The notes beneath the pieces are model-generated. The model made no database searches. It saw only the letters and a list, made by a program, of their open reading frames with translations, and was not told the DNA's origin. This document shows positions 1 to 64,000 of a stretch of DNA of 64,000 bases, piece after piece. The translations under genes were made by a program, and so were the position numbers. The DNA comes from Carpediemonas membranifera BICM (lineage: Eukaryota; Protista; Fornicata). How positions within the stretch are numbered: the stretch's first letter is position 1; every line of letters begins with the position of its first letter. The stretch spans positions 1,064,452 through 1,128,451 of the forward strand of contig JAHDYR010000038.1 of assembly GCA_019828565.1 (NCBI GenBank), written 5' to 3'.

Positions 1-1182
1 AATGCATTCGTCACCATCTAATCAACATCAACTCTTTTTCTCGGCAATGCAGAGGAGAATGCCCGTCACTAAAGGATGATTTGGTACTGAATAAACATTA
101 TAATGAGACTGGAATGCTTGTGGACACGAAAACAGCAATGACAACATCGGGAGCAAGACAAGAAGATGATTCAGATTTATGAGGGAGAGGACGCCAGGGA
201 TGACGGCGCCAGGGATGAGGCGCCAGGATGAGGGCGCCAGGATTACCTTAAGCTCTGCCGACCTGGTGGCTTTACAAAAAGCTCAGGATGAGGGATGGTC
301 CAGCTCCACGACCAGCGTAATCCCGATGGGGGTCGACACGGGGGAGGGTGAGTCTGACGATGAGGCGCTGTTTGACGAGACAGCTGGCGAGGCAGAGATG
401 CCGGAGACCGCAGTGGAGGGCGAGTTTGACGATGAGGCCGGGTTGGAGATGCTGGAAGGAGAGTGGGAGGATGAGGAGAGTTCAGACAGCGATGCCGAGG
501 ATAGCCTCGTCGACAACCTGTCATTTCTTCAGTCACAACAGGTTGAGTGTGATATGTCTGAGAGAGATACCGATGAGGGTGTCCGTAGCGGGGCCAATGG
601 AAGTGGGCTCGCTCCGCTCTATGACGCTATGAAGACCAGGGAGCCCAGCAGACGCATTCGCCTTCGCCGCTATCACGAGAGCGAGTCAGACTTGGGCAGC
701 AGCAGCGACAGCGAGGACGGGATGCCGAAGCTGCCCGTTGAGGCCTTTGAGCACATCCGTGATGCCGGGATGACAACTGTGAGGCTGACGAGGGCCGAGT
801 ATGACGACGTGATGGAGAAGAGAGAGCAGGAAAAGCACCAGAAGTAAATGGCGAGTGATTATCAACTGGATGCAGAGGCTGAGCGGCGTAACTAGCCTGC
901 CAGGGTCCTTGTACACAGTATGTGTCTTGGCCAAGCTTGACTTCGTCGGTTGGCCGAAAAAGCATAAACTGCACGGGTCCAGGTCGGCAACCGTTGCCGA
1001 CCTGGAAGCCGCTCCTTGGGCGTTGAAGAACAGAAGAGAAAGCGATCAGCGATGCTTTTATGCAGTATTAAGCAGGTTGTGCGCGTCAAATGTCCGGTAA
1101 TGCATTCGTCACCATCTAATCAACATCAACTCTTTTTCTCGGCAATGCAGAGGAGAATGCCCGTCACTAAAGGATGATTTGG
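1..1182 (+). repeat. ~84-bp direct repeat at 1-84 and 1099-1182
   Basis: AATGCATTCGTCACC...GGATGATTTGG is present twice; a diverged copy lies near 34970-35030. Confidence 0.85.
179..847 (+). CDS. Acidic low-complexity hypothetical protein (element A cargo)
   Basis: 222-aa D/E-rich ORF with short CGCCAGGGATGA repeats at the start; no recognisable domain. Confidence 0.4.
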   Translation: MRERTPGMTAPGMRRQDEGARITLSSADLVALQKAQDEGWSSSTTSVIPMGVDTGEGESDDEALFDETAGEAEMPETAVEGEFDDEAGLEMLEGEWEDEESSDSDAEDSLVDNLSFLQSQQVECDMSERDTDEGVRSGANGSGLAPLYDAMKTREPSRRIRLRRYHESESDLGSSSDSEDGMPKLPVEAFEHIRDAGMTTVRLTRAEYDDVMEKREQEKHQK

Positions 1183-1472
1183 AACTAACAGGCTTTAATA
1201 AGCATGTCAAGCCTGTGATCACGATAACAGCCTTCAATAACTACATCAAGGCAATACATCAAGAAGATTGTTTAAAGAGACGGCGGGGAGCAAGATGCAG
1301 GGAGAGCGGCAGGGAAACGAAGGCATGGGGACAGGAGCCCGAGAAGAGCGCCTGGAGAACGGTGAGGAAGAACGGCGGGGAAGAGCAGCCGGGCGCATGG
1401 GTACACACATCTGTCATCATGTGGCATCAACATTGCCACAGTGGTCAACTCAATAACAAGCAATGTCTTCAT

Positions 1473-2754
1473 TTACTCACTGTTCTGGATCACCAATTCG
1501 TACGACGAGTAACAGTCGGGACAGAGCCGAATCTTGGGAATCGACTTGCCACAGATGACAATCTTCAGCAGCTCCATCTGTACGCAGTTGGCAGAGTTAC
1601 AGAACCAGTGCCCGCACTGCCTACAGTGCACGGCTGAGTCGTTGCGTCGGCATGCGTAACACTTCTTCTCATTGAGGCAATAGCTACACGTGTATTTCCA
1701 GCGACCCTTAGTGGACTCGGCCCAGTTCTTGTTCTTTCCAGTCTTAGGCCGGGGAGGGACACAGCGTGAGTTGTCGTGGAAGTTCACTTTGCATTCCTGG
1801 CAAGTCACAAACTTTGACGTCACGCGATTGTCGATCCAGTCCAGACTGTGGCAATGGCCGCAACAGAAACAAAGCAGCCTATTCTGAATGTCGAGAATCG
1901 AGAAAGAATCATCACCGACCTCAGACACATCGTCATCGTTGTCCCCTTGGCTGGCCAGACGTGCCTCCACGGTGGCGAGCCTCTGATCGACACTCATCGC
2001 GACACGGTGAACATCGTGCAGCACAATCGACTCGCGAGGCGCTTGAGGGGAAGCTGGAGAGGGAACCGAAGTGGGACCGGACGATGAGTGCAGGAAAGGC
2101 TCACTTTTCACGCAAAGCTCTTGCTTCACGTGTGTAAGGGCGGGGGTGGCAGGGTTGGGGATTTCAACTGTTCTGCACTTGCCCACAAATCTCTCCGGGT
2201 CATTGATATCGGGCACACAGAGATTAAAGTCTCGGGAGTCGAGATTATCTGGCACAGGAATATTGAGTCTCGACAGGACGGATCTGATCGCGCTGGTTAG
2301 CTCCGAACGGACTGGGCGAGGAGCTCTTGCAGAGAGCATGGACAACCTTGGGTTTCCCGTCAGATATGGCCACAGTCACCCCCATCGTCTCAGCCCAATC
2401 TCGGACGTTCTTCGCAACAACCCTTCCCATCGAGACGCCAGGTTTCAACTTCAGCTCATCGAGGAAGTCCGGTGTTTCGGAGCACGGCTGAAGAAACGAC
2501 ACGATGATGTGGTTGAACGCATTTCCGAGCTTTTTGATGGACAGGCCAGTTGGTTCTGAGTCAAAGACGTCAAACGCAAACGTGAAGAAGGCCTTAAGCA
2601 TGCCCATCATGAGAATTGACCGGCAAGTACTCAAAGCGGTTGTGTTCCACTTCGTCATCGGTCTCGATCTCTTAGAAACAGCCTTAACTGCATGATCGTC
2701 CGCCATGTTCTCATTTACGGCCGCGCGCTTCGTTTCTAGCTCCGTTTCTGTCAT
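1473..2754 (-). CDS. PHD-like / multi-Cys zinc-finger protein, frameshift-split (2245-2754 + 1473-2345)
   Basis: CxxC...CxxC-x4-H...C...CxxC followed by further CxxC pairs; same layout as 25990-27214. Confidence 0.65.
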
Positions 2755-2851
2755 TCCAGAGTAGATTTTCTACTAAAAATTGGCATTGTTACAACCAATC
2801 ATTAACATTAATAGAGAAGGAGAATAAAGACTCACCAGCCCGCGGCCAATC

Positions 2852-5467
2852 GTGACTCAGGTTCGCATCAGACGTCGACAGAGACGAGTTAAACATGAGG
2901 CTGGGCAATTGTCTTCTGAGCTAATCCTTAACCTTTCAAAGAGGATGCTAATACCGAAGTGGACGCTATTACACGGCACTATTTATGCTCCTCAAGAGGA
3001 TACTGGCATCAACACCATTCTATGCAGCGTGTACCTTTCCATTGACTCAGATAACGTCAGCACACATCGGTTTCGTGTTTCCAAAGCTCCCCAACGCCGT
3101 GAGTTCGTCCAGGTTGTTCAAGAGTTGCTCAGTGCAGGATATATATGTCGCCAGGATGTTTCAAAGCAGCTGTACCCCTCTCCGACTGCCACATCTATCG
3201 CTGCGGAGAAGAGGAATCACACGACTTACCCAAGAGCCTACGTGAAGCATACATCCGCAGTTGACACTCTCGCAGCCGAGAATGAGTGTCTACGGAAGCG
3301 TCTGGCCGACACGGAGCGCCTGATTCAACTAACGAACCAGCTCAAGTCCATCACAAACGGATACAATGCCGTTAACGACGAGATCCGCATAATGAACTCT
3401 CTTGCAGGTAGGCTTAACCTTGATATTGTGCGGATATCTCCTGTTACCTCGAAGATCAAGTCTCTCGCGTGTAATATCCAGAATATGGAGGAGATAGAAT
3501 CACTTCTCCAATCTGACACCGCTTGGAGGAGATTTATCCGCAGTCACGTTCCCGCCAACATTCAGCACAGGGTAACGGCGAGAAGGTCTGATCAGGCCAA
3601 TCAGGAATATGAGCTCGACCTCATCACCCATGTCGAAGCTCCTCTTGATGTTGTACGATCATCTATTCAGGGCGACTCGGCCCATGCAGAGCACGTTGCA
3701 GGAAAGATCGTCGTCTTCTATGACTCAGAGCAGGACCGTGAGACTCACTATAGCATCATGAAAGAGCAAGGCCTCACCCCTCGGATGCAGACGAGTGCAA
3801 GATATACCCATGTATATCATGCATCATTTGATATCATGGAGTATTATCGCCAAGCGGTTGCATTCCCCGTATCGCTGGAGACGTCACGATCCGGGCGCAA
3901 GAGTGCAGCTCGGACATTAAGACGACAGAGTCATTCCGCTGAGACGGGGACGATCCCACTCGTGTTAGAGGTGTGGGTCGATGCGTGGAGAGGGCTGACA
4001 ACCGCTGTTAAGATTCGTTTCCTCGACGACTCCCACAAAGTCTTTCCGTCTGGTGCGACTCCTCCTTTCCGGATTCTTGAATACAACGGCCCAGAAAGTC
4101 TCATCACTGAGCATTTTGCCTTCATTGAACAGTCCATCGAGAGCACACACCGCGAGGTGCTGGAAGTCAGGAACACGGGTCTCCTCTGCCGAGTAACGCG
4201 TGTCTTTATTATCGCTGACCATCCAGCCATGTCCAAGGTTTGCGGGGCACTCATTGGAGGCAATTACCCCTCGCCATTCAGTCCCGTTCATTCGAAGAAC
4301 AAGGGCTGGAGTCCCTTTGGTCGCACCCCGCGCTGCACCTTGGCAGATATCCTGCTGGCGAAGCATAAGTCACAGTTCGACACTATTATGGACAGAGAGG
4401 CCAAATGGGGATCCTTCTATAACCATCAGAAGAAGTGCATCGCTCCCACTTTGTTTGAGACGTCGACTGCGTCGCTGCCCAGAGACTGCGTCTTCTTATT
4501 CCCTCCAATCATGCATGTCAGTCATGACTTTGTGTCGTTGATTCATGCCATGTGCCGCATGTTCAAGCCAGAGCCAATTGACCCAGAGAGCGACCCTCGT
4601 CAAATTAAGGAGGTGAAGGCAAGGAACGCGATGCTAGCGAATCTGGCGTCGTTTGAGCCACCCAGCCGTACGACGGGCTGCAACGAGCAAGTCAAGGGGA
4701 GAAAGATGATAGCATCGATTGGACTTAAGCTGCATCGTGCGTTCCCGCCACCCGTGCAGTCATTATTCATACTCGCTGCATACCTCCAGGAGCACTACTA
4801 TTCCCACGAGGATGTAACTGAGAACATGGTCGTGTGGCATCGCTTGACAGCACTTCTCGTGCACCTCTTCTCTGTGACCATGTGTCTTAGCACATCTAAC
4901 ACGGTTGCCCCAGACATTCCGATCCGTCAACCATCTGCGACTCCCGATACGGCGCCGTGTGTTGATACACTTCACGGATTGGCGCGTATTGCCGCGCTGC
5001 CGGAGATACAAGCGAAGACTCGGGCCTCCTTTGGTCGAGTCATCGAAGAGTGCTTTGAACGTGATTTCATTGGGAATCAGGAGAGTCGAGTGCGATTGCG
5101 TCAGAACCAGACGGTTCTTGAGAGCACTATTCTGAAGGAGCAGGTTGAGTTGCTGTTCAGATGCCTTCGTGGAGTGATTTCCTACGGAAGACGCGAAACA
5201 GATGTCCCACCCCAGTCACCCCTGAAACTTATGCGCATTCATAAGTGTTGTAAGGATGCCAATTGGTGGCTTCGTATCCGGAGTGTGCATTCTAAGACGC
5301 TGACAGCGACTGAGTGCCAAAAGCTGCACATGGTGTTTACGAAGGAAGTCAACGGCCTATGGCGCACTGTCTTGTCGAAAGCAGACTGTAGCTTTGACTC
5401 AGACTGGCTGGATGTTCCCATTCACGAGCAGGGACACACTCTTGATGTTTGCATATGCAAGAGATAG
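2852..5467 (+). CDS. CMC/EnSpm-like DDE transposase
   Basis: Motifs VWVDAW (D1), IIADHPAM...NYPSPF (D2), PPIMH and EECFER (E); homologous to 17261-19832; lies inside a TIR element. Confidence 0.75.
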   Translation: MTQVRIRRRQRRVKHEAGQLSSELILNLSKRMLIPKWTLLHGTIYAPQEDTGINTILCSVYLSIDSDNVSTHRFRVSKAPQRREFVQVVQELLSAGYICRQDVSKQLYPSPTATSIAAEKRNHTTYPRAYVKHTSAVDTLAAENECLRKRLADTERLIQLTNQLKSITNGYNAVNDEIRIMNSLAGRLNLDIVRISPVTSKIKSLACNIQNMEEIESLLQSDTAWRRFIRSHVPANIQHRVTARRSDQANQEYELDLITHVEAPLDVVRSSIQGDSAHAEHVAGKIVVFYDSEQDRETHYSIMKEQGLTPRMQTSARYTHVYHASFDIMEYYRQAVAFPVSLETSRSGRKSAARTLRRQSHSAETGTIPLVLEVWVDAWRGLTTAVKIRFLDDSHKVFPSGATPPFRILEYNGPESLITEHFAFIEQSIESTHREVLEVRNTGLLCRVTRVFIIADHPAMSKVCGALIGGNYPSPFSPVHSKNKGWSPFGRTPRCTLADILLAKHKSQFDTIMDREAKWGSFYNHQKKCIAPTLFETSTASLPRDCVFLFPPIMHVSHDFVSLIHAMCRMFKPEPIDPESDPRQIKEVKARNAMLANLASFEPPSRTTGCNEQVKGRKMIASIGLKLHRAFPPPVQSLFILAAYLQEHYYSHEDVTENMVVWHRLTALLVHLFSVTMCLSTSNTVAPDIPIRQPSATPDTAPCVDTLHGLARIAALPEIQAKTRASFGRVIEECFERDFIGNQESRVRLRQNQTVLESTILKEQVELLFRCLRGVISYGRRETDVPPQSPLKLMRIHKCCKDANWWLRIRSVHSKTLTATECQKLHMVFTKEVNGLWRTVLSKADCSFDSDWLDVPIHEQGHTLDVCICKR

Positions 5468-5667
5468 TAAAGATCGGATTTAGTCTCGCGGTATCTCACG
5501 TGGCCCAGAGCAGCGTGCTCCTGGAATCAACAGGGCACAAAACACCCTGCGTATTCCGGTAGCACACCGTTCTGACTCATACGTCCGTCTCTGGTTGTCG
5601 TATACAGGACTATTTACGTGTTTGGCGATGGCGCTCCTGACATAAGCTTAATGGCGTGTCGTGGCTG

Positions 5668-5874
5668 TCAGTATGCTGCATATGTCTCAGCGAGAAAGGA
5701 GTCACCAATCGCGTTCAGCTTTCTTGTTTCTCGCCTGATAAGGCTCGTAATATCGTTCAAGCGTGAATCTATGAAGTAATGGGACTGAATGGCCTCTATT
5801 GCGTCAATTTCTTGCGTAATGGTTGTGGAATGGCCTAGAATAGATGTTGCAGCTGCTTCCAGCTCCTGTTGCAT
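5668..5874 (-). CDS. Small hypothetical protein; identical protein at 35537-35743
   Basis: 68-aa ORF conserved in both related elements. Confidence 0.35.
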   Translation of the reverse strand: MQQELEAAATSILGHSTTITQEIDAIEAIQSHYFIDSRLNDITSLIRRETRKLNAIGDSFLAETYAAY

Positions 5875-6615
5875 GCTAAATGCTGTGTTTTGGACAATTG
5901 GTCGTGTTCAGGCAGAATTTTTTCGTGCAAAGTGCAGGCTAATACCCGTCCTTAAACTGTGGGATCAGCCGCTGGGTAAATATACTGAGAAAAAACCATA
6001 TAGCTGAGTTCACTGTCTTGTGCTGAATACGGTGGCGCCATTTATTTCTCTGAATCGTCAAGTTTTGTCAGCGTTGACCGCGCAAGACCGGTCGTCCTTA
6101 CGCGATGTCACCAACACCATCATATTCTTCCCCCTGACATTCTACGTGTCCCCCAGTCTGGATTCGTGGTCTGCAATATTCACAGAGATATTCGCCTTCT
6201 CTTTCGCGAATTTGACTCTGATCAAGTCGAAAAACGAAAAAACGACCATATCTCGAAATCTACACGTTGGAATCGGTACCAGAGTGATTTTGCGCATATG
6301 TACATCCCGTCAGCAGTCTGCAAAATCACTCTCGTACCGATTCCAACGTGTCAATTTTGAGATATTGCTCGTTTCATCCTTTTGCCTTAACCTGCGTCGC
6401 AAAGAAGTCGAAATCAGTGGTTAGACCGCACTGGACCTCTTGCAGGCTCTCTGCATACGCGCTTTAGTATGCAATGAAGGTATTCATTTTCCCGTAAATT
6501 GTTTAAATTCAATGAATACTTCATTTTCGGTCCGGAAGAAATAGATAATCTAGGGTTTTTAGGCCCTAGATTATCTAGAAAAAATCGTAGATTATCTGCC
6601 GACTTTCACAGTATG

Positions 6616-7931
6616 TAGCCGATAATCATGTCGAATTCCGTGTCGAGGAGCAGCATACGTGGCTTGTAGCTGCACGCCTTGGGTGTAAACGCCGAAGGTA
6701 ACGGTCTCACGTCCCCCTCGACTGCGCCTTGTGCATGGAGGATCCCCTTGTTGGCGGTACGTATCGGAATAATCTCAGAGCTAACTCTGGGCAGCTTGGA
6801 CGCCCACGTGCTCTTAATAACGGTGACTCCGGCGCCTGAATCAAGGAGAGCGGAGAGACTATGGCCATTGATCTGGACTTTGATCAGCGGCACGGACGAC
6901 TTGGACTCAGTCTTCCCAGTAGACTAAGATGACTCGTTCTTAGACTTGTCGGAACTCAAAACACACAAGCACTTGGAGGATTTACAGTAATCCTCCAGGT
7001 GGCCGAGACTGCCACACTTCTTGCAGGTGTGTTTGGCCTTCTTGCACTTAAACACGGAATGGCCTCTTCCCCCGCAGTTGTAGCAGGTGTAACCCGAGTA
7101 GTCTTTTGCGGGTCTCTCCTTTTTGATCGTCTTGGGCTTGAGATCCTTCTCAGAGGAGGGCTTCTTCGGGGGTGAAGGGAGCGTCGTGTCTGCGCTCTTG
7201 ACGAGATGAGGCGGTTTGACGAGAGGGAGCGTCCTCGAACGCGCTCAGCAGGTTGCGCGACTCTTGGACTTCACGTGCTAGGGCTAGGACCGCGGGCATG
7301 GCCTTCTCCAGAGGCTGATCCTCGATGAGCTCTTGAATGCGGTACATGGCCTTGGGGTTACTCTTGAAGGCACGAGTATACGTCTCTTTGAGGTTGTCCT
7401 CGTTGAGCGACTTCCCATCGAAGAGGGACAGGAGGAGGGTGAACTTCCGGTTGATACGTGCTACCTGCACCGTGTCGAAACTGTTGGCGCGCAGGCGGAA
7501 GAGCTGGAGGCGTGAAGTCTTCGCGCGCGGTTGAAGGGCTTGGCCGAGCCGCTTGAGGGTCCTTTGATCCTTGAGATCGCGAATGTTCTTCTTTGAGGCT
7601 ATAAGAGGGGTATGCTCGTCGCTATCGTCAGGATCAGTGTCCAGAATGGTCGTAATGAGGTCTTGAACCGCGCTATCGATGAGGTCGGTGATATCTCGAT
7701 GGCCTCCATAGGCCCGATAGTCTCGGAAGGCCTCGGCAAATGCGATCAGTGCCTCTACTGAAGGAATTGTTAGTAGAGGCGGGATTAAGCGTTTCTTATC
7801 GTTCATGGAAGGAATTTCTAGAAATGTCTTTTGACTTTATGAGGAAAAGAGACGACACCAAAAGTGTCGACAGAAACCTGAAGACTATGTAAATAATGTT
7901 ACTATGTAAATATTGGGTAAGACCCACGACA
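6616..7931 (-). mobile_element. Ty3/Gypsy 5' part: LTR, gag, CCHC knuckles, protease
   Basis: Gag 7150-7806 is homologous to the ORF at 43541. Two CCHC knuckles lie at ~6990-7090 and the protease motif is LLDSGA (6616-6893). A putative TGTCG...CGACA LTR at 7865-7931 is followed on the minus strand by a TGGTGTCG PBS-like sequence. Confidence 0.85.
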
Positions 7932-8766
7932 GCCCCACTGATCTGCGACTGGACCCCCCCGCAGGACAGCAGCGAGATCATCCGATCAGTCCGCAACGTA
8001 GCATCCACCACCAGACTGACTGGCGGGGCTCGACCGGTGACGAGCGACATAATCCGGTCGGGTTTCCGACGTTGAAAACAAGATCCGAAGACGTTCCAGG
8101 CGGTCTTGTTCGCCGCACTCTGCTTCCAAACTGTCAGCCGCGGCAAGGAAATCTTCACTCTGACGAGGGGAGACGTGACGTTCAGCCCAGAGGGCGACGC
8201 GACGCTGTTCATGGCACGCACCAAGACTACCACAGCGGTGAAGAAGCTCGTGGTCAACGCCACCTTTGACTCATTCAACATCGCGAAGGCGCTCCAGCTT
8301 TGGGTCAACTTGGCCACGAAGCGCGACACGGATTCACTATGGAGGAAGGTCAACGGAGACACGATCAGCAAGACAGAGGGGCTGTCAGAAGGCGCAATGA
8401 GGCGCTGGATCGCAGCAGTGTTCGGCGACTCCGTCACTTGGCACAGCTTCAGAAAGGGCGCGGCGACCGAGCTCGCCGTCGCCGGCACTCCTGAGCACGT
8501 GCTGATGGCACTGGGGAACTGGCGCTCCGCGAAGAGCCTGCTGGCGTACACCGGCAATGGCATCCGCCAGCACCCCGCGGTCCAGAGAGACATCGCCAGG
8601 TCTCTTTTGGGCAAGCCACTGTAAACATTCGATGGGATGTTTATGGTGCAGGCTGTTGCGACCTCACGGGAGGTGACAGCTAGGAGTTAATGATATCTCC
8701 TCGGCCGGCGGGACAACCCCGTTGGATCTACAGAGTGTAGAGGGTCAGGTGGCCCGCGAGTCGGGC
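7932..8766 (+). mobile_element. 3' part of DIRS-type element C' (tyrosine recombinase to 8624 plus 3' end)
   Basis: Near-identical to 41944-42778; YR residues SRGKE, TKT, HSFR, GNW, LAY. Confidence 0.9.
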
Positions 8767-8904
8767 GGGCTAGGTGGCTTGGCGCTACATCGTCAGTAAG
8801 GTTACCTCGGGTAACGGGCCCGGAGCGGAGGGCGATGTGATAGCCTCACTCCGGGCAAAAGGTGTTTCGCCGGTCAGGCGAGTCACGCAGTTTATGCGGA
8901 CAGA

Positions 8905-9460
8905 ATGGCGCAAGGTTCGGATCCGCCGGATCCGACGGCAACACGCTTAGATAAGCTAGAAGCTTCAATCAATTCCATGTCCGAAGCCCTGAACAGGCTT
9001 GCTCCTCCGCCTCCGCCAGAGAAAGAACCTGACGACGAAATGCTCGAAAGTTCCACCGTTGCTAGGTTCAATACCTCCGAATCGTTGGAGGAGGACACGA
9101 TGGAGGACATAGATGCAACTCTGGCAGAGATGGACACCTTCTCGGAGTTACCAAGCAAGAGACCTCTCAAGGCAGAAGCGAAGTGGCTTCAACGCGTTGT
9201 CGTGATCACTAGTGCTCTCCCAGATTCCGCGACGAAACAACGTCTTCTTCTCGAACTACAGGCTCGTAGAATGGTCCTAGACCTCAAAGATGATAACTGG
9301 TCCGATGCCACGACCGAGCTGTTTCAGGACCTCTTCAACAGCACAGAAAGCAAGAGCAGCCGCACCATCGCTTACTGCGCAGCGAAGGCCCGCTCTAAGG
9401 GCAGGCGTAAGGACACCAACGGTAACATGGGGGGTTTCACAAGAAGAAGAGAACATAACA
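8905..9460 (+). CDS. DIRS B gag-like ORF (3' end approximate)
   Basis: Homologous to 39258-39839 (ELPSKRPLKAEAKWL vs ELPKKRPLLEEAKFL). Confidence 0.65.
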
Positions 9461-9481
9461 ACCTCTGTTCATCAATTCCCG

Positions 9482-10895
9482 TCGATGAACGCGAGGTGGT
9501 GGTTATGGGAAAGGCTCGGCGCCTCGGACGAGGTGGTCGGCTGGCTCCGTCACGGCGTACCTATCAAGCTAACAGGCACTCCCCCGCCACCCACGCCACA
9601 ACGGCGCCTGGACCCACGGCTCACCCCAAAGCTCGACGAGATGGTCCGACTTGGCGTGATCTCACCCTGTACCAGCGGGCAACTCCGGCACAGTGCCCCG
9701 CTCTTCGCGGTTGCAAAGGGCGAGCACGATGTCCGCCCGGTACACGACCTACGCGACCTCAACGCAATCACTGCGGAGACGCGGGTCTTCCGGCTCTTCG
9801 GCCTAAAACGAGCAGTGCGCAACCTCAAGCGCAACGACTTCATGCTCAAGATCGACTTAGCCTCCGGCTACCACCAGATGGGTGTGGCTCCGACCGACTC
9901 CACGCTACTGGGGATCGTCCTCCCCGAACGGGCAGGCGTACAGATACAACACACTAGGGTTCGGCTGGACCGCTGCCCCGTTCGTGTTCCAGTCTACGTC
10001 CATCCAGCTAGCAAAGATACTCGCGAACCGCTTCAACGTGACAATAGCGGTGTACCTCGACGACTTTCTCATCTCACATCGGTCACGTCGCCACCTAGCA
10101 GACGCCGCTCCCCAAATAGTCGCGCACATGAGGTCGCTGGGAGCTATCCCAGGGCTCAACAAGTGCATCCTAACTCCCACACAACGCCTGGAGTACCTAG
10201 GAGTCACCATCAACACAGCCGCCGAGACACTGCAGATTTCCAAGGACAGAGCCGATCGCTATGCAACATCAATCGAGCAGGCCCTCAGGGCCGGCAGGAT
10301 CGATGCAACCGAGTGGCAACGCCTACTAGGCCGCCTCTCGTTCTTCGCAAGTACGACACAGTTCGCCAGGCTCCAGCTCAGATCACTCCAGGCCCTACAT
10401 CCCGCCCCGACGCTTCACATCTCGCAGCAGATGCGTCGCCAGCTCAACAGCTGGCTAGCGCTGCTCAGAGATCGTCCATCCAGACCCTTCGCTCAGGCCA
10501 GGGCAGACTGGGAGATCAAGGACGAACTCCAGCTCTCGGTCGCATCCGACGCGTCCTCCTTCGCGTGGGGCGCCTGCCTATTCAACGGCGACCAGGGCCG
10601 CTCGGCTCAAGGCCGCTTTCCTCCCGAGTTCCGAGACTCTCATATCGGAGTCAAGGAGCTCTACGCGATTGGCCAGGCTATCAAGCTCACCCCAACCCAG
10701 CGCACCAGGACCCAACTAGCTATCTTTTCGGACAACACCGCGGCCATCGCATGGGTCAACCGCCAGGGCTCCCCATGTCTCGCCGACACGGCCATTCGAC
10801 TCCTGCAGGATATCTTCACCACGGCGAACACGAAGAATGTCGATATTCACTGCTTCCATATCGCAGGGCACCTCAATGTCCAGGCGGACCGGCTG
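9482..10895 (+). CDS. DIRS B reverse transcriptase-RNase H (frameshift near 9930; cut by LINE A)
   Basis: KIDLASGYHQ, LGFGW, YLDD, SDAS, KEL, SDN, HIAGHLNVQADRL. Confidence 0.9.
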
Positions 10896-11820
10896 CATAG
10901 AGGGATCTATCAGACGGCTCACCGAGATGATTGGCACGCCGGTCGGGCCAGTAGGCCGAGATGACCTCTATACCAACAACCGCCGAGCCGACGGAACCCT
11001 CAGAGACGAGAGAGAGCCCAGAAACAACGGCGTCCATCGGTGCGACAGAGAGCGCAGGGACGTCAGGCCTCATCATGAGGACAGAGAGCGCAGGGACGAC
11101 GGGCCTCGCCGCGAGGTCAGAGGACGCTGGGAAGACGGGCCTCACCATGAGGACAGAGAGCGCAGGGACGTCAGGCCTCACCATGAGGACATGGAGCGCA
11201 GAGAGGTCAGGCCTCACCACGAGGACAGAGAGCGCAGGGACGACGGGCCTCGCCGCGAGGTCAGAGGACGCTGGGAAGACGGGCCTCACCATGAGGACAG
11301 AGAGCGCAGGGACGATCAGGGCAGAGACTCCGGAGAGAGCAGACGCCGCTCACCCCCTCATGGGACCGGCAAGAGGAGTGGCAAGGACAGGGCGGTGAGC
11401 TACACAGGGGCTGGAAAGAGGGGCAAGCTCGACGGCGACGCCCGTTACGAGGCTGGAAGCAGACAGTCGAGTGACAGCGACGCGGAGAGGGACGAACTCA
11501 GGAAGGAACTTGATGAAGCCAAGAAGCTGATTCTCGCACTCAGGGCCAGGGACAGCAGGGAGGAGGAGCAGGCGACGCCAACCCCAGCACCGGCTGACAC
11601 CCAGGGAAACCAGGGTACCGGCAAGGAGCACAGGGTAGTCCGCCACAAGAAGAGGACTCGGACAAAGAGGTCTCGCAAGCCGAGACAGCTAAACCAGATG
11701 GAGCTAGTGGCCCAGATCGTGTCAACGGTGATGAAGACCATGCAGCAACAACAGGGGATGGCAACCGAGAACCAGAGCGATGATGGCAGTGACAGTGGCA
11801 ACTCAACGGAGACCGATTAA
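10896..11820 (+). CDS. LINE A ORF1 C-terminal part with R/D/E tandem repeats
   Basis: RERRDDGPRREVRGRWEDGPHHED repeats, then coiled-coil, basic and acidic tail in the same order as 50668-51444. Confidence 0.65.
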
Positions 11821-12137
11821 GCAGGGTAAAGTGGTATTCTTTGAGAGTGATAGTGACAGTTGTGAGTTCTTTTCTTTTAATCCAACCCTGGCTCCCACCC
11901 AGGGTCCGGCATTAGCTGAAATGCACTGCCGGTGGGCTGTGGCGGCAGCCAAAGGGGGGTCACGCCAATGCGCCCCCTCCTAAGTATCCCTGCCCGAAGG
12001 TAAGGATGGTCACCAGGGTAACCCATAGTTGGCCCGCCATGGGTAACCGGAGCCGGCACGAAGGCCCCGTGACGGGACAAGGGCAGATTGCAGGGAATTT
12101 CCGAAAATTCGCAGGATAGGAAAGACGGAGTACAAGA

Positions 12138-15100
12138 ATGGAAACGATCAAGATAGCGAGCCTGAACACTGAGGGACACATCGGGAAGGGAAAGGACTTC
12201 ACGGCCTCAATGGCAACGGCTATAAGGATGAAACTGAGCGACACAGATGCAGTATGCATCCAAGAAACGTGGAGGACGGCGAATACGAGGGTACACAACT
12301 TCATAGACTTCGACTACGCAATGGCAGGGAAGGAAACAGAGGAGGAGCTAGCTATGGACAACGAGAGGAGGAAGAAAGAAGCCCAAAGCCAGCGCCGAAT
12401 AGATGCCCAGCTGGGCATAGCAGGGAGCAGTAGCCGGACGCCCAGGACGAGGGGTACTAGAGAAGGAGTGGGCACAATCATCAACCCAAGAGCAAGAGGG
12501 AGCTGGGACGTAGGCATCACAGATAGCTTATCAGGGAGGATACAGGTGAGCATACTCAGAACCCATAGGGACATCCTGGTGATCAACGTGTATGGCCCAC
12601 CGGTCGGCCACGGAAGGGAGGAGAAGGACGAGTTCAGGGACGGAATAAGGAGCATTATGGAGATGAAAGGAGAGATGGAAACAATCATCATAGGGGACTG
12701 GAACCTCGACCCCAAAAGGATAGCCACAATGGCAAGATGGAAGGACCTGATCAGGGACTATAAGCTGGGAGCAGTGATCCCCATGGAAGGTACCCTCACC
12801 AAGGGAACTACCACTCCGGACTTCGCGCTGGTATCATCAGGGATCAGAGGAGCAAGGATAGAAGTACTGGATGCTAGTCGACTCGGAGTCTGGGGGTCAG
12901 CCCACAACATGATAAGACTGGAATGGAGGGAACAACGGATCCAACGGACTACAAAGAGAGAGGAAGTCCTAGACATACCGGGCGTCAGAGTGTGGAACAT
13001 GAGGAAGAAGGCTGAACGCACATCAGTCAGAAGACTGCACCGTTTTAAGAGCCTGGATGAGTGGGAGGAGGATATCAGGAAGGATATGGGCGAGCCGTCA
13101 GGTCACCCAGGCAGTGGAGACAGGGAAGAGGTCATCAAAGAAAAGGTGTGGTCGGAACTCCGGCACACACCATGGACAGAAGAGGGAAACAAGACCAGAA
13201 GTGAGATCATGAAGCGTGAGCTACAGGCCTTCTGGGGAAAACGCAGGGAAGAGTGGATCCAGGACCTCAGCCGGAGCGCGAAGGAAGGATACAAAGCATC
13301 CAGGTCCATGGTGGAAGCAGCGGTAAGAAGATGGTGGTGTGAAAACCAGTTCAAGGGCATGCCAGAGAGCATACTGAAGGACGGGAAGATTACCACCAAC
13401 AAGGAAGAAATAGGTAAGATCCTCCTACAACAGTATGCAGGAGTGAGCAGGGGCAGGGAACCGGAGTGGAAGGATAGAGGCAATGGAAAGAGGGAGGACG
13501 AATTTAAGGAGAGAGAAATACGAGAAGCGATCAGAAGGATAAAGAGGGACACTGCACCGGGACCGGACCACACTACAGGGGACATGCTCAGGGACACAGA
13601 TGACCAGGGGATCGCTCAGATAACTAGGCTCATGAACAGGGTATACAGGGAGGGCAAGATCCCGACAACATGGAAGCATGCTACAGTCTCGGCCATCCAC
13701 AAGACAGGGAAGCCCAGAGTGAAGCCGGAGTCGTACAGACCCATCTCGCTAACACCACTACTGTATAGGGTGTATGGTAGGCTCCTGAAGAGAAGATTAG
13801 AAGCAGCCACATGGCACCTCATCCCAAGAGAGCAAGCAGGGTTCCAATCGGATAAGGACGTAATACAACAGATACAATACATCGTGCAGAGACACCAGGA
13901 AGGGGGGGAGACCACGTCGATCTTCCTAGACATAGAGAAAGCCTATGACACCGTCCCGAGGGACATCCTCATGGATAAGCTGCAGGGAATGGGGGTCGAA
14001 GACCACCTCATCAGGGCAATACAGAGTACACTAGAAGAGACATGGATCTCGGTGAAGGGGGCAGGGTCATGGGAGAGAACAAACAGGGGAGTGAAGCAAG
14101 GATGTGTCCTAGCGCCGACCCTGTTCGTTTTGTTCATGGCAAACTGGCCTCACCTGGTCAGGAAGAAGCATCAGGGACAAGAGTACGATATCAGGGAACC
14201 ACCAACGGAGTTACCAAGAGCCCGGGACACGCTGCCGGCCACCCTAACCATGTTCGTGGACGATACAGCGGTCACAGGGGAGAACACCGGAAAAGAGCAA
14301 GATAGTGGCGAACCTAGTCATAGAAGTTATCAAGGAGCACCTCATGAGGGCAAATGCACAAAAGAGTGAGATGATCAGTGTAGACAGGGCAGCAGTGGCG
14401 AGAGTGGGGGAGTTACCCTAATGGCAAAAGAGGAAGCTAAGTACCTAGGTCTCTGGATAGCCAGCGGAAAAGACCCACTGGCAGCCTGTATCAGAAAGAA
14501 GCGGGAGCAGAGCGAAAGGTACAAGAAGCTAGTGAGAAGAGTGGGATGGACCAGAGGCAACATGCCGGCGCTAGCCAGCAGGCTCCTCCTCGAAGTTTAC
14601 ATATGGCCGAGGATAATGTTTGGAGTGGAGGTGTGGGGCTACGCAGCAGGGGGGAACAAGATATGGACGGATTGGCAGGGCATCATGGCCGGAACAGGCC
14701 CAGGTGGGGGCTCGGTCATGCGCATCTTGAACGGATGGATGGACCTGCAAGCCCACCTGGAGATGCTAGCAGTCAAGAGGATCGTGACAAGCAGGGGCCA
14801 GGATATACCAATCAGAGACAGGGTCTGGAAGGAGGGATCGATTATGTGGAAAGCCAGGGACTCAGTGAACGCACTCCTCAGAGGAACAAGAGAGGGAGCA
14901 ACGAATGCAGGGAAGATAGACTTTGGTAGGGAGATGGTAAGAATGAACTGGACCAGGAGGTGCAAGAGCAAGACAGCGGTGGGGCTCATGGAAGTCCTAG
15001 GACCCAAACGTATGGGAAAGTGCATGGCGGGGAAACCGGCCATAAGTAGGAAGACAGGGAAGTGGCAGTCAAGGGCAGAGTGGAAAAGGATAGTGTCGGT

Positions 15101-15564
15101 GGCAGCGAATGTCAGCCCGTCTCCATCATCAGCGGAAAGGGGAGAAGGCCCAGAGCGAGCGCTGGCGGACCTGGCGATGGGTGAGGAACTCAAACACAAG
15201 ATACAAAGGAGGTGCCCCCTGTGCACAAAGGAGAGCGAGATAGAGTTACTGTGGCAAATAGCGAGAGAGCAGCCAAACCAAGCCAGGAAGCAGGCACTAA
15301 TCAGGGAGTGGGTAAGGGGTCAGCCGCTGGGATCGGCGGCCCACATTATGTGTGAGTGCCCAGAGGTTGAAAGAGGAGATGACTGGGAAAAGATATGGAA
15401 GACAGCTAAGGAGAGGACCAGGGAATTGCAAGTCAGAAGAGGCCCGAATGGGAGGTGGTATGAGAAGAGGCCAATCTTAGAGGTGCAACAACTAGTGTTA
15501 ACAGGGTCGGAAGAGATATGGGAAGGACTGCGAGCTGGGCTGAGAGCCCTGGCAAAGGTCTATG
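12138..15564 (+). CDS. LINE A ORF2: APE endonuclease, RT and C-terminal CCHC (frameshift near 14290; last codons at 36487-36509)
   Basis: CIQETW, NVYGP, GDWN, PDFALV, SAH; YRPISL, DIEKAYD, GVKQG, FVDD; CPLC...HIMCECP. Confidence 0.93.
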
Positions 15565-17260
15565 CATACTGTCAACATCCCTAGATTATCTTTGCTAAAC
15601 CCTAGATTATCTTCGACCTCAAAAAGCTAGATAATCTACGGTTGCAAGAAAAAATGAACTCGACGATGAGCCGGAGCTGGATCTTCAAAGTGGTATGGTA
15701 GTACTTGGCTATACCTAAGCAATACGCATGCGCAGTATCAAACTTTAAATCCTGCTAGAAAAAAGTAACATAGGGACAAATTGGAATTGAGAGTTGAGAC
15801 TCAAAAAACGGGCAGGGGGGAGGAAATGGTCCATAAGTACGCCTTATGGGTCGCTTCCTCCCCTCTGCCCCTTTTTTATCGCAAAATCGATTTGCCGGAT
15901 TTGACACACGTTTGATGTGATCAAAATGGATTTGATAGACATGGGTCCAGATCATGCAGTTGGCCATCCTGAAGCGCTAGGGCGGTCTGCAGACCGCAGC
16001 AATGCCTCTGCTGAATGCCCTTCGCCTGACGGACAGGACGCGCGTTGACTCTAAAGGACTGCATGTTTCGGCATTAAAAGAAGGTGTGGAATACAACGGA
16101 GTCATCGCCGAACCGCTCCGACCAAGTCGGTTATTAGGACATCGCGTTCAGACGCCCTCTGCAATTACCAAGTCAATAGATGGGAGTCGACCTGATCAGC
16201 ACGTCATTTGGGGCCTCAGGTGACACTATAGCTGAGTTTGGCTGGGCGCTGCTGCGGCCATGGGCCGCTAGCGCGCTGATTGGCTCGTTTCTCCTCGTAT
16301 AGCTGCCGTAGAGGTCTGATCTGAGCCTCGTTCATACTGTAAGAATGGCTAGAGTCTCCCGGGAGATACTCTGGAGATACTCATGTGTCAACGCTGGTCA
16401 AACCTCGCGATCCAGGCGATCTCAGACACCTCCAGAACATCTAGAAGGTAGTTATAGAAGCATAAAAGACATGTCTGGCGTCTTGAAGTATCACATGGTG
16501 TCAGTGTTGATAAAAGAGGATAACGCATTTTATGTTGTAAATGTGAAGTGCTCGTTCGAACATGGGATCTTAACAGCGGTGTTTTATAGCTAATAGCAAT
16601 GCCCTCTGAAGTTTTCAGCCTCCAGTATCTTCTACTTCCGTATGAATTAATGATTGAATCAAGAGATTGAGAAAATGAAGACTTCCCCACAAAAACCAAA
16701 CATGGGGGGATAATCCATGGGGGTCAAGTACTATCCGTACATACTCAGGTTCTGTGGGGAAGTCTTCATTTTCTCGCATTCGAAAAATCTGCAAAATTTT
16801 ATCAACGATGAGATGGTCTTGGAAGATTGTGCTAACAACAGAGGTGTAACTAGATCAACAAAGGATCATGGAACCCTTGGTTTGTCCTAACGCCCGAAAC
16901 AGTGCCCAAAGAGCTCGTGACACAGGTGAACGCCAGAAAGAAATGAAGTTGCTCAGAGTGTACACCATATTGTCCTAGTTCCAATACTTTTTACCATTTT
17001 CTTCCAGCTGCTTTCGTTGGCGAGTTTCATTTTTTCTTACCGTTACTTCCGCAGTATCTTGCAAGATTCAGGGGGAAATTCAAATTCACTTTTCCTTTGA
17101 GGGCAAAGCAGAATTGCGCAATAACGCATCAATGGGTATGAGAAGCATAGAATACGTATAAAACTCAGTGTAGTTGCTGCTCACAACTTTTTGGAGGAAA
17201 CAGAGCAGCGGAAGCCCCAAACCAAAAATCTTTCACAAACTCTTGTGAAACTTGTGAAAT

Positions 17261-19832
17261 GTGAAAGTGACTTCAGCAAAAATTCCTGAGCATGCACATT
17301 GTCATACAGACCTTCATTGGCACTGTCTACGACAATACTGGCCCTCCAAGGACTGCAGAGCGTATGAACTACATTCTCGCTCATACATACCTCTCCCTTG
17401 TTGGTATTGGCGGAAATACACAGGATCGAGGGCCGCCAGCGCCGAGAATTCCGTGAAATCATCTTGGAAATGGCTAACCAGGGCCTATTTGCGGACATGG
17501 AGGTCGATCCGAGATTTTTCGCCGACCCGCACGACTCTCGACCCTTCTTGCGTGCAGTACGTTCCCATAGAGGAGTCGCCCCGACCTTCGATGTCTTCGT
17601 ACGTGACCACGCGCGTATTGCTGTCACCCACGAACGCTTGCGGAGACAGCACGAGGTCTCAACTGAGGAAACTGACAACTACAAGCAGATTTTTGGAGCT
17701 TGTTTCTATCCTGATGTACATCAAGTCGGGTTGTAACGCAACCCATGAGCTCTTTAAGCTCATCCGTAGTCTTTCTGCGCGACTTCATATGCCAATCATC
17801 TCCAGCAAGGCTGCTGATATCTTCGTGAAGCAGTTGCAGGTCAATATCACCAAGATCAACGGCCTGGTTGCAGCGCTGACTAGACCAGAGGTTGCTTTCT
17901 TGGGTCATCTCGTCCCTGTGGAGTCTGTCACAGTCAACACGACCTGGCGGTGGGGCAGAAATGGCACAAAGTCGAGACTCGAGTGCACCAATCGCCTAAC
18001 GGTGGACGAGGGTGTCGATATCCAGCCCCTGACGGACGCGGAGAACGTCATTGACTTCAAGTGGGAGAAGCCAATGCTTGATCTTCACTACGAGACGAGC
18101 GATGAGGCCACAAGTCATCGCCCTGAGCTCAAGCAGACCCAGGGAGTCACCCTCGGCAAGCGGCTCAACAGCTCCACATGGGACAAGGTTGATCGAGTCT
18201 GGTTTGATGCCGTTCGTTACCTCAAGCAAGCTGTTCGCCACCCGGAATGGCTCGAGTCGGACCAGCCCAACTACGTTCGATGCAAGAATGCCCTTGGCAA
18301 CAGGGTTGGAGTCACGTTTAGCCCCATGAAGATCCTACTATGGCTTGACGGGTGGAAAGGGGGTTCTGCTGCCTTCAAGCTCCGCATCTACGACCCCACA
18401 GGCTTCACATTCCCCAACAAGATTACTCCACCTTTCCGTATAGTCGAGTATATGGGTAGCGAGGGTGATTTGTTGATGGAAGAGTCTCTTTCTCGCGTCG
18501 AGAAGGAGATTGAGCGCCTATACACGAGTCAGATACCCATCAGAGACACTGGTGAGGTCACGATCTTCGACCATGTCATCGTCATGGGCGATCATGCCGC
18601 CCTCCGCCACATGCTGTCCAGAAAGTCGGGCCGGCCCAACTATCCACACCCTTGCAACACGATTTACCACAAAAGTAAGGCGCTCCACCCGATAGCAGGC
18701 CGCCATCGTCTCACCATCAAGGACAACCTGGACGATAAGACAGCATACCAGGCTGAAGTCGACGACCCGAACCGAGTTCAAGATGTACTTGCAATCTATG
18801 GCGATTTCACCAATGAACGCATGGTATTCGAGAATTGTAGTGTCATCCCTCTTGAGAAGATCGTCATATGCCCTCCATTCATGCACGACTCGCACCGTTT
18901 ACTCGAGCAGGTTGCCCATATCTGTGGTTCTTTCAAGAAGCATCCCACCACCCGCGGGTCCCGCGAGGAGATCATCCAGAATAAGCTCCTCAACCTCAAG
19001 CTTGGCCGTATGTCGTCCATGCGAAGCATCGATAGGACCGTAGGTTGTAACGAGCAGTCGTCCGCACGTGTAAGGATGGCTGCCACGACCCAAGAGGACT
19101 ACGTTGCTCTCCCTGAGTGCATTCAAGATATCATTCGGCTCATTGGCTACCTCCAGGCCATGTACTACTCGTCCGAACCTGTGACTGACGCGGCTGTCGC
19201 GTTTCACTTCATGGCTGCCGCAGTGGCCCACCTCATTCACGTCACGATTGCGTTCATTCCTAACAAGGATAAGACTTCCATATCCCTGCTATCAAGCAGC
19301 GAAGCGAAGACGAAGGAGAAACCGTGCGCTGAGAACCTCTACAGCATCAGCAGACTCACGACGCAGCCCCTGTGCCACAAGCATCTCAAGGTGCCGCTGT
19401 TCTATATCCTAGAGGAGTACTTTGAGCGAGAGTTCATCAAGAACCAGGAGGTAGCAGCCAAGTTGCACAGGAAGGCAGTCCTTGAGGGCATTTGCTTGAT
19501 CGAGCAGACAACTCTCGCGTGTTCCTTCCTGACGGGCATGCGTTCTTTTTGGTCGGCAGGACTACTCTGTCCCCCAGCTCCAGCGACTCAAGTGTGTGCG
19601 AGTTCACGACTGCTGTAAGGATGCGAAGCATTGGTTTGGTGTCCGCACACTGACCACCGTGACCTTCGAGCCAACTCGTGAGATGATCCAGACCTTTCAG
19701 GAGACTGTTGATGAAGTGTGGGAGTTTGTAGAAGAGCATACGACGCTGACGTGGGGTGAGGGAGGGCACGATGTCATGCAGTCTGGCGGACCATGGCATA
19801 GAGTTAGTTTGCTGCCTGTGTGGAGAGTGTAG
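17261..19832 (+). CDS. CMC/EnSpm-like transposase, frameshifted (N-terminus probably in the 17398-17736 frame, C-terminus in 19596-19832)
   Basis: LWLDGW, MGDHAAL...NYPHPC, PPFMH, EEYFER; homologous to 2852-5467 throughout. Confidence 0.75.
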
Positions 19833-20074
19833 CAGACAGAATTGAGGCATCCGCGTGATATAAAGTGATGTAAGATGGTTCCGTGATAAATTCATTCATT
19901 TTTCATATGTGCCACTTTTTTTCATGAATGGCACATTTCACATTTCGCAGGTTTCACAAAAGTTTGTGAAAATGAACCAAACGGGGAAAGAATCTTGGAC
20001 AGAGGATACTCTTGCAGCCCATAAGGCTTATATACAGTACGTAAGACTTTCTGATAAGTCAGACATCATCCCCA

Positions 20075-20828
20075 GTGTCCGTACGTTTTTTTAAGCAGGA
20101 CGTTGCCACGAGAGGAGTTGATGACATCGATCATCGCTTCTTCATGTTTGTTCACCCAGTGTTGCCCAGGTATTTACCCAGATTGGTTGCGATTCGTGAC
20201 TGCAAGACTGATTCCATCATTTCGGCCTTGTTGCTCACGAAGGAGTCATACAACACCGAAGCTACTGATGAAACCCCTTCCGAGCTGCGCCAGGACTTAT
20301 ATGTTGTGGTTATTCGCACGGCATTCTATGCCAGGGGCAATGGTCTCGCCACGATTCTTCTTTCGGTTGCCTCTGCCGGACAGAGGATCCGCCTGCAGTG
20401 TGTAAGTTCTCTTGTGCCAGCCTACCAGCGTATGGGGATGTCCATCTCCAAGCAAAAAGTCCACGATGGAGTACCTGGATGATGCGAAACTGGTGACCAT
20501 GGAGGCAACATACGGCCCGAACAAGTGGACGAAGCTCGGTGAGAGTCTCGTTGCTTGCCATGGATATGCCATGAAGTCCTGGAGGGCTCCCCCGTCCGTC
20601 GACTACGGTACGGCTTTTCACTTCTGTGGACCAGGTCCAGCCTCCCCAAAGAGAACCCAAGCCACCCAACCCACCCTGCCCACCAAGCCCTCGGACAAGC
20701 TCAACCGCTACATTAAGCGTCTGAGGAAGAGTGTTACCCCGCACCCGACGCGCAAGAAGCAACGTGAGATAATCATCGCCCTTTACGACAGCAACCGAAG
20801 GGATTTGGTCCAAAAAGATCGTGGATAA
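20075..20828 (+). CDS. GNAT-family acetyltransferase-like protein (split ORFs)
   Basis: Motif A ARGNGLATILL and LVPAYQRMG. Confidence 0.6.
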
Positions 20829-20951
20829 GAGATCAAAGATGCGTAAGGATTACCAGAAAGAGAACTATTTCGAGGAAGAGTGGTACCATCTGCTGTCTGA
20901 GAAGGAAGATGAGGAAGAGAATGAAGATTAAATGAAGAAGCAGTCGATTTA

Positions 20952-21639
20952 TTACTCATTTGAGTTGACGTTAGCTGCGTGGAAGAGCAGGAGGCTCGCG
21001 TAAACGGGTATACGCAGAACATCACGAGCCTCTGCAGCGGCACGGGCAGCGTTCCTCTTCTCAATCACAGCGGCGAGGTCCTTGAAGGTCTTCGAGTGCT
21101 TCTTGAGGACAAGCTGCGGACGCTCGAAGATGAGCTTAGAGTCCTTGCGGCACACACTCTCCAGAAGGACCTCTCTGACCTTGTCGACAGAGATACCAAG
21201 CCTCTGGGCGACGAAGGCGTAAGCGCGGGGGCGGACCGACTGAGGGATGCCGTGGAACAGCTCGCGGTACTCACGGACAGTTGCCAAGAGAGGGGCTGCC
21301 ATGGTCGACCTCATCTCCTTCGGCGTCCAGGCTGATGAGGGCCCTGAAGCGCTTCTCCTTGGCCTCAGAAGACTCGCCCTTGAACTGCGCCATGATCTTC
21401 TCGATGCTGTCGAGAGTACGGAACTCCGCTTCATCCCTAAGATCCTCCGGAACGAATGTGGGGAGGTCATTGGGGCGTCTGTCAACCACCTCATTGCAAA
21501 TGCGGTTTCCGGTGGCGACATCGGCAGCGGAGATGCTTCCAGCAGCGTGCTCCTTCTCTAAGTAAGTAGAAATCATCTCCACAGCGTTTAGACGCTTTCT
21601 GCCCTTGCTCTTAGCAGAATTACTCCGTTTCGGAGGCAT
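20952..21639 (-). CDS. Hypothetical protein (split ORFs 21271-21639 and 20952-21521)
   Basis: Overlapping ORFs with an N-terminal PPKR NLS-like start; no domain recognised. Confidence 0.45.
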
Positions 21640-22338
21640 AACGTTTCTTCAAGGTGCACTTTATGCTCGCAACGAAATTAGAAAACCAAACGAAGAAAGG
21701 AGAAGAGTATCGATCCTCAAACGCTGGCAAGCATGTGTATATCACTAAAAACAACATCATGAGAGCTCTGTGGCCTCGAATGGCCTGTAATAGAACCTAA
21801 ACAACATCAACAATTGTAACTCGTCGAGGAAGCGTTGAGATGAACTATAAACGCGGGAATGGATCAAACAATGGATTTAAGAGTGGCATACAAGGCCAGA
21901 ATACCGCAATTATCGTCCGTTGATCCACGTGACCTCCATCTTGGTCGGTATCCAGAGAAAGCCCTTCAGACGCTCGCAACACAACATTTAGAAGACTTAT
22001 CGTGAATGGCTCCTTCCATGATGGACCTTCACCTGGACATGCCATCTCTGACATGTCCAATGGTCTCCATTGAGCTCGCATTCATCCCTCTGAGCATCCG
22101 CCCCATGGTCCAATCAGATGCCCAATCAAAATTCTGCACCGAAGTGCCCCGAGGACCTCCTCTGAGTTCATAAGGCTCTCAGAGCCTTATACACCAATTC
22201 GAAATCGTGTATAAGGCTCTCAGAGCCTAATGAATCTCCCGCGCCGTTGCCTACTGATACTGGTCATTTTTCCGCATGGTTTATTAGGCTCTCAGAGCCT
22301 TATGAATTTTTTCATTAGGTCCTGAGAGCCTTATAATC

Positions 22339-23712
22339 ATGCAATCGGTTTTCGACTTCTACATGCTCTTGAAGCGTTCGAAAACGTTTGGTAAGCAGTT
22401 CTTTATCTTCTATGACAGCGCTGAGATCAGTCAGGCCTCATCAAACGCGCAGGAGATGATCAAGTGCTCACTTCTTCGTAAGTTCCTTCTGCCCGATGAC
22501 AAGATCCTCACCGCCCTTCTTCGTGATCGTAAGTACTTTCCCCATACCTTTTTACACAGATATTGGCTGGAAAACGCTTCGCAAGCTCTTCAGGTCGCCT
22601 CACCTTATCCTGCACCTAAGAGAAACTGCCGAGGCTCAGCTTGAGCTGATCACGACATCGGCTGAGCTGAAGAAGGTCATGGGAGATCATGCCTACGACA
22701 GCCTTGTCCAGAAGGTCCGCCGAGAAGTGTCTTCGGATCACGAGCACGACGTTGGAGGTAAGTACTCCAAATAACTCCTGCTTATTCAGTCCTTTCGCTG
22801 CTCCGTGAGCGCATAATGCGCAAGGTGAAGCCAGGAAGGTCGGGGGTCGTCCGTTCGTTCAAGAACAACGCCGAGCCTGAGCTGTCGGACCCGGTCGACG
22901 TGCAGTTCGACCGGATAAGGCACCTGGACGCGCTTCTGATGGACTCTCCCGTCCACAGAAGTACCCTGAGTGGCACATCGCGCCTCCTGCGCCACCATCT
23001 TGCCGTGGAACACAACGGTGCGATCCGTGATTTGAAGAGGGAGCTTTGGCGAGCCCGGGCCAAGATTGAAAAGCTCGAGACGGAGAAGCTTGTGCCCTTG
23101 AAGAAGGAGGCTGAGGTCATAGACCTGGATCGGGAGGCTTTGGTGGCCGCAGACCCCAAAGATGACGTCCAGACCATCATGGAGAAGACCGCTAAGAAGT
23201 TTAAGAACGATACAAGCTCTCTGAAGCGGTCTGAGGTGCCTGGGGATGGCTCATGCATTCTCAGCGCCATGCATCTCATCAGGACTGGGTCCCAGCCTAC
23301 TGTTGGTGAGAAGCTTCAGCTGTACGAGGACATCCGATCCTTCTGTGAGGGCAAGGGGTTCGAGGGCGACCCGTTCTCTGAGATGCCTGGCTCCCCTTTC
23401 CCCTGGGCAGACCATGAGGCCATCCAGGCCAGTGTAGAGCTGAGTCACACTCCGGTAATCATCACCCAGATCGACGAGGACCTTACCTGCCTCTGGGTCC
23501 ACAAAGGTTGGGAAGATTCAGAGTTCTTGCCCATCCAGGATGCGACGCTGGACAAGATCTTAGGTCTTTGTGAGAGCATGAAGCTCACTCAGTTCATCGT
23601 CATCGAGAATCGTCATGCCTGTGTCTACAGTCTTCCGGACCGCAAGCGCAAGGCAGCTGCCGCAGAGCCCGAGAAGCGTGCTACTCGTCCGGAGGATGTC
23701 ACCCGCTCATAA
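22339..23712 (+). CDS. OTU-like cysteine protease with N-terminal extension; 32-nt intron at 22758-22789
   Basis: VPGDGSCILSA...W...IENRH OTU motifs. Removing GTAAGT...TTCAG joins ORF 22496 in frame to ORF 22816. Confidence 0.7.
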
Positions 23713-23785
23713 ATGATTGATTGAATTGATATCTCTTCAAGTTTATTCACTCTTGCCTTGAGTCATGCGCGCAGTGTGGAAGCGC

Positions 23786-24797
23786 TTACGGGCGGGGTTG
23801 GACTTGGTCTTCCGCTTGCGGGGCTGCGGCTTGACCTGCAGTATTTTTGAACTGCTCCACCTTTCGAGCGAGGTAGTGAGGGTCATCTATGGCGAGACTC
23901 TTGAAGCGAGCAACCGGGTGCTCCTCTTCATCGGCCTCAAAGTAGGTCTCGCCATAATCGATGCGCAAGAACTCGCCGCGAACGATGTTGGCAGTGGCCC
24001 TGACCGATATCACTGGCAGGCCATCCACCAAGACGTCCACGAACTCACAGTTGACATCGTCAGGGCTGTGGTTAATCAGGTGGACACCCGCTGCGGCCGA
24101 CATGGCATCGACGGCGACCTGACTGTCAGCGAATGACATGCTGTGTAATGGTAATGGAATATGCGAAACAAACACCATCTGGCCGTTGTTGCTGGCCGTC
24201 TCAGCATCGGGAATCAGCTTCCCGAGGTATATGCCGAGACATGTGCCAGCTGAGATATCCTCAGTGGCAATCATGCCTCGGCCGACGCTCTGCGTCCGGT
24301 TGAGGGCCGGATGGTCGGGCTCCTGGGTCAGACGGGGGTCGCAACGGGTCTCGGATGAGATCCAGGCCGGAGCAGGAATGGCCTGAAGGCTTATCTCATC
24401 CGAAATCAGCCGCTTGACGTCCTGCAGGTCTGAACCCGGGTAGAACATGCGTCCACCTAGGGTGGACGTGCATGACGGACCCCTCGACGGAGTCCTCCTC
24501 GGCTTCAGACGAGCTGGATGAATGGGAAGGCGACTCGGGAGGCGGAGGAGGAGGAGAATCTTGCTCCTTACCATCCTCGGGCGACTCGGGAGGCGGAGGA
24601 GGAGGTGATGCTGCCGTTACAGTCGTTTCCGCAGGACGTTGATCCTGCGGAGAAGCAGATGACACAAAAGTGTCGTTGAGTGGATTTTGAATCCTTCTCT
24701 TACCTACCGGTTGCTGCTTCCTTGCGGACATCTTTCTTCTCGCCATATCTTCGTTCTCTTTTTTTCTCGCAACTCCCGATCCGAAGAACAGGCGCAT
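23786..24797 (-). CDS. SET-domain lysine methyltransferase
   Basis: GRGMIATEDISAG...YLG, LINHS, IVRGEFLRIDYG; Pro-rich N-terminus in the adjacent frame. Confidence 0.88.
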
Positions 24798-24848
24798 CGC
24801 TGATCAGATCCGAACAATACTGCAGTAGCATGCATAAATAGTGTAGCA

Positions 24849-25946
24849 ATGAAGGTATACCTCTTTACTTGGATCAAAAGCTTGTCCTTTGCTTCAAATC
24901 AAAATGTGCCATTCATGAAAAAAAAATTGGCACATTGCAAATGGACGAGAAATACGGAGAATTCGGCACGCGACGCATCAGTAAGGACCAAGAAGTCTTT
25001 GAATGTGTCTGTGGTAAGGTTCAGCTCAGGCGTGGACATCGCGGGATCGGTTTCAAGTCTTCTTCCTCTCACGAGTGTCCTTTTTACAACAGAGAAGTTG
25101 ATTAACCGACGGGTGCTAATCACCATCGAGCCGCTGCATGGTTTCGAGACCCCGACTCAGCCCTACCCCGTCTTCCGCGTGGAAAGTCTTGCCAACTCAT
25201 CTGGCTATCACTTCAAGCTCAAGACGGCTCTAGAGCTCGTTGATGATGAGTGGCTGACTGCCGTTGCCCGCACCTTTAAGTCTACGTCCCATCTGGCCGA
25301 GGTACTTGAGGAGTTGGCGTCGCAGTACTCTAACTTCGACACTTACTGGGTGATATCGGGTCATTCTGATACAGAAACGTCGCGTATGATCATTGATACG
25401 TCTACGAACGAGTTTCTGTATCACCATGATCTGGTCCAGCTCATCCTCAGGTCATTCGAGAGCCCTTCCTTGGTGAGATCGACGCGTGTGCGTCTGATTT
25501 ACTTTGCCACCTGCTCCGGACTCGACAGATCTGAGGAGTCTCAGCTGTGCAGTGCTATTTCGACAGCCAAGTACAAGAACACATGCATTATCCTCACTCC
25601 TGAGAAGGTTCTGGCGCATGAGCTTGTTCTCCAGGACGCCTATTGGCTCTACCGCGTGACATGCCTCGACAATCCTCTTTTCTTTCTGACGAAGTACTTC
25701 TCTGGCTATCGTTTCGCGCCTGGCTCAGCAGGAAGACGGATTATAGCCAATGGTTCCTTGTCATTTCCCAACGAGGCCAGGGTCATCATGTCTGAGACTA
25801 GCTATGCCCGGCCCATTCCTCTTCCTGAAATGCAAGACATCGTTTCTGATGTCAACGAGTATGACCCGTTAAGAACCGACCAGAGAAGACTTATGAATGA
25901 TCGATACATAAGCATGATGACCCGTGCGCTTGAGAGAGACGTGTAG
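24849..25946 (+). CDS. Possible caspase/CHAT-fold cysteine peptidase
   Basis: Hydrophobic strand + SGH (WVISGHS) and hydrophobic strand + C (LIYFATC), the clan CD dyad pattern. Confidence 0.5.
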   Translation: MKVYLFTWIKSLSFASNQNVPFMKKKLAHCKWTRNTENSARDASVRTKKSLNVSVVRFSSGVDIAGSVSSLLPLTSVLFTTEKLINRRVLITIEPLHGFETPTQPYPVFRVESLANSSGYHFKLKTALELVDDEWLTAVARTFKSTSHLAEVLEELASQYSNFDTYWVISGHSDTETSRMIIDTSTNEFLYHHDLVQLILRSFESPSLVRSTRVRLIYFATCSGLDRSEESQLCSAISTAKYKNTCIILTPEKVLAHELVLQDAYWLYRVTCLDNPLFFLTKYFSGYRFAPGSAGRRIIANGSLSFPNEARVIMSETSYARPIPLPEMQDIVSDVNEYDPLRTDQRRLMNDRYISMMTRALERDV

Positions 25947-25989
25947 TAAACAGATATATATACAATTTATGATCATCTCTCACTAAACA

Positions 25990-27214
25990 CTAAACAATCG
26001 GTCTCATGCCCTCTACTCGCTTATAGACAACCTTACATTTGCTGCAGAGGGGAACGATGTACAACTTGCCATCAATGGTGTACTGCACTTCCTCAGAGCA
26101 ATGCTCACAGTACCACCAGTGACAGCCTCGGCAGCAAAGAAGAGTAGAAGCCTGTTCTTCTGCTTTCTTCGTGTTCTTGGATCTTAGGCCCTTTTTGCAC
26201 GCCTGGCACTTGTTGCTAGAGCCGGTAATATAGCACGCGGGACAGTAGTCCTTCTTGCCCTTCGTCCTGACACATTGCTCGTGCAGGAAACCTTTGCAAG
26301 CACAGCATCTCCTGAACGTAGTGCCGTCTGGATTGAAGAACCACTCGGGGGTACCACACACAAGACATCCAAATAGCATTTTGCGCTGATGAAGGCTAAG
26401 GAAAGTCGTCTTACATGTCTCGGGTTCGGTAGGCGGGTCTCTCACACGGGTCTCTGAGACAACGTCATTGATCAGGACCTTAATACGGTCAACAACAGCA
26501 TCGGACACGTTGTTAGACACCTGCTGCAGATCGTCGTCACCAAGCCTGGGTCGCTTGGCTTCCTCGTCGTCAAAGACGATCTTCTTCCGAACCGGCACCG
26601 ATCGATCTGTCGTTGACTGAGGTGTGTCTGCTTCATCACCAACACCAAGTGAAGACAGTTGCGTAGTCGACCGTATCGGTGGGATCTCTGCCTTGATCAT
26701 CGTAGTCGGGGTCGATTTGACCGTTGCCTTTTTGCTTGACAGGCTTATATCTCACCCGGTTGATCACAGGCAAGTTCTCAAGGCTGATTGAGTCGGAAAC
26801 ATCGTTCAGTCCAGCATCTGAGAGAACATCTGAGAGCATCTGGCGGAACTCGGCATGGCAGGGCTGACTACGGACAGCAATGTGCTGCATGACAGAGCCA
26901 TTGTACTCCGCAGAGGGTCTAACTGCTGTTATAAACGTAGTAACGCCGACAACAGTCGTCCGCCTGACCTGTTCCCGGAGTTCAATTGACTTGAACCCAG
27001 GGCATTCGGCGGCGACCCTGCGCTGGACCTCCAGAAGTACCTTATGGATGTCGCGTGCACTCAAGCCGAGGTCAGTTGCCTCGTCGTCCTCAAATACTGA
27101 AGAAACAACGGCTGTAACAAATGAACGACGGAGATTTGCGAGCTTACTGTTGCCATACTGTCTGATGGGGGGCGTAGCAGCAATAGGTTCTGGTACAGAC
27201 ACTTCTGAATTCAT
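25990..27214 (-). CDS. PHD-like multi-zinc-finger protein (split ORFs)
   Basis: CLVC...CCAC-x4-H-x2-C...CPAC followed by a second Cys cluster; homolog of 1473-2754. Confidence 0.7.
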
Positions 27215-27985
27215 GAGAATTTCTATCCAAGCTGTTTACGTTGTTACATTTGTCTATTTACGTAGACTCCTGGCATTGACAATACCTAAAACTGCGACAT
27301 TTGTCGGTCATGATTCGAGCAACTAGCCACCAAAAGGTAGAAACGGTAACGTCAGGGCTCGTGGAAGTTGCCAAAGTACAAGATTCTTACCAAATAATCC
27401 GAAAAACTGCTCAGGGCTTGCGAAAGGAAGAAGAAATCAACAAAAAGGTGAATGACACAGAGTTTCTGCTGCAAGAGATACGCGATTTGTTTATAGATGC
27501 CATACAGACGATGAGGGACAAGTAAAAATGACATTCACTAGCTTTGCTTCTCATTTCACATATTCTTGTGAAATATGTGAAATGTGAAACAGATTCTAGT
27601 GAATCTCATTTTTTCTTGCACTTTTTGGAGTATCTCCAGGGTATCTCCCGGGAGACTCTAGCCATTCTTACAGTATGTTATAATAGTCTGCCCGAGTAGA
27701 GTCCAGCCATACCATAAATGTCCCCCAATCTCCCCCTCCCGGTCGCTCATACCTCCAAAATGGCCTATATTCCCTGTAGGGAGATTAATAAGGGCGGATT
27801 TCCCATAAGTCGTGGCATAGAGGGAAGAGACTTTGTACACAGCCTCCTGATCGTGGGTTCAATTTTCACCGGGAGCAATATGCTCTTTTTGGCAGACAAC
27901 GCCGCTCCGAGCTCTATCGCGCCCAGCGGTGCCTGCAGCGGCCAGAACAGAGCTAGAATTCGGGTGATTTTTAATCTCGATCGAA

Positions 27986-28629
27986 ATGCTGCTGAAGCAC
28001 GCTCTAGAGGGACTGAAGCGCTCTACGAAGGAGCAATACAAGCAGACATATCAAAAACTGTGCGTTTACCTTGAGTGCGACGATGAGGATGCTGATGTTG
28101 TTATTATCACAGAGATCCGACAAAATAGTGACGTATTCGAACAGTTTCTGGACTCTCTGTCCTTCTGTTGCCGTTTTGGACGGTACAAGTCCATCTCGAT
28201 GCCTCAACAGGCTCTCGTTCGCCTTCTTCGCACTGCTGGTGCCGAAACCGACCTAATTTGCAGGATAAGGACTCACACGCTTCCGGCACGCCAGGTGCTG
28301 ACTGAGGAAGAGTACGACAAGCTCACGGGTGCTCTGAAGTACGACATTGCCGAGTCCCACCGTCAGCTCGCCCTAGTCGTTGCTCTCTGCCGGCTGGGAT
28401 CGTATGTCGCAGACCTACGTGACTTAGACCCGCGCTACAGGAGTTGATGCAAGAGGCTGCCGTGGATCACCCTGCCTTTGAGACCCTTATCTGGATGTCC
28501 AAGGACCTTGATTCGCTCTGGGGTAGTCCCCCCATGACAGTCAGGCACGCGAAACGCATCTTGCACGAAGCGGGGACTTCAGTGACTGAAGCGAGGACGA
28601 ATAAATCCTTTCAGTCTGAAGTGAGTTAA
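27986..28629 (+). CDS. Degenerate tyrosine-recombinase-like protein
   Basis: STKEQY N-terminal helix, VLTEEEYDKL and a box-I-like LGSYVADLRDL that lacks the catalytic Arg; HxxR and Tyr not evident. Confidence 0.35.
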
Positions 28630-28707
28630 GCGTGTAATACGCCATAAAAGCTTCCGCCGGTGAGGTATCGAGCTCTGTGGTCAGCATAGAGAAGTGTTGC
28701 ATTATTC

Positions 28708-31700
28708 TGCGAAATAGTGGCCAATTGGCCACTATTTCGCACCCTTATGCTCGCAACGAGACTGAAATGAGGTTCCAGGCGAAAAGCGAAGCAACGATGA
28801 GTAAAGTAAGTAAGTGGTGCTGGTGTCGTGGCTGTGGGGCGTGTGGCACTTGCGCCCCGAAAACGCCATATTACCGGGGTTCGTCGACATCTCTGCTCCC
28901 AAATCTGCACCTGAATTTTCGGGAGCATGGCGGGGAGCTGGGCCAGACAAGTGGTGCCACAGGGACTAAGCTCCGCAGCTCAGCCTCTGCCAGGCGGCAC
29001 TCGTTTGAATTCTGCACGAAAATATTCAGACGACGAAAGATGGGCAAAGGGCCCCGAAAACGCTGTAGTACCAGCGCAAGTGAAGCATTTTGTAATAGAA
29101 TAGCTTACTTGCGCTGATGCTGGCGTTTTCGGGGCCCCAAATCGCCTCCGTGCGCTCTCCTGCTGCTCTCCCTCCCGTGCGCCATACCCCGGCGCTCTCC
29201 TGCCGCTCTCCCTCCCGTGCGCCATACCCCGGCGCTCTCATGCTGCTCTCCCTCCCATGCGCCATACCCCGGCGCTCTCATGCTGCTCTCCCTCCCGTGC
29301 GCCATCGCCCGGCGCTCTCCTGCCGCTCTCCCTCCCGTGCGCCATACCCCGGCGCTCTCCTGCCGCTCTCCCTCCCGTGCCATACCCCGGCGCTCTCCTG
29401 CCGCTCTCCCTCCCGTGCGCCATACCCCTGGCGTCTCATGCTGCTCCCTCCCATGCCCATACCCCTGGCGCTTTCATGCTGCTTCCCTCCCGTGCGCCAT
29501 CGCCCGGCGCTCTCCTGCCGCTCTCCCTCCCGTGCGCCATCCCCCGGCGCTCTCCCTCCCGTGCGCCATCGCCCGGCGCTCTCATGCTGCTCTCCCTCCC
29601 GTGCGCCATCGCCCGGCGCTCTCCTGCCGCTCTCCACCGCCGTTATCCTCCCGGCGCTTGTTTCTTGGCCGCTCGCTCTCTATATTGAAGTTAAATGGTG
29701 TTTATTACTCCTATTGATGGTAATAAGGCCTCATCAGTGCTTCGCACGGCTAACAACTAACGCCACAGCTGAAACTGATGATTCACTACGTTAAACGAGA
29801 AAGTGAGTGAACCGTTTGTTGATATTGTTAAAAAGTCTTGATCTGCGCACCAAACGCTCCTGTTACTGTCTTAATTGCCGATATCGTAGTGGCCAATTGG
29901 CCACTATTTCGCACTTTATGCTCGCAACGAGACTGAAATGAGGTTCCAGGCGAAAAGCGAAGCAACGATGAGTAAAGTAAGTAAGTGGTGCTGGTGTCGT
30001 GGCTGTGGGGCGTGTGGCACTTGCGCCCCGAAAACGCCATATTACCGGGGTTCGTCGACATCTCTGCTCCCAAATCTGCACCTGAATTTTCGGGAGCATG
30101 GCGGGGAGCTGGGCCAGACAAGTGGTGCCACAGGGACTAAGCTCCGCAGCTCAGCCTCTGCCAGGCGGCACTCGTTTGAATTCTGCACGAAAATATTCAG
30201 ACGACGAAAGATGGGCAAGGGCCCCGAAAACGCTGTAGTACCAGCGCAAGTGAAGCATTTTGTAATAGAATAGCTTACTTGCGCTGATGCTGGCGTTTTC
30301 GGGGCCCCAAATCGCCTCCGTGCGCTCTCCTGCTGCTCTCCCTCCCGTGCGCCATCCCCCGGCGCTCTCCTGCCGCTCTCCCTCCCGTGCGCCATCGCCC
30401 GGCGCTCTCCTGCCGCTCTCCCTCCCGTGCGCCATCGCCCGGCGCTCTCATGCTGCTCTCCCTCCCGTGCGCCATCGCCCGGCGCTCTCCTGCCGCTCTC
30501 CACCGCCGTTATCCTCCCGGCGCTTGTTTCTTGGCCGCTCGCTCTCTATATTGAAGTTAAATGGTGTTTATTACTCCTATTGATGGTAATAAGGCCTCAT
30601 CAGTGCTTCGCACGGCTAACAACTAACGCCACAGCTGAAACTGATGATTCACTACGTTAAACGAGAAAGTGAGTGAACCGTTTGTTGATATTGTTAAAAA
30701 GTCTTGATCTGCGCACCAAACGCTCCTGTTACTGTCTTAATTGCCGATATCGTAGTGGCCAATTGGCCACTATTTCGCACTTTATGCTCGCAACGAGACT
30801 GAAATGAGGTTCCAGGCGAAAAGCGAAGCAACGATGAGTAAAGTAAGTAAGTGGTGCTGGTGTCGTGGCTGTGGGGCGTGTGGCACTTGCGCCCCGAAAA
30901 CGCCATATTACCGGGGTTCGTCGACATCTCTGCTCCCAAATCTGCACCTGAATTTTCGGGAGCATGGCGGGGAGCTGGGCCAGACAAGTGGTGCCACAGG
31001 GACTAAGCTCCGCAGCTCAGCCTCTGCCAGGCGGCACTCGTTTGAATTCTGCACGAAAATATTCAGACGACGAAAGATGGGCAAGGGCCCCGAAAACGCT
31101 GTAGTACCAGCGCAAGTGAAGCATTTTGTAATAGAATAGCTTACTTGCGCTGATGCTGGCGTTTTCGGGGCCCCAAATCGCCTCCGTGCGCTCTCCTGCT
31201 GCTCTCCCTCCCGTGCGCCATACCCCGGCGCTCTCCTGCTGCTCTCCTCCCGTGCGCCATACCCCGGCGCTCTCATGCTGCTCTCCCTCCCATGCGCCAT
31301 ACCCCGGCGCTCTCATGCTGCTCTCCCTCCCGTGCGCCATCCCCCGGCGCTCTCCCTCCCGTGCGCCATCCCCCGGCGCTCTCCCTCCCGTGCGCCATCG
31401 CCCGGCGCTCTCCTGCTGCTCTCCCTCCCGTGCGCCATCGCCCGGCGCTCTCCTGCCGCTCTCCCTCCCGTGCGCCATCGCCCGGCGCTCTCCTGCCGCT
31501 CTCCCTCCCGTGCGCCATACCCCGGCGCTCTCCTGCCGCTCTCCACCGCCGTTATCCTCCCGGCGCTTGTTTCTTGGCCGCTCGCTCTCTATATTGAAGT
31601 TAAATGGTGTTTATTACTCCTATTGATGGTAATAAGGCCTCATCAGTGCTTCGCACGGCTAACAACTAACGCCACAGCTGAAACTGATGATTCACTACGT

Positions 31701-31852
31701 TAAACGAGAAAGTGAGTGAACCGTTTGTTGATATTGTTAAAAAGTCTTGATCTGCGCACCAAACGCTCCTGTTACTGTCTTAATTGCCGATATCGTAGTG
31801 GCCAATTGGCCACTATTTCGCACTTTATGCTCGCAACGAGACTGAAATGAGG
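28708..31852. repeat. Tandem macro-repeat of three units (1171, 866 and 1043 bp) plus a partial unit, each with a 40-bp minisatellite array
   Basis: Unit marker TAGTGGCCAATTGGCCACTA at 28716, 29887, 30753 and 31796. Minisatellite GCCATCGCCCGGCGCTCTCCTGCCGCTCTCCCTCCCGTGC arrays at ~29147-29637, 30317-30503 and 31183-31545. Confidence 0.95.
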
Positions 31853-32547
31853 AACTTAAGAATAGAAAGAATACTGGCGGCTTTAACGTAGTAGGCATGT
31901 GCACAACACTAAGAAACATCAGTAAGCGGGCGCAGAGCATCATTAAAGCAACAATAATCCCTAAACAACATCAATCATCATAAGTCCATCAGGACCATAC
32001 GATATGAACTATAAATGGAGCATAGATCAGTACAGCTGATTTGAAAGTACCAGGCATGGCCAGAATACCGCAATACTCGCCCGTTGATCCACGTGACCTC
32101 CATCTTGGTCGGTATCCAGAGAACGCCCGTCAGACGCTTGCAACGGAACATTTAGGGGGTGCATCCTGAATGGGGCCAGATTTGAGGGACCCTTGGTCTG
32201 ACATGCCATGACCGAGTACTCTAGGGGCCTCCACAGTGCGTCCCGAGGTACGTTAGAGCACCACAGACCTTCCCCCAAAAGCTGACTCCTGGACACCTTG
32301 GCCGGAGCTCGCCCGAAGCGTGCCTCGGCTTGAACTAACGGCAAGAGAGCATAAAATCAGCCCTTTCGAACCGTGTTTTATGCTCTGCTGCCGTTATAGA
32401 ATTATTCAAAGGGCCCTCTCTTTGCGCTTTTTTCTGGTTCGTGGGACGAAGTAGGGACGGACAAAAAAGCAGATACGGAAGGTATTGGAGGTACTGAGGC
32501 CGCCTAGGTACATAGTTGCCGTGTGGATGGTTTCAGTTTATTACTTT

Positions 32548-34626
32548 TGGCACTCTATGTCCATTTTTTTATGCTCTCTTGCTGATAGTGCCGAACATGG
32601 ACTTGCTAAAGTGGATTGAGAGCGCTAGCAAGGAACAGTACGATGCGATATTGGCTGCATACACCAAGGCAAGGCCTCACGAAGGACGAGAAGGAGGAGC
32701 TCCAGGATAAGTTGAAGAAGCAGTTTATGGCACTCGCCGGACCAAGAAGTTCCAAGAAGCTTGGCGCGCTGGCGAAGTGGGTTGACGACAACCAGGCTGA
32801 TATCGTGTATAGCCAGGAGAAGCGCAAGGCGCGTAAGGCCATTATTGAGGCCATTGACGCCGAGGAGAAGGACAAGGGCAAGGGCAAGGCCGAGAGCGCT
32901 AAGAAAGAACCCGTCGACGATGAGAGTGGCGTGGACAGTGGTGAAGAGAGCGGCGTCGACGATTCTGAGTTGTGCGACAGTGAGAGTGAGGTGGACTTTG
33001 ACAACGAGTCCGACGATGAGATTAGAGAACGCGCGATCAAGCGCCGGCGCGAGAGAAAGATCGCCCAGAAGCTCAAGGAGTGGGAGGACAATAACGCTCG
33101 CAACTACGTCCTGTGGCATAGAGTCCAGAAGGAGGTGCACGGCGAGCTTCGCATTCGCGCCTCTCGAGAGTCAGCTGCGGTTGCTGGGGACAACCACGTC
33201 GACGTCCAGTTCGACAGATACCTTCGCGTATCCAAGCTGCTCGAAATGAAGGACTGGATTCACAAAGACCTCCCATCTCTTCCGATGGAGGCACGAGTGC
33301 TCCATCACAAGGCGCAGAAGAGAGTACTCGAGCTGGAGGAGACCGTCACGAGGCTGCTGCAAGACGTGGGATACGCAGCTGACATCTCCATGGGTGCCAG
33401 CCCGACACCCGCGCCGTTTCGCCGCGACCTACCCCAGTCGGGCACACACCAAGCACGAACGAGTACCCCCGCCGTACGGGGAAGAGCGACACAATCCACA
33501 TGAAGCGCAAGGCCCTCATGACAATCCCTCAGAAGATCGCTGATGTCGATAACAACTCAGAGGAGTCAGACGAGGAGGAGATGGTGACAGAGGAGAAGAA
33601 GCGCGAGGCACACGAGGAGCTGGTGACAGAGGAGAGGAAGGGTGAGTCACATGAGGAGGACGTGACCAAATGCGACGCCTGCATCCAGACTGAGCCGGAG
33701 AAGGCCAGGCCAGAGGACTCGGAGGAGGAGTCAGAGGAGGAAGAGGAGCCAGTGGAGGAGGGTGAGGCAGAGGAGGAGGGCAGGAGGACGAGATGGCTGA
33801 GTCAGAGGTGAATGCAGAGTCAGAGGAGAAGCGTGAGGCAGATAAGGAGCAAGATGCAGACAACGAGGTGGCATTCGAGGCTGAGTCGGACGTTGAATAT
33901 GTCCAGGTCGACCACGTCGACCCAGCTTCCGAGCAGATGAGGAGCAGGGAAGTCAAGTTTAGAGTTGACGTCGCCAATCAGCTGGAGAAGAGCAAGCAGT
34001 GGGTCAGATACAAAACCCTGTCCCACGGCAACTGTATAACACACTGCCTCATGATGATCGAGGGCGTCACGGAGCCTCATGCGTTCAAGAGCTGGGAGAC
34101 GATGACGAATGAAGAGCAGTGTGCAGCGGAGACGAAGGCGGACAACTACCGCGAGCAGATATACAAGGAAGCGATAGAGATGAACCGGCGGGCCACTCCG
34201 GGGTACAGGCGGCCCGAGGAGGGTCTCCGGGACGAACTTTTCCATGAAGTGTGCAGTGTACACACTGTCACGGAGGAGGGCAACATCGGTAAGCCAATCA
34301 TGCAGGAGAAGTGGTTGACTCAGTGGGCTGTTGAAGCCTGGTGCTCAATGACTGGAAAGTCCGTTGCATACCTCCATGTTGTCCGGGATTCTGACCCAAA
34401 GATCGATCCAGTCGTCGGCATGTACGTTTTTAGCAAGTCTGAGGAGGGCAAAGTGACACATGTCGCGTTTAAGCCCAACGAAAACGGCCAGAGCGCCCTG
34501 GCGTGTTTTGCCCAACAGTGTCGCGAGTGGGAAATCGAGTATGCGGTCGAAGTGACAAGGGGACACGCCACTCTGCGCAAGGTTCCTCCCGGGCTGAAGA
34601 GGAGGAGATGGTCAGTGAAGAAGTAA
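32548..34626 (+). CDS. OTU-like protease with acidic N-terminal regions (split ORFs 32616-33503, 33500-33811, 33793-34626; start approximate)
   Basis: VDVQFDR motif shared with the ORF at 22816; HGNCITHC...W...RGH OTU-like residues. Confidence 0.55.
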
Positions 34627-35182
34627 GAGTAAAGGATTGATATACCGACCGTATCGCTTATGTTTATGTGACCTTGAGGTTGATTCGCGGTTTGTAGGTG
34701 GGTATGGTGCTATATTACTCAGCCTGCTGTATATGTCTAGTCTACAGCCTGTATGCAGCTGTCTGTGGTGGTAAATATCGTCGGCTGGCCGAGAAAGCAT
34801 AAACTGCACACTTGTGCATTCGAGTACAGTGACGAAATCCCTCAATATGTTACCAGCAGTGCATTTAATAACCAATATCAACGCCGAGACGCGTGTAGTT
34901 CGGAGCCATGTAGTTGTTTGCGCTCGTCTGTCCCCCCTATTACCGAAACTGGTGCTGTACTCTAGAAAATCACTAACAACATCAACTCCTTTTCTCCGCA
35001 ATGCAGATGAGAATGCCTATTCTCGCGATCTATAACTACCAATCATGTTTTCATTCTTTACTCATACTTGCCACAGATGCACACATCCAGTGAGATCTCT
35101 CCTTCCTCATTGCCCGTCAAACACGAGCCCTACCTCAACACCTTCTTCCATAGACCATCCACTTGACCTTCAAACAGAGGTC

Positions 35183-35336
35183 GACTGAGTGCCAAAAGCT
35201 GCACATGGTGTTTAGTCAACGGCCTATGGCGCACTGTCTTGTCGAAAGCAGACCGTAGCTTTGACTCAGACTGGCTGGATGTTCCCATTCACGAGCAGGG
35301 ACACACTCATGATATTTGCATATGTAAGAGATAGTA
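35183..35336 (+). pseudogene. C-terminal remnant of the transposase
   Basis: Nearly identical to 5308-5467. Confidence 0.85.
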
Positions 35337-37282
35337 AAGATCGGATTTAGTCTCGCGGTATCTCACGTGGCCCAGAGCAGCGTGCTCCTGGAATCAACAG
35401 GGCACAAAACAGCCTGCGTATTCCGGTAGCACACCGTTCTGACTCATACGTCCGTCTCTGGTTGTCGTATACAGGTCTATTTACGTGTTTGGTGATGGCG
35501 CTCCCTTAAATCTGCTTGAACAGCGTGTCGTGGCTGTCAGTATGCTGCATATGTCTCAGCGAGAAAGGAGTCACCAATCGCGTTCAGCTTTCTTGTTTCT
35601 CGCCTGATAAGGCTCGTAATATCGTTCAAGCGTGAATCTATGAAGTAATGGGACTGAATGGCCTCTATTGCGTCAATTTCCTGCGTAATCGTTGTGGAAT
35701 GGCCTAGAATAGATGTTGCAGCTGCTTCCAGCTCCTGTTGCATGCTAAATGCTGTGTTTTGGACAATTGGTCGTGTTCAGGCAGATTTTTTTCGTGCAAA
35801 GTGCAGGCTAATACCCGTCCTTAAACTGTGGGATCAGCCGCTGGGTAAATATACTGAGAAAAAACCATATAGCTGAGTTCACTGTCTTGTGCTGAATACG
35901 GTGGCGCCATTTATTTCTCTGAATCGCTAAGTTTTGTCAGCGTTGACCGCGCAAGACCGGTCGTCCTTACGCGATGTCACCCAGCCCATCTTGTAGGTCG
36001 GGTGGCCATACCTCGCGGCCTTGCTTGCTTTTCTTTGACGAGCAATATTCCCTGAGTAATAGCCTCTCCTTTTCTTCAATTCGACTCTAGCCAAGTCAAA
36101 AAACAAGAAATCGACCATATCTCAAAATCTAACAGGTAGATTCACTCTGAAAGTGATTATGCGCATATGTACCTCCTTTCAACTACTCACATAATCACTA
36201 TCGTAGTGAATCTACCTGTTAGATTTTCTGTTATTGTCCATTTTATCGTTTCGTCTTAACCTGCACGGCGAAATGCTCAAACCAGGCAATGAGTCAGAGC
36301 CAGAGCTTCTTTCCATGCTCTACGTACATCATATGGACTCTAAAGAAGACCTTCGTTTATCTCTAAATAGCTTAAATTTAATGAATACTTCATTTCTGAG
36401 CAAGAAATTGTAGATTATCTAGCGTTTTGAGGTCGAAGATAATCTAGGGTTTAGCAAAGATAATCTAGGGATGTTGACAGTATGTGATAGCTATAGAATA
36501 GATGGATAGATAAGGAACACCACATCCAGAAAGGGGGCAGGGAAGCATAGACTCTGGGATCAAGGGGAGACCCCCCATGTTTCCCAGGGAGAGGGCAGGG
36601 CCAGGGACAGAGGAAATCCATCAATTGGATGGTTGCACCACTCGCGGTGAACCTAAGGAAACTGCAGGGACTGAGCATGGGATACGGGGGGACATGACGT
36701 CCCCGCCGCCCTTGTGAACGATAGAGGGACGCTGGGAAGTGTAGCACAAGAGAACTATCATAAGGGGTACTAGGCCTTGCAGATCTAGAGTCTGTGTTAG
36801 CCCTAACCCACGCCGCCTAACAGGGGTAGATGAGAGGGACTTAGTTGCTTTCCCCGCCCACGGGTAGGCCACTTAACAGGGTCGTGGGGGCACTGAACAG
36901 GGAATCTGGAAAGAGGAGAGGGTGCCATGCTTGAACGACCCCGTAGGGACTGCAGGGAATCAGGGAGTGCTATAGAGAAGGTCTTGCAGGACAAACCTGC
37001 CTGTGGAAGCACCGAGGACAGACCCCCAGGCTCCCTGGAAGCTGCCGGGTTTACAGGGAGACAGGAAAGCGCTCAGCGCACGGAGATGGCGAAGGCCTAT
37101 GGGGGGAAGTGAAATCGGGAGTGAGCGGAAGCAGTAGCACCGAATCGCTCGTTGGACGCAGCTGACAAGTTCAATCGCAGGGAGGAGGCAGCGCCCCGGG
37201 GAACTCGGCTCCAGTAATAAGGGAGATCAGCCTAAGTAACCGGGGCCCGATACCAGGCACCATAAATTTTCTTTCTTTCTTT

Positions 37283-38664
37283 CAGGCGGACCGGCTGTCG
37301 AGATTCGCAAAGCTCGATTGGCACTCACCCCGCGAGGTACTCGAGACGATAATGGCCAAGTGGGGTCCGGCGGAGATAGACGTCACTGCATCTCCGGACA
37401 AGAAGCTCGCACTGCCAGGATTCGTCAGGAAAGCTTGGTCCCTCGACGATCACGGCTTCCAGCGCTCCTGGACCGGCGCCAGGATCTATCTGGCTCCGCC
37501 GACAGCGCTCTTGGGAGCGGCACATCGTCGTCTGGAGAAGATTCGGACGCCTCAGACCCCGACTACGTCCCCTCGGACGTGGAGGTCAGCGGCAATACTC
37601 CTCTTCCCCGATCTCAACTCACCCGAAGTCAGAGCGCTGAAACGGCTGTCCCAACACAAGATGTATCTCAGAGTCCACTCCTCGCACATGCTCAACACGG
37701 AGCTATCCTGGACCGAGAGGCAAGGAAAGATCAGAATGATTGCGATGATCGTCAAGACCCGTTCGACGAACTCCTCCGCCACGACAGGCTATCTCACTTC
37801 CGAAACGAGTCATCGCGCCGCTCAGCGGCTGGCTGGGTCTCTAAGTTCGTCCTATCGCGACAGGCAGCCCTCTCCGACGCCGAACAACTCAGAGCATTCC
37901 TCCTCGCCGAGGGCGAGACCACTGGCCCGCAGAGTATCCACAGAAAGGGCTACTGGATCTGTCAAGCGGCTCCACTCGTCTCCAACTGGCGACCTCCGCC
38001 AGAAGCCAGGCAGATCATCAAGAGTGCGGAGAACGTAGCATCTCTCGACGGCCTAACAGGAGGCGCACTACCGGTGACCAGAGCCCAGGTCCGCAAGGTC
38101 GTCGACAGGCGACGCTCCTCACCGAAAGCGTTCCAGGTAGCGCTGTTCGCTGCACTTACATTCATCTCAGTCAGCCGGGGAGGCGAGATCTTCGGCCTGA
38201 CGAGAGGCGACATCTCTTTCGATGAACAGGGCAACGCTATGCTCTGGTTCCCCCGCACCAAGACGGCCAAGGGCATCCATAAGCTTATTCCTAACAGGTC
38301 ATGGGACCGCTTCAACCCGGCAAGAGCCCTCAAGGCCTGGGTCCCAACTGCGACGCGACACAATTCCGACTCGATCTGGCGCATGATCGGTCCATCGGGA
38401 GGTATATCACTCACGTGTCCACTTGCAGCGTCCACCCTCCGCACATGGATCCACAGCGCCTTCGGCCCGAGCGTTTCATGGCACTCCTTCCGCAAGGGGG
38501 CAGCTACTGAGCTGGCAGTGGCCAACACAAACACGGAGGTCCTCCTTTCAATGGGCACGTGGTCATCTACGAAGAGCATGCTGAGGTACATGGGTAACGG
38601 GGTACGCACCCATCCAGGGGTCCAGGGTCACCTGGCCTCAATTCTACTACAACCACCACTCTAA
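37283..38664 (+). CDS. DIRS B methyltransferase-like domain (to ~37800) overlapping the tyrosine recombinase (ends 38664)
   Basis: WGPAEIDVTAS...W...YLAPP; YR SRGGE, TKT, HSFR, GTW, LRY. Confidence 0.88.
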
Positions 38665-39146
38665 ATCACGACGGGAGTCGTGGGGCAGTGACGATTAGCA
38701 CGGTACCGACATTCTTGGACGCGAACCCACGAGGGGTTGGTCGGGGGCCCACTTGCGTGCCTGTGGGCCAACCATTGTTAGCACGTTGCCGGCGGGATAT
38801 CCCCGTTGGTTAATGAAAAGAATGTCATGAGGCTAGGATAGCTAGCTGGCGCTACATCGTCAGTAAGGTTACCTCGGGTAACGGGCCCGGAGCGGAGGGC
38901 GATGCGATAGCCTCACTCCGGGCAAAAGGTGTTTCGCCGGTCAGGCGAGTCACGCAGTTTATGCGGACAGAATGGCGCAAGGTTCGGATCCGCCGGATCC
39001 GACGGCACGGTACCAGTTACGACTGGTATACTCCTTCTCCCTCGGTAAGCGGAGAGGACTTCACGTTTAACTTACACTAGCTTCCTCGTTAACATTGTGT
39101 AAATTAAGCGCCCCCCGTTGGTTAATGAAAAGAATGTCATGAGGCT

Positions 39147-42100
39147 GGGTAGTACCCCAGCTCATTGTCGCAAGGGCGACGGGACGTGGGCGAGGCCGGC
39201 AATCGCCGGATGCCCGCGTCATTGGTCAAGATTGGTCGGCGCAGTTTATGCGGCCAGATGACGAACGATTCGCAGCCGGTGGCTGCGACGGCCGAGGAAG
39301 TGGCAGAACTGCGTACCACGGTGCAGGAGATGCAGAAAGCTCAGGAGAGATCCACCAAGATCCTCGAGAGGATGGCCGCCGCAAGCGCCGAATCTGAAGC
39401 GGATTTCCACGAGGAACTGGCGTTTGAAGAAGATGAACAAGACCCCATCATGGCTTCCCTTTCATACATTGAGGCCATGACCGAGCTGCCGAAGAAGCGC
39501 CCTCTTCTGGAGGAGGCGAAGTTCCTTCGGAAGGTTCAAACGATCCTCACCTCTTCTACAGACACGAAACTCCTCAAGCTGCCTTTCCCCCTCCTCTCCG
39601 CCCGGCGTAGAGCTCTGATGATGAAGGATGAAGATTACAACGACGTCACAGTCACCTACTTTCAGAACCAGGTATGGAAGGCCATCGCGGACAAAGGAAC
39701 CCTCGACGAGTCCCAGATCGAGTCCTTCGAGCTCAAGTCTAAGATTCACGGAGCCAAGCGAAAGGGCGACAAGTTTCAGCCTCCGGGAGGCGGGGGCCGA
39801 GGCGGCAGCTCTCGCGGTCGCAACCGGCAGTCAAACTAACCGAGAACCACCTCTTCCCATCGATAACTGGCGACGTGTGGCGACTCTGGGAGCGCTTCGG
39901 CGCCTCAGAGCACGTCGTCAGCCTACTCAGAGACGGCGTTCCAATATCACTGACCGCGCCTCCGTCGGCGGCCGCACCACAGACGCGACTGGACCCACGT
40001 GTCCGGGCCAAGCTCCAACAGCTGTTGAACGAGGGCATTCTCCGCAGAACGACCCTGCAGTCCCTCCGCCATTCGGCCCCGATCTTCCCTGTTTCGAAAG
40101 GCTCGGACGACATCCGAGTAATACACGACCTCCGAGAACTCAACACCGTGACGGAGGAGACCCGAGTCTTCCGCCTCTTCGGCATCAAACGTGCTTTGGC
40201 GACGCTCACGGCCGGGGACTGGATGACGAAGATCGACCTCCGCTCGGGGTACTCTCAAGTCCCAGTCAGGGAGCAGGACAGGACACTTCTGGGCGTGGTC
40301 ACTCCGGAGGGCGAGGCATTCTGCTACACTGGACTCCCCTTCGGTTGGACCGCGGCTCCGTTCTACTTTCAGACAATAACCATCCAGGCCGCAAAGATCA
40401 TCGCCAGGCGCCTCCAGATCCACGTTTGCGTGTATCTAGACGACTTCCTCCTATCGTCTGCGCGCAAGGAGCACCTGGCATGGGCAACACACGAGGCCCT
40501 CGAGCTCATGCGCTCCCTCGGCCTCATTCCGGGGCTGGACAAGTGTATTCTTCAGCCTACACGCTGCTTGGAGTACCTCGGCCTCCTCATCAATACGGAA
40601 AACACTTCAGTGCGCCTTTCCAGCGACAAGGCGCGCAAGTATCAGCAGACGTTGATATCCGCGTTGGAGAGCGACTCCATCAGCGCCGTCGACTACTCCA
40701 AGATCCTAGGGCGTCTTCTCCTTCTTCGCTTCCGCAGCGCATGCAGCACAGCTCAAGCTGCGGCCGTTGCAAGCAAGACAGCCGAGAGGCAGAGTACCTT
40801 TGGATGCAGCCCTCAAGCAAGAGCTCGCCCAGTGGGTCTCACTGCTGCAGCAGCGCCCAGCCAAGTCATTTATCGAGCTCAGGGCCCTCTGGGACATGAC
40901 AGGCTCCCTGGAGATGACAGTGGCGTCCGACGCATCCAGCTTCGGCTGGGGGGCCAGAGTATACCTCGGAGAGAACAACAGATCGGCGCATGGGCACTTC
41001 CCCCGCACATAGTGAACGCCCACATCTGCACAAAGGAGCTTTTCGCAGTCGTTCGGGGCGTCGAACTCATCTCTCCACAGCCGCAGGTGCGCACCCTGAC
41101 AGTTTTCTGCGACAACTCGGCCGTAGTCTCGTGGGTCAACAAGGGCGGATCGACAAGAGCAGACCAGACAGTCATGAGCCTACTCCACGAGCTGCAACAA
41201 CACCTCGACAGCAGAAACCTCGTGGCTCGATGTCTTCACATCGCAGGACACCTCAACGTGGAGCCGGACAGGCTGAGCCGGTTCATGAAGCTCGAGTGGT
41301 CGACCCCGCGTTCAGTCCTCGAGCGAATCCAGCGCAACTGGGGACCAGTGCAGGTCGACGCGACCGCCGCTCCCACTCGCCGCCTGGCCCTCCCAGGATT
41401 CGCTCAGCACGGATGGACTCTCGCAGAACACGGCCTGTCTCGGGACTGGACGGGGATGAGAGTCTTCGCAGCTCCTCCAGTAGCGATGATTCCAGCGACA
41501 TATCTGCATATTCGGACGATTCGGTCGCCGACCCAGACTGGATCCCCTCAGACGTGGAGGTCAGCTGCGATAATAGTGACTCCGGACATCCCGTCACCAG
41601 AACTCCGCCGCTTGCTAGCCCTCTCATCAGTTCCCAAGATGTACTTCAGAGTGAACCAAGATCTTCTGTCGGACTCCGAGCTGTCGCGGCTGGCCGAGAG
41701 GGGCAGGATAAGGCTCATCGCGATGATCATCAGGACTTCGAGTTCCTCCTCCACCACGACAGGCTCTCACATCTGAGCCTAGAGGCGTCACGCAGGGCAG
41801 TCGCGGGCTACCTCGTCAAGTTCAACGCGTCGAGAGACACCACGCTATCACACGCGGCGCAGCTCAGGCAGCACCTCATGAGCGAAGCCAAGACCTCGGG
41901 GCCCGACACGATCGGCAAGAAGGGACACTGGATTTGCAAAGCGGCCCCACTGATCTGCGACTGGACCCCCCCGCAGGACAGCAGCGAGATCATTCGATCA
42001 GTCCGCAACGTAGCATCCACCACCAGACTGACTGGCGGGGCTCGACCGGTGACGAGCGACATAATCCGGTCGGGTTTCCGACGTTGGAAACAAGATCCGA

Positions 42101-42778
42101 AGACGTTCCAGGCGGTCTTGTTCGCCGCACTCTGCTTCCAAACTGTCAGCCGCGGCAAGGAAATCTTCACTCTGACGAGGGGAGACGTGACGTTCAGCCC
42201 AGAGGGCGACGCGACGCTGTTCATGGCACGCACCAAGACTACCACAGCGGTGAAGAAGCTCGTGGTCAACGCCACCTTTGACTCATTCAACATCGCGAAG
42301 GCGCTCCAGCTTTGGGTCAACTTGGCCACGAAGCGCGACACGGATTCACTATGGAGGAAGGTCAACGGAGACACGATCAGCAAGACAGAGGGGCTGTCAG
42401 AAGGCGCAATGAGGCGCTGGATCGCAGCAGTGTTCGGCGACTCCGTCACTTGGCACAGCTTCAGAAAGGGCGCGGCGACCGAGCTCGCCGTCGCCGGCAC
42501 TCCTGAGCACGTGCTGATGGCACTGGGGAACTGGCGCTCCGCGAAGAGCCTGCTGGCGTACACCGGCAATGGCATCCGCCAGCACCCCGCGGTCCAGAGA
42601 GACATCGCCAGGTCTCTTTTGGGCAAGCCACTGTAAACATTCGATGGGATGTTTATGGTGCAGGCTGTTGCGACCTCACGGGAGGTGACAGCTAGGAGTT
42701 AATGATATCTCCTCGGCCGGCGGGACCACCCCGTTGGATCTACAGAGTGTAGAGGGTCAGGTGGCCCGCGAGTCGGGC
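39147..42778 (+). mobile_element. DIRS-type element C: gag 39258-39839, RT-RNase H-MT 39875-41776 (with frameshifts), YR ending 42636
   Basis: LPFGW, YLDD, SDAS, HIAGHLNVEPD, FAAPP, HSFR; overlapping pol and YR frames typical of DIRS. Confidence 0.92.
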
Positions 42779-42826
42779 AGGATAGCTAGCAGCCTAGTCT
42801 AGCGGACGATATCAGCCCGGAAAATT

Positions 42827-42899
42827 TGGTCCCTGCCAGACTCGAACTGGCATCGCAGGATTCAGAGTCCTGAGTGCTAACCACTTACACTAAGGGACC
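42827..42899 (-). tRNA. tRNA-Gln(CTG)
   Basis: GGTCCCT acceptor, D arm, CAGGA-CT-CTG-AA-TCCTG anticodon arm, GCCAG-TTCGAGT-CTGGC T arm and a downstream TTTT terminator. Confidence 0.93.
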
Positions 42900-45800
42900 T
42901 TTGCGGACCACTGTCCCCACGCGCGAGCATCCGTGCCCGGATGCGCGGCGAGCGCATGCTGCGGAGAGCAGCACAGAGAGAGGAGCCAGGGAGGCTCCTC
43001 CCCTCTTTTCCCAATCTGGGCATCGTCCCCTGCTGGTGGACGCCCATTTGGTCGTCGGCGTCTGCAGTGCCATAAACTGCACCGGACAGAAAGAGCGCGG
43101 ATGGCCGACAATCCCGTAGAGGACTTAACTAGGAAGTTTGAGCAGCAAGAATCGCTAATTCGAGCATTAACTGCTAGAATCAGCGAGCAAGAGAACGAAC
43201 GCGAAGATCTACGAGCACCATCTCGCTTGGATGGCATCAAGAAGGAATACTTGGCGTGGAAGCACTTCTATGCCGATTTTAAGGTTGAGGTCAAAGCAAC
43301 AGAGAAGCCTTCGGTGAAGGGCATCATGGATATCGCCGGCAACATGGTGGAAAAACGCCTCCAGTATCTTCGCACGATTGACACCTACGGCGAGGAGGTT
43401 GGAGCTGTGTGGTGGTCATAGACCACACTAATCATTTATACAGTTTAAGCCATTTATTGGCACAAGGGTTTTCTCTTCTTCTTTCCCTGTAAAAAGCGTT
43501 CTCCGCATTAGCGAGGCACATTAACGTTAATTCCCCTCAAATGCTGAAGAAATCCGATCCCCCGTTGCTGAAGTCGCCAGATCTGAACGAACTGTTCATC
43601 TTTGTGGACAAGTTCAACGATTACCGCGCCTTAGGGGGCAAGCGAGACATTGAGAAGCTAATCGACAGCGAGGTTCGGGAGATGGTGACAGCAATCCTAC
43701 CAGCGGACGATCTTGACGACGCGGAGGAAGAGATCCCTCTCCTCCTTAATCAACATCATCGTGCCGCTCGCTCCAGAGCCCAGAAGGACCTCAAGATCAT
43801 CAAGCGCCTAGGACGCGCTCTCAGACCTACTCAAGAAGTCAACAAGCTCCGTCTCTTTAGAATCACCGCCAAGGACTTCTCCCCTATCGAAGTTGCTCGA
43901 GTCAACAAGAAGTTCCGTATTACCATGGCAGTCGTCCAACCCGAGTTCCCCCTCGAGACACTACGCGACATATACGTTCGTTGTTTCAAGTTCGGATCCA
44001 ACCAGACAATGTACCGCATCAAGGAGGTGATCCAGGACATGTCGCTAGAAGATGCCATGCCGCGCGTTCTAGCCCTATCCAGAACAGTCCAAGAGAGCAC
44101 CGCGATCGCCAACGCGTTCCAGGACAAGCCGTCCAACGCCGAGCACCACCACACGAGCCGTAACTCCCACCGACGCAACGATCGCAAGCCTCAGTCACGT
44201 CCCACCGAAGACCGTTCGCATGCTACCAGACCTGAACACGCGTCGACTAAGCCCATCGACAAGAAGGGCAGACGTGATCATTCACAGTTCACTTGCTATA
44301 ACTGTGGTGGTAAGGGTCACGCCGTCTACGAGTGTAAGAAGCCCAAGAACAAGTGTCAGAAGTGCGGGAAGAGCGGACACCTTGACAGGTTCTGTAAATC
44401 CCCACAGTACTTGTCCTTGTTCTCGATGACTTCACACAAACGCAAAGATAGCCTACCTCTGTGCAAAGTTAAGGTCGAGGGTCGAGACGTCGTTGCCTTG
44501 ATTGATTCGGGAGCCAACTGCTCCACTATATCCCCGAAGCTGACCAAGGGTATGACGCGTATATCAGATGAAGAGCGAAGCGTGCGTACAGCCAAGGGAA
44601 CTATACAGTCCCAAGGTTCCGTGCAAGGGAACATCAAACTCATGCCGTCAGCCTTTACACCTAAGGCAGTGTCCTTCAAGCCGGAGTTGATTGTGCTAGA
44701 TACTGAGTTCGACGTCGTCCTGGGGTACCCCCACCTTGTCGAGCTGGGAATCCTCCCCGACGTGAACGTAGAGTCAGGGGAATACTCGGACGAAGTCCAG
44801 GTCCCCGAAGCTTTCAAGCACAACGCTGCCATTTTTAGTCTATCCGACCAGTCGACCAAGAGTCAAGCCGAACTGATCAAGAGGTTCTCCGATCTATTCC
44901 AAGACCGGGACGAACCTAGCAGGCTAGAGCCGTACGACCTCGTTCTGAAGGACGATCGGGTCGTGAACGCCAGACCTTACTATGTACCCCCAGCGAAGAT
45001 ACACGTCGTGAGAGAGCACATCGACACGCTGCTAGCCTAGAAATATATCGAGGCCTGCCAGTCACAATACGCTTCCCCAGCTATGACTGTGCCTAAGAAG
45101 GGAGGCAAGTCGCGTTTCGTAGTCGATTTCCGCCGTATTAACGAGCTTACTGAGCCGTTCGACTACCCCATCCCTCGTATCGACGAGGTGCTGTCACAGC
45201 TCGCAGGACAGAAGATCTTCGCGACTCTAGACCTGTCGTCCGGGTACCACCAGATCCCTTTGACAGAACGATCAAGACCCCTGACTGCATTTACCACCGT
45301 ACTAGGGCAGTATCAATACCGACGGATGCCTTTCGGGCTGCGCAACGCAGGAGCTCACTTCCAGAAGGCCATGGAGCGCGCCTTCGCCGGGCTCGTGGGC
45401 AGCTCATGTTACATTTACATCGACGATATTATTGTCTTCGGCAGCGACGAGGCCGAATATCTCGCGAACCTCGAAAGAGTCCTGGACCGTGCGCGTAAGG
45501 TCAAGCTCCAGCTCAATCGCGAGAAATGCCAATTCGGCTGGCAGGAGGTCGAGTTCTTAGGTTGGGTTGTCAATGATGGGCAGGTGAGCATCGCACTATT
45601 CCTCATCGAGGCGGAGGGTATCGTCGCAAAGAAGGACCTCGTGAAGTGTTCGCTTAAGGCGGCCAAGCGTTGTGACGCCACGAGCATCAGAAAGTTCAGA
45701 CACCATCAACAGGGCAGCAAGTTCTGCTCTTGCTGGCGCAAGAACGCGTCTGGTAAAAGCACTTGAAGTGGCGGATTTGGTTCAAATTTTACACAGTGCA

Positions 45801-47630
45801 GGATACGTCACAGCAGGAGCATGGAGCGCGAGCTTGAAAATGCCCTGCAGAGGAATCACTCTCTTCCAATTATTGGTAGTATGACGTCAGCGCAGGATGT
45901 TTGGCGCCGCACACGCCCTCCTGAAGAAGTTATGGCAGCGATTCAGGGCATTTCTATCCCCGTGGACGAAAGTCCGACCCCTTCCGTCGAAAGGGTGCAT
46001 AGTGCAGATACACAAAAGGTATTAGACCAGGAGGTCCAGAAACTACTAGAGGTAGGAGCTATTGAGCTAGTCTCCGAGCCCTCGAAGGGCATCTCACCCG
46101 TGTTCGTCATCCCGAAGAGCGACCTAGTGTCGTGGAGGCTTATCCACGATCTAAGAAACATCAATACGTACCTTACGGCACGTAAGTTCAGGATGGAAGG
46201 ACTCGGGGAGGTGCAGAGGGTTCTTAGACCCGGCGACTGGATGATCGCCGTTGATTTCAGAAAGGGGTATTACCAGCTGCTATTGGAGAACAATTCCAAG
46301 CAGTGGGCAGGATTTGTGCATAGAGACACCAACTATCAGTTCAAGGTACTGCCATTCGGGCTTTCAACTGCGCCGAGGACTTTTCAGCAGGTGAGCAAGC
46401 ACGCCGCTCGTTTTATCGCAGCCCAGCTTGGCCTTCGGGTCGTAGTGTACCTGGATGACTGGCTCGTGATGCACTCGGACAAGAATTACCTGAAGAGTGT
46501 GTTGCCGCAGTTTATCAACCTACTCACAAGCTTTGGCATTGCTATTAGCGAGACGAAGGTAACATGGTCTCCAACACAAAGAACCAAGTATCTAGGCGTT
46601 CTAGTCGCATCAGAGCCGCCTTTGTAATCGATGCGAGGCTCAGGGGCCTGCGCCTGGCCGAGGAGAAGCGGGCAAGGTACCGTCTCCGTGTCGAGGAAGC
46701 ATTGCTGCGGGGCTCGACATTCCACGCGCTGCAGCGTCTTATCGGCAACCTCTCCTACGCGTCGATCATCTGGCCGAACGGTGTGGCCATGTTGCGCCCG
46801 CTACAGCGCATGCTCCGAGGGACCGCGACCAGCTACAGAGTCCTCTTTCACGGAGAAGCCCGTCAGGCTCTCGAGGAGTGGCGCAAACGCCTGAGCGCGC
46901 CGTCGCCGGCCAGGAGCTTCGCAGAATTGCTCCACATTTGGGGTCTCTCGCCGCAGATCGAGGCCTCAGTGATGACAGACGCGTCAATGTTCGGCCTCGG
47001 GGGGAATCATCTCGATCCCGGGCCAAAAGACGACACTTCTCCATGGAGGCACCTGCCGGGGAGCACATCACGCTTCTGGAGTTTCGGGCTATCCAGGAGG
47101 CCATCCGCCGCGTCCTAGCGATGGACCTGCCCGGCTCATGCGAACTCACAATTTTTTCGGACAACGTGGCCGCGGTCTCCTGGCTCAACCGGCAGGGCTC
47201 CACCAGGGCTCCGGCGGTGGTAGACCGGATCCTTCGCGTGTTACTGCCTCAGTTATCCGAGCGGCATATCTCGGTGCGCGCTATCCACTCGGCCGGCCAT
47301 CTCAACGTGATCGCCGACTCACTCTCCCGGGACAGCAGGGGGCTCCTTCCCTCCGAGTCGATCATCAGGCGCATAGTGGAGGCATGGGGCTCGATGCAGA
47401 AGGACGCATGGCCCCTCGAGCTGTTCGGTGCACAACCCCGATGGACTCCAGAGGAGATGATACAGCGCGACTGGTCGCAGGCCAGATGGTTCGCTTCGGT
47501 GCCGTTCAGCCTTCTCCCACAGGTCCTGGCGAAGCTTCAGAGCCTGGACCTGGACCCGGGGGCCTCGCCGAAGAAGTGCAGATTTGCAGTGGCACTTCTC
47601 ATCTCGGACGCAAGGTCTCCAACGGCGATG
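42900..47630 (+). mobile_element. DIRS-type element D (third family): gag 43101-43405 + ~45590-45766, RT 45821-46627, RNase H/MT to ~47630
   Basis: LPFGL, YLDD, TDAS, FSDN, HSAGHLNVIADSLSR, RDWSQARWFASVP; boundaries approximate. Confidence 0.75.
43406..45589 (+). mobile_element. 3'-truncated Ty3/Gypsy: putative LTR 43406-43464, gag-protease 43541-45040, RT to ~45589
   Basis: Two CCHC knuckles, LIDSGA, MPFGL, YIDD; in-frame TAG at 45038-45040; GAGC on both sides. Confidence 0.85.
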
Positions 47631-48144
47631 GGTCAGTCCCAATCGAATTCAGCTAAGTGTCCGCACTTTGTTCGTTGGAGATTCAAAGGCCAACAGCCTG
47701 CACTTAGGAATAAGTGCAGTGCTTCTAGCAGTCCAGAGGGACGGCTTCGGTCCTCTGTCCGGAGAGTTCAATGGTGCCCATCAATTGGCAACGTTGGTCA
47801 CAAGTGGGAGCTCTGTGACCGAGCTATCAGACTATCAGTACCTAAACAAGACTAATTTACCAAGCGAGAAGAGCAGAGCTATCAGAGAGCCAACGGGAAG
47901 ATGGTTCATATGTGGAAATCTCGAAATCACCAGGAAGGAAAGGTCGGCAAGGAGAAGCAGTAGGACCGTAGCTAAGGGCCACAGAGGCAGTGCGAATGAC
48001 GCTATCAGTTACGGAATCTGGGGACCCTAGAAGGAGAAAATCGGGAGGCAGTTTTGGAATAGCGCAATTTCGCCGCGAAGCAGAATACAGAAGAACGAAG
48101 CGGAACCGAGGAAAAAGAGGTAGGGACGAGACCTGCAGGGGGCC

Positions 48145-50664
48145 ATGCTGGCCGACTTTTGTCCCAGGGCAGTTGGAAAAATTTCCTGCGTGCGCGAAAA
48201 ACTCACTAGACGAATGTTGGTGAAAGTACCGGAAGCTACCAGGAAACGAACACAAGACCAGTGGGAAGCTATCAGACAGGAAACCAGCGCATATCTAGCT
48301 AACAGACAGGACGGAAAGACGCTGATACTCAGGTGGAACGGCGACTTCAAGGGGAAATCCTTCGGGAAGAACTCCAAGGGCCGCGAGGAAGTAGCCCGTA
48401 ACATCAGACGCATCCTACTAGCTACCGGAGCCACTGCTATCAAGGACTCTATCACTACTCATCCCAAAGGCATCCTAGCTCTGAAGGAACTCTTCATTGT
48501 GCTAACGGAAGCCTTGGATCCCAGAGAAAAGGTAGAAACCGAGATACAACAGAGCGCCGAAGCTATCAGCATCCAAGCGGGCCACAAAAACCTCAGCAAG
48601 TGGCCGTCCGAAAGCACCATCGAGAAACTAGTCCTCAGCCCCACCACCAACTGCTATCAAACACACAACGACAGCCTCTACTGGTCCAAAGAGCGTGATA
48701 CTGTTGTTATCAGAGCACCGGACACTTTCACCATCACAGCAGGCCCCCCCGGCAAAGAACGAGCCACCACTGCTACCAGAAGAGACGTCTGGGACCCCGA
48801 AAACCCTGGCACGATCACCCAAGTGGCCCTGGAACAACAGGACGGCAGCTTCAAGGTCATCCTGGATCTCAAGGACCACGAGGCCTTCGCTATCAGTAGA
48901 TTCTCGGAGGAAGCGAGAGACGTTCTCCGACTGCAAGCACCCGAAGCGCCGGCAGCGTGGATGGCAGCCTGGAACTCCACCGGCATTCCACTGGGAGGAA
49001 GAGTCATCATCTGCAAGCCGGGTGAGGAGTCCCCTCTCGGCGAGCTACCAGCCTTCGCAGCTATCAGATCACTCATCCTCGAAGCCATGTTGAACAGTAG
49101 TGAGAAGACCTATCCCCAGGAAGATAATGCTAGCAGCAACAGCACCGACGTCGACGAGGAAGAAGAGGGCGAACAGGAACCCGACGCCCCCGAGCCCAAG
49201 CAGAAGGATAAGGTGAGCTTTGACGACCTATTCGGGGACCTGAAGCCTGTAGAGCCTCGACCCCGCGACGCCAAGCAGTCCTCCTCCACCCAGAAGCCGT
49301 TACCAGACCCGCTTGCCAGAAGCCCAGACCCCAAGGCCCACCCACGGCAGCTAGCAGACAAGGAGCCAGAGCCCAAACCCACCCTCTTACTTGCGGCCAT
49401 ATACTTCGAGTGCGGCCACTCAGGCTGTGAGAGTGAAAACGTCCCAGCAAACCCAGTGGAGGGCGGAGTCATCGTCTTCAACCCGCTAACAGGGGAGATA
49501 TCAGGGCACGGGCACGGTCTCTTCTATCAGAACATGCCGGTACAGCAGATTGACCAGGCGAGGTACGCATCATGGGCCATCTCCGGCCTGCCGCCAGCTA
49601 TCTTCGTCGATGTCGCTACTGGGATGCCCCCGGAAGAGTTCAGAACGCACTTCTCAAAGTTCACAGACTGGGCCGAACACCTTGCTATCAGACTCAGGAG
49701 GATGGAGGACGCAGGCGAGTTCAAGATCGTACTATACGCTAAGGGCGTACACATGGAGAAGTTTCTGCTCACCAACCAAGTCAACGGGCTATCAGGGGAG
49801 GTAACCACCTACTTCGCGGACAGGCTAGTCGATGAGAAGGATCTCCCAGACGCTATCAGAGACTTAGAACCCAGACTAGCGGGCGCTATCAAGGCCAGCC
49901 TCCAGGACGAGAGGACCATGGGATGGCTCAACTCCTGGAGCAGTGGGTGGCAACGCAGGAGCGAGCCAAAGGCGGTGTGCCCCTACCACAGGTATGCAGC
50001 CGGCCACTACCACTGCGGGCTGGCCGATGTTACCATCTTCACAGTCAAGACCTTGGCCATGACCCACTCCTTCCGATGCCAGCAAGACAGAGAGAGCTTC
50101 CTCGGTGATATACTGCCCAAAGCTATCAGCTCCGTCGCTCAAGCAGATCTGGAAACGGACCTCTTCGGCGGTAACAGCTTCGCTAACAGACAAGAAACCT
50201 TCGAGATCTTCAGAGGCCAACCTGGCAGAGTGAGCCTGAGAGATGGCAAAGAGGGTAACAAGATCCTAGTAGTACCGGACAGATACAGCAGATTTGGCAT
50301 GGGCTTCGGCTTCTCAGATGTGGTTAAGGGTATGAAGGGTCTGCTACTTGCGCCCGCAGCTATCAAGAGAGGGAACGTCATCGACAGGAACCCGGTGTGG
50401 TCCCTCCTCGAGCACGTCGAACCTGACGAGATGGCATGGCTCCAAGCCGAGCACGGCCTCGGAGTAGCCCCCCCTCGAGCTATCATCAAGCTATCAGACG
50501 TCTACCACTGGTGGCCCGACAAAGCCACGACAGCTCATAAGGATGGATACGGCTGCCAACTGCTAGCAGAAGACTGTGCCGAGTACGCTGAAATCATCGC
50601 GAACATCAAGGCGTACAGAGGCAGAGTCGAAGGCTTCAGAGCAGCATTCATCCCGAGAGACTAG
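48145..50664 (+). CDS. LINE B upstream ORF with a Maelstrom/arenavirus-NP-like DEDDh-fold domain (~49384-50070)
   Basis: IYFE...PVEGG...LYAKGVHMEKFL...CPYH...HCGLADV. Confidence 0.65.
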   Translation: MLADFCPRAVGKISCVREKLTRRMLVKVPEATRKRTQDQWEAIRQETSAYLANRQDGKTLILRWNGDFKGKSFGKNSKGREEVARNIRRILLATGATAIKDSITTHPKGILALKELFIVLTEALDPREKVETEIQQSAEAISIQAGHKNLSKWPSESTIEKLVLSPTTNCYQTHNDSLYWSKERDTVVIRAPDTFTITAGPPGKERATTATRRDVWDPENPGTITQVALEQQDGSFKVILDLKDHEAFAISRFSEEARDVLRLQAPEAPAAWMAAWNSTGIPLGGRVIICKPGEESPLGELPAFAAIRSLILEAMLNSSEKTYPQEDNASSNSTDVDEEEEGEQEPDAPEPKQKDKVSFDDLFGDLKPVEPRPRDAKQSSSTQKPLPDPLARSPDPKAHPRQLADKEPEPKPTLLLAAIYFECGHSGCESENVPANPVEGGVIVFNPLTGEISGHGHGLFYQNMPVQQIDQARYASWAISGLPPAIFVDVATGMPPEEFRTHFSKFTDWAEHLAIRLRRMEDAGEFKIVLYAKGVHMEKFLLTNQVNGLSGEVTTYFADRLVDEKDLPDAIRDLEPRLAGAIKASLQDERTMGWLNSWSSGWQRRSEPKAVCPYHRYAAGHYHCGLADVTIFTVKTLAMTHSFRCQQDRESFLGDILPKAISSVAQADLETDLFGGNSFANRQETFEIFRGQPGRVSLRDGKEGNKILVVPDRYSRFGMGFGFSDVVKGMKGLLLAPAAIKRGNVIDRNPVWSLLEHVEPDEMAWLQAEHGLGVAPPRAIIKLSDVYHWWPDKATTAHKDGYGCQLLAEDCAEYAEIIANIKAYRGRVEGFRAAFIPRD

Positions 50665-50667
50665 GGC

Positions 50668-51444
50668 GTGGTGAGAGTCCGTGAGGCTGCCACAACGCTC
50701 CGCCGCATGGCCAGAGACAAGACGACCGACAGACTCACCCCAAACCCGATCCCAGAAGAGAAGCCAGTCAGATTCATGGGTAGATCCCCGCCCCACTACG
50801 TCCCAAAGGACCAGAACCCCGAAGAAGCCCCCTACGTCCTAAGGTACGCCGACACAGGGATGCCCGAGAAGCTCGAAGCTATCAGAAGACGGTTTGTCGG
50901 CACCACGACTGACCAAGGTCCCAGGCCGCCCCACAGACCATCTCCCAGACCCTCACAGAGAAGAGATTACAGAGGCGCAGATAACTTCAGAGGCCGTGAC
51001 AGCTGGATTGACCAGCGCACGCCACCCACGTCCCCTTTCGGCAAGAGCAGAAGCCAGCAAGACAACTATCAGTGCAGAGAGACACCCCTCTCCTCCAACT
51101 ACTCCAGCGGCACGTACAAGAGGAACTCCCTCTACAGAGGCTCACCATACGCATGGGAGAACAAGCGGCGGGCAGACGACCACTCAACGGGCACTGAGAG
51201 AAGCAGACTATCGGGGCCCCGCGAGGATGAGACTACCAAGATGCTCCAGACCCAACTAACAAGAGCCCTCAGAGAGATCGACGAACTCAAGCAACGCATC
51301 GAACAAGACCGCACCTCAGACCTCAGACGCTCAGGCAAGCCCAAGAGCAAGAAGAACAAGAGGATCAAGAAGCTGATCAAGCTACTGGACTCAGAGGACA
51401 GCGATGAGGATGTGGAGGACAAGGAGGAGGACTGTGTGGGGTAA
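50668..51444 (+). CDS. LINE B ORF1 C-terminal part (in frame after a TAG)
   Basis: R/S/P-rich, then coiled-coil, basic and acidic tail as in LINE A ORF1. Confidence 0.6.
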   Translation: MVRVREAATTLRRMARDKTTDRLTPNPIPEEKPVRFMGRSPPHYVPKDQNPEEAPYVLRYADTGMPEKLEAIRRRFVGTTTDQGPRPPHRPSPRPSQRRDYRGADNFRGRDSWIDQRTPPTSPFGKSRSQQDNYQCRETPLSSNYSSGTYKRNSLYRGSPYAWENKRRADDHSTGTERSRLSGPREDETTKMLQTQLTRALREIDELKQRIEQDRTSDLRRSGKPKSKKNKRIKKLIKLLDSEDSDEDVEDKEEDCVG

Positions 51445-51835
51445 GCAGGTAAACAGATTCTTCTTCAACAACAGAAAATTATCAGATTCTTTTACAAACA
51501 CAATCCTGGCTCCCACCCAGGACCTGGCATTAGCCAAGAAGGGCACTGCCAGTGGGCTGCAGCGACAGCCAAAGGGGGGGTCACGCCAAAGCGCCCCCTC
51601 CTAAGTCAATTGCCAGAGAACTCAATGGTCACCAGAGCACAAGAAGTTGGCCTAACGGGGATCACCTGAGCCGGCACTGAGGCCCCCGTTAGGACGCGGC
51701 TATCAGAAATTCTAGGAAATTCGCAGGATAAGAACCAAGCAGAATCAACATGGAAAGAACTAGTATAATCAGTCTCAACTCTCAAGGTCACATTGGGAAA
51801 GGGAAGGACTTTACTGCATCCATCGCCACAGCACT

Positions 51836-53944
51836 TGTGCCGGGAGAGCCGTCACAGAGTCAATGAGATGGCAACTACTTTATATACTTGACCTAGTGTA
51901 TCATATAAATCCCTGGAGCCCCGTGACATCCTACCCGCCCTCTCACGTCGGAGAGAGATCACCTGGGTTATGTGCTATGGCGGCAGACGGCTATATGGTC
52001 ATGTATTGATATCAGACTAGTCCGTAACTACGGAATGAGGCGACCTTGGTCCTGCCTCGGCGACCTAACACTAGGCCTCCTAGCTGTACTTTGGAATTCG
52101 AATGTCAACGAAAGACATGATGATGTCTCTTAGACTATGGCGACGTTCAGTCGTATTATGCTACTGCATATGCTAGCGCGTTGCTGCTGGCAGCGCTACT
52201 CCTCCCTCGTCGGGAATTGTCCAGCTCTACTAAGCTGACATAGGGCGCGGGTTCGAGTCCCGTGTAGTTCATTGTTTGATCCATCTTCAGAGTGAAGAAT
52301 TAGGACGTGGAGAGGTGCGAGGCATTGCTCACACGACGACAGGATCTGTCCTCTCTAGTTTGAGATTGATGTAATCAGATGAGTCATCTGATTGATGTCG
52401 ACGGTTTGACCCTACCCGACCCTGAAGATGCATGATCTTGTTCAAGGTAAAGAGGGATGAAGGGCCCGCCGTATAGAATTGCTGTGTAGCAATGGTCGGG
52501 TCGACCGACTTTGGCCGAGTCGACGACGACGTAGGCGCAGGGTCAAGACTAGGCGCTGGCTTGTCGTGGAGCACCAGACTGCTGATGGTGCTTGTTGTAT
52601 TGCTGAGTACTGTTCTTGGCAGTGCTTATTGCCGTTCGACAGGATGACCTGCGATGACATGAGAAGTTGATGCTCAGTGTGCACCGGTAAGATGGTGGAG
52701 CCGTCAAAACGCCACCGTTTCGTGTTAAGGATTATAAATAACCCATTTGGAGCGTTGTAGATGCTTTCCAAAACGGATATTTGATATTATTCCCTCCAAC
52801 CGTGGTTCTGCGCATAAGCTGTCCAGCGCAGAATATGGCAGATGCAAGACCCGGGGCCGGAGGACCTACTAGGCTGCCTCGCTGGGTTCCCGGTGTTTGA
52901 GCCGTGTGCGGGCCATCTTTGACCCGTATGGACCGGTTGGGCCGAATGACGCCAAACTCGGTCTCGTCGGAATCTCTCCGACTTTTGTGTGATGATAGTA
53001 GTGTATATAAACATCCTAGTTCTGCTATTACTTCTTGCTGCAGAAGCTTAGCGGCTTGGTAATGACCAAAACCTGCGAAATCTTAGTTTCGACGTTGAGA
53101 TCCAGGCCGTCCGGAGGACTTGCCGTTAACAGATGGTGATACATCGTATATAAAGTGTTCCTGAGCTGCTATTCACGGTCATTTGGCGGAATAGTTGCGG
53201 TCTTTCATTTCGACCTTTGCAGCTGATGAATCTAAGACTGACCCGAACCGAGTCGATCATACTGATCCTAAACCACGCATGCGCGGTGAGCCATATACCT
53301 CCCCTCACTAGGTGGCGAGGTCTTATTGCCCCAGAACAGGCCGTGACCATTAGTTCGGGGTCTTGACGAAGCGAGCAGGCACGTAGCCATTTGCCCGTCT
53401 TAATCTCGAGCAGACGCGAAGCCCTTAGCTCGTCTTGACTGCGAGGAGGCTGGACAGCGCCTCTTACTCTCTCTCCTCGCAGTGTTTGATGCTCGCCGCG
53501 GCGAGGAGACAGTTCAGCATCTCCCTACAGGGGAGCTGGACCATGTCCCTTACTCTCTCCCTCGGAAGATGGTTACCAGTCGACGGCGGCAGTTAGTCCG
53601 TTGGACTGTCGAGAGCTGGGTGAAAATCCTTTCCGCCCTCGTTTGTTAAATGGAAGATGCAGGCCGAAGGCCATTAGCATTGGCGATCAGAAGGTTGGGC
53701 AATGCCTCTTACACCATTATCTGTCTTGTTGCTCGCGGATTTGCGCCAAGCATAGTTGAAGATGCCCAAAACGATGAAACGTCGGGTCTTCTTGCAGAAA
53801 CAAGTTCTGTATGTGCTGATCGAGCAGCCCCTTATACTAAAGTAATTACTTTGTGCCGGGAGAGCCGTCACAGAGTCAATGAGATGGCAACTACTTTATA
53901 TACTTGACCTAGTGTATCATGTAAATCCCTGGAGCCCCGTGACA
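51836..53944 (-). mobile_element. Non-autonomous LTR element (TRIM/LARD-like)
   Basis: 93-bp TG...CA LTRs at 51836-51928 and 53852-53944 (1 mismatch), CACT TSD, minus-strand purine tract beside the left LTR, no retroelement ORF. Confidence 0.9.
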
Positions 53945-54609
53945 CACTACAAGCGAGAATCAAGAATACAGAAGCGTTATGCATCCAAGAAACATGGCGC
54001 ACGGCTAACACGAGGATCCACTGCTTTGCGGACTTCGATTATGGTCGAGAAACAGAAGAAAACCTGCTAGCAGAGAACGAGAAGAGCAGAAGAGAAGCTA
54101 ACAGACATCGACGCATCAATAAGCGGTTCGGGCTAACAGAAGAAGTCCCATTGCCAAGGTGGAAGGGCACAAGGGAAGGTATAGGCACAGTGATCAGCCC
54201 ACACGCCAAGGGAGAATGGGAAGTCGGAATCACAGACAGCCTGTCGGGCAGAATACAGGCTAGCATACTCAGAACCAGTCGGGACCTATTGATCATCAAC
54301 GTGTACGGCCCGACTACCGATAAGAAGAAAGAGGTCAAGGACAAGTTCAAGGCTGACCTGCAGGACATCTTAGACATGAAGGGCGACATGGAAGCTATCA
54401 TAATTGGAGACTGGAACATGAAACCCGATAGGGCTAGCAGAGCTATCAGATGGAAGGACTTAATGGCTAGGTTCAAGCTCCGGGCAGTGTACACAAGCGA
54501 CCACACGTACCCATCTGGGAAATCTAGACCGGACTTCGCGATGGTCTCGGAGGGCATCCGAGAAGCAAAGGTGGAGACGGTAGAGCCCCAGACAATAGGA
54601 GTGTGAGGT

Positions 54610-57600
54610 TGTGCCGTGCTAGGGCCCAGAAATATGATAAAGACTGTTTTACGAATTCCGCAGGTTAAGGGCACACTTCCCTCCCAATGCGTGTCGCACG
54701 ACTAACGGCGACCGCTCCTGCGGAACTTCTTCTTAGCACTCTCAAACATCGGCTTGAGACCAGGATTGAGCTCGAGATAACTGTCGATAGCCTCGAGCTG
54801 GTCGTAGTAGCGATTATAGGGGATGTATGAGTCCTCGTCGGGGGTGAGGCCTTCCCAACGGATCAGTAGCTCCAGAGAGCCGTTCTTCTTCTTACGGTGG
54901 CCTACGACTGCCTCCACGGGTTGTTCATCTTGCTCGTAGGCGGCAATTTCCTCGAGCTCCTTCTCCGTGAGGCCGTCGGCGTGGAATGTGACGAGTCGGT
55001 CTGCGTGGACTGTGGCGACGCACTTCGACACGAGATCCATCACCTTGTAGGTGTTGGGGTGATCGCCCTTCCCCTCCATGCGGAGCGGTCCGCGCAGAGG
55101 CGGGAGTAGCTTGGTCGGCGGCTTGCCCGGGTATCTCAGCAGGACGTAGGTTTCGTTCTCCCAGGCCCGTGTGCTGTCCGAGGAGCCTGCAGCCTTGTTT
55201 ACCTCGTAGGCTTTGACCTTGATCGCGGCAAGTTGTTGGAGCGACGTGACGTGGGCCTGGAAGCGGACGATGTCGTCGGCTTCGACTGAGCCCGGCTCGA
55301 GCATCTGGGTTGCGTTGGTCAGGGCGTCGGGCGCGACGCGCAGCATGGTTGACTTGCGTCCGAACAATAGTTCGAAGGGGCTGAGGCCTGTGGTGGAGTG
55401 GCGGGTGGCGTTGATAACGTGCTGGGCGATGGGCAGGTATGCGGGCCAGTTGTCGTCGCGGGCGTCCAGCAGGAGCGCTCTTAAGCGTCTCATGACGGTA
55501 CCATTCAGGCGTTCGACTACGCCGTTGCTGGCCGGATGATATGCCGTACTGAACCGGTGCTTGAGGCTCAGTCGCTCGTTCATCTCCTCGACTAGGGCAT
55601 TCCTGAACTGTGTACCTTGGTCAGACTGGAGCTCGGCCGGGACGCCGAAAGTCGCCCAGATCTCCAGCAATGCGGCTGCTGCCTCGGCTGCGCTCGTTGA
55701 CCGTGTGGGCTTCAATATGGTGAACTTCGAGAACACGTCCACCACCGTGATGACGTACTTGAGACCGTCTCTCTCGGGCAAAGGGCCAATGGTGTCCACC
55801 TGCACCGTCTCGAATGGGTGGATGCGCTGAGTAGAGTGCCACTTGATCGGCTCCTTGCGGGCTGGCTTTGTCTTGCGACAGATTGGACACTGGCGTAAGG
55901 TCGCGCGGACGTCATCCGACATGCCTGGCCACGTGACACCGGACTGCTTCAGATTGGCGATGGTCTGGTCTGGGCCGACGTGGCCCTGTGCACCGGCGTG
56001 CGCCCTGGTGATCTGCTCTTGGCGCGTCGTGGTGACGTGGTCGATCGAGCGGCGCACCTCGTTCTTGCGCTGAGATGATGGCCGCGACAGTGCGTCGGCT
56101 ACGAGGTTCTGCGCTCCAGCTATGTGTGTGACGTTATACGGATACTCTGTCATGGTGAGTCGCCATCGTGTCAGTTTCTTAGTGCCGTCCTCGTCTGTCT
56201 TCCTGAGTAGCCATATCAGATTACGATGGTCCGTGCGAAGCTCGAACGGCTTCAGCTTGAAGAGGGGGGAAAACTCTGGTCGCGTTACACAATAGACAAT
56301 GGCGAAAAGCTCCTGTTCCACCGTGGACCACCGTTGCTGGGTCTCGTCGAGGGTCTTGCTGTAGAAGGCGAGTGGGACCTTCTCGTCACCCTCGCCCTGC
56401 CACAGTACACCACCGATGGCGGTCGACGATGCGTCGGTCTCGAGAGTCCACTTTGCACTCAGGTCTGGGAGCGCGAGGGCGGTGTGCTCGGCTACTAGGG
56501 TCTTCATACGGGCGAATGCTTCGTCCTCAGTGGCAGTCCAATCGAGGGGGGCCGACTTCTGCGGCGATCCCTTTAGGAGGGCGTTGAGCGGGGCTGATGC
56601 GTGGGCGAGGTGTGGGATATAGTTTGACAGATAGTTGAACTTGCCTAGCGTGCGGCGCAGCTCCGTTGTCGTCGTTGGGGGTGTGAGGTCCTGGATGGCT
56701 GCGATACGTGAGGGGGAAACCGACCTGCCAGACTCGTTGACTATAAACCCACATACTTCAACCTCCTTCATGCCAATGGCACACTTGTCGGCGCGGAGTT
56801 TGATATCGTAAGCTTCCAACTGGTCGAATATCTGGGTGAGGGTCGACTTGAAATCCTGAATGGAGCGGGCGTACGCAAAGATATCGTCGATATAGGCTCT
56901 CGAACCGTCGATACCAGCGAGCATCTCGTCCATGGCTCGCTGGAACTTTGCTGGGGCGTTCTTCAGCCCGAATGGTGTACGTAAGAACTCGTAATGCCCG
57001 CCCGGGACGGTGAATGCGGTGAGCGGGATGCTATCGGTTGCCATGTTCTGCTGCCAGTATCCGCTGCGCAGGTCGAGCGCCGCGAACACGGAGCATCCGC
57101 TCGCCTCGTGTACAAACGATCGGATGTCCGGCGTGGGGTACAGGTCGTCGATGGTGGCGTTGTTCAAGACGTTGTAAGCGATGCAGAAGCGGTCTTCGCC
57201 GCTCTTCTTCTTTGCCATGACGTGCGGGCTAGAGTGCGGACTTTGACTCTCTCGGATCACGCCCTGGTTGAGCATCTTGTCGATCTCCGCGAGGGCTGAG
57301 TTTCCCGGGTCACCCTTCAACGGCCTGGGTCGGGCCCTGGGTGTAGGGCGGCTTGGATCGACGACGATCTCGTGTGGCGGCATCCTGCTGCCATCCGGAG
57401 GTAGAGGGCCAAACACGGCCTTGCGCTCGCGAAGGAAGTCGGTCAGCCAGGCAGCCAGCTCCGGGTTCTCTTCGGTCGGCAGCTTAACCTTGCGCCACTC
57501 TTCCTCGGGGTCGACTTCTTCTGTTGTCGAGTCGAGGTAGGGGTGCTGTCCCAGGCCGTCGTCGTCATCGATCGGGTCAGCGGACGGTATTAGTAGCCGG

Positions 57601-59527
57601 TCGTTCAGCAGGAAGCCGAGGCGGCGGAGCAAATCGCGTCCAATGAGGACCTTCTTCCTCTGGCCCTTCGTGACCATGAGCAACGCAGTGGTGGTCACGG
57701 TCTTTCCGTCGACACTGGGGAGGGTCAGCGAGACCTTGGCGGCTTTGCCAGTGGAGATGATATCGTCCCCAGCGCCGAGAAGTTCGACTGAGGTCGGTAT
57801 CAGGGTCACGTCGGGGATCGCTGCGAGGGCAGGGGCTGATATGACCGACGTGCAAGCGCCGATGTCGAACTTGACGTTCATGTGCTGGCCGTTGATAACA
57901 GCCGGGACCTTCACCGGGTCCTTGTCGAGTATGATGTCCTCGATCTCGTAGACTTCGTTCTCCAACTCCGAATGAGACGCTTCATCCGCGTCAAACACCT
58001 CATCGACGCGGCGGGGGTTCTTCAGGGTAGACGAAGGGCGGAGGTCCATGCGGCCGGCCCGGCGATCCGACTGTTGGTGACTGGTGGGCGCCACAGGGCG
58101 TGCGCGGTTGCCGGGCTGCTTTTGCCGCTCTTCGGGTCTGCGTTCCTGACGCTTCTCGGTCTGTGGCTGGCGTTCTTGGGCCTTGTAAGCCTCCCGTCTG
58201 ATGAGGAACCTGCAGTCCTTCGTCTCGTGGTGCGGGTTCCAGCCATGCTGTGTGCAGTATCTCGTGTGGGAAGGAGGCATGCGGAACTTGGTCTTGTCCC
58301 TGAACTGCTGGAACGGATCGCGACCATCGAGCCTGCGAGCGAGCGGCTTCCTGCCTGAAGTGCCCGACGCCTGCTCGTTGTTGTCGGCTTGTGGGCTGGC
58401 GAGTCTGAAGGCACGCCATGGGATAATGATGTTCTCGTCGTGATCAACATCCAAGTCGCGTAGTTTGTCGAGAAGTTCGCTGATCTTGTCGGAGTAGTCC
58501 TCAATCTCTTCTTCGTATACATCCTCGGCTTCTTTGGAGAAACCTCTAGGCGAAGTCCCGAATGATCCGCTCGAGCAGTTTTGCGGAGATGGTGGGGACG
58601 TCCTTGATGTCTGGGTTGAGGGCGCTTATGAGCTTACGTGCCTTCTCGACGGCCGTTCGGTGCCGGGGCTCCGGACCGTATAGCGTGATGTTGTCGAGCT
58701 TTGCCTTGAGGAGCTTGGCTCTTGCGCCCGGGTCCGTACTAGTCAAGAGGGTATATGCGAGGTAGGGGGCGATGGAGGTCGCCTCCTTGGCGAGGAAAGC
58801 GTAGACGTCCCCGCCATCGAAGACTGGCCAAGCCGCCGAGGAGGGGGCGGGCTTGGTCTCCTCGGGCACTGGGGGCATGTACACGAACGCCACCGAGACG
58901 TCTTCGCCGTCCGGGCCGGTCAGGTTGCCAGGCCGTGCGACTGTCTCGACGTTTGCGATGTCGTGGTCGTCGGTCAGCTGGGTGAAGAAGTCGCGGGCCT
59001 TCTTGCCGCAGTCAGTCAGTATCTGGGGATGTTGAGCTTCAAGGCACTCCCGGGTCATTGCTGTCAGGGTGGGGTCCTTGTGCTTAGCTGCACACTCGCT
59101 ACAGGCGGCGAACGTGGCTTTTCTTATGGTCTTCTGTACCTCCTCTACCCAGATGGCGGTGAGGTTGTCGGTCTTCGTTGTACGGGCTCGTGCCGCAGTA
59201 CTGGCAGAGCTTGTGTTTCGCCGCGCGGCGAGCATCGGAATCGGACAGAACGGTTCGTTGTAGGTCCTCGAAAGTGTCAAAAAGAGTGGTTGGGCGCCAC
59301 TGGGCGCGAAGTTTTTCTGTTGTCTCGGGGGACAATGCCCTAAAGAACGAAATTGGATTCTTCTCGTGGGGCATCGCCGAGAGGTACTCCTGGAGTGCTC
59401 TCTCGACGGCGAACGGGGTGTCAATTGTAAGAGTCTTCATTTGAATCGGCAGTATCGATACTGTGCCGTGCTAGGGCCCAGAAATATGATAAAGACTGTT
59501 TTACGAATTCCGCAGGTTAAGGGCACA
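54610..59527 (-). mobile_element. Full-length chromodomain-bearing Ty3/Gypsy element
   Basis: Identical 66-bp LTRs at 54610-54675 and 59462-59527; PPT GGGAGGGAAG; TSD AGGT/GGGT. Confidence 0.93.
54702..59440 (-). CDS. Gypsy gag-pol: gag (frameshifted, 58546-59440), then protease, RT, RNase H, integrase and chromodomain (54702-58454)
   Basis: FDIGA, TPFGL, YIDD, TDAS, ADALSR, HHCC, SDQG, VERLN, LLIRWEG. Confidence 0.95.
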
Positions 59528-59983
59528 GGGTTCCTCCCACAAGGCTATCAGACTATCGTGGGACGAGCCGAGGTACCCGGAAACTGAGCCCAGGACGGAC
59601 CCCCAGCTGGAAGTCCCGGAGGTCACCACCTGGAAGATGAAGAAGAGAGGAAACCCTACTACCATCAAGACACTTAGGGAGGGACAGTCCATTGACCAAT
59701 GGGAAGAAGCTATCAGAATATCCGTGGGGAAGCCAACCCGGACCAGGGAACCGAAGGAGACGAGCGAAGTCTTCCCCAGCGAAGTATGGAACAAGCTGCA
59801 GCGCACAACGTGGTCTGAGGCAGGCAACACGACAAGGTTGGCTATCATGAAAGACAGGCTATCGGAGTGCTGGAACAAGCGTAGAGAGAAATGGGTGGAT
59901 GAGCTAGGCATGAGCTCCAAGGAAGGATACAAAACGTCGAGGCGGCGGTCAGACGCTGGTGGTGTGAAAATCAATACAAGGGC

Positions 59984-62200
59984 ATGCCGAGAAGCCTGCT
60001 AAAGGATGGCAAGATCACCACCGACAAAGAAGCTATCAGTGAAATCCTCCTCGAGCAATACGCAAAGGTAAGTAAGGGAGATGAGCCGGAATGGAAACTG
60101 TGGCGGAGCAGAGCTGGGAAGGAGTTTAAGACAGAAGAGATCAGAGAGGCTATCAGACGCATCAAAGCAGACACAGCAACAGGGCCGGACAACACATCAG
60201 GAGATATGGTTAGGAGCCTGGACAGCTACGGGTACGAACAGCTAACAAAGTTCTTTAACCGAATCTACGAGGAGGGAAGAATACCGGAAGTGTGGAAGTA
60301 TGCAACGGTATCTGCTATCCACAAGACTGGGAAACCCAGAGTCAAGGCGGAATCGTATAGGCCTATCTCGCTAACACCAATCCTGTACAGAGTCTACGGC
60401 AGACTACTGAAGAAAAGGCTAGAGGATGCCGCATGGAAATTCATACCCAGAGAGCAGGCGGGGTTCCAAGCTAACAAAGATGTGATCCAACAAATCCAAT
60501 ACATAGTACAGCGCCATCAAGAAGGAGGGGAAACCACGTCAGTATTCTTGGACATCGAGAAGGCCTATGATACAGTCCCAAGGGACATCTTGATGGACAA
60601 GCTATACGGGATGGGTGTGAAGGAGCACCTGGTCAGAGCTATCCAGAGCACGCTAACAGAAACGTGGATCTCCGTCAGGGGGGCAAGATCATGGAAGAAG
60701 ACGAACAGAGGAGTGAAGCAAGGGTGTGTACTCGCCCCCACTCTCTTTATCATATTCATGGCTAACTGTCCCCACCTGGCAAGGAAGATTCATGAGCAGC
60801 AGGACTACGATATCAGAGAGCCACCGCTACCAGTAACAGGAAGGGACCCGCTACCAGCAGCCCTAACCATGTTTGTCGATGACACCGCTATCACAGGAAC
60901 CACCCCAGAGCAGTGCCAGACGGTCTCGAGAATCATGATGAGCATCATCGAGGAGCACAAGATGAGAGCGAATGCGATGAAGAATGTAATGATCAGCGTA
61001 TCGTGGGCAGCAAGGGTGAACTTAGGAGGAGTCGGCCTCACCCCGGCGAAGGAAGCTCGGTATCTAGGACTGTGGCTATCCAGTGGACCAGACCCGCTAG
61101 CAGCATGCATCCAAAAGAAGAGGGAACAGAGCATCAGGTACCAAAGGCTGTGCAGGTGGGCTGGATGGACGAGAAGGGACATGCCGGCAATGGCTAGCAG
61201 ACTACTCCTTGAAATTTATATATGGCCGAGAATCATGTTTGGGGTTGAAGTGTGGGGAAGCCAACCAGGAGGTACGAGAATCTGGAATGAGTGGCAAGGA
61301 ATCATGGCCGGTACAGGAACAGGAGGCGGATCGGCGGTGAGAATACTGAACGGATGGGTCGACCTGCGAGCCCATCTCGAACTGCTAGCAGTGAAGAGGG
61401 TGGCAGCTTTCAGAGACCTGGATATACCAGTCAAGGACAGGAGTTGGAATGAGGGGACAATCATGGGAGAGAGCAGAGAGAGGGCTAACAGAGTGCTCCA
61501 CAAGGTAAGGGGCGACGCTACCACAAAGGCCAGGGTAAGCTATGGGAAGGAAAGGATTAGAATGAGCTGGATCAAGAGATGCAAGAGCAAAACAGCCCAG
61601 GGGCTGATGGCGGTCGCGGGGACCCGGAGAATGGCCAGGTGCATGATGGGCAAACCAATCGTCAGAAGGAAACCAATCAAAGGCCAGTCAAGAGCGGATT
61701 GGAAACGAGTGCTATCAGTAGCGGCAAATGTAAGCCCCTCCCCCTCCTCAGCAGGAAAAGGAGAAGGCCCCCAGAGAGTGCTAGCAAACCTGACCATAGA
61801 TGAGGACCTGAAGAGGGAAATTAGCAGAAGGTGCCCACTCTGCTCGGCAACAACGGAGGTCGACCTGTTATGGGAAATCCTGGAAAGGAAACCGGATGAC
61901 GAGGAAGAACAGGAGATGATCAGGAAATGGGTCCAAGAACAAGCCCTGGGGTCGGCCGCCCACATCATAGGCGAATGTCCAAAGGTAGACAGAGGGCCCA
62001 AGTGGAGTAGATGGTGGGAAGCAGCGAAGTCCAAAACAGAATACCTAGCTATCAGATCAGGACCGGATGGAGACTGGTACAACGAAAGGCCGATATTAGA
62101 ACTGCAACAGCTTATCCTCTGGGAGAAGGAAGAGATATGGGAGGGGCTGAAGAAGGGACTCCAGGCCCTAGGAGAGGTGTATAACAGCTACAAGGAGTAA
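59984..62200 (+). CDS. LINE B ORF2, RT and C-terminal CCHC portion
   Basis: YRPISL, DIEKAYD, GVKQG, FVDD, CPLC...HIIGECP. Confidence 0.95.
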   Translation: MPRSLLKDGKITTDKEAISEILLEQYAKVSKGDEPEWKLWRSRAGKEFKTEEIREAIRRIKADTATGPDNTSGDMVRSLDSYGYEQLTKFFNRIYEEGRIPEVWKYATVSAIHKTGKPRVKAESYRPISLTPILYRVYGRLLKKRLEDAAWKFIPREQAGFQANKDVIQQIQYIVQRHQEGGETTSVFLDIEKAYDTVPRDILMDKLYGMGVKEHLVRAIQSTLTETWISVRGARSWKKTNRGVKQGCVLAPTLFIIFMANCPHLARKIHEQQDYDIREPPLPVTGRDPLPAALTMFVDDTAITGTTPEQCQTVSRIMMSIIEEHKMRANAMKNVMISVSWAARVNLGGVGLTPAKEARYLGLWLSSGPDPLAACIQKKREQSIRYQRLCRWAGWTRRDMPAMASRLLLEIYIWPRIMFGVEVWGSQPGGTRIWNEWQGIMAGTGTGGGSAVRILNGWVDLRAHLELLAVKRVAAFRDLDIPVKDRSWNEGTIMGESRERANRVLHKVRGDATTKARVSYGKERIRMSWIKRCKSKTAQGLMAVAGTRRMARCMMGKPIVRRKPIKGQSRADWKRVLSVAANVSPSPSSAGKGEGPQRVLANLTIDEDLKREISRRCPLCSATTEVDLLWEILERKPDDEEEQEMIRKWVQEQALGSAAHIIGECPKVDRGPKWSRWWEAAKSKTEYLAIRSGPDGDWYNERPILELQQLILWEKEEIWEGLKKGLQALGEVYNSYKE

Positions 62201-62525
62201 AGAGACTATCAGACACATGAGCTAGCAGAACAAGGGTACGCTAACAACAATATCAGGAACAAGTATAAAGCACCAAAGCAAACAGAAAATCAGATGTCAG
62301 ACAAATCCACACAGTGGTTGCACCAGTCAAAGGGCACCAAAGGAAGCGGATAGCACTAGTCATGGGTCCGGAGGGCAAAGATAGCCCTGCCGCCCTTGTT
62401 AACGAGAAAGATAACCAGAAATATGTAGCACAAGAGAACTGTTGAAAGGGGGGAAGGACAAACGGGCCTAGCGCCCGGGTGGTTACGCCACCCCCGCCGG
62501 AACCCACGCCGCAGCTGACAGGTAG

Positions 62526-64000
62526 TGTGATCTTGTCGAGGTTAAAGGTTTCAAAACAAACTGTTTATAGGGTTCGCACGTGTAGTTGGTACCCTAAACT
62601 GCTCACACTTCCCCTCTAAAGGTGCAGCTCCGGGTGAGCCTCGGCATAAATGTCGAGGGCTTCGAGGTCGCGGACCTCGTGGTACGGGAGCCACTCATCG
62701 GCGCCTGGGTAGCCATCCCAGGCGACGAGGAATTCGAGGGTAGACTTCGTGGGGCCACCGCGGTGGCGGGTGATGGCCTCGACTTCGTAGGTGTCGTCGT
62801 CAAGAGAGGCGACGGTGATGTCATCGAAGGCCAGGGAGTCGTCGTACTCCACGAGCCGGGAACCGTGATACTGGAAGGTGGCGCCGGCAGTGGGGTTGTG
62901 TACGGTGTAGATGTCGTGCTCGCGGTCAGTGATCGTGTATGGGCCAACGAGCTTAGTAGACAGCTTGGTGGGGCGCTTCGAAGGGCGCGTGACTAGCACC
63001 TTCGAGCCAATAGGAAGGGGCTCGTCGCCGAAAGCCGGACGTTTCGAGAGGACGTTCTCTTGGTGCTGGCGTGCTGTCTCAATGAGCTTGGAGGCTGGGC
63101 CTGGAGAACACGGCTAAAGAAGCGGCCGTATTCACTCTTCTCCCTCCTCAACGTGGGCGTCGGACGACAGGAAGGGGGTGACGTTCTGTGAAGCGAACAT
63201 GAGCTGTGCGGGGGCAATGCCCGTGGTGGCACATATCGTGGTGTTCATGATCCGCTGGACGACTGGGAGGTAAAAGGGACCAGTTGTTAACGTCGCGCAG
63301 CTCCTGGAGTGATGGTACGTAGGTGTCGTGAGAGCTCGGCGTTAGCTCTTTCGACGAGCCCGTTGGCTCTGGGGTGGTATGGAAGAGAGACAACGTGTTG
63401 GGCGCCGAAGAGCTTAATGAGCTGTTGGAAAGCGGTGGCAAGGTACTGAGAACCGCGATCACTTCGGAAAAGAAGACGGAGTACCGTAGCGTCCCGTGAC
63501 GGAGATAAAGAGCGCGAAGGGCCTCTGCAGAAGAAGCATCCTTGCATGGGGACCAGCTCTACGAAGCGTGTGAAGGTGTCAATGAAGGTGATAACGTAGC
63601 GGCATCCGTTGGAGTCTGCAGGATAAGAAGCCCGACCGTATCAAACGCCCAGCAGGAGCGTGGGGTGACGCCCATGGTAGGGCGGAGGCCTGTCTGGAAG
63701 GCGCTTGGGAAGTCTGGCGTTCTTCTGACATATCGGGCAAGCCTTAATATACTCGGCGACAGCGTTGCTCATTCCACGGAAGTCAAGGTTTCGTTCCTTA
63801 AGGAGGGCGGAGTGTAGCCTCTCGGCCGAGGTGTCCCTCGACGGCATTGTGGACAGAGGCTATGATAAGTCGCTGGAGTGTAGGGGCATTCTCGGGGGGT
63901 TGGACGATGAAGCACCTGGATATGCCATCAGTGAGGGTGTTGGAGACGCCAGAGATGTGTTCAACGACAAAGTCGAACTCTTGGAGTCTGAGGTTCCAGC
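62526..64000 (-). mobile_element. 3' part of another chromodomain Gypsy (LTR 62526-62607, chromodomain, integrase fragments)
   Basis: TGTGA...TCACA followed by a PPT; GPY motif, EFLVAWDGY, NGLVERAN, CPIC. Confidence 0.88.

What the first reader, a model, noticed from the sequence alone, without database searches (positions are those of the whole stretch)
11886..12120. Covarying pseudoknotted RNA between ORF1 and ORF2 of both LINEs (second copy 51504-51730)
Seen: stem CCCTGG/CCAGGG vs TCCTGG/CCAGGA around an invariant CTCCCAC loop, and stem CCGGCA/TGCCGG vs CTGGCA/TGCCAG. A downstream GTGGG can pair with the loop CCCAC. There are GGCTG/CAGCC and GGGGG/CCCCC stems, and CCCGCCATGGG/CCCGTGACGGG vs CCTAACGGGG/CCCCGTTAGG. 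The flanking ORF1 sequence is barely alignable. Inference: an IRES-like element for ORF2 translation, or a self-cleaving ribozyme.
Basis: partly seen in the sequence, partly recalled or inferred. Interest (0 to 1): 0.8.

Follow-up and report, generated by a model that had tools for sequence, protein, structure and literature searches.

The report
Conserved folded RNA between LINE genes
The LINE retrotransposons of the protist Carpediemonas membranifera carry a conserved, covarying folded RNA of about 200-240 nt between their two genes; it matches no known RNA family and most likely lets ribosomes start the second gene independently, but this is untested.

Summary
Both window copies (11886-12120 and 51504-51730, + strand) carry the same multi-helix RNA between the ORF1 stop and the ORF2 AUG of APE/RT LINEs.

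A covariance model built from it finds 108 copies in the 24.2-Mb genome, which is Carpediemonas membranifera. They fall into at least four or five LINE families.

- **Structure:** in 47 modelled pairs, 97% of cells pair. Nine to twelve pairs show compensatory changes, against 0-2 when partners are slid. The G·U pairs fit only the mRNA strand.
- **Conservation:** the 5' domain is 84-94% identical between families. ORF2 third codon positions are 42-52% identical and ORF1 proteins 30-39%.
not supported. It overlaps H2 and H3, and it has a C·A mismatch in the most abundant family.
- **Known families:** there is no Rfam match, no HDV-like fold and no hammerhead core. No relatives turned up in metagenomes.
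- **Function:** it could not be tested, because no RNA run was listed. My best reading (about 0.4) is an IRES-like ribosome-landing element for ORF2. The grounds are upstream AUGs in the spacer, a variable ORF1/ORF2 frame, and a conserved motif 17-19 nt before the AUG in a purine-rich tract. A ribozyme is possible but has no support.

First readers of this scan noted the same element on other pieces of this genome.

The parts
10895..11820 (+). ORF1 of LINE copy A. This copy is slightly 5'-truncated. The stop TAA is at 11818-11820, and the ORF contains a variable 144-bp internal repeat.
   Evidence: ORF1 proteins of families A, B, C and D1 are 30-39% identical.
11825..11842 (+). Conserved post-stop motif GGTAAAG..GTATTCTTT. 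A recurrent breakpoint lies at GTATTCTTT (11834-11842).
   Evidence: Loci L008, L057 and L032 all change partner exactly here.
11886..11904 (+). H1: a 6-bp stem with the invariant 7-nt loop CTCCCAC.
   Evidence: Pair 7-25 is C-G in most families and U-A in family B.
11906..11932 (+). H2: a 6-bp stem plus an inner GC/GC pair, with conserved internal loops TTA and AC.
   Evidence: Pair 28-54 is C-G in families A and C and U-A in B and D.
11935..11950 (+). H3: GGCTG/CAGCC, a 5-bp stem with a 6-nt loop.
   Evidence: The stem is invariant apart from one C-G to U-G change.
11954..11978 (+). H4: the G-run/C-run stem with a TCA bulge and an inner CGC/GCG stem. The G-run length varies (6 or 7).
   Evidence: There is an invariant G·U pair, and one pair is G-C or G-U.
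11979..12015 (+). Junction CCTAAGT (invariant), then a variable stretch holding an invariant TGCC, then an invariant GGTCACCA (12008-12015). No hairpin here is conserved across families.
12029..12080 (+). H6: a long, interrupted helix. It consists of TTG/CAA, CCCGCCATGGG/CCCGTGACGGG, CC/GG and a 2-bp cap. The apical loop CCGGCA (12053-12058) is invariant.
   Evidence: Helix groups 7 and 8 have 7-8 pairs with compensatory changes.
12096..12120 (+). H7: a small A/U hairpin (AATTT/AAATT), followed by the conserved motif TTCGCAGGATAGG. The motif contains a stop that is in frame with ORF2.
   Evidence: The fifth pair is U-A in family A and C-G in C and D. The motif-to-ATG spacing is 17-19 nt.
12121..12137 (+). 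Purine-rich leader with almost no U, immediately upstream of the ORF2 AUG.
   Evidence: In all families 19-22 of the 28 nt are purines.
12138..15584 (+). ORF2 of copy A, with a weak APE endonuclease match and a reverse transcriptase domain. One in-frame stop lies at 14367-14369.
   Evidence: (RVT_1 E = 4e-27; Exo_endo_phos E = 0.008).
51504..51697 (+). Copy B of the element (H1-H6): H1 51504-22, H2 51524-52, H3 51555-70, H4 51574-99, H6 51647-97, loop CCGGCA 51671-76.
   Evidence: and (model R1, 194 bits).
51710..51752 (+). Copy B: the A/U hairpin, the motif TTCGCAGGATAAG (51720-32), the purine-rich leader and the ORF2 ATG (51750). This copy's resemblance to other LINE copies ends at about 51835.

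Best explanation
The element is a cis-acting structured RNA in the bicistronic LINE transcript. It lets ribosomes start ORF2 independently of ORF1. In other words it is an IRES-like recruiting or landing platform, or alternatively a structure that ribosomes shunt across.

Shown here:
- It is a compact fold of at least six helices (H1-H4, H6, H7) with invariant loops and junctions. Compensatory changes maintain it in at least 4-5 LINE families and about 108 copies, on the mRNA strand.

Inferred, not shown:
- The folded domain binds a ribosomal subunit or an initiation factor.
- The conserved TTCGCAGGATAAGG motif and the unstructured purine-rich tract place the AUG, 17-19 nt downstream, in the decoding site.
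For: - **Position.** The element fills the roughly 317-nt spacer between the ORF1 stop and the ORF2 AUG in every family.
- **Structure.** It is selected at the RNA level: 97% of cells pair, 9-12 pairs are compensatory against 0-2 in slid controls, and the G·U pairs fit only the + strand.
- **Sequence constraint.** The 5' domain is 84-94% identical between families, against 42-52% at ORF2 third codon positions and 30-39% for ORF1 proteins.
- **Scanning or reinitiation is unlikely.** The spacer holds 1-4 upstream ATGs. ORF1 is more than 270 codons long, and about 317 nt lie between its stop and the ORF2 AUG.
- **No ORF1-ORF2 fusion.** The relative frame of ORF1 and ORF2 differs even among copies of family C, and stops lie between them.
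- **Fixed downstream geometry.** A conserved motif lies 17-19 nt from the AUG, followed by a purine-rich leader with almost no U. An in-frame stop inside the motif means translation starts at that AUG.
- **No spliced copies.** None of the A-family matches lacks the spacer.
- **Context.** How ORF2 initiates in non-LTR elements is an acknowledged open question, and intergenic IRESs have been proposed for them (PMC3894237).
Against: - There are no functional data of any kind, and no RNA run was listed.
- No similarity was found to any IRES family in Rfam.
- The tertiary contacts or pseudoknots typical of compact IRESs are not demonstrated.
- Position upstream of an ORF fits other roles equally well, such as protein binding or RNA processing.
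- Recombination between families occurs (chimera L019). It could inflate the apparent sequence conservation, though it would not produce the compensatory changes.
- A recurrent breakpoint at GTATTCTTT hints at a discrete RNA end upstream of the element. That would suit a processed or separately started ORF2 RNA.
Confidence: 0.4

Rival explanations
1. It is a protein-binding scaffold. The fold is the high-affinity site where the element's own ORF1p and/or ORF2p, or a host factor, nucleates the LINE ribonucleoprotein. This would give cis-preference, packaging or regulation of reverse transcription. It would not act in translation.
For: The invariant loops and junctions (CTCCCAC, CCTAAGT, GGTCACCA, CCGGCA) sit in a covarying scaffold, which is typical of protein-recognition RNAs. 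Conservation extends across families whose ORF2 N-termini are 60-75% identical. From memory, the conserved 5' pseudoknot of R2 was first read as a protein-binding motif.
Against: ORF1 evolves fast (30-39% identity) while the RNA stays nearly invariant, which fits poorly with co-evolution with ORF1p. The fixed spacing to the AUG and the purine-rich leader are not explained. From general knowledge, LINE reverse transcriptases usually recognise the 3' end; a separate 3' hairpin exists at 15603-15638.
Confidence: 0.2
2. It is an RNA-processing element that separates an ORF1 RNA from an ORF2 RNA. It could be a new self-cleaving ribozyme, an exonuclease-stalling structure, or a structure acting with a 3'-end processing site just after ORF1.
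For: Three independent copies from three families change upstream partner exactly at GTATTCTTT (L008, L057, L032). This site is about 55 nt upstream of H1 and 6-9 nt downstream of the conserved GGTAAAG. Other truncations of family C are scattered 723-1407 nt upstream. GTAAA resembles the Giardia AGTRAAY polyadenylation signal cited in PMC1805757. L033 starts 11 nt before H1. There is precedent in the HDV-like ribozymes at the 5' ends of R2, RTE and L1Tc (PMC5814959, listed, and my own knowledge).
Against: No ribozyme family in Rfam matches, even at E <= 10. No conserved HDV-like nested fold and no hammerhead core were found. Of 54 family-C copies, 53 keep ORF1 joined to the spacer, so cleaved RNAs are at most rare templates. 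The stretch between the breakpoint and H1 is poorly conserved. The breakpoint statistic is post hoc.
Confidence: 0.2
3. It is a spliceosomal intron. GGTAAAG after the ORF1 stop would be the 5' splice site and TTCGCAG|G the 3' splice site. Splicing would bring the ORF2 AUG close to the ORF1 stop.
For: GT...AG-like motifs are conserved at both ends of the spacer in most families.
Against: Family D1 has ATAAAG at that position. No spacer-less retrocopies were found among the A-family matches. Splicing at the stop-overlapping GTAAG would not put ORF1 in frame with the ORF2 AUG (worked out from the sequences). An intron does not need 200 nt of covarying structure.
Confidence: 0.04
4. It has no function of its own. 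The similarity would be kept by recent recombination or gene conversion between LINE families, and the pairing would be incidental in GC-rich sequence.
For: Chimeric copies exist (L019 = A 5' half + C 3' half; L018 and L027). The folding energy of copy A is no better than that of shuffled sequence.
Against: Conversion does not explain the 9-12 compensatory pairs with near-zero slid controls. There are also G-C/G-U polymorphisms that keep pairing within family C. The flanking sequence on both sides has diverged much further.
Confidence: 0.05

Closest known systems
Dicistroviridae intergenic-region (IGR) IRES
   Same: It lies between two ORFs on one RNA. It is a compact domain of about 190-200 nt with several helices and conserved loops.
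   Different: Rfam's IRES models give no match. Here ORF2 starts at an AUG 45-80 nt downstream of the last long helix, with an in-frame stop in between, not at a non-AUG codon abutting a tRNA-mimic pseudoknot. No pseudoknot is demonstrated.
LINE-1 ORF2 initiation (mouse L1 inter-ORF IRES; human L1 unconventional reinitiation) and SART1 UAAUG coupling with a downstream structure
   Same: The biological problem is the same: translating ORF2 from a bicistronic non-LTR RNA (PMC3894237).
   Different: From my knowledge and the review, those spacers are short or absent and are not known to hold a covarying multi-helix fold. Here the spacer is about 317 nt and structurally conserved across families.
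HDV-like self-cleaving ribozymes of R2, RTE and L1Tc
   Same: They are conserved structured RNAs inside non-LTR retrotransposons that link RNA processing with translation initiation.
   Different: Those sit at the element's 5' end and have a nested double pseudoknot of roughly 70-170 nt. Here the element lies between the ORFs. My descriptor found no conserved P1-P2-P3-P1.1 arrangement and there is no Rfam hit.
Calicivirus TURBS (termination-reinitiation)
   Same: It is an RNA element that lets a ribosome translate a downstream ORF after a long upstream ORF.
   Different: From memory, TURBS works when stop and restart codons overlap or lie within a few nucleotides, and it sits upstream of the stop. 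Here the gap is about 317 nt and contains AUGs.

Membership tests
Any Rfam 15 family (4227 models, including IRES, HDV-like, hammerhead, twister, pistol, hatchet, GIR1 and SRP) | Score at or above the family's gathering threshold, or at least a credible sub-threshold match | tested here: not met
   The gathering scan of the whole window found only one tRNA, at 42827-42899. The E <= 10 scans of the A, B and C copies gave nothing, or only structure-less lncRNA models on the opposite strand at 16-17 bits.
HDV-like ribozyme | Nested double pseudoknot: P1 (6-7 bp) starting at the cleavage site, a P3 hairpin (3 bp) followed directly by the P1 3' strand, and P2 closing after P4 | tested here: not met
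   My own descriptor scan, from 200 nt upstream to 420 nt downstream of H1 in five families, found no candidate at a shared position in 4 or more families, and none at all in family A. The descriptor is strict and written from memory, so this result is not exhaustive.
HDV-like ribozyme | Self-cleavage in vitro, leaving a 5'-OH product that starts at P1 | not testable with these tools
   No RNA data were available.
Hammerhead ribozyme | Conserved core CUGANGA ... GAAA at a three-way junction | tested here: not met
   CUGANGA is absent from both strands of the spacer in all five families.
IGR-type (dicistrovirus-like) IRES | Initiation at a non-AUG codon directly 3' of a tRNA-mimicking pseudoknot, so that the ORF is open up to the structure | tested here: not met
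   An in-frame stop lies 18 nt (families A, B, C) or 6 nt (D1) upstream of the AUG; only D2 is open for 69 nt.
IRES in the functional sense | Cap- and upstream-ORF-independent second-cistron translation in a controlled bicistronic assay | not testable with these tools
   This needs experiments.
Conserved structured RNA (general criterion) | Base pairs maintained by compensatory substitutions beyond what controls give | tested here: met
   9-12 pairs with changes on both sides, 97% of cells paired, slid controls 0-2 pairs, and 0 of 500 shuffles reaching the observed values. There are only about 5 independent lineages, so no R-scape-grade statistic is possible.

The most novel reading that the evidence does not exclude
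The element is a new class of autonomous catalytic or ribosome-binding RNA carried by a retrotransposon. It would be either a factor-independent IRES that captures metamonad ribosomes directly, or a new self-cleaving or processing ribozyme that releases an ORF2 RNA beginning near GTATTCTTT.
Probability: 0.12. Interest if true: 0.88.

Novelty: new variant of a known kind. Interest (0 to 1): 0.62.

Why it matters
How the second ORF of bicistronic LINEs gets translated is a long-standing open question (PMC3894237). No LINE is known to carry a phylogenetically supported, compact structured RNA in its inter-ORF spacer.

This element has about 108 copies and several diverged, apparently recently active families. 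That gives a ready-made set of natural compensatory mutants for reporter, ribosome-binding, cleavage and structure-probing experiments.

The host is a free-living metamonad, a lineage whose better-studied members have unusually short untranslated regions and whose translation initiation is poorly understood. If the element turns out to be an IRES or a ribozyme, it would be a new RNA family.

Tried and rejected
- **Rfam.** Gathering and E <= 10 modes on three families gave only noise.
Rejected as unsupported, for two reasons: it overlaps H2 and H3, and it has a C·A mismatch in family C.
- **HDV-like fold and hammerhead core.** Not found.
- **Coding potential of the spacer.** One frame is open through H1-H4. 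It is broken by the 2-nt insertion in family B and by G-run length variation, and the substitution pattern is stem-compensating, so this was rejected.
- **ORF1-ORF2 fusion by readthrough, frameshift or splicing.** Rejected. There are stops in between, the relative frame varies, and there are no spacer-less copies.
- **A conserved local hairpin between H4 and H6 ("H5").** It folds only in family A and weakly in D, so I dropped it from the model.
- **Systematic search for tertiary pairings**. It gave many candidates in this GC-rich RNA, and none has clean covariation. The notable ones are UGCC with the loop GGCA, UUAG with CUAA, GGUCA with UGGCC, and UGGGCUG with UGGCCCG.
- **RNA-seq evidence.** No run was listed.
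- **Relatives outside the genome.** A DNA pattern scan and an ORF2-profile scan of metagenome contigs both came back empty. The protein word search found only C. membranifera proteins above 30% identity.
- **Lower-scoring model hits.** I did not try to get that DNA through another tool.

Full report
**What is there**

The similarity starts abruptly just upstream of the first hairpin and runs into the ORF2 start.

Both lie on the + strand, between the stop of an ORF1 and the ATG of an ORF2. The ORF1s are 10837/10895-11820 and 50668-51444, and neither has a Pfam domain. The copy-A ORF2 carries a reverse transcriptase domain (RVT_1, E = 4e-27) and a weak APE-type endonuclease match.

The best ORF2 relatives are Carpediemonas membranifera proteins (J8273_...). 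Everything else is at most 30% identical. The assembly has 24,237,836 bases in 69 contigs, which matches the published C. membranifera genome (24.2 Mb, 69 contigs; PMC8516963).

**How widespread it is**

DNA searches of the window's own genome gave more than 100 candidates. A covariance model of the core (R1: 202 positions, 47 pairs) finds 108 matches in the genome. It finds exactly the two expected sites in the window.

The copies fall into these groups:

| Family | Notes |
|---|---|
| A | the window's first copy; about 17 near-identical copies |
| B | the window's second copy; 3-4 copies |
| C | at least 54 copies that are 99-100% alike, so probably recently active |
| D1, D2 | two related sub-families |
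| recombinants | L019 = A 5' half + C 3' half; L018 and L027 |

ORF1 proteins of A, B, C and D1 are homologous but only 30-39% identical. ORF2 N-termini are 60-75% identical. Between families, ORF2 third codon positions are 42-52% identical. The 5' domain of the RNA (H1 to CCTAAGT) is 84-94% identical and the 3' domain 69-80%.

**Structure**

RNAalifold and manual refinement give the following (copy A coordinates).

| Feature | Position | Description |
|---|---|---|
| H1 | 11886-11904 | 6 bp; loop CTCCCAC invariant in all full copies |
| H2 | 11906-11932 | 6 bp plus 2 inner bp |
| H3 | 11935-11950 | 5 bp |
| H4 | 11954-11978 | G-run/C-run stem with an inner CGC/GCG stem |
| junction | 11979-11985 | invariant CCTAAGT |
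| variable stretch | 11986-12007 | contains an invariant TGCC |
| junction | 12008-12015 | invariant GGTCACCA |
| H6 | 12029-12080 | long, interrupted helix capped by the invariant hexaloop CCGGCA |
| H7 | 12096-12109 | small A/U hairpin |
| motif | 12108-12120 | TTCGCAGGATA(A/G)G |
| ORF2 ATG | 12138 | |

On 11 sequences, 97.3% of pair cells are standard pairs and 9 of 47 pairs show changes on both sides. No shuffle out of 500 reaches these values. Sliding the 3' partners by 1-3 columns drops pairing to 38-49% and compensatory pairs to 0-1. On 32 distinct sequences fitted to the model there are 12 compensatory pairs.

Most covariation is in H6, where 7-8 pairs change. H1, H2 and H7 have one covarying pair each. 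H3 and H4 are essentially invariant, so they are neither supported nor contradicted by covariation.

Several pairs are G·U, or alternate between G-C and G-U (78-103, 83-97, 161-198, 165-194). They would be C·A on the opposite strand, so the folded molecule is the LINE sense RNA.

Thermodynamic stability alone is unremarkable in this GC-rich context: z = -0.04 for copy A and -2.2 for copy B.

**The pseudoknot**

In family C, the most prolific family, it reads GTAGG, which puts an uncompensated C·A in the middle. I therefore treat it as unsupported, though not excluded.

A systematic scan for other long-range pairings gave several candidates between invariant segments:
- TGCC with the loop GGCA;
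- TTAG in the H2 internal loop with CTAA in the junction;
- GGTCA with TGGCC;
- a 7-bp alternative, UGGGCUG/UGGCCCG, in which the family-C G-to-A change is matched by C-to-U.

None has clean covariation. No hairpin between H4 and H6 is conserved across families.

**What it is not**

- It matches no Rfam family at gathering thresholds. At E <= 10 the three families give nothing, or only structure-less lncRNA models on the wrong strand.
- My HDV-like descriptor finds nothing conserved.
- There is no hammerhead core.
- It is not coding. One frame is open through H1-H4, but indels break it (a 2-nt insertion in B, and 6 versus 7 Gs).
- ORF1 and ORF2 are not fused by recoding. Their relative frame differs even within family C, and stops intervene.
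- Splicing is unlikely. None of the A-family matches lacks the spacer; the two short ones are ordinary truncations inside ORF2. One sub-family also lacks the GT.

**Clues to function**

- The spacer is about 317 nt long and holds 1-4 ATGs before the ORF2 ATG.
- ORF1 is long. By the criteria summarised in PMC3894237, reinitiation or scanning after such an ORF is improbable. That review states that ORF2 initiation is unresolved and that intergenic IRESs might exist in non-LTR elements.
- Downstream of the fold, all families keep the motif TTCGCAGGATA(A/G)G at 17-19 nt from the ATG. A purine-rich leader with almost no U follows it.
- In A, B and C the motif holds a stop in frame with ORF2, so translation starts at that ATG.

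This anatomy is a structured domain, then a conserved motif, then an unstructured leader at fixed distance, then the AUG. It is what one expects of an internal ribosome-landing element, and that is my preferred reading at about 0.4.

**A second, unexplained clue**

Three copies from three families change their upstream partner exactly at GTATTCTTT (11834-11842). This site is 6-9 nt after a conserved GGTAAAG and about 55 nt before H1.

- L008 joins an A-type spacer and ORF2 to a different open reading frame, related to window 49738-49797.
- L057 is the only one of 54 family-C copies without ORF1 upstream.
- L032 is a family-B copy with a 504-bp internal deletion that ends there, with 2-nt microhomology.

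Other 5' truncations are scattered.

This suggests a discrete RNA end, or a hot spot for template switching. It could be a 3'-end processing site for an ORF1-only mRNA, since GTAAA resembles the Giardia AGTRAAY signal cited in PMC1805757. It could also be an internal start or a cleavage site. It keeps the processing and ribozyme rival alive at about 0.2. However, 53 of 54 family-C copies retain ORF1, so such RNAs are at most rare templates.

**Limits**

- No RNA run was listed for this sequence, so expression, RNA ends and splicing could not be examined, and read laying was not used.
About ten lower-scoring model hits, which might be diverged families or a cellular source of the fold, could not be read. 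I did not try to obtain them through another tool.
- Two metagenome scans and the protein word search found no relatives outside this genome.
- The comparative evidence therefore rests on about five lineages that also recombine.

**Verdict**

The element is a real, strongly constrained, structured RNA of the LINE sense transcript, and it is not in Rfam. Its function is unknown. An ORF2 translation element is the best-supported reading. A protein-binding scaffold and an RNA-processing element are serious rivals.

First readers of this scan noted the same element independently on other pieces of this genome. None of those notes carried a follow-up.

Noticed in passing
window 11834-11842; L008:~1474, L057, L032: Recurrent breakpoint at GTATTCTTT in three LINE families. 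Upstream of it, L008 carries a long open frame related to window 49738-49797 instead of the usual ORF1.
   Followed up: partly
window 48145-51444: Upstream of copy B, an 839-aa ORF with no Pfam domain runs in the same frame as the 258-aa ORF1-like ORF. A single stop at 50665-50667 separates them. L032 lacks 50955-51458. The long ORF may be an extra 5' module of some of these LINEs.
   Followed up: no
window 11044-11320: About 132-144-bp tandem repeat inside ORF1 of family A. Its copy number differs between genomic copies.
   Followed up: no
window 15569-15638: At the 3' end of LINE copy A there is a direct repeat CCCTAGATTATCTT (x2) and a 10-bp inverted repeat TAGATTATCT/AGATAATCTA, which forms a 3' hairpin. 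No poly(A) tail is evident.
   Followed up: no
window 14367-14369: Copy A's ORF2 has one in-frame stop that splits it into 743-aa and roughly 400-aa parts. Copy B's resemblance to other LINE copies ends at about 51835.
   Followed up: no
L018:1508-1710(-), L027:1417-1615(+): These copies have the A-type element, or only its 3' half (L027), followed by unrelated sequence instead of the ORF2 start. L018 has a 194-aa ORF downstream. L027 has a different 5' half containing its own GGCG...CGCC hairpin.
   Followed up: partly
L071, L088 (G000:C30): Family-C copies in which the element is interrupted after GGTCACCAGGT by an (AAAG/GAAA)n-rich insertion.
   Followed up: no
window 42827-42899 (-): A tRNA gene, the only Rfam gathering-level hit in the window.
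   Followed up: no

Follow-up and report, generated by a model that had tools for sequence, protein, structure and literature searches.

Nested CATACTG-ended transposons in Carpediemonas membranifera and their transposase with a predicted RAG1-like fold lacking the core zinc motifs

Nested elements and their boundaries

The window analysed here, a 64-kb stretch of the Carpediemonas membranifera genome, holds two nested transposons inserted into a LINE and the right part of a third. Its two longest inverted repeats are the terminal inverted repeats (TIRs) of the outer and inner elements, and the boundaries are as follows.

6540–6615, minus strand: right end of the family C element, whose left end lies outside the window
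12138–15564, plus strand: ORF2 (endonuclease–RT) of the target LINE; its last codons resume at 36487
15565–36484: outer element, a non-autonomous family A derivative of 9,573 bp into which an 11,345-bp family B element has inserted
15565–15639, plus strand: left TIR of the outer element (family A), 75 nt, starting CATACTGT and holding three AGATAATC-type repeats; target site duplication (TSD) copy TG at 15563–15564
16333–16382, plus strand: left TIR of the inner element (family B), 50 nt, with a TT copy of the TSD immediately before it
27628–27677, minus strand: right TIR of the inner element, with the second TT copy immediately after it
36410–36484, minus strand: right TIR of the outer element; second TG copy of the TSD at 36485–36486

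The two copies of the outer TIR are 99% identical over 75 nt and those of the inner TIR 98% identical over 50 nt. In silico excision of the outer element returns to the LINE its last seven codons, in the same register as the second LINE of the window, which bears out the frame restoration described in the initial annotation. Its outer TIR and TG duplication also hold, but not the single 20.9-kb unit that they were thought to bound: this is a 9.6-kb derivative lacking a transposase plus a nested 11.3-kb element. The latter, described with a 50-bp TIR and a TT duplication, was recovered as such, and family B copies have a median size of 11,342 bp (19 end pairs). The right end of the third element was likewise located at 6615.

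All families end in CATACTG or CATGCTG, the exact ends being CATACTG(T) or CATGCTGT, and carry repeated, family-specific subterminal motifs. The TIR bodies of the three elements, described as different in the initial annotation, are not all unrelated: the outer and third elements have the AGATAATC repeat in common and are 92–99% identical over 35182–35930.

The 22-nt termini of the three families, that of the third element included, have 61, 54 and 37 genomic occurrences, whereas reversed controls have 0. Empty sites carrying the dinucleotide once were found elsewhere in the genome for the LINE target of the outer element (n = 25) and for the inner element (n = 48). Together, these counts show that the ends are not due to chance, and the single dinucleotide at the empty sites establishes the 2-bp TSDs. 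TSDs were read at four insertions (TG, TT, AT and GC), the last two being additions from other copies, and about 45 further paired copies are present in the genome. One of the AT and GC duplications belongs to a complete 11.6-kb CATACTG element in another organism. A fixed target dinucleotide was rejected, since the four TSDs differ and the right flanks of ten family C copies vary.

Nesting and TSDs could also be artefacts of assembling a repeat-rich genome from long reads. The transposase copies contain 1-bp indels at scattered positions, suggestive of polishing errors, and one fold-back structure occurs at contig C13. This is extremely improbable, however: there are dozens of empty sites, the flanks of many copies are unrelated to one another, and both the ends and the TSD length recur in an independent assembly. 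Near-identical copies are numerous and dispersed, with nesting and non-autonomous derivatives among them; these elements are real, recently amplified cut-and-paste transposons of 9–25 kb in C. membranifera.

The family A part of the outer element contains the following features.

27968–28447, plus strand: ORF fragment, a degenerate tyrosine-recombinase-like segment by eye, with no Pfam match
28708–31852: three tandem units of ~1.04 kb, containing a palindromic motif and, internally, a 40-bp minisatellite
32610–34626, plus strand: ORFs for a charged/acidic protein and a second OTU-like protease (33793–34626, HGNC..H)
35064–35331: two back-to-back transposase 3´ remnants, family A type on the minus strand and family C type on the plus strand

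These two remnants (35064–35180, minus; 35215–35331, plus) are all that the outer element retains of a transposase, and they mark its deletion junction. Autonomous family A copies elsewhere in the genome measure ~19–20 kb.

Transposase sequence and predicted fold

Transposase genes of the other two families lie in the window, together with a family C accessory ORF.

1473–2345, minus strand: family C PHD-like zinc-finger ORF
2945–5467, plus strand: intact family C transposase, 840 aa
17279–19846, plus strand: family B transposase gene, ~850 aa, frameshifted in the assembled copy near 17430, 19548 and 19760

The inner copy carries three 1-bp insertions relative to most sister copies, and its 785-aa ORF was rejected as the true transposase protein on account of the frameshifts. 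Several family C transposases are open and 99–100% identical. The family C protein displays W344-x-D346, D425, PPxMH524, RTTGCNE and EExFE705R, with C-terminal HxCC and CxC motifs, and the acids D346, D425 and E705 are invariant in the lineage. No C(2)C motif follows the second D in any of 16 members, which have a YPxPF-type sequence with at most one Cys; the His pair of the H(3–4)H motif before the catalytic E is found in 0/16, a single His being present in some. A distant metagenomic clade, homologous by HHalign (99.9%), keeps RCxxC and YWHxxxH where the present lineage has YPxPF and TLxx.

No named transposase was returned by Pfam, PDB-sequence or word-index searches. Transposase_21 (Tnp2) gave no match at E ≤ 1, and Plavaka PF18759, the RAG1 Pfam domains and THAP gave none in Pfam. 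Similarity to RAG1 and Transib chains is structural and at the level of language models, with no sequence homology detected. When 1.84 billion representatives were searched with a profile, none of the matches at E ≤ 0.001 was an annotated transposase of animals or fungi; viral contigs held no relative, and no transposase transcript was seen among the assembled contigs searched. The tree of the lineage comprises family members and metagenomic kin only.

The core (pLDDT 87) is predicted to have an RNase H-like DDE fold, as the initial annotation expected, but structural comparison places RAG1/RAGL closer to it than EnSpm/CACTA. Foldseek retrieves RAG1 at E 4e-8 and Atlas features give RAG1 at 0.94, while VIA Z-scores are 15.7 for RAG1, 14.9 for RAGL, 14.6 for P transposase and 10.8 for Transib, the next unrelated structure reaching 7.3. 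In the predicted model the nearest structural kin are RAG1/RAGL, with P nearly tied (within ~1 Z unit), and not EnSpm/CACTA.

This near tie raises the possibility of a P-element-like lineage. P elements have CAT ends, 7–8 bp TSDs and an N-terminal THAP domain; their transposase has a helical insertion but no C(2)C zinc site and, in the Drosophila protein (Z 14.6), gives the lowest rmsd (4.6 Å). However, only 293 residues align with P, against 380–389 for RAG1, and the top 50 Foldseek matches do not include P. The TSD here is 2 bp, no THAP domain was detected by Pfam, and homologs with C(2)C exist in the distant metagenomic clade. A P-like origin is therefore very unlikely, and a RAG1-type core is preferred.

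Placement against described lineages

The CMCT clade has been defined by the C(2)C and H(3–4)H motifs (Kojima 2025; PMC12730594). The Carpediemonas lineage has the RAG1/Transib-like DDE fold (predicted), 5´-CA..TG-3´ ends and a TSD within the 2–5 bp range of this clade; C(2)C after the second D and H(3–4)H before the catalytic E are absent. It probably works like CMCT but, with these defining motifs missing, is not assigned to any described lineage. The CMC hallmarks first recognized (the DxxA/MH/FER layout, short TSDs and subterminal repeats) were found; the absence of the zinc motifs and the structural ranking separate the lineage from EnSpm/CACTA. The missing motifs, and not the terminus, are the distinguishing trait, since CA..TG ends are the rule throughout the clade and PlavakaB already combines CAT ends with 2–3 bp TSDs (PMC12730594); the CAT ends can no longer be regarded as a departure. 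A distinct, CMC-related, multi-gene lineage of large DDE transposons is supported, but novelty in size is not: multi-ORF EnSpm families of 16–20 kb are known (PMC6431247), and 20.9 kb is the sum of a nesting.

RAG1/RAGL (ProtoRAG) and Transib offer the best whole-core structural match, and share the DDE spacing with a large insertion, a terminal heptamer starting with CA and a Cys/His-rich C-terminal tail. They differ in their 5-bp TSD and CAC ends (2 bp and CAT here), in their zinc ligands and in sequence (~10% identity); no RAG2-like kelch gene was seen, and 5–8 accessory genes are present instead. EnSpm/CACTA, including the 16–20 kb Chondrus families with 4–5 ORFs, resembles the lineage in short TSDs, repeated subterminal motifs, DxxA/MH/FER and large multi-ORF elements, but has CAC..GTG ends, zinc motifs and a TM of only 0.51–0.56, with no Transposase_21 match here. 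PlavakaB, which is fungal and keeps the zinc motifs, has CATCA..TGATG ends in place of CATAC/CATGC, a TM of 0.41 and no PF18759 counterpart here. ESTA is TA-specific, in contrast to the four TSDs observed.

The least improbable alternative, although still an unlikely one, is local loss of the zinc ligands in a divergent member of a CMCT lineage that already has a name and lies towards Transib and Chapaev; the best candidates would be Lanisha and Transib. The nearest Atlas structures are unnamed clusters from Mucoromycota and Cnidaria (TM 0.59–0.68), the taxa for which Lanisha families are listed; Transib is labile in both TIR sequence and TSD length (bioRxiv 10.64898/2026.08.26.747230); and CATACTG equals the RAG heptamer CACAGTG at 5/7 positions. 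Against this, C(2)C and H(3–4)H are reportedly present in both Lanisha and Transib (PMC12730594), the structure score of Transib is below those of RAG1 and P, and the profile search of the 1.84 billion representatives gave no annotated transposase from animals or fungi at its threshold. A separate lineage is preferred. Its rank as a new superfamily-level group, that is, an active RAG1-fold transposase without the core zinc site, with CATRCTG ends, 2-bp TSDs and an inherited five-gene chromatin/ubiquitin toolkit in anaerobic-sediment protists, is a tentative proposal.

Accessory genes and proposed mode of action

The inner element carries the following genes besides its transposase.

19972–20482, plus strand: gene for a GNAT-like acetyltransferase, probably interrupted by a short intron; homologous to ORFs with a Pfam GNAT match in related elements (E 1e-4 to 1e-5)
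20952–21640, minus strand: ORF with no assigned function, covered by probable RNA contigs
22400–23712, plus strand: gene for an OTU-like cysteine protease, recognized by inspection from its DGxC..H motif; intron 22758–22789; 5´ start provisional
23786–24574, minus strand: SET-domain gene (Pfam PF00856, E 2e-11)
24849–25946, plus strand: caspase/CHAT-like protein, GH and C dyad kept in four elements; start uncertain
25990–26700, minus strand: PHD-like Cys/His zinc-finger protein
26636–27214, minus strand: ORF at the family B right end, no assigned function

The OTU-like gene intron (32 nt, GT..AG) is supported by a spliced transcript, and the Atlas cluster nearest to the caspase/CHAT-like protein is DUF6642 (0.92). 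The elements had been described as cargo-carrying, but the gene families recur in elements of other assemblies at 23–43% identity, and for this reason an inherited repertoire was preferred to capture from the host. The OTU-, SET-, caspase/CHAT-, PHD- and GNAT-like genes, assigned by motif except for SET, most likely form a conserved element repertoire. Transposon-borne chromatin or ubiquitin modifiers are also found in oomycete SET-carrying HarbingerS/MuDR, VANDAL and OTU-carrying Helentrons; these have other transposases, and none is cited there with the five-gene combination (PMC12730594, PMC6431247).

The best overall explanation, with a probability of about 0.8, is a family of transposases with a predicted RAG1 fold but without the zinc site, accompanied by putative chromatin/ubiquitin accessory genes and moving by insertion with 2-bp TSDs. 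An RNase H-like transposase of 840–860 aa with a RAG1-type helical insertion would bind the subterminal repeats and cleave at the conserved terminal heptamer through D346/D425/E705, and the two ends would be joined 2 bp apart in the target. By analogy with RAG and Transib, cleavage would probably proceed by a nick and a hairpin on the flank. The RAG1/CMCT core zinc site would have been lost, its place as a zinc binder perhaps being taken by the C-terminal HxCC..CxC motif. Mobilization in trans would have brought the outer element into the LINE, where family B later inserted into it. As judged from their motifs, it is slightly favoured that the accessory proteins alter the chromatin or ubiquitin marks of the element and so maintain its expression and mobility.

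Several observations count against this explanation: the CMCT-defining motifs are missing, no Pfam transposase or PDB chain matches in sequence, P scores within ~1 Z unit of RAG1, the fold is a prediction, the contigs searched showed no transcript of the transposase, and the accessory functions other than SET are assigned by motif.

The lineage would extend the RAG1/Transib/CMC group to a metamonad, in which its copies are young and intact. A natural RAG1 fold (predicted) free of the zinc site and with a 2-bp stagger allows a direct test of the role of the ZnC2/ZnH2 site and of target bending. Conservation of the accessory genes as a set hints at a strategy against silencing, and the DNA-processing machinery of this host is known to be reduced (PMC8516963). 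Finally, these transposon genes are invisible to Pfam and filed as hypothetical proteins; since element genes sit in the host proteome, host counts of SET, PHD, OTU and GNAT genes are inflated.

Nested elements, their ends and their target sites

The nested element families in this part of the Carpediemonas membranifera genome are real, and three are represented in the window:

15565-36484, outer element (family A), flanked by TG
16333-27677, inner element (family B), nested in A, flanked by TT
2945-5467 (+), intact transposase gene of a third element (family C), whose right end is at 6615

The two nested elements of the initial annotation, with their terminal inverted repeats (TIRs) and TG and TT target-site duplications (TSDs), are borne out by the inverted repeats, of which the outer pair (75 nt, 99%) and the inner pair (50 nt, 98%) are longer than any other in the window, by the flanking dinucleotides (TG..TG and TT..TT) and by empty sites. 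Copies of the inner target carrying a single TT number 48 in the genome, and those of the LINE target carrying a single TG number 25; as the dinucleotide is present only once at these sites, both TSDs are proven. Across the genome (24,237,836 bases, 69 contigs), the 22-nt termini of families A, B and C were found in 61, 54 and 37 copies, respectively, against 0 for reversed controls, with one quarter of the family A ends reading CATGCTG. Further copies also carry TSDs. For a family A copy inserted in one of family B on contig C6, the coordinates give AT, and GC lies on both flanks of L061, a complete 11.6-kb element from another assembly with CATACTG ends and a 74-nt TIR. The latter is inserted in a gypsy-type pol gene, whose frame stays open across the junction only with a 2- (or 5-) base duplication. 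Divergence from the flanks begins exactly at the terminal C at 10 right ends of family C and at two ends belonging to a fourth family.

By the pairing of ends, which also counts nested inserts, family B elements differ little in size, with a median of 11,342 bp over 19 pairs, family A spans 8.7–9.4 kb without a transposase and 19–20 kb with one, and family C is mostly 19–30 kb, with miniatures of 112–753 bp. The element first described as 20.9 kb has exact ends, but only 9,573 bp are its own once the nested element is subtracted, and its transposase content is limited to two 3′ remnants, back to back. Since derivatives that resemble it closely are present on other contigs, the outer element appears to have been mobilised in trans. 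Likewise, the TIR bodies had been described as different in all three elements, but families A and C share the repeated motif AGATAATC and subterminal DNA (92–99% identity over 35182-35930, 64–73% closer to the end), which points to recombination between them.

Several internal structures accompany these elements. Three tandem 1.04-kb units (28708-31852), which contain a 40-bp minisatellite as well as the palindrome-like TAGTGGCCAATTGGCCACTA, differ in number between family A copies. Long imperfect inverted repeats (16669-16775, 22167-22336, 36108-36243 and 6248-6365) keep their positions near element ends and between genes, with similar hairpins in the loci L061, L063 and L066. On either side of the family B transposase gene lies a repeated TTTCACA/TGTGAAA motif, in opposite orientations (17231-17282 and 19918-19971). 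It recurs near the family B right end (27554-27589) and upstream of the caspase/CHAT-like gene (24902-24924), and could serve as a promoter or regulator site. A family C miniature of 743 bp (L035:2452-3742; host contig C13, about 68039-68781) has no TSD and lies midway in an inverted duplication of its flank; this is either a fold-back artefact of long reads or a rearrangement that arose from a hairpin.

The transposase and its placement

The family C transposase is an open reading frame, with several open copies 99–100% identical. The family B gene in the window is frameshifted at three single-base sites; polishing errors are a plausible cause, because sister copies have different single-base indels and one nearby window base is missing from a probable RNA contig. 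No contig from the probable RNA runs covers the transposase, which does not mean that the gene is silent. The transposases of the host families are 25–60% identical to one another; their terminus is nonetheless the same.

No match to the transposase was found among Pfam families or PDB sequences. The predicted core (pLDDT 87.2, pTM 0.88), with which the full-length predicted model agrees, resembles RAG1 (Foldseek E 4e-8; VIA Z 15.7, 389 aligned), BbRAGL (Z 14.9), P transposase (Z 14.6, 293 aligned) and HzTransib (Z 10.8), with unrelated chains far lower. RAG1 ranks first in the Atlas by features; by shape, the top ranks are unnamed fungal and cnidarian clusters, RAG1, EnSpm and Plavaka. Six residues are invariant in 25 sequences (W344, D346, D425, H524, E701 and E705, numbered on the 840-aa family C protein), and E705 we take to be the catalytic Glu by analogy with the RAG1 ExxE and the CACTA FER. 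The conserved C-terminal HxCC..CxC motif may be a counterpart of the RAGL tail, which binds zinc and clamps DNA.

The C(2)C and H(3-4)H motifs, described as common to all lineages of the CMCT clade and RAG1 (PMC12730594), are absent in 16 of 16 lineage members. A clearly homologous (probability 99.9%) distant metagenomic clade has both at the same positions. In a tree of the close rows and the distant set alone, with long branches, a 100/100 branch separates the 18 close rows from the distant ones. Loss of the zinc site is the simplest reading.

The initial annotation took CAT ends as a departure from the known group. This does not hold: the CMCT rule is CA..TG ends with 2–5 bp TSDs (PMC12730594), PlavakaB shares CAT ends and short (2–3 bp) TSDs with the Carpediemonas elements, and large multi-ORF elements (16–20 kb) are already known in EnSpm. 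Novelty therefore lies neither in the ends nor in the size. Because the lineage did not qualify as EnSpm, despite the kinship first suggested, or as Transib/RAGL, Plavaka, ESTA or P, and lacks two defining CMCT motifs, it is placed as CMCT-like rather than as a CMCT member. The main risk to its novelty is Lanisha, a named CMCT lineage. Such transposons find no mention in the text of the paper on the published C. membranifera assembly (PMC8516963).

Relatives, accessory genes and proposed mechanism

Among 1.84 billion proteins searched with a profile, there were 37 matches, of which the strong ones came from the host, assembly GCA_002919055.1 and a sediment metagenome. Probable element ends lie downstream of transposases in other assemblies, CATACAGT (L062:12805) and CATGCTGT (L066:7065), only one end per contig. 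Metagenomic relatives of the transposase (P0023, P0029, P0031, P0033-P0035 and P0037), on contigs too short to show ends, may represent further undescribed lineages; some have C(2)C and H(3)H, and some C-terminal CXC-like domains.

Family B and the elements of other assemblies have OTU-like, SET, caspase/CHAT-like, PHD-like and GNAT-like families in common. Among the window accessory genes only SET has a firm Pfam match, the other identities being drawn from the conservation of catalytic motifs, BLAST between elements and a single Atlas lead. In the host, the caspase/CHAT-like gene is present in many copies, which belong to several subfamilies. Two accessory genes are covered by probable-RNA contigs, in which a 32-nt GT..AG intron of the OTU-like gene is spliced out. 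SET and OTU genes borne by transposons have precedents, and the accessory genes more likely than not counter silencing. The terminal segment of a family A ORF (27968-28447), with no Pfam match, resembles a tyrosine-recombinase box but lacks the catalytic Arg.

The footprints of transposition (ends, 2-bp TSDs and variable targets) are directly observed, and the chemistry would be cut-and-paste by a DDE enzyme. The terminal heptamer and family-specific subterminal repeats would serve end recognition, cleavage would be expected, with reasonable though limited confidence, to proceed by nick-and-hairpin because of the RAG/Transib kinship, and strand transfer would occur with a 2-bp stagger at no fixed target.

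Other repeats in the window

Gypsy-like LTR retrotransposon fragments lie at 43493-45766 and 54702-59436; two identical 66-nt repeats (54610-54675 and 59462-59527) would be unusually short if LTRs. Several DIRS-like retrotransposons (RT, RNase H and tyrosine recombinase) lie within 7150-11000 and 37166-48000, with 7932-8773 and 41944-42785 being 99% identical.

What the first reader, a model, noticed from the sequence alone, without database searches (positions are those of the whole stretch)
47823..62230. Strand-specific GCTATCAG motif written throughout LINE B
Seen: at least 20 exact plus-strand copies in ~7.9 kb of LINE B sequence (47823, 47878, 48001, 48268, 48562, 48889, 49060, 49684, 49788, 49852, 50122, 50490, 50878, 51699, 54442, 59544, 59709, 60032, 60149, 61711, 62048), plus GCTA[ACG]CAG variants. 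A random 8-mer is expected about 0.1 times. The motif occurs in UTRs and in different reading frames (AIR/AIS vs LS). I did not see it in the nested LTR elements or at equivalent LINE A positions. Inference: a self-recognition code for an element-encoded protein, for RNA packaging or sequence-specific anti-silencing.
Basis: partly seen in the sequence, partly recalled or inferred. Interest (0 to 1): 0.8.

Follow-up and report, generated by a model that had tools for sequence, protein, structure and literature searches.

The report
Family-specific sense-strand words in LINEs
A LINE retrotransposon of the free-living protist Carpediemonas membranifera carries the 8-base word GCTATCAG 21 times (42 times as GCTANCAG) on its RNA-sense strand only. 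This is far beyond chance and runs against its own codon usage, and sister LINE families carry different words, which points to a family-specific tag on the element's RNA whose reader is still unknown.

Summary
All 21 exact GCTATCAG copies lie on the + strand, and all lie inside one LINE ("LINE B", about 47642-62550) that two nested LTR elements split into three pieces. Base composition predicts 0.09 copies. Dinucleotide shuffles never exceed 6-7. Synonymous-codon shuffles give 1.3 against 9 observed in ORF1, and 0.4 against 4 in the RT ORF. The word is degenerate (GCTANCAG, 42 sense against 3 antisense) and occurs in UTRs and in two reading frames. It has no exact copy in 150 kb of other C. 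membranifera DNA and no copy of either form in 10 kb of host-gene sense strand.

The new result is that this is a family trait. Sister LINEs with about 75% identical RT but only 38-48% identical ORF1 each carry their own sense-strand word: CAGGGA in LINE A and CAGAGA in a third family. These words are built by synonymous choices at conserved residues. LTR, DIRS and flanking controls show nothing of the kind.

The best explanation, which is inferred and not shown, is a multivalent, family-specific RNA tag read by a protein, most likely the element's own fast-evolving ORF1p. ORF1p contains a DEDDh exonuclease-like domain and a coiled coil. I found no published parallel.

The parts
47642..51835 (+). 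LINE B, piece 1: leader, 5'UTR, ORF1, ORF1 extension, inter-ORF block and start of ORF2
   Evidence: The 5' end is set by the shared start ATCGAATTCAGCTAAGT with LINE C. The piece ends at the TSD CACT of nested element 1.
47642..47822 (+). Conserved, probably structured 5' leader with no copy of the word. The first word starts immediately after it.
   Evidence: alignment with the LINE C leader gave 48 predicted pairs, 10 of them with compensatory changes; 0 words. No Rfam match.
47823..48144 (+). 5'UTR carrying 3 exact words (47823, 47878, 48001) and one 1-mismatch copy (47831)
48145..50664 (+). ORF1 (839 aa) ending in TAG. It holds 9 exact words and 26 sites with at most 1 mismatch, and a DEDDh exonuclease-like domain at residues about 410-680.
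50668..51444 (+). ORF1 extension (258 aa; short coiled coil, then a basic and acidic tail). In LINE A it is continuous with ORF1. The TAG at 50662 corresponds to TGG in LINE C.
   Evidence: Not joined to ORF1 for any search.
51487..51835 (+). Block conserved between families (about 71-72% DNA identity with LINE C and LINE A): inter-ORF spacer and ORF2 start. Holds one word (51699).
51836..53948 (+). Nested element 1: 100-bp LTRs (TG...CA) and TSD CACT. Not part of LINE B and contains no word.
53949..54609 (+). LINE B, piece 2: AP-endonuclease part of ORF2. Holds 1 exact word (54442) and 5 one-mismatch words, and an in-frame TGA at about 54604-54606.
54610..59527 (-). Nested element 2: chromovirus (PR-RT-RNaseH-IN-chromodomain) with 66-bp LTRs. 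Not part of LINE B and contains no word.
59528..62550 (+). LINE B, piece 3: rest of ORF2 (frame change near 59980; RT ORF 59984-62200) and the 3'UTR, cut off by another LTR element at about 62510-62560. Holds 6 exact words and 18 sites with at most 1 mismatch in ORF2, and 2 in the 3'UTR.
47823..47830 (+). GCTATCAG copy 1 (5'UTR; followed by ACTATCAG)
47878..47885 (+). GCTATCAG copy 2 (5'UTR)
48001..48008 (+). GCTATCAG copy 3 (5'UTR)
48268..48275 (+). GCTATCAG copy 4 (ORF1, frame 0, AIR)
48562..48569 (+). GCTATCAG copy 5 (ORF1, AIS)
48889..48896 (+). GCTATCAG copy 6 (ORF1, AIS)
49060..49067 (+). GCTATCAG copy 7 (ORF1, AIR)
49684..49691 (+). GCTATCAG copy 8 (ORF1, AIR)
49788..49795 (+). GCTATCAG copy 9 (ORF1, other frame, LS)
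49852..49859 (+). GCTATCAG copy 10 (ORF1, AIR)
50122..50129 (+). GCTATCAG copy 11 (ORF1, AIS)
50490..50497 (+). GCTATCAG copy 12 (ORF1, other frame, LS)
50878..50885 (+). GCTATCAG copy 13 (ORF1 extension, AIR)
51699..51706 (+). GCTATCAG copy 14 (inter-ORF / ORF2 start)
54442..54449 (+). GCTATCAG copy 15 (endonuclease part of ORF2, AIR)
59544..59551 (+). GCTATCAG copy 16 (ORF2)
59709..59716 (+). GCTATCAG copy 17 (ORF2)
60032..60039 (+). GCTATCAG copy 18 (RT ORF, AIS; sister families have EIG and TIS here)
60149..60156 (+). GCTATCAG copy 19 (RT ORF, AIR; LINE A has GCG ATC AGA and LINE C has GCC ATC AGT at the same residues)
61711..61718 (+). GCTATCAG copy 20 (RT ORF, other frame, LS)
62048..62055 (+). 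GCTATCAG copy 21 (RT ORF, AIR)
10895..15564 (+). LINE A (5'-truncated copy), main part. Its own sense-strand word is CAGGGA.
36485..37281 (+). LINE A 3' end, separated from the main part by about 21 kb of nested insertions. It holds 9 CAGGGA and ends in a (TTTC)n tail.

Best explanation
GCTANCAG (T preferred at N, often followed by A) is a cis-acting word on the sense RNA of LINE B. It occurs about once per 180 nt from just after the structured 5' leader to the 3'UTR. It is one instance of a family-specific word system in a clade of Carpediemonas membranifera LINEs: LINE A uses CAGGGA and LINE C uses CAGAGA. I propose that the many copies act together as low-affinity binding sites for a protein that must tell this family's transcript from host mRNAs and from sister LINE transcripts. 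The most likely binder is the element's own ORF1p, which evolves much faster than ORF2p and has a DEDDh exonuclease-like domain, a coiled coil and a basic tail. In this model, coating, RNP assembly or protection is directed to the element's own RNA. Shown: the statistics, strand and family specificity, construction of words by synonymous substitutions, absence from host genes, and the fold of the ORF1 domain. Inferred: that the words act on RNA, that a protein reads them, that the protein is ORF1p, and that the outcome is RNP assembly.
For: The words are selected at the nucleotide level:
- Synonymous-codon shuffles give far fewer words in B and in A and C.
- In the codon alignment of the conserved RT, words arise by synonymous choices at conserved residues and without indels. 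At AIR, B has GCT ATC AGA, A has GCG ATC AGA and C has GCC ATC AGT. At PLPA, B has CCG CTA CCA GCA and A has ACG CTG CCG GCC. In the C|AGR|GA context, A uses AGG 21:8 and C uses AGA 22:1.

They are on the sense strand only:
- Exact copies are 21 sense against 0 antisense, and sites with at most 1 mismatch are 59 against 5.
- CAGAGA is 67 against 0.
- Words occur in UTRs and in several frames.

They are family specific:
- Density is 5.5-9.9 per kb in the word's own family, at most 2.3 in sister families and at most 0.6 elsewhere.
- Twelve LTR, DIRS and flank controls show no word above shuffles.

They are not a general host signal:
- 10 kb of host-gene sense strand has 0 GCTANCAG and 0.2 per kb of the other two words.
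- GCTATCAG has 0 copies in 150 kb of other DNA.

The pattern fits co-divergence with ORF1:
- RT is 75-78% identical among A, B and C, while ORF1 is 38-48% identical.
- The two families whose words differ by one base (A and C) have the more similar ORF1: 44-48%, against 38-40% to B.

Other points:
- Words start right after the conserved leader and are dense there, with 5 CAGAGA in the first 80 nt in LINE C.
- ORF1 carries a nucleic-acid-binding fold (DEDDh). Its long relatives have a C-terminal coiled coil, and the extension has a basic tail.
Against: - There is no binding data of any kind.
- The only confidently modelled ORF1 domain is an exonuclease-like fold, not a known sequence-specific RNA-binding module. 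The N-terminal 400 residues could not be modelled (pLDDT 35).
- Only three families are available, so the ORF1/word co-divergence is anecdotal.
- The A and C words are short, purine-rich and partly tied to an Arg-codon preference in a purine-rich, T-poor strand.
- LINE B is known from one dead copy (nonsense codon, frame change, D-to-Y in ExoI, two nested insertions), so conservation of word positions within the family could not be tested.
- The words show no common flanking sequence and are not consistently displayed in predicted loops. Accessibility is raised clearly only for CAGAGA, slightly for GCTANCAR, and not for CAGGGA.
- Spacing is Poisson-like, with no sign of a lattice.
Confidence: 0.4

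Rival explanations
1. The words are binding sites for host RNA-binding proteins, for example SR-like or export-adaptor proteins. These would give a long intronless LINE transcript export competence, stability or protection from cryptic splicing, as described for consensus elements in naturally intronless mRNAs.
For: The sense-strand restriction and multi-copy dispersed layout fit. The A and C words are purine-rich, like classical splicing-enhancer and SR-protein sites (my own knowledge, not tested). Sequence-dependent recruitment of export factors to intronless RNAs is established in animals (PMC3575797, PMC8216466). The host has very short, U-rich introns, while the LINE sense strands are T-poor (14-15%).
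Against: Three sister families in one genome use three different words, where one host factor should drive convergence. Host gene sense strands (11 genes, 10 kb, some of them intronless) have none of the B word and only background levels of the others. GCTANCAG is not purine-rich.
Confidence: 0.2
2. The words act on DNA or on single-stranded cDNA rather than on RNA. Possible roles are transcription-factor sites (the reverse complement CTGATAGC contains a GATA-type core), recognition sites of a DNA adenine methyltransferase such as those carried by neighbouring DIRS elements, or polar signals used during target-primed reverse transcription or second-strand synthesis.
For: The reverse complement of the commonest form contains TGATAG (seen directly in the sequence). 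DIRS elements in the same window carry a weak Dam-like match, and a Carpediemonadida clade of TE-linked DAM genes is reported (bioRxiv 10.64898/2026.05.21.726589). Strand-polar DNA words exist in bacteria (Chi, KOPS; my own knowledge).
Against: Proteins that bind double-stranded DNA do not explain a 59:5 orientation bias. Position 5, the T that makes the GATA core, varies in half of the sites. The words run through 7 kb of coding sequence rather than clustering at a promoter, and LINE B itself encodes no methyltransferase. A role on the minus-strand cDNA cannot be excluded.
Confidence: 0.1
3. The B word mimics the fused branch-point/3' splice-site end of the host's ultra-short introns and recruits, or acts as a decoy for, spliceosomal factors.
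For: Host introns recovered here are 28-32 nt and end in ...(T/C)AC(AC)AG, CTTATTCAG or CTCTTACAG. The variants GCTAACAG and GCTATCAG resemble these ends, and all three family words contain CAG.
Against: None of the 6-7 host introns ends in GCTANCAG. The preferred base at the would-be branch position is T. No 5' splice site sits 25-35 nt upstream of the words: GTAAG occurs only 5 times in LINE B and GTAAGT once. The surrounding sequence is T-poor, unlike introns. CAGGGA and CAGAGA carry no branch-point-like part.
Confidence: 0.08
4. There is no function. The words are a by-product of extreme strand composition, context-dependent codon bias or a mutational process in the LINE lineage.
For: LINE sense strands are strongly skewed (T 14-15%; AGAG 178 against CTCT 3). 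Part of the A and C signal follows a family-wide AGG/AGA preference. Weaker, borderline words occur in other LINEs (AGGACA in L002; CCGCA in L013).
Against: Dinucleotide, synonymous-codon and codon-order shuffles all fail to reproduce the counts. The B word is an information-rich 8-mer containing two T's in a T-poor strand. Words appear by many independent point substitutions at aligned codons, including triple synonymous choices, and equally in UTRs. No known mutational process writes one 8-mer at 40 scattered sites.
Confidence: 0.07

Closest known systems
Dispersed packaging signals of single-stranded RNA viruses (MS2, STNV, picornaviruses, HBV pgRNA); PMC6281560, PMC4751978
   Same: Many copies of a short degenerate motif are scattered through coding and non-coding parts of the packaged strand and superimposed on the genetic code. 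They are individually weak and act collectively, and they are specific to the virus's own coat protein.
   Different: In those viruses the motif is displayed in stem-loops and is read by a capsid protein that builds an icosahedral shell.
LINE-1 ORF1p cis-preference and RNP assembly (PMC6428221)
   Same: A LINE-encoded, coiled-coil, fast-evolving ORF1 protein coats its own transcript to form the retrotransposition RNP.
   Different: L1 ORF1p binds RNA with little sequence specificity, and cis-preference is attributed to co-translational binding. No family-specific word is known. The ORF1 here has a DEDDh exonuclease-like domain instead of the RRM/CTD.
Stringent-type LINE 3'UTR recognition by the RT (for example eel UnaL2, R2); own knowledge, not checked here
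   Same: The element's own RNA is recognised in a sequence-specific way by an element-encoded protein. This separates co-resident families and allows parasitism by SINEs that copy the signal.
   Different: That system uses a single structured signal at the 3' end, not 40-70 words spread over the whole transcript. The LINE A 3' end here is a (TTTC)n tail, not the word.
Consensus elements (CAR-E) and SR-protein sites in naturally intronless mRNAs (PMC3575797, PMC8216466)
   Same: Short words repeated inside the coding sequence of intronless transcripts act at the RNA level.
   Different: Those are host-wide signals read by host factors. Here the words are absent from host genes and differ between sister TE families.
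Strand-polar over-represented words of bacterial genomes (Chi, KOPS, DNA uptake sequences); own knowledge
   Same: Octamer-scale words are heavily over-represented and strongly biased to one strand. Uptake sequences serve as a 'self' label.
   Different: Those act on DNA, genome-wide, in bacteria, and are read by RecBCD, FtsK or the competence machinery.
DEDDy exonuclease ORFs of bdelloid rotifer LTR and Penelope-like retroelements (PMC5408684)
   Same: A retroelement carries a DnaQ-superfamily 3'-5' exonuclease-like ORF. A Cys-His-Cys motif is noted there, as in Maelstrom.
   Different: Those are the DEDDy type, in ORF3 of LTR elements and PLEs. Here it is a DEDDh-like domain inside ORF1 of a LINE. 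No word system is reported there.

Membership tests
Non-LTR (LINE) retrotransposon with AP-endonuclease and RT | Reverse transcriptase domain of the non-LTR type | tested here: met
   RVT_1 E=3.8e-34 in 59984-62200; nearest relatives are APE+RT LINE proteins.
Non-LTR (LINE) retrotransposon with AP-endonuclease and RT | AP-type endonuclease N-terminal to the RT | tested here: met
   53949-54609 translates to an EEP-like sequence. It aligns with the ORF2 N-terminus of LINE A and LINE C. LINE A ORF2 has a weak Exo_endo_phos match.
Non-LTR (LINE) retrotransposon with AP-endonuclease and RT | No LTRs; 5' truncated copies; 3' tail; target-site duplication | tested here: inconclusive
   No terminal repeats were found. 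LINE A in the window is 5' truncated and ends in (TTTC)n. The LINE B 3' end is cut off by another element, so its tail and TSD could not be read.
Dispersed RNA packaging signals | Many dispersed copies of a degenerate motif on the packaged strand, beyond codon constraints | tested here: met
Dispersed RNA packaging signals | Motif presented in a stem-loop | tested here: not met
   There is no conserved flank. Local unpaired probability is only slightly raised for B (p=0.005 for GCTANCAR), strongly raised for CAGAGA and not raised for CAGGGA.
Dispersed RNA packaging signals | Specific binding by the element's structural protein | not testable with these tools
   Needs EMSA or CLIP.
Maelstrom (MAEL) domain, for ORF1 | RNase H-like / DnaQ-H exonuclease fold | tested here: met
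   AF2 core pLDDT is mostly 80-96. Foldseek top hits are DnaQ, TREX1, ERI1/3'hExo and Orn, with TM (target) 0.5-0.6.
Maelstrom (MAEL) domain, for ORF1 | Sequence membership (Pfam MAEL), and loss of DEDDh catalytic residues in favour of ECHC | tested here: not met
   No Pfam match at E<=10. Relatives keep DxE and Hx4D, so the family looks like a DEDDh enzyme with an added CPYH...HC motif. Only this dead copy has Y for the first D.
GATA-factor binding-site cluster | WGATAR core at every site, in either orientation | tested here: not met
   The T that makes the GATA core is present in only 21 of 42 GCTANCAG sites, and orientation is 59:5.
Host exonic enhancer / intronless-mRNA export element | Present in host mRNAs | tested here: not met
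   0 GCTANCAG in 10 kb of host-gene sense strand. The sample is small.
Metamonad fused branch-point/3' splice-site motif | Lies 25-35 nt downstream of a GTAAGT/GTATGT 5' site in U-rich sequence, with consensus ...YAC(AC)AG | tested here: not met

The most novel reading that the evidence does not exclude
Sister LINE families in one small genome carry co-evolving 'barcodes'. Each family writes its own short word dozens of times into its transcript, and its rapidly diverging ORF1p reads only that word. ORF1p is a DEDDh exonuclease-like, coiled-coil protein. Each family would then package or spare its own RNA and ignore or degrade that of competitors. This would be a kin-recognition system that drives the splitting of LINE lineages and replaces the co-translational cis-preference of mammalian L1.
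Probability: 0.25. Interest if true: 0.85.

Novelty: new variant of a known kind. Interest (0 to 1): 0.68.

Why it matters
How a LINE protein picks its own RNA among all cellular RNAs, and among rival LINE families, is a long-standing question. For L1 the answer is 'cis-preference', with no known sequence code. Here three closely related families in a 24-Mb protist genome each carry an obvious, countable candidate code. That makes the question directly testable with three proteins and three oligonucleotides. It also shows that selection on an RNA word can override codon usage and amino-acid choice across a whole retrotransposon, which matters for TE annotation and for reading 'codon bias' in TEs. 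Finally, it adds a DEDDh-like ORF1 type to the LINE repertoire, in an organism already notable for lacking ORC and Ndc80.

Tried and rejected
- Peptide or codon explanation (AIR/AIS tripeptides). Rejected: the word also lies in UTRs and in a second frame, and synonymous shuffles lose it.
- Tandem or low-complexity repeat. Rejected: spacing is irregular and Poisson-like and the flanks are unique.
- Motif common in the genome. Not seen in 150 kb plus 10 kb of host genes. The whole assembly could not be scanned.
- Same word in related LINEs of a second assembly (GCA_002919055.1, organism not named by the tools; L003-L007, L012, L013). Absent; there is only a weak C-rich word (CCGCA) in L013.
- Literature search for the octamer. 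Only primer hits. No paper on Carpediemonas LINEs was found.
- Rfam search. No ribozyme or other family in the 5' half of LINE B; the whole window has only a tRNA.
- Pfam on ORF1 and its relatives. Nothing, including Maelstrom. The PDB sequence profile gave only coiled-coil noise.
- AF2 model of ORF1 residues 1-400. Unusable, pLDDT 35, so no fold search was run on it.
- Complementary partner for the word inside the element or nearby (small-RNA or antisense idea). The reverse complement has 0 copies in all sequence held.
- Word equals the 3' tail used for priming. Rejected for LINE A, whose tail is (TTTC)n.
- Comparison of the two LINE C copies (98.5% identical). They are too similar, and post-insertion decay is neutral, so this says nothing about selection.
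- L014 and L015 ORF1-like fragments. Too short to show a word.

Procedural points: No contig was taken for human. ORF1 and its extension were never joined across the stop.

Full report
**Source.** The ORF1 protein of the element is encoded once in the public collection, on contig JAHDYR010000038.1 of assembly GCA_019828565.1. That WGS prefix belongs to the Carpediemonas membranifera genome (Salas-Leiva et al. 2021, PMC8516963), which has 57.1% GC. C. membranifera is a free-living metamonad. Nothing in the window was taken for human sequence, and no pathogen is involved.

**The observation.** All copies are on the + strand and none on the - strand. Dinucleotide shuffles of the window gave a mean of 2.0 and a maximum of 7.

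Repeat analysis and reading of the junctions show that 'LINE B' is one element split by two nested LTR elements:
- A 2.1-kb element with 100-bp LTRs (51836-53944, TSD CACT).
- A chromovirus on the - strand with unusually short 66-bp LTRs (54610-59527; Pfam RT, RNase H, integrase and chromodomain).

The stretch between them (53949-54609) is the endonuclease part of LINE B ORF2 and holds the copy at 54442. All 21 copies are therefore inside about 7.6-7.9 kb of LINE B, where base composition predicts 0.09. No 8-mer reached more than 6 copies in 100 dinucleotide shuffles of the element.

**Codon controls.**
- With the protein and codon usage held fixed and synonymous codons shuffled, ORF1 gives 1.33 copies (max 5 in 2000 shuffles) against 9 observed. 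The RT ORF gives 0.43 (max 3) against 4 observed.
- Shuffling codon order gives about 0.1.
- Ala-Ile is over-represented in ORF1: 14 observed, 4.4 expected, and only 1 Ile-Ala. Within Ala-Ile, Ala is GCT in 12 of 14 cases against 24 of 81 overall.

The nucleotide word therefore shapes both codon choice and amino-acid sequence.

**Anatomy of the word.**
- It is degenerate at position 5 (T 21, G 9, A 7, C 5, giving 42 GCTANCAG).
- Sites with at most one mismatch number 59 on the sense strand and 5 on the antisense strand.
- A is common on both sides.
- It lies in frame 0 (18 sites) and frame 2 (12 sites) of the ORFs.
- It lies in non-coding sequence at the same density as in ORF1: 12 per kb in the 5'UTR against 10 per kb in ORF1.
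- Spacing cannot be told apart from random placement.

**Frequency elsewhere.** Neither form of the word has a copy in the sense strand of 11 host genes, 10 kb in total.

**Structure of LINE B.**
- Its 5' end is at about 47642. From there it shares the start ATCGAATTCAGCTAAGT and a roughly 180-nt leader with a second family (LINE C, loci L008 and L010). The leader alignment supports a common fold, with 10 of 48 pairs compensatory, although only two distinct sequences are available. There is no Rfam match.
- In both families the first word begins right after the leader.
- ORF1 (839 aa) ends in TAG at 50662. The next 258 codons continue the homology with relatives: LINE C has TGG at that codon, and the LINE A protein P0128 runs through it. 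ORF1 was therefore originally about 1100 aa, like its 1129-1250-aa relatives in another assembly, which have a C-terminal coiled coil.
- This copy is dead. It has the TAG, an in-frame TGA in the endonuclease, a frame change near 59980, Tyr in place of the first catalytic Asp of the ORF1 domain, and two insertions. Its 3'UTR is cut off at about 62510-62560 by another LTR element.

**The ORF1 protein.** No Pfam family matches ORF1 or its relatives.
- An AlphaFold model of residues 370-839 has a confident core at ORF1 residues about 410-680. Its best PDB matches are DEDDh/DnaQ-type 3'-5' exonucleases: a DnaQ domain, TREX1, ERI1/3'hExo and oligoribonuclease.
- The relatives keep DxE and Hx4D, plus a conserved CPYH...HC motif.
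- 'MAEL-like' therefore holds only at the level of the superfamily fold. The family looks more like a possibly active DEDDh enzyme.
- DEDDy-type exonuclease ORFs are known in rotifer LTR and Penelope-like elements (PMC5408684). I found no report of such a domain in a LINE ORF1.
- The N-terminal 400 residues could not be modelled.

**The phenomenon is a family trait.** ORF1 has paralogues in the same genome, and I fetched their loci.
- LINE C (two copies, 98.5% identical) has CAGAGA 67 times on the sense strand and none on the antisense strand in 6.6-6.8 kb. The shuffle maximum is 23-25.
- LINE A has CAGGGA 24-39 times against a shuffle maximum of 15-18. In the window it is a 5'-truncated copy split into 10895-15564 and 36485-37281 by about 21 kb of nested insertions. 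Another copy is in L011.
- Both words survive synonymous-codon shuffles and occur in all three frames and in UTRs.
- Density is 5.5-9.9 per kb for each word in its own family, at most 2.3 in sister families, and at most 0.6 in LTR, DIRS and other sequence.
- Twelve control regions show no word above their shuffles: chromoviruses, DIRS elements, flanks and an LTR element.
- The picture is weaker in other LINEs. A fourth C. membranifera LINE (L002) is borderline, and two LINEs of a second assembly (L003, L005) show nothing. Of two further LINEs from that assembly, L012 shows nothing and L013 has a weak C-rich word.

**How the words were made.** The RT regions of A, B and C are 75-78% identical in protein and align codon by codon without indels at the word sites. 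Words are produced by substitutions, often synonymous, at conserved residues:
- At AIR: B has GCT ATC AGA, A has GCG ATC AGA, and C has GCC ATC AGT.
- At PLPA: B has CCG CTA CCA GCA, A has ACG CTG CCG GCC, and C has CCA CTC CCG GCA.
- At RE/RD: A has C AGG GAx and C has C AGA GAx.

In the context C|AGR|GA, family A uses AGG 21:8 and family C uses AGA 22:1, much more skewed than their overall Arg usage. About a quarter of A and C sites are positionally shared, with only the G/A switch. None of seven B sites in this region is a word in A or C. This is the signature of directional, family-specific selection on the nucleotide sequence. It is not the signature of inserted sequence or of a shared composition.

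**ORF1 diverges faster than ORF2.** ORF1 is 38-48% identical among the families, against about 75% for the RT. The two families whose words differ by one base (A and C) have the more similar ORF1: 44-48%, against 38-40% to B. This fits co-divergence of word and ORF1p, but with three families it is only suggestive.

**Mechanism.** Several features argue for a signal read on the single-stranded sense transcript (or, less likely, on its cDNA) by a factor that distinguishes families:
- The words are on the sense strand only.
- They extend through UTRs.
- They differ between families and are missing from host genes.
- They are densest just after the leader.

The element's own ORF1p is the obvious candidate, which gives a multivalent self-recognition tag for RNP assembly. 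I put this at about 0.4.

Against it:
- There is no binding evidence.
- No recognised sequence-specific RNA-binding module was found.
- The words are not displayed in consistent predicted loops. Accessibility is clearly raised only for CAGAGA.

The rivals are listed below with my weights. The remaining weight is left unassigned:
- Host RNA-binding proteins (0.2). Weakened by the family differences and by the absence from host genes.
- DNA- or cDNA-level reading, including a GATA-like core or adenine methylation (0.1). Weakened by the orientation bias and by the variable position 5.
- Mimicry of the host's intron 3' end (0.08). Host introns recovered here are 28-32 nt and end in ...YAC(AC)AG. 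No intron ends in the word, and no 5' site precedes the words.
- A non-functional by-product of composition (0.07). Contradicted by every shuffle control.

**Comparison with known systems.** The nearest functional analogue is the set of dispersed packaging signals of ssRNA viruses (PMC6281560, PMC4751978). The stem-loop presentation and the capsid that define that system are not met here. L1 ORF1p cis-preference (PMC6428221) is the nearest LINE analogue but has no sequence code. Elements of intronless mRNAs (PMC3575797, PMC8216466) are host-wide rather than family-specific. I found no description of such words in LINEs or in Carpediemonas. I rate this a new variant of a known kind (a dispersed cis-acting RNA recognition motif) in a new setting.

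**Limits.**
- LINE B is represented by one copy.
- The whole assembly could not be scanned.
- The identity of the second assembly (GCA_002919055.1) was not given by the tools.
- All functional statements are inference.

Noticed in passing
window 10895-15564 and 36485-37281; loci L011 1-5750, L009 9800-11410: LINE A has its own sense-strand word, CAGGGA (6.7 per kb, almost none antisense). The cluster at 36538-37178 is the 3' end of the same LINE A copy, separated from the rest by about 21 kb of nested insertions.
   Followed up: yes
L008 9417-16236 and L010 9419-16400: A third sister family (LINE C, two copies 98.5% identical) has CAGAGA 67 times on the sense strand and never on the antisense strand. 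This includes a run of 24-nt coding repeats that each hold the word.
   Followed up: yes
window 47642-47822; L010 9420-9600: A conserved leader of about 180 nt lies at the 5' end of LINE B and LINE C. Both share the start ATCGAATTCAGCTAAGT and a predicted fold with compensatory pairs. There is no Rfam match, so it is not a recognised HDV-like ribozyme.
   Followed up: partly
window 51487-51835; L010/L008 about 13842-14198; L011 3930-4280: The inter-ORF block is conserved at 71-72% DNA identity between families, although it is mostly non-coding (GC-rich, with runs such as CAAAGGGGGGGTCACGCC). It may be a structured RNA for ORF2 translation.
   Followed up: no
window 48145-50664 (ORF1 residues about 410-680): LINE ORF1 contains a DEDDh/DnaQ-type exonuclease-like domain. 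Relatives conserve DxE, Hx4D and a CPYH...HC motif, while this copy has Tyr for the first Asp. I found no report of this ORF1 type in LINEs.
   Followed up: partly
window 50662-50664; L010 about 12500-12550: ORF1 is interrupted at the same place in two families: an in-frame TAG in LINE B, and a frame change about 12 codons earlier in both LINE C copies. It is continuous in LINE A (P0128). These may be defects, or recoding that sets the ratio of short to extended ORF1p.
   Followed up: partly
window 54610-59527 (-) and 51836-53948: A chromodomain-bearing Ty3/gypsy element has LTRs of only 66 bp (TGTGCC...GGCACA). A 2.1-kb element with 100-bp LTRs has no obvious ORF. Both are nested in LINE B.
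   Followed up: partly
window 37318-42636 and 43541-47640: DIRS-like elements carry tyrosine recombinase ORFs and an RT ORF with a weak Dam-like methyltransferase match (39875-41776, E=0.0015). A 2026 preprint reports a Carpediemonadida clade of DAM genes (10.64898/2026.05.21.726589). LINE B inserted into the RNase H region of the downstream element.
   Followed up: no
window 29152-31544; L009 2960-5250: A 40-bp satellite (GCGCTCTCCTGCCGCTCTCCCTCCCGTGCGCCATACCCCG) occurs in several blocks and is also present at another locus.
   Followed up: no
window 11044-11320: A 36/72/144-bp tandem repeat lies inside the ORF1-extension region of LINE A. Each unit carries CGCAGGGAC and GACAGAGAG.
   Followed up: no
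window 37262-37283; L011 5733-5748: LINE A ends in a short (TTTC)n/(TTCT)n tail rather than poly(A).
   Followed up: partly
L015 10255-13350 (-), L010 20196-21545 (-): Host genes have ultra-short introns (28-32 nt) with GTAAGT/GTATGT 5' sites and ends such as TCACACACAG, TTTTCACACAG, TTTTTACACAG and CTTATTCAG. This resembles the fused branch-point/3' site of other metamonads.
   Followed up: partly
window 42827-42899 (-): A tRNA gene (Rfam 64 bits) lies between two DIRS-like elements.
   Followed up: no
window 23786-24574 (-): A SET-domain ORF (Pfam E=2e-11) is the only clear non-TE protein domain seen in the window.
   Followed up: no
L013 2400-7355 (assembly GCA_002919055.1): A LINE with a distant ORF1 homologue in a second assembly has a weaker sense-strand word: CCGCA 49 sense against 1 antisense (shuffle maximum 38), and CCCGCA 23 against 0. 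The habit may therefore be older than C. membranifera.
   Followed up: partly
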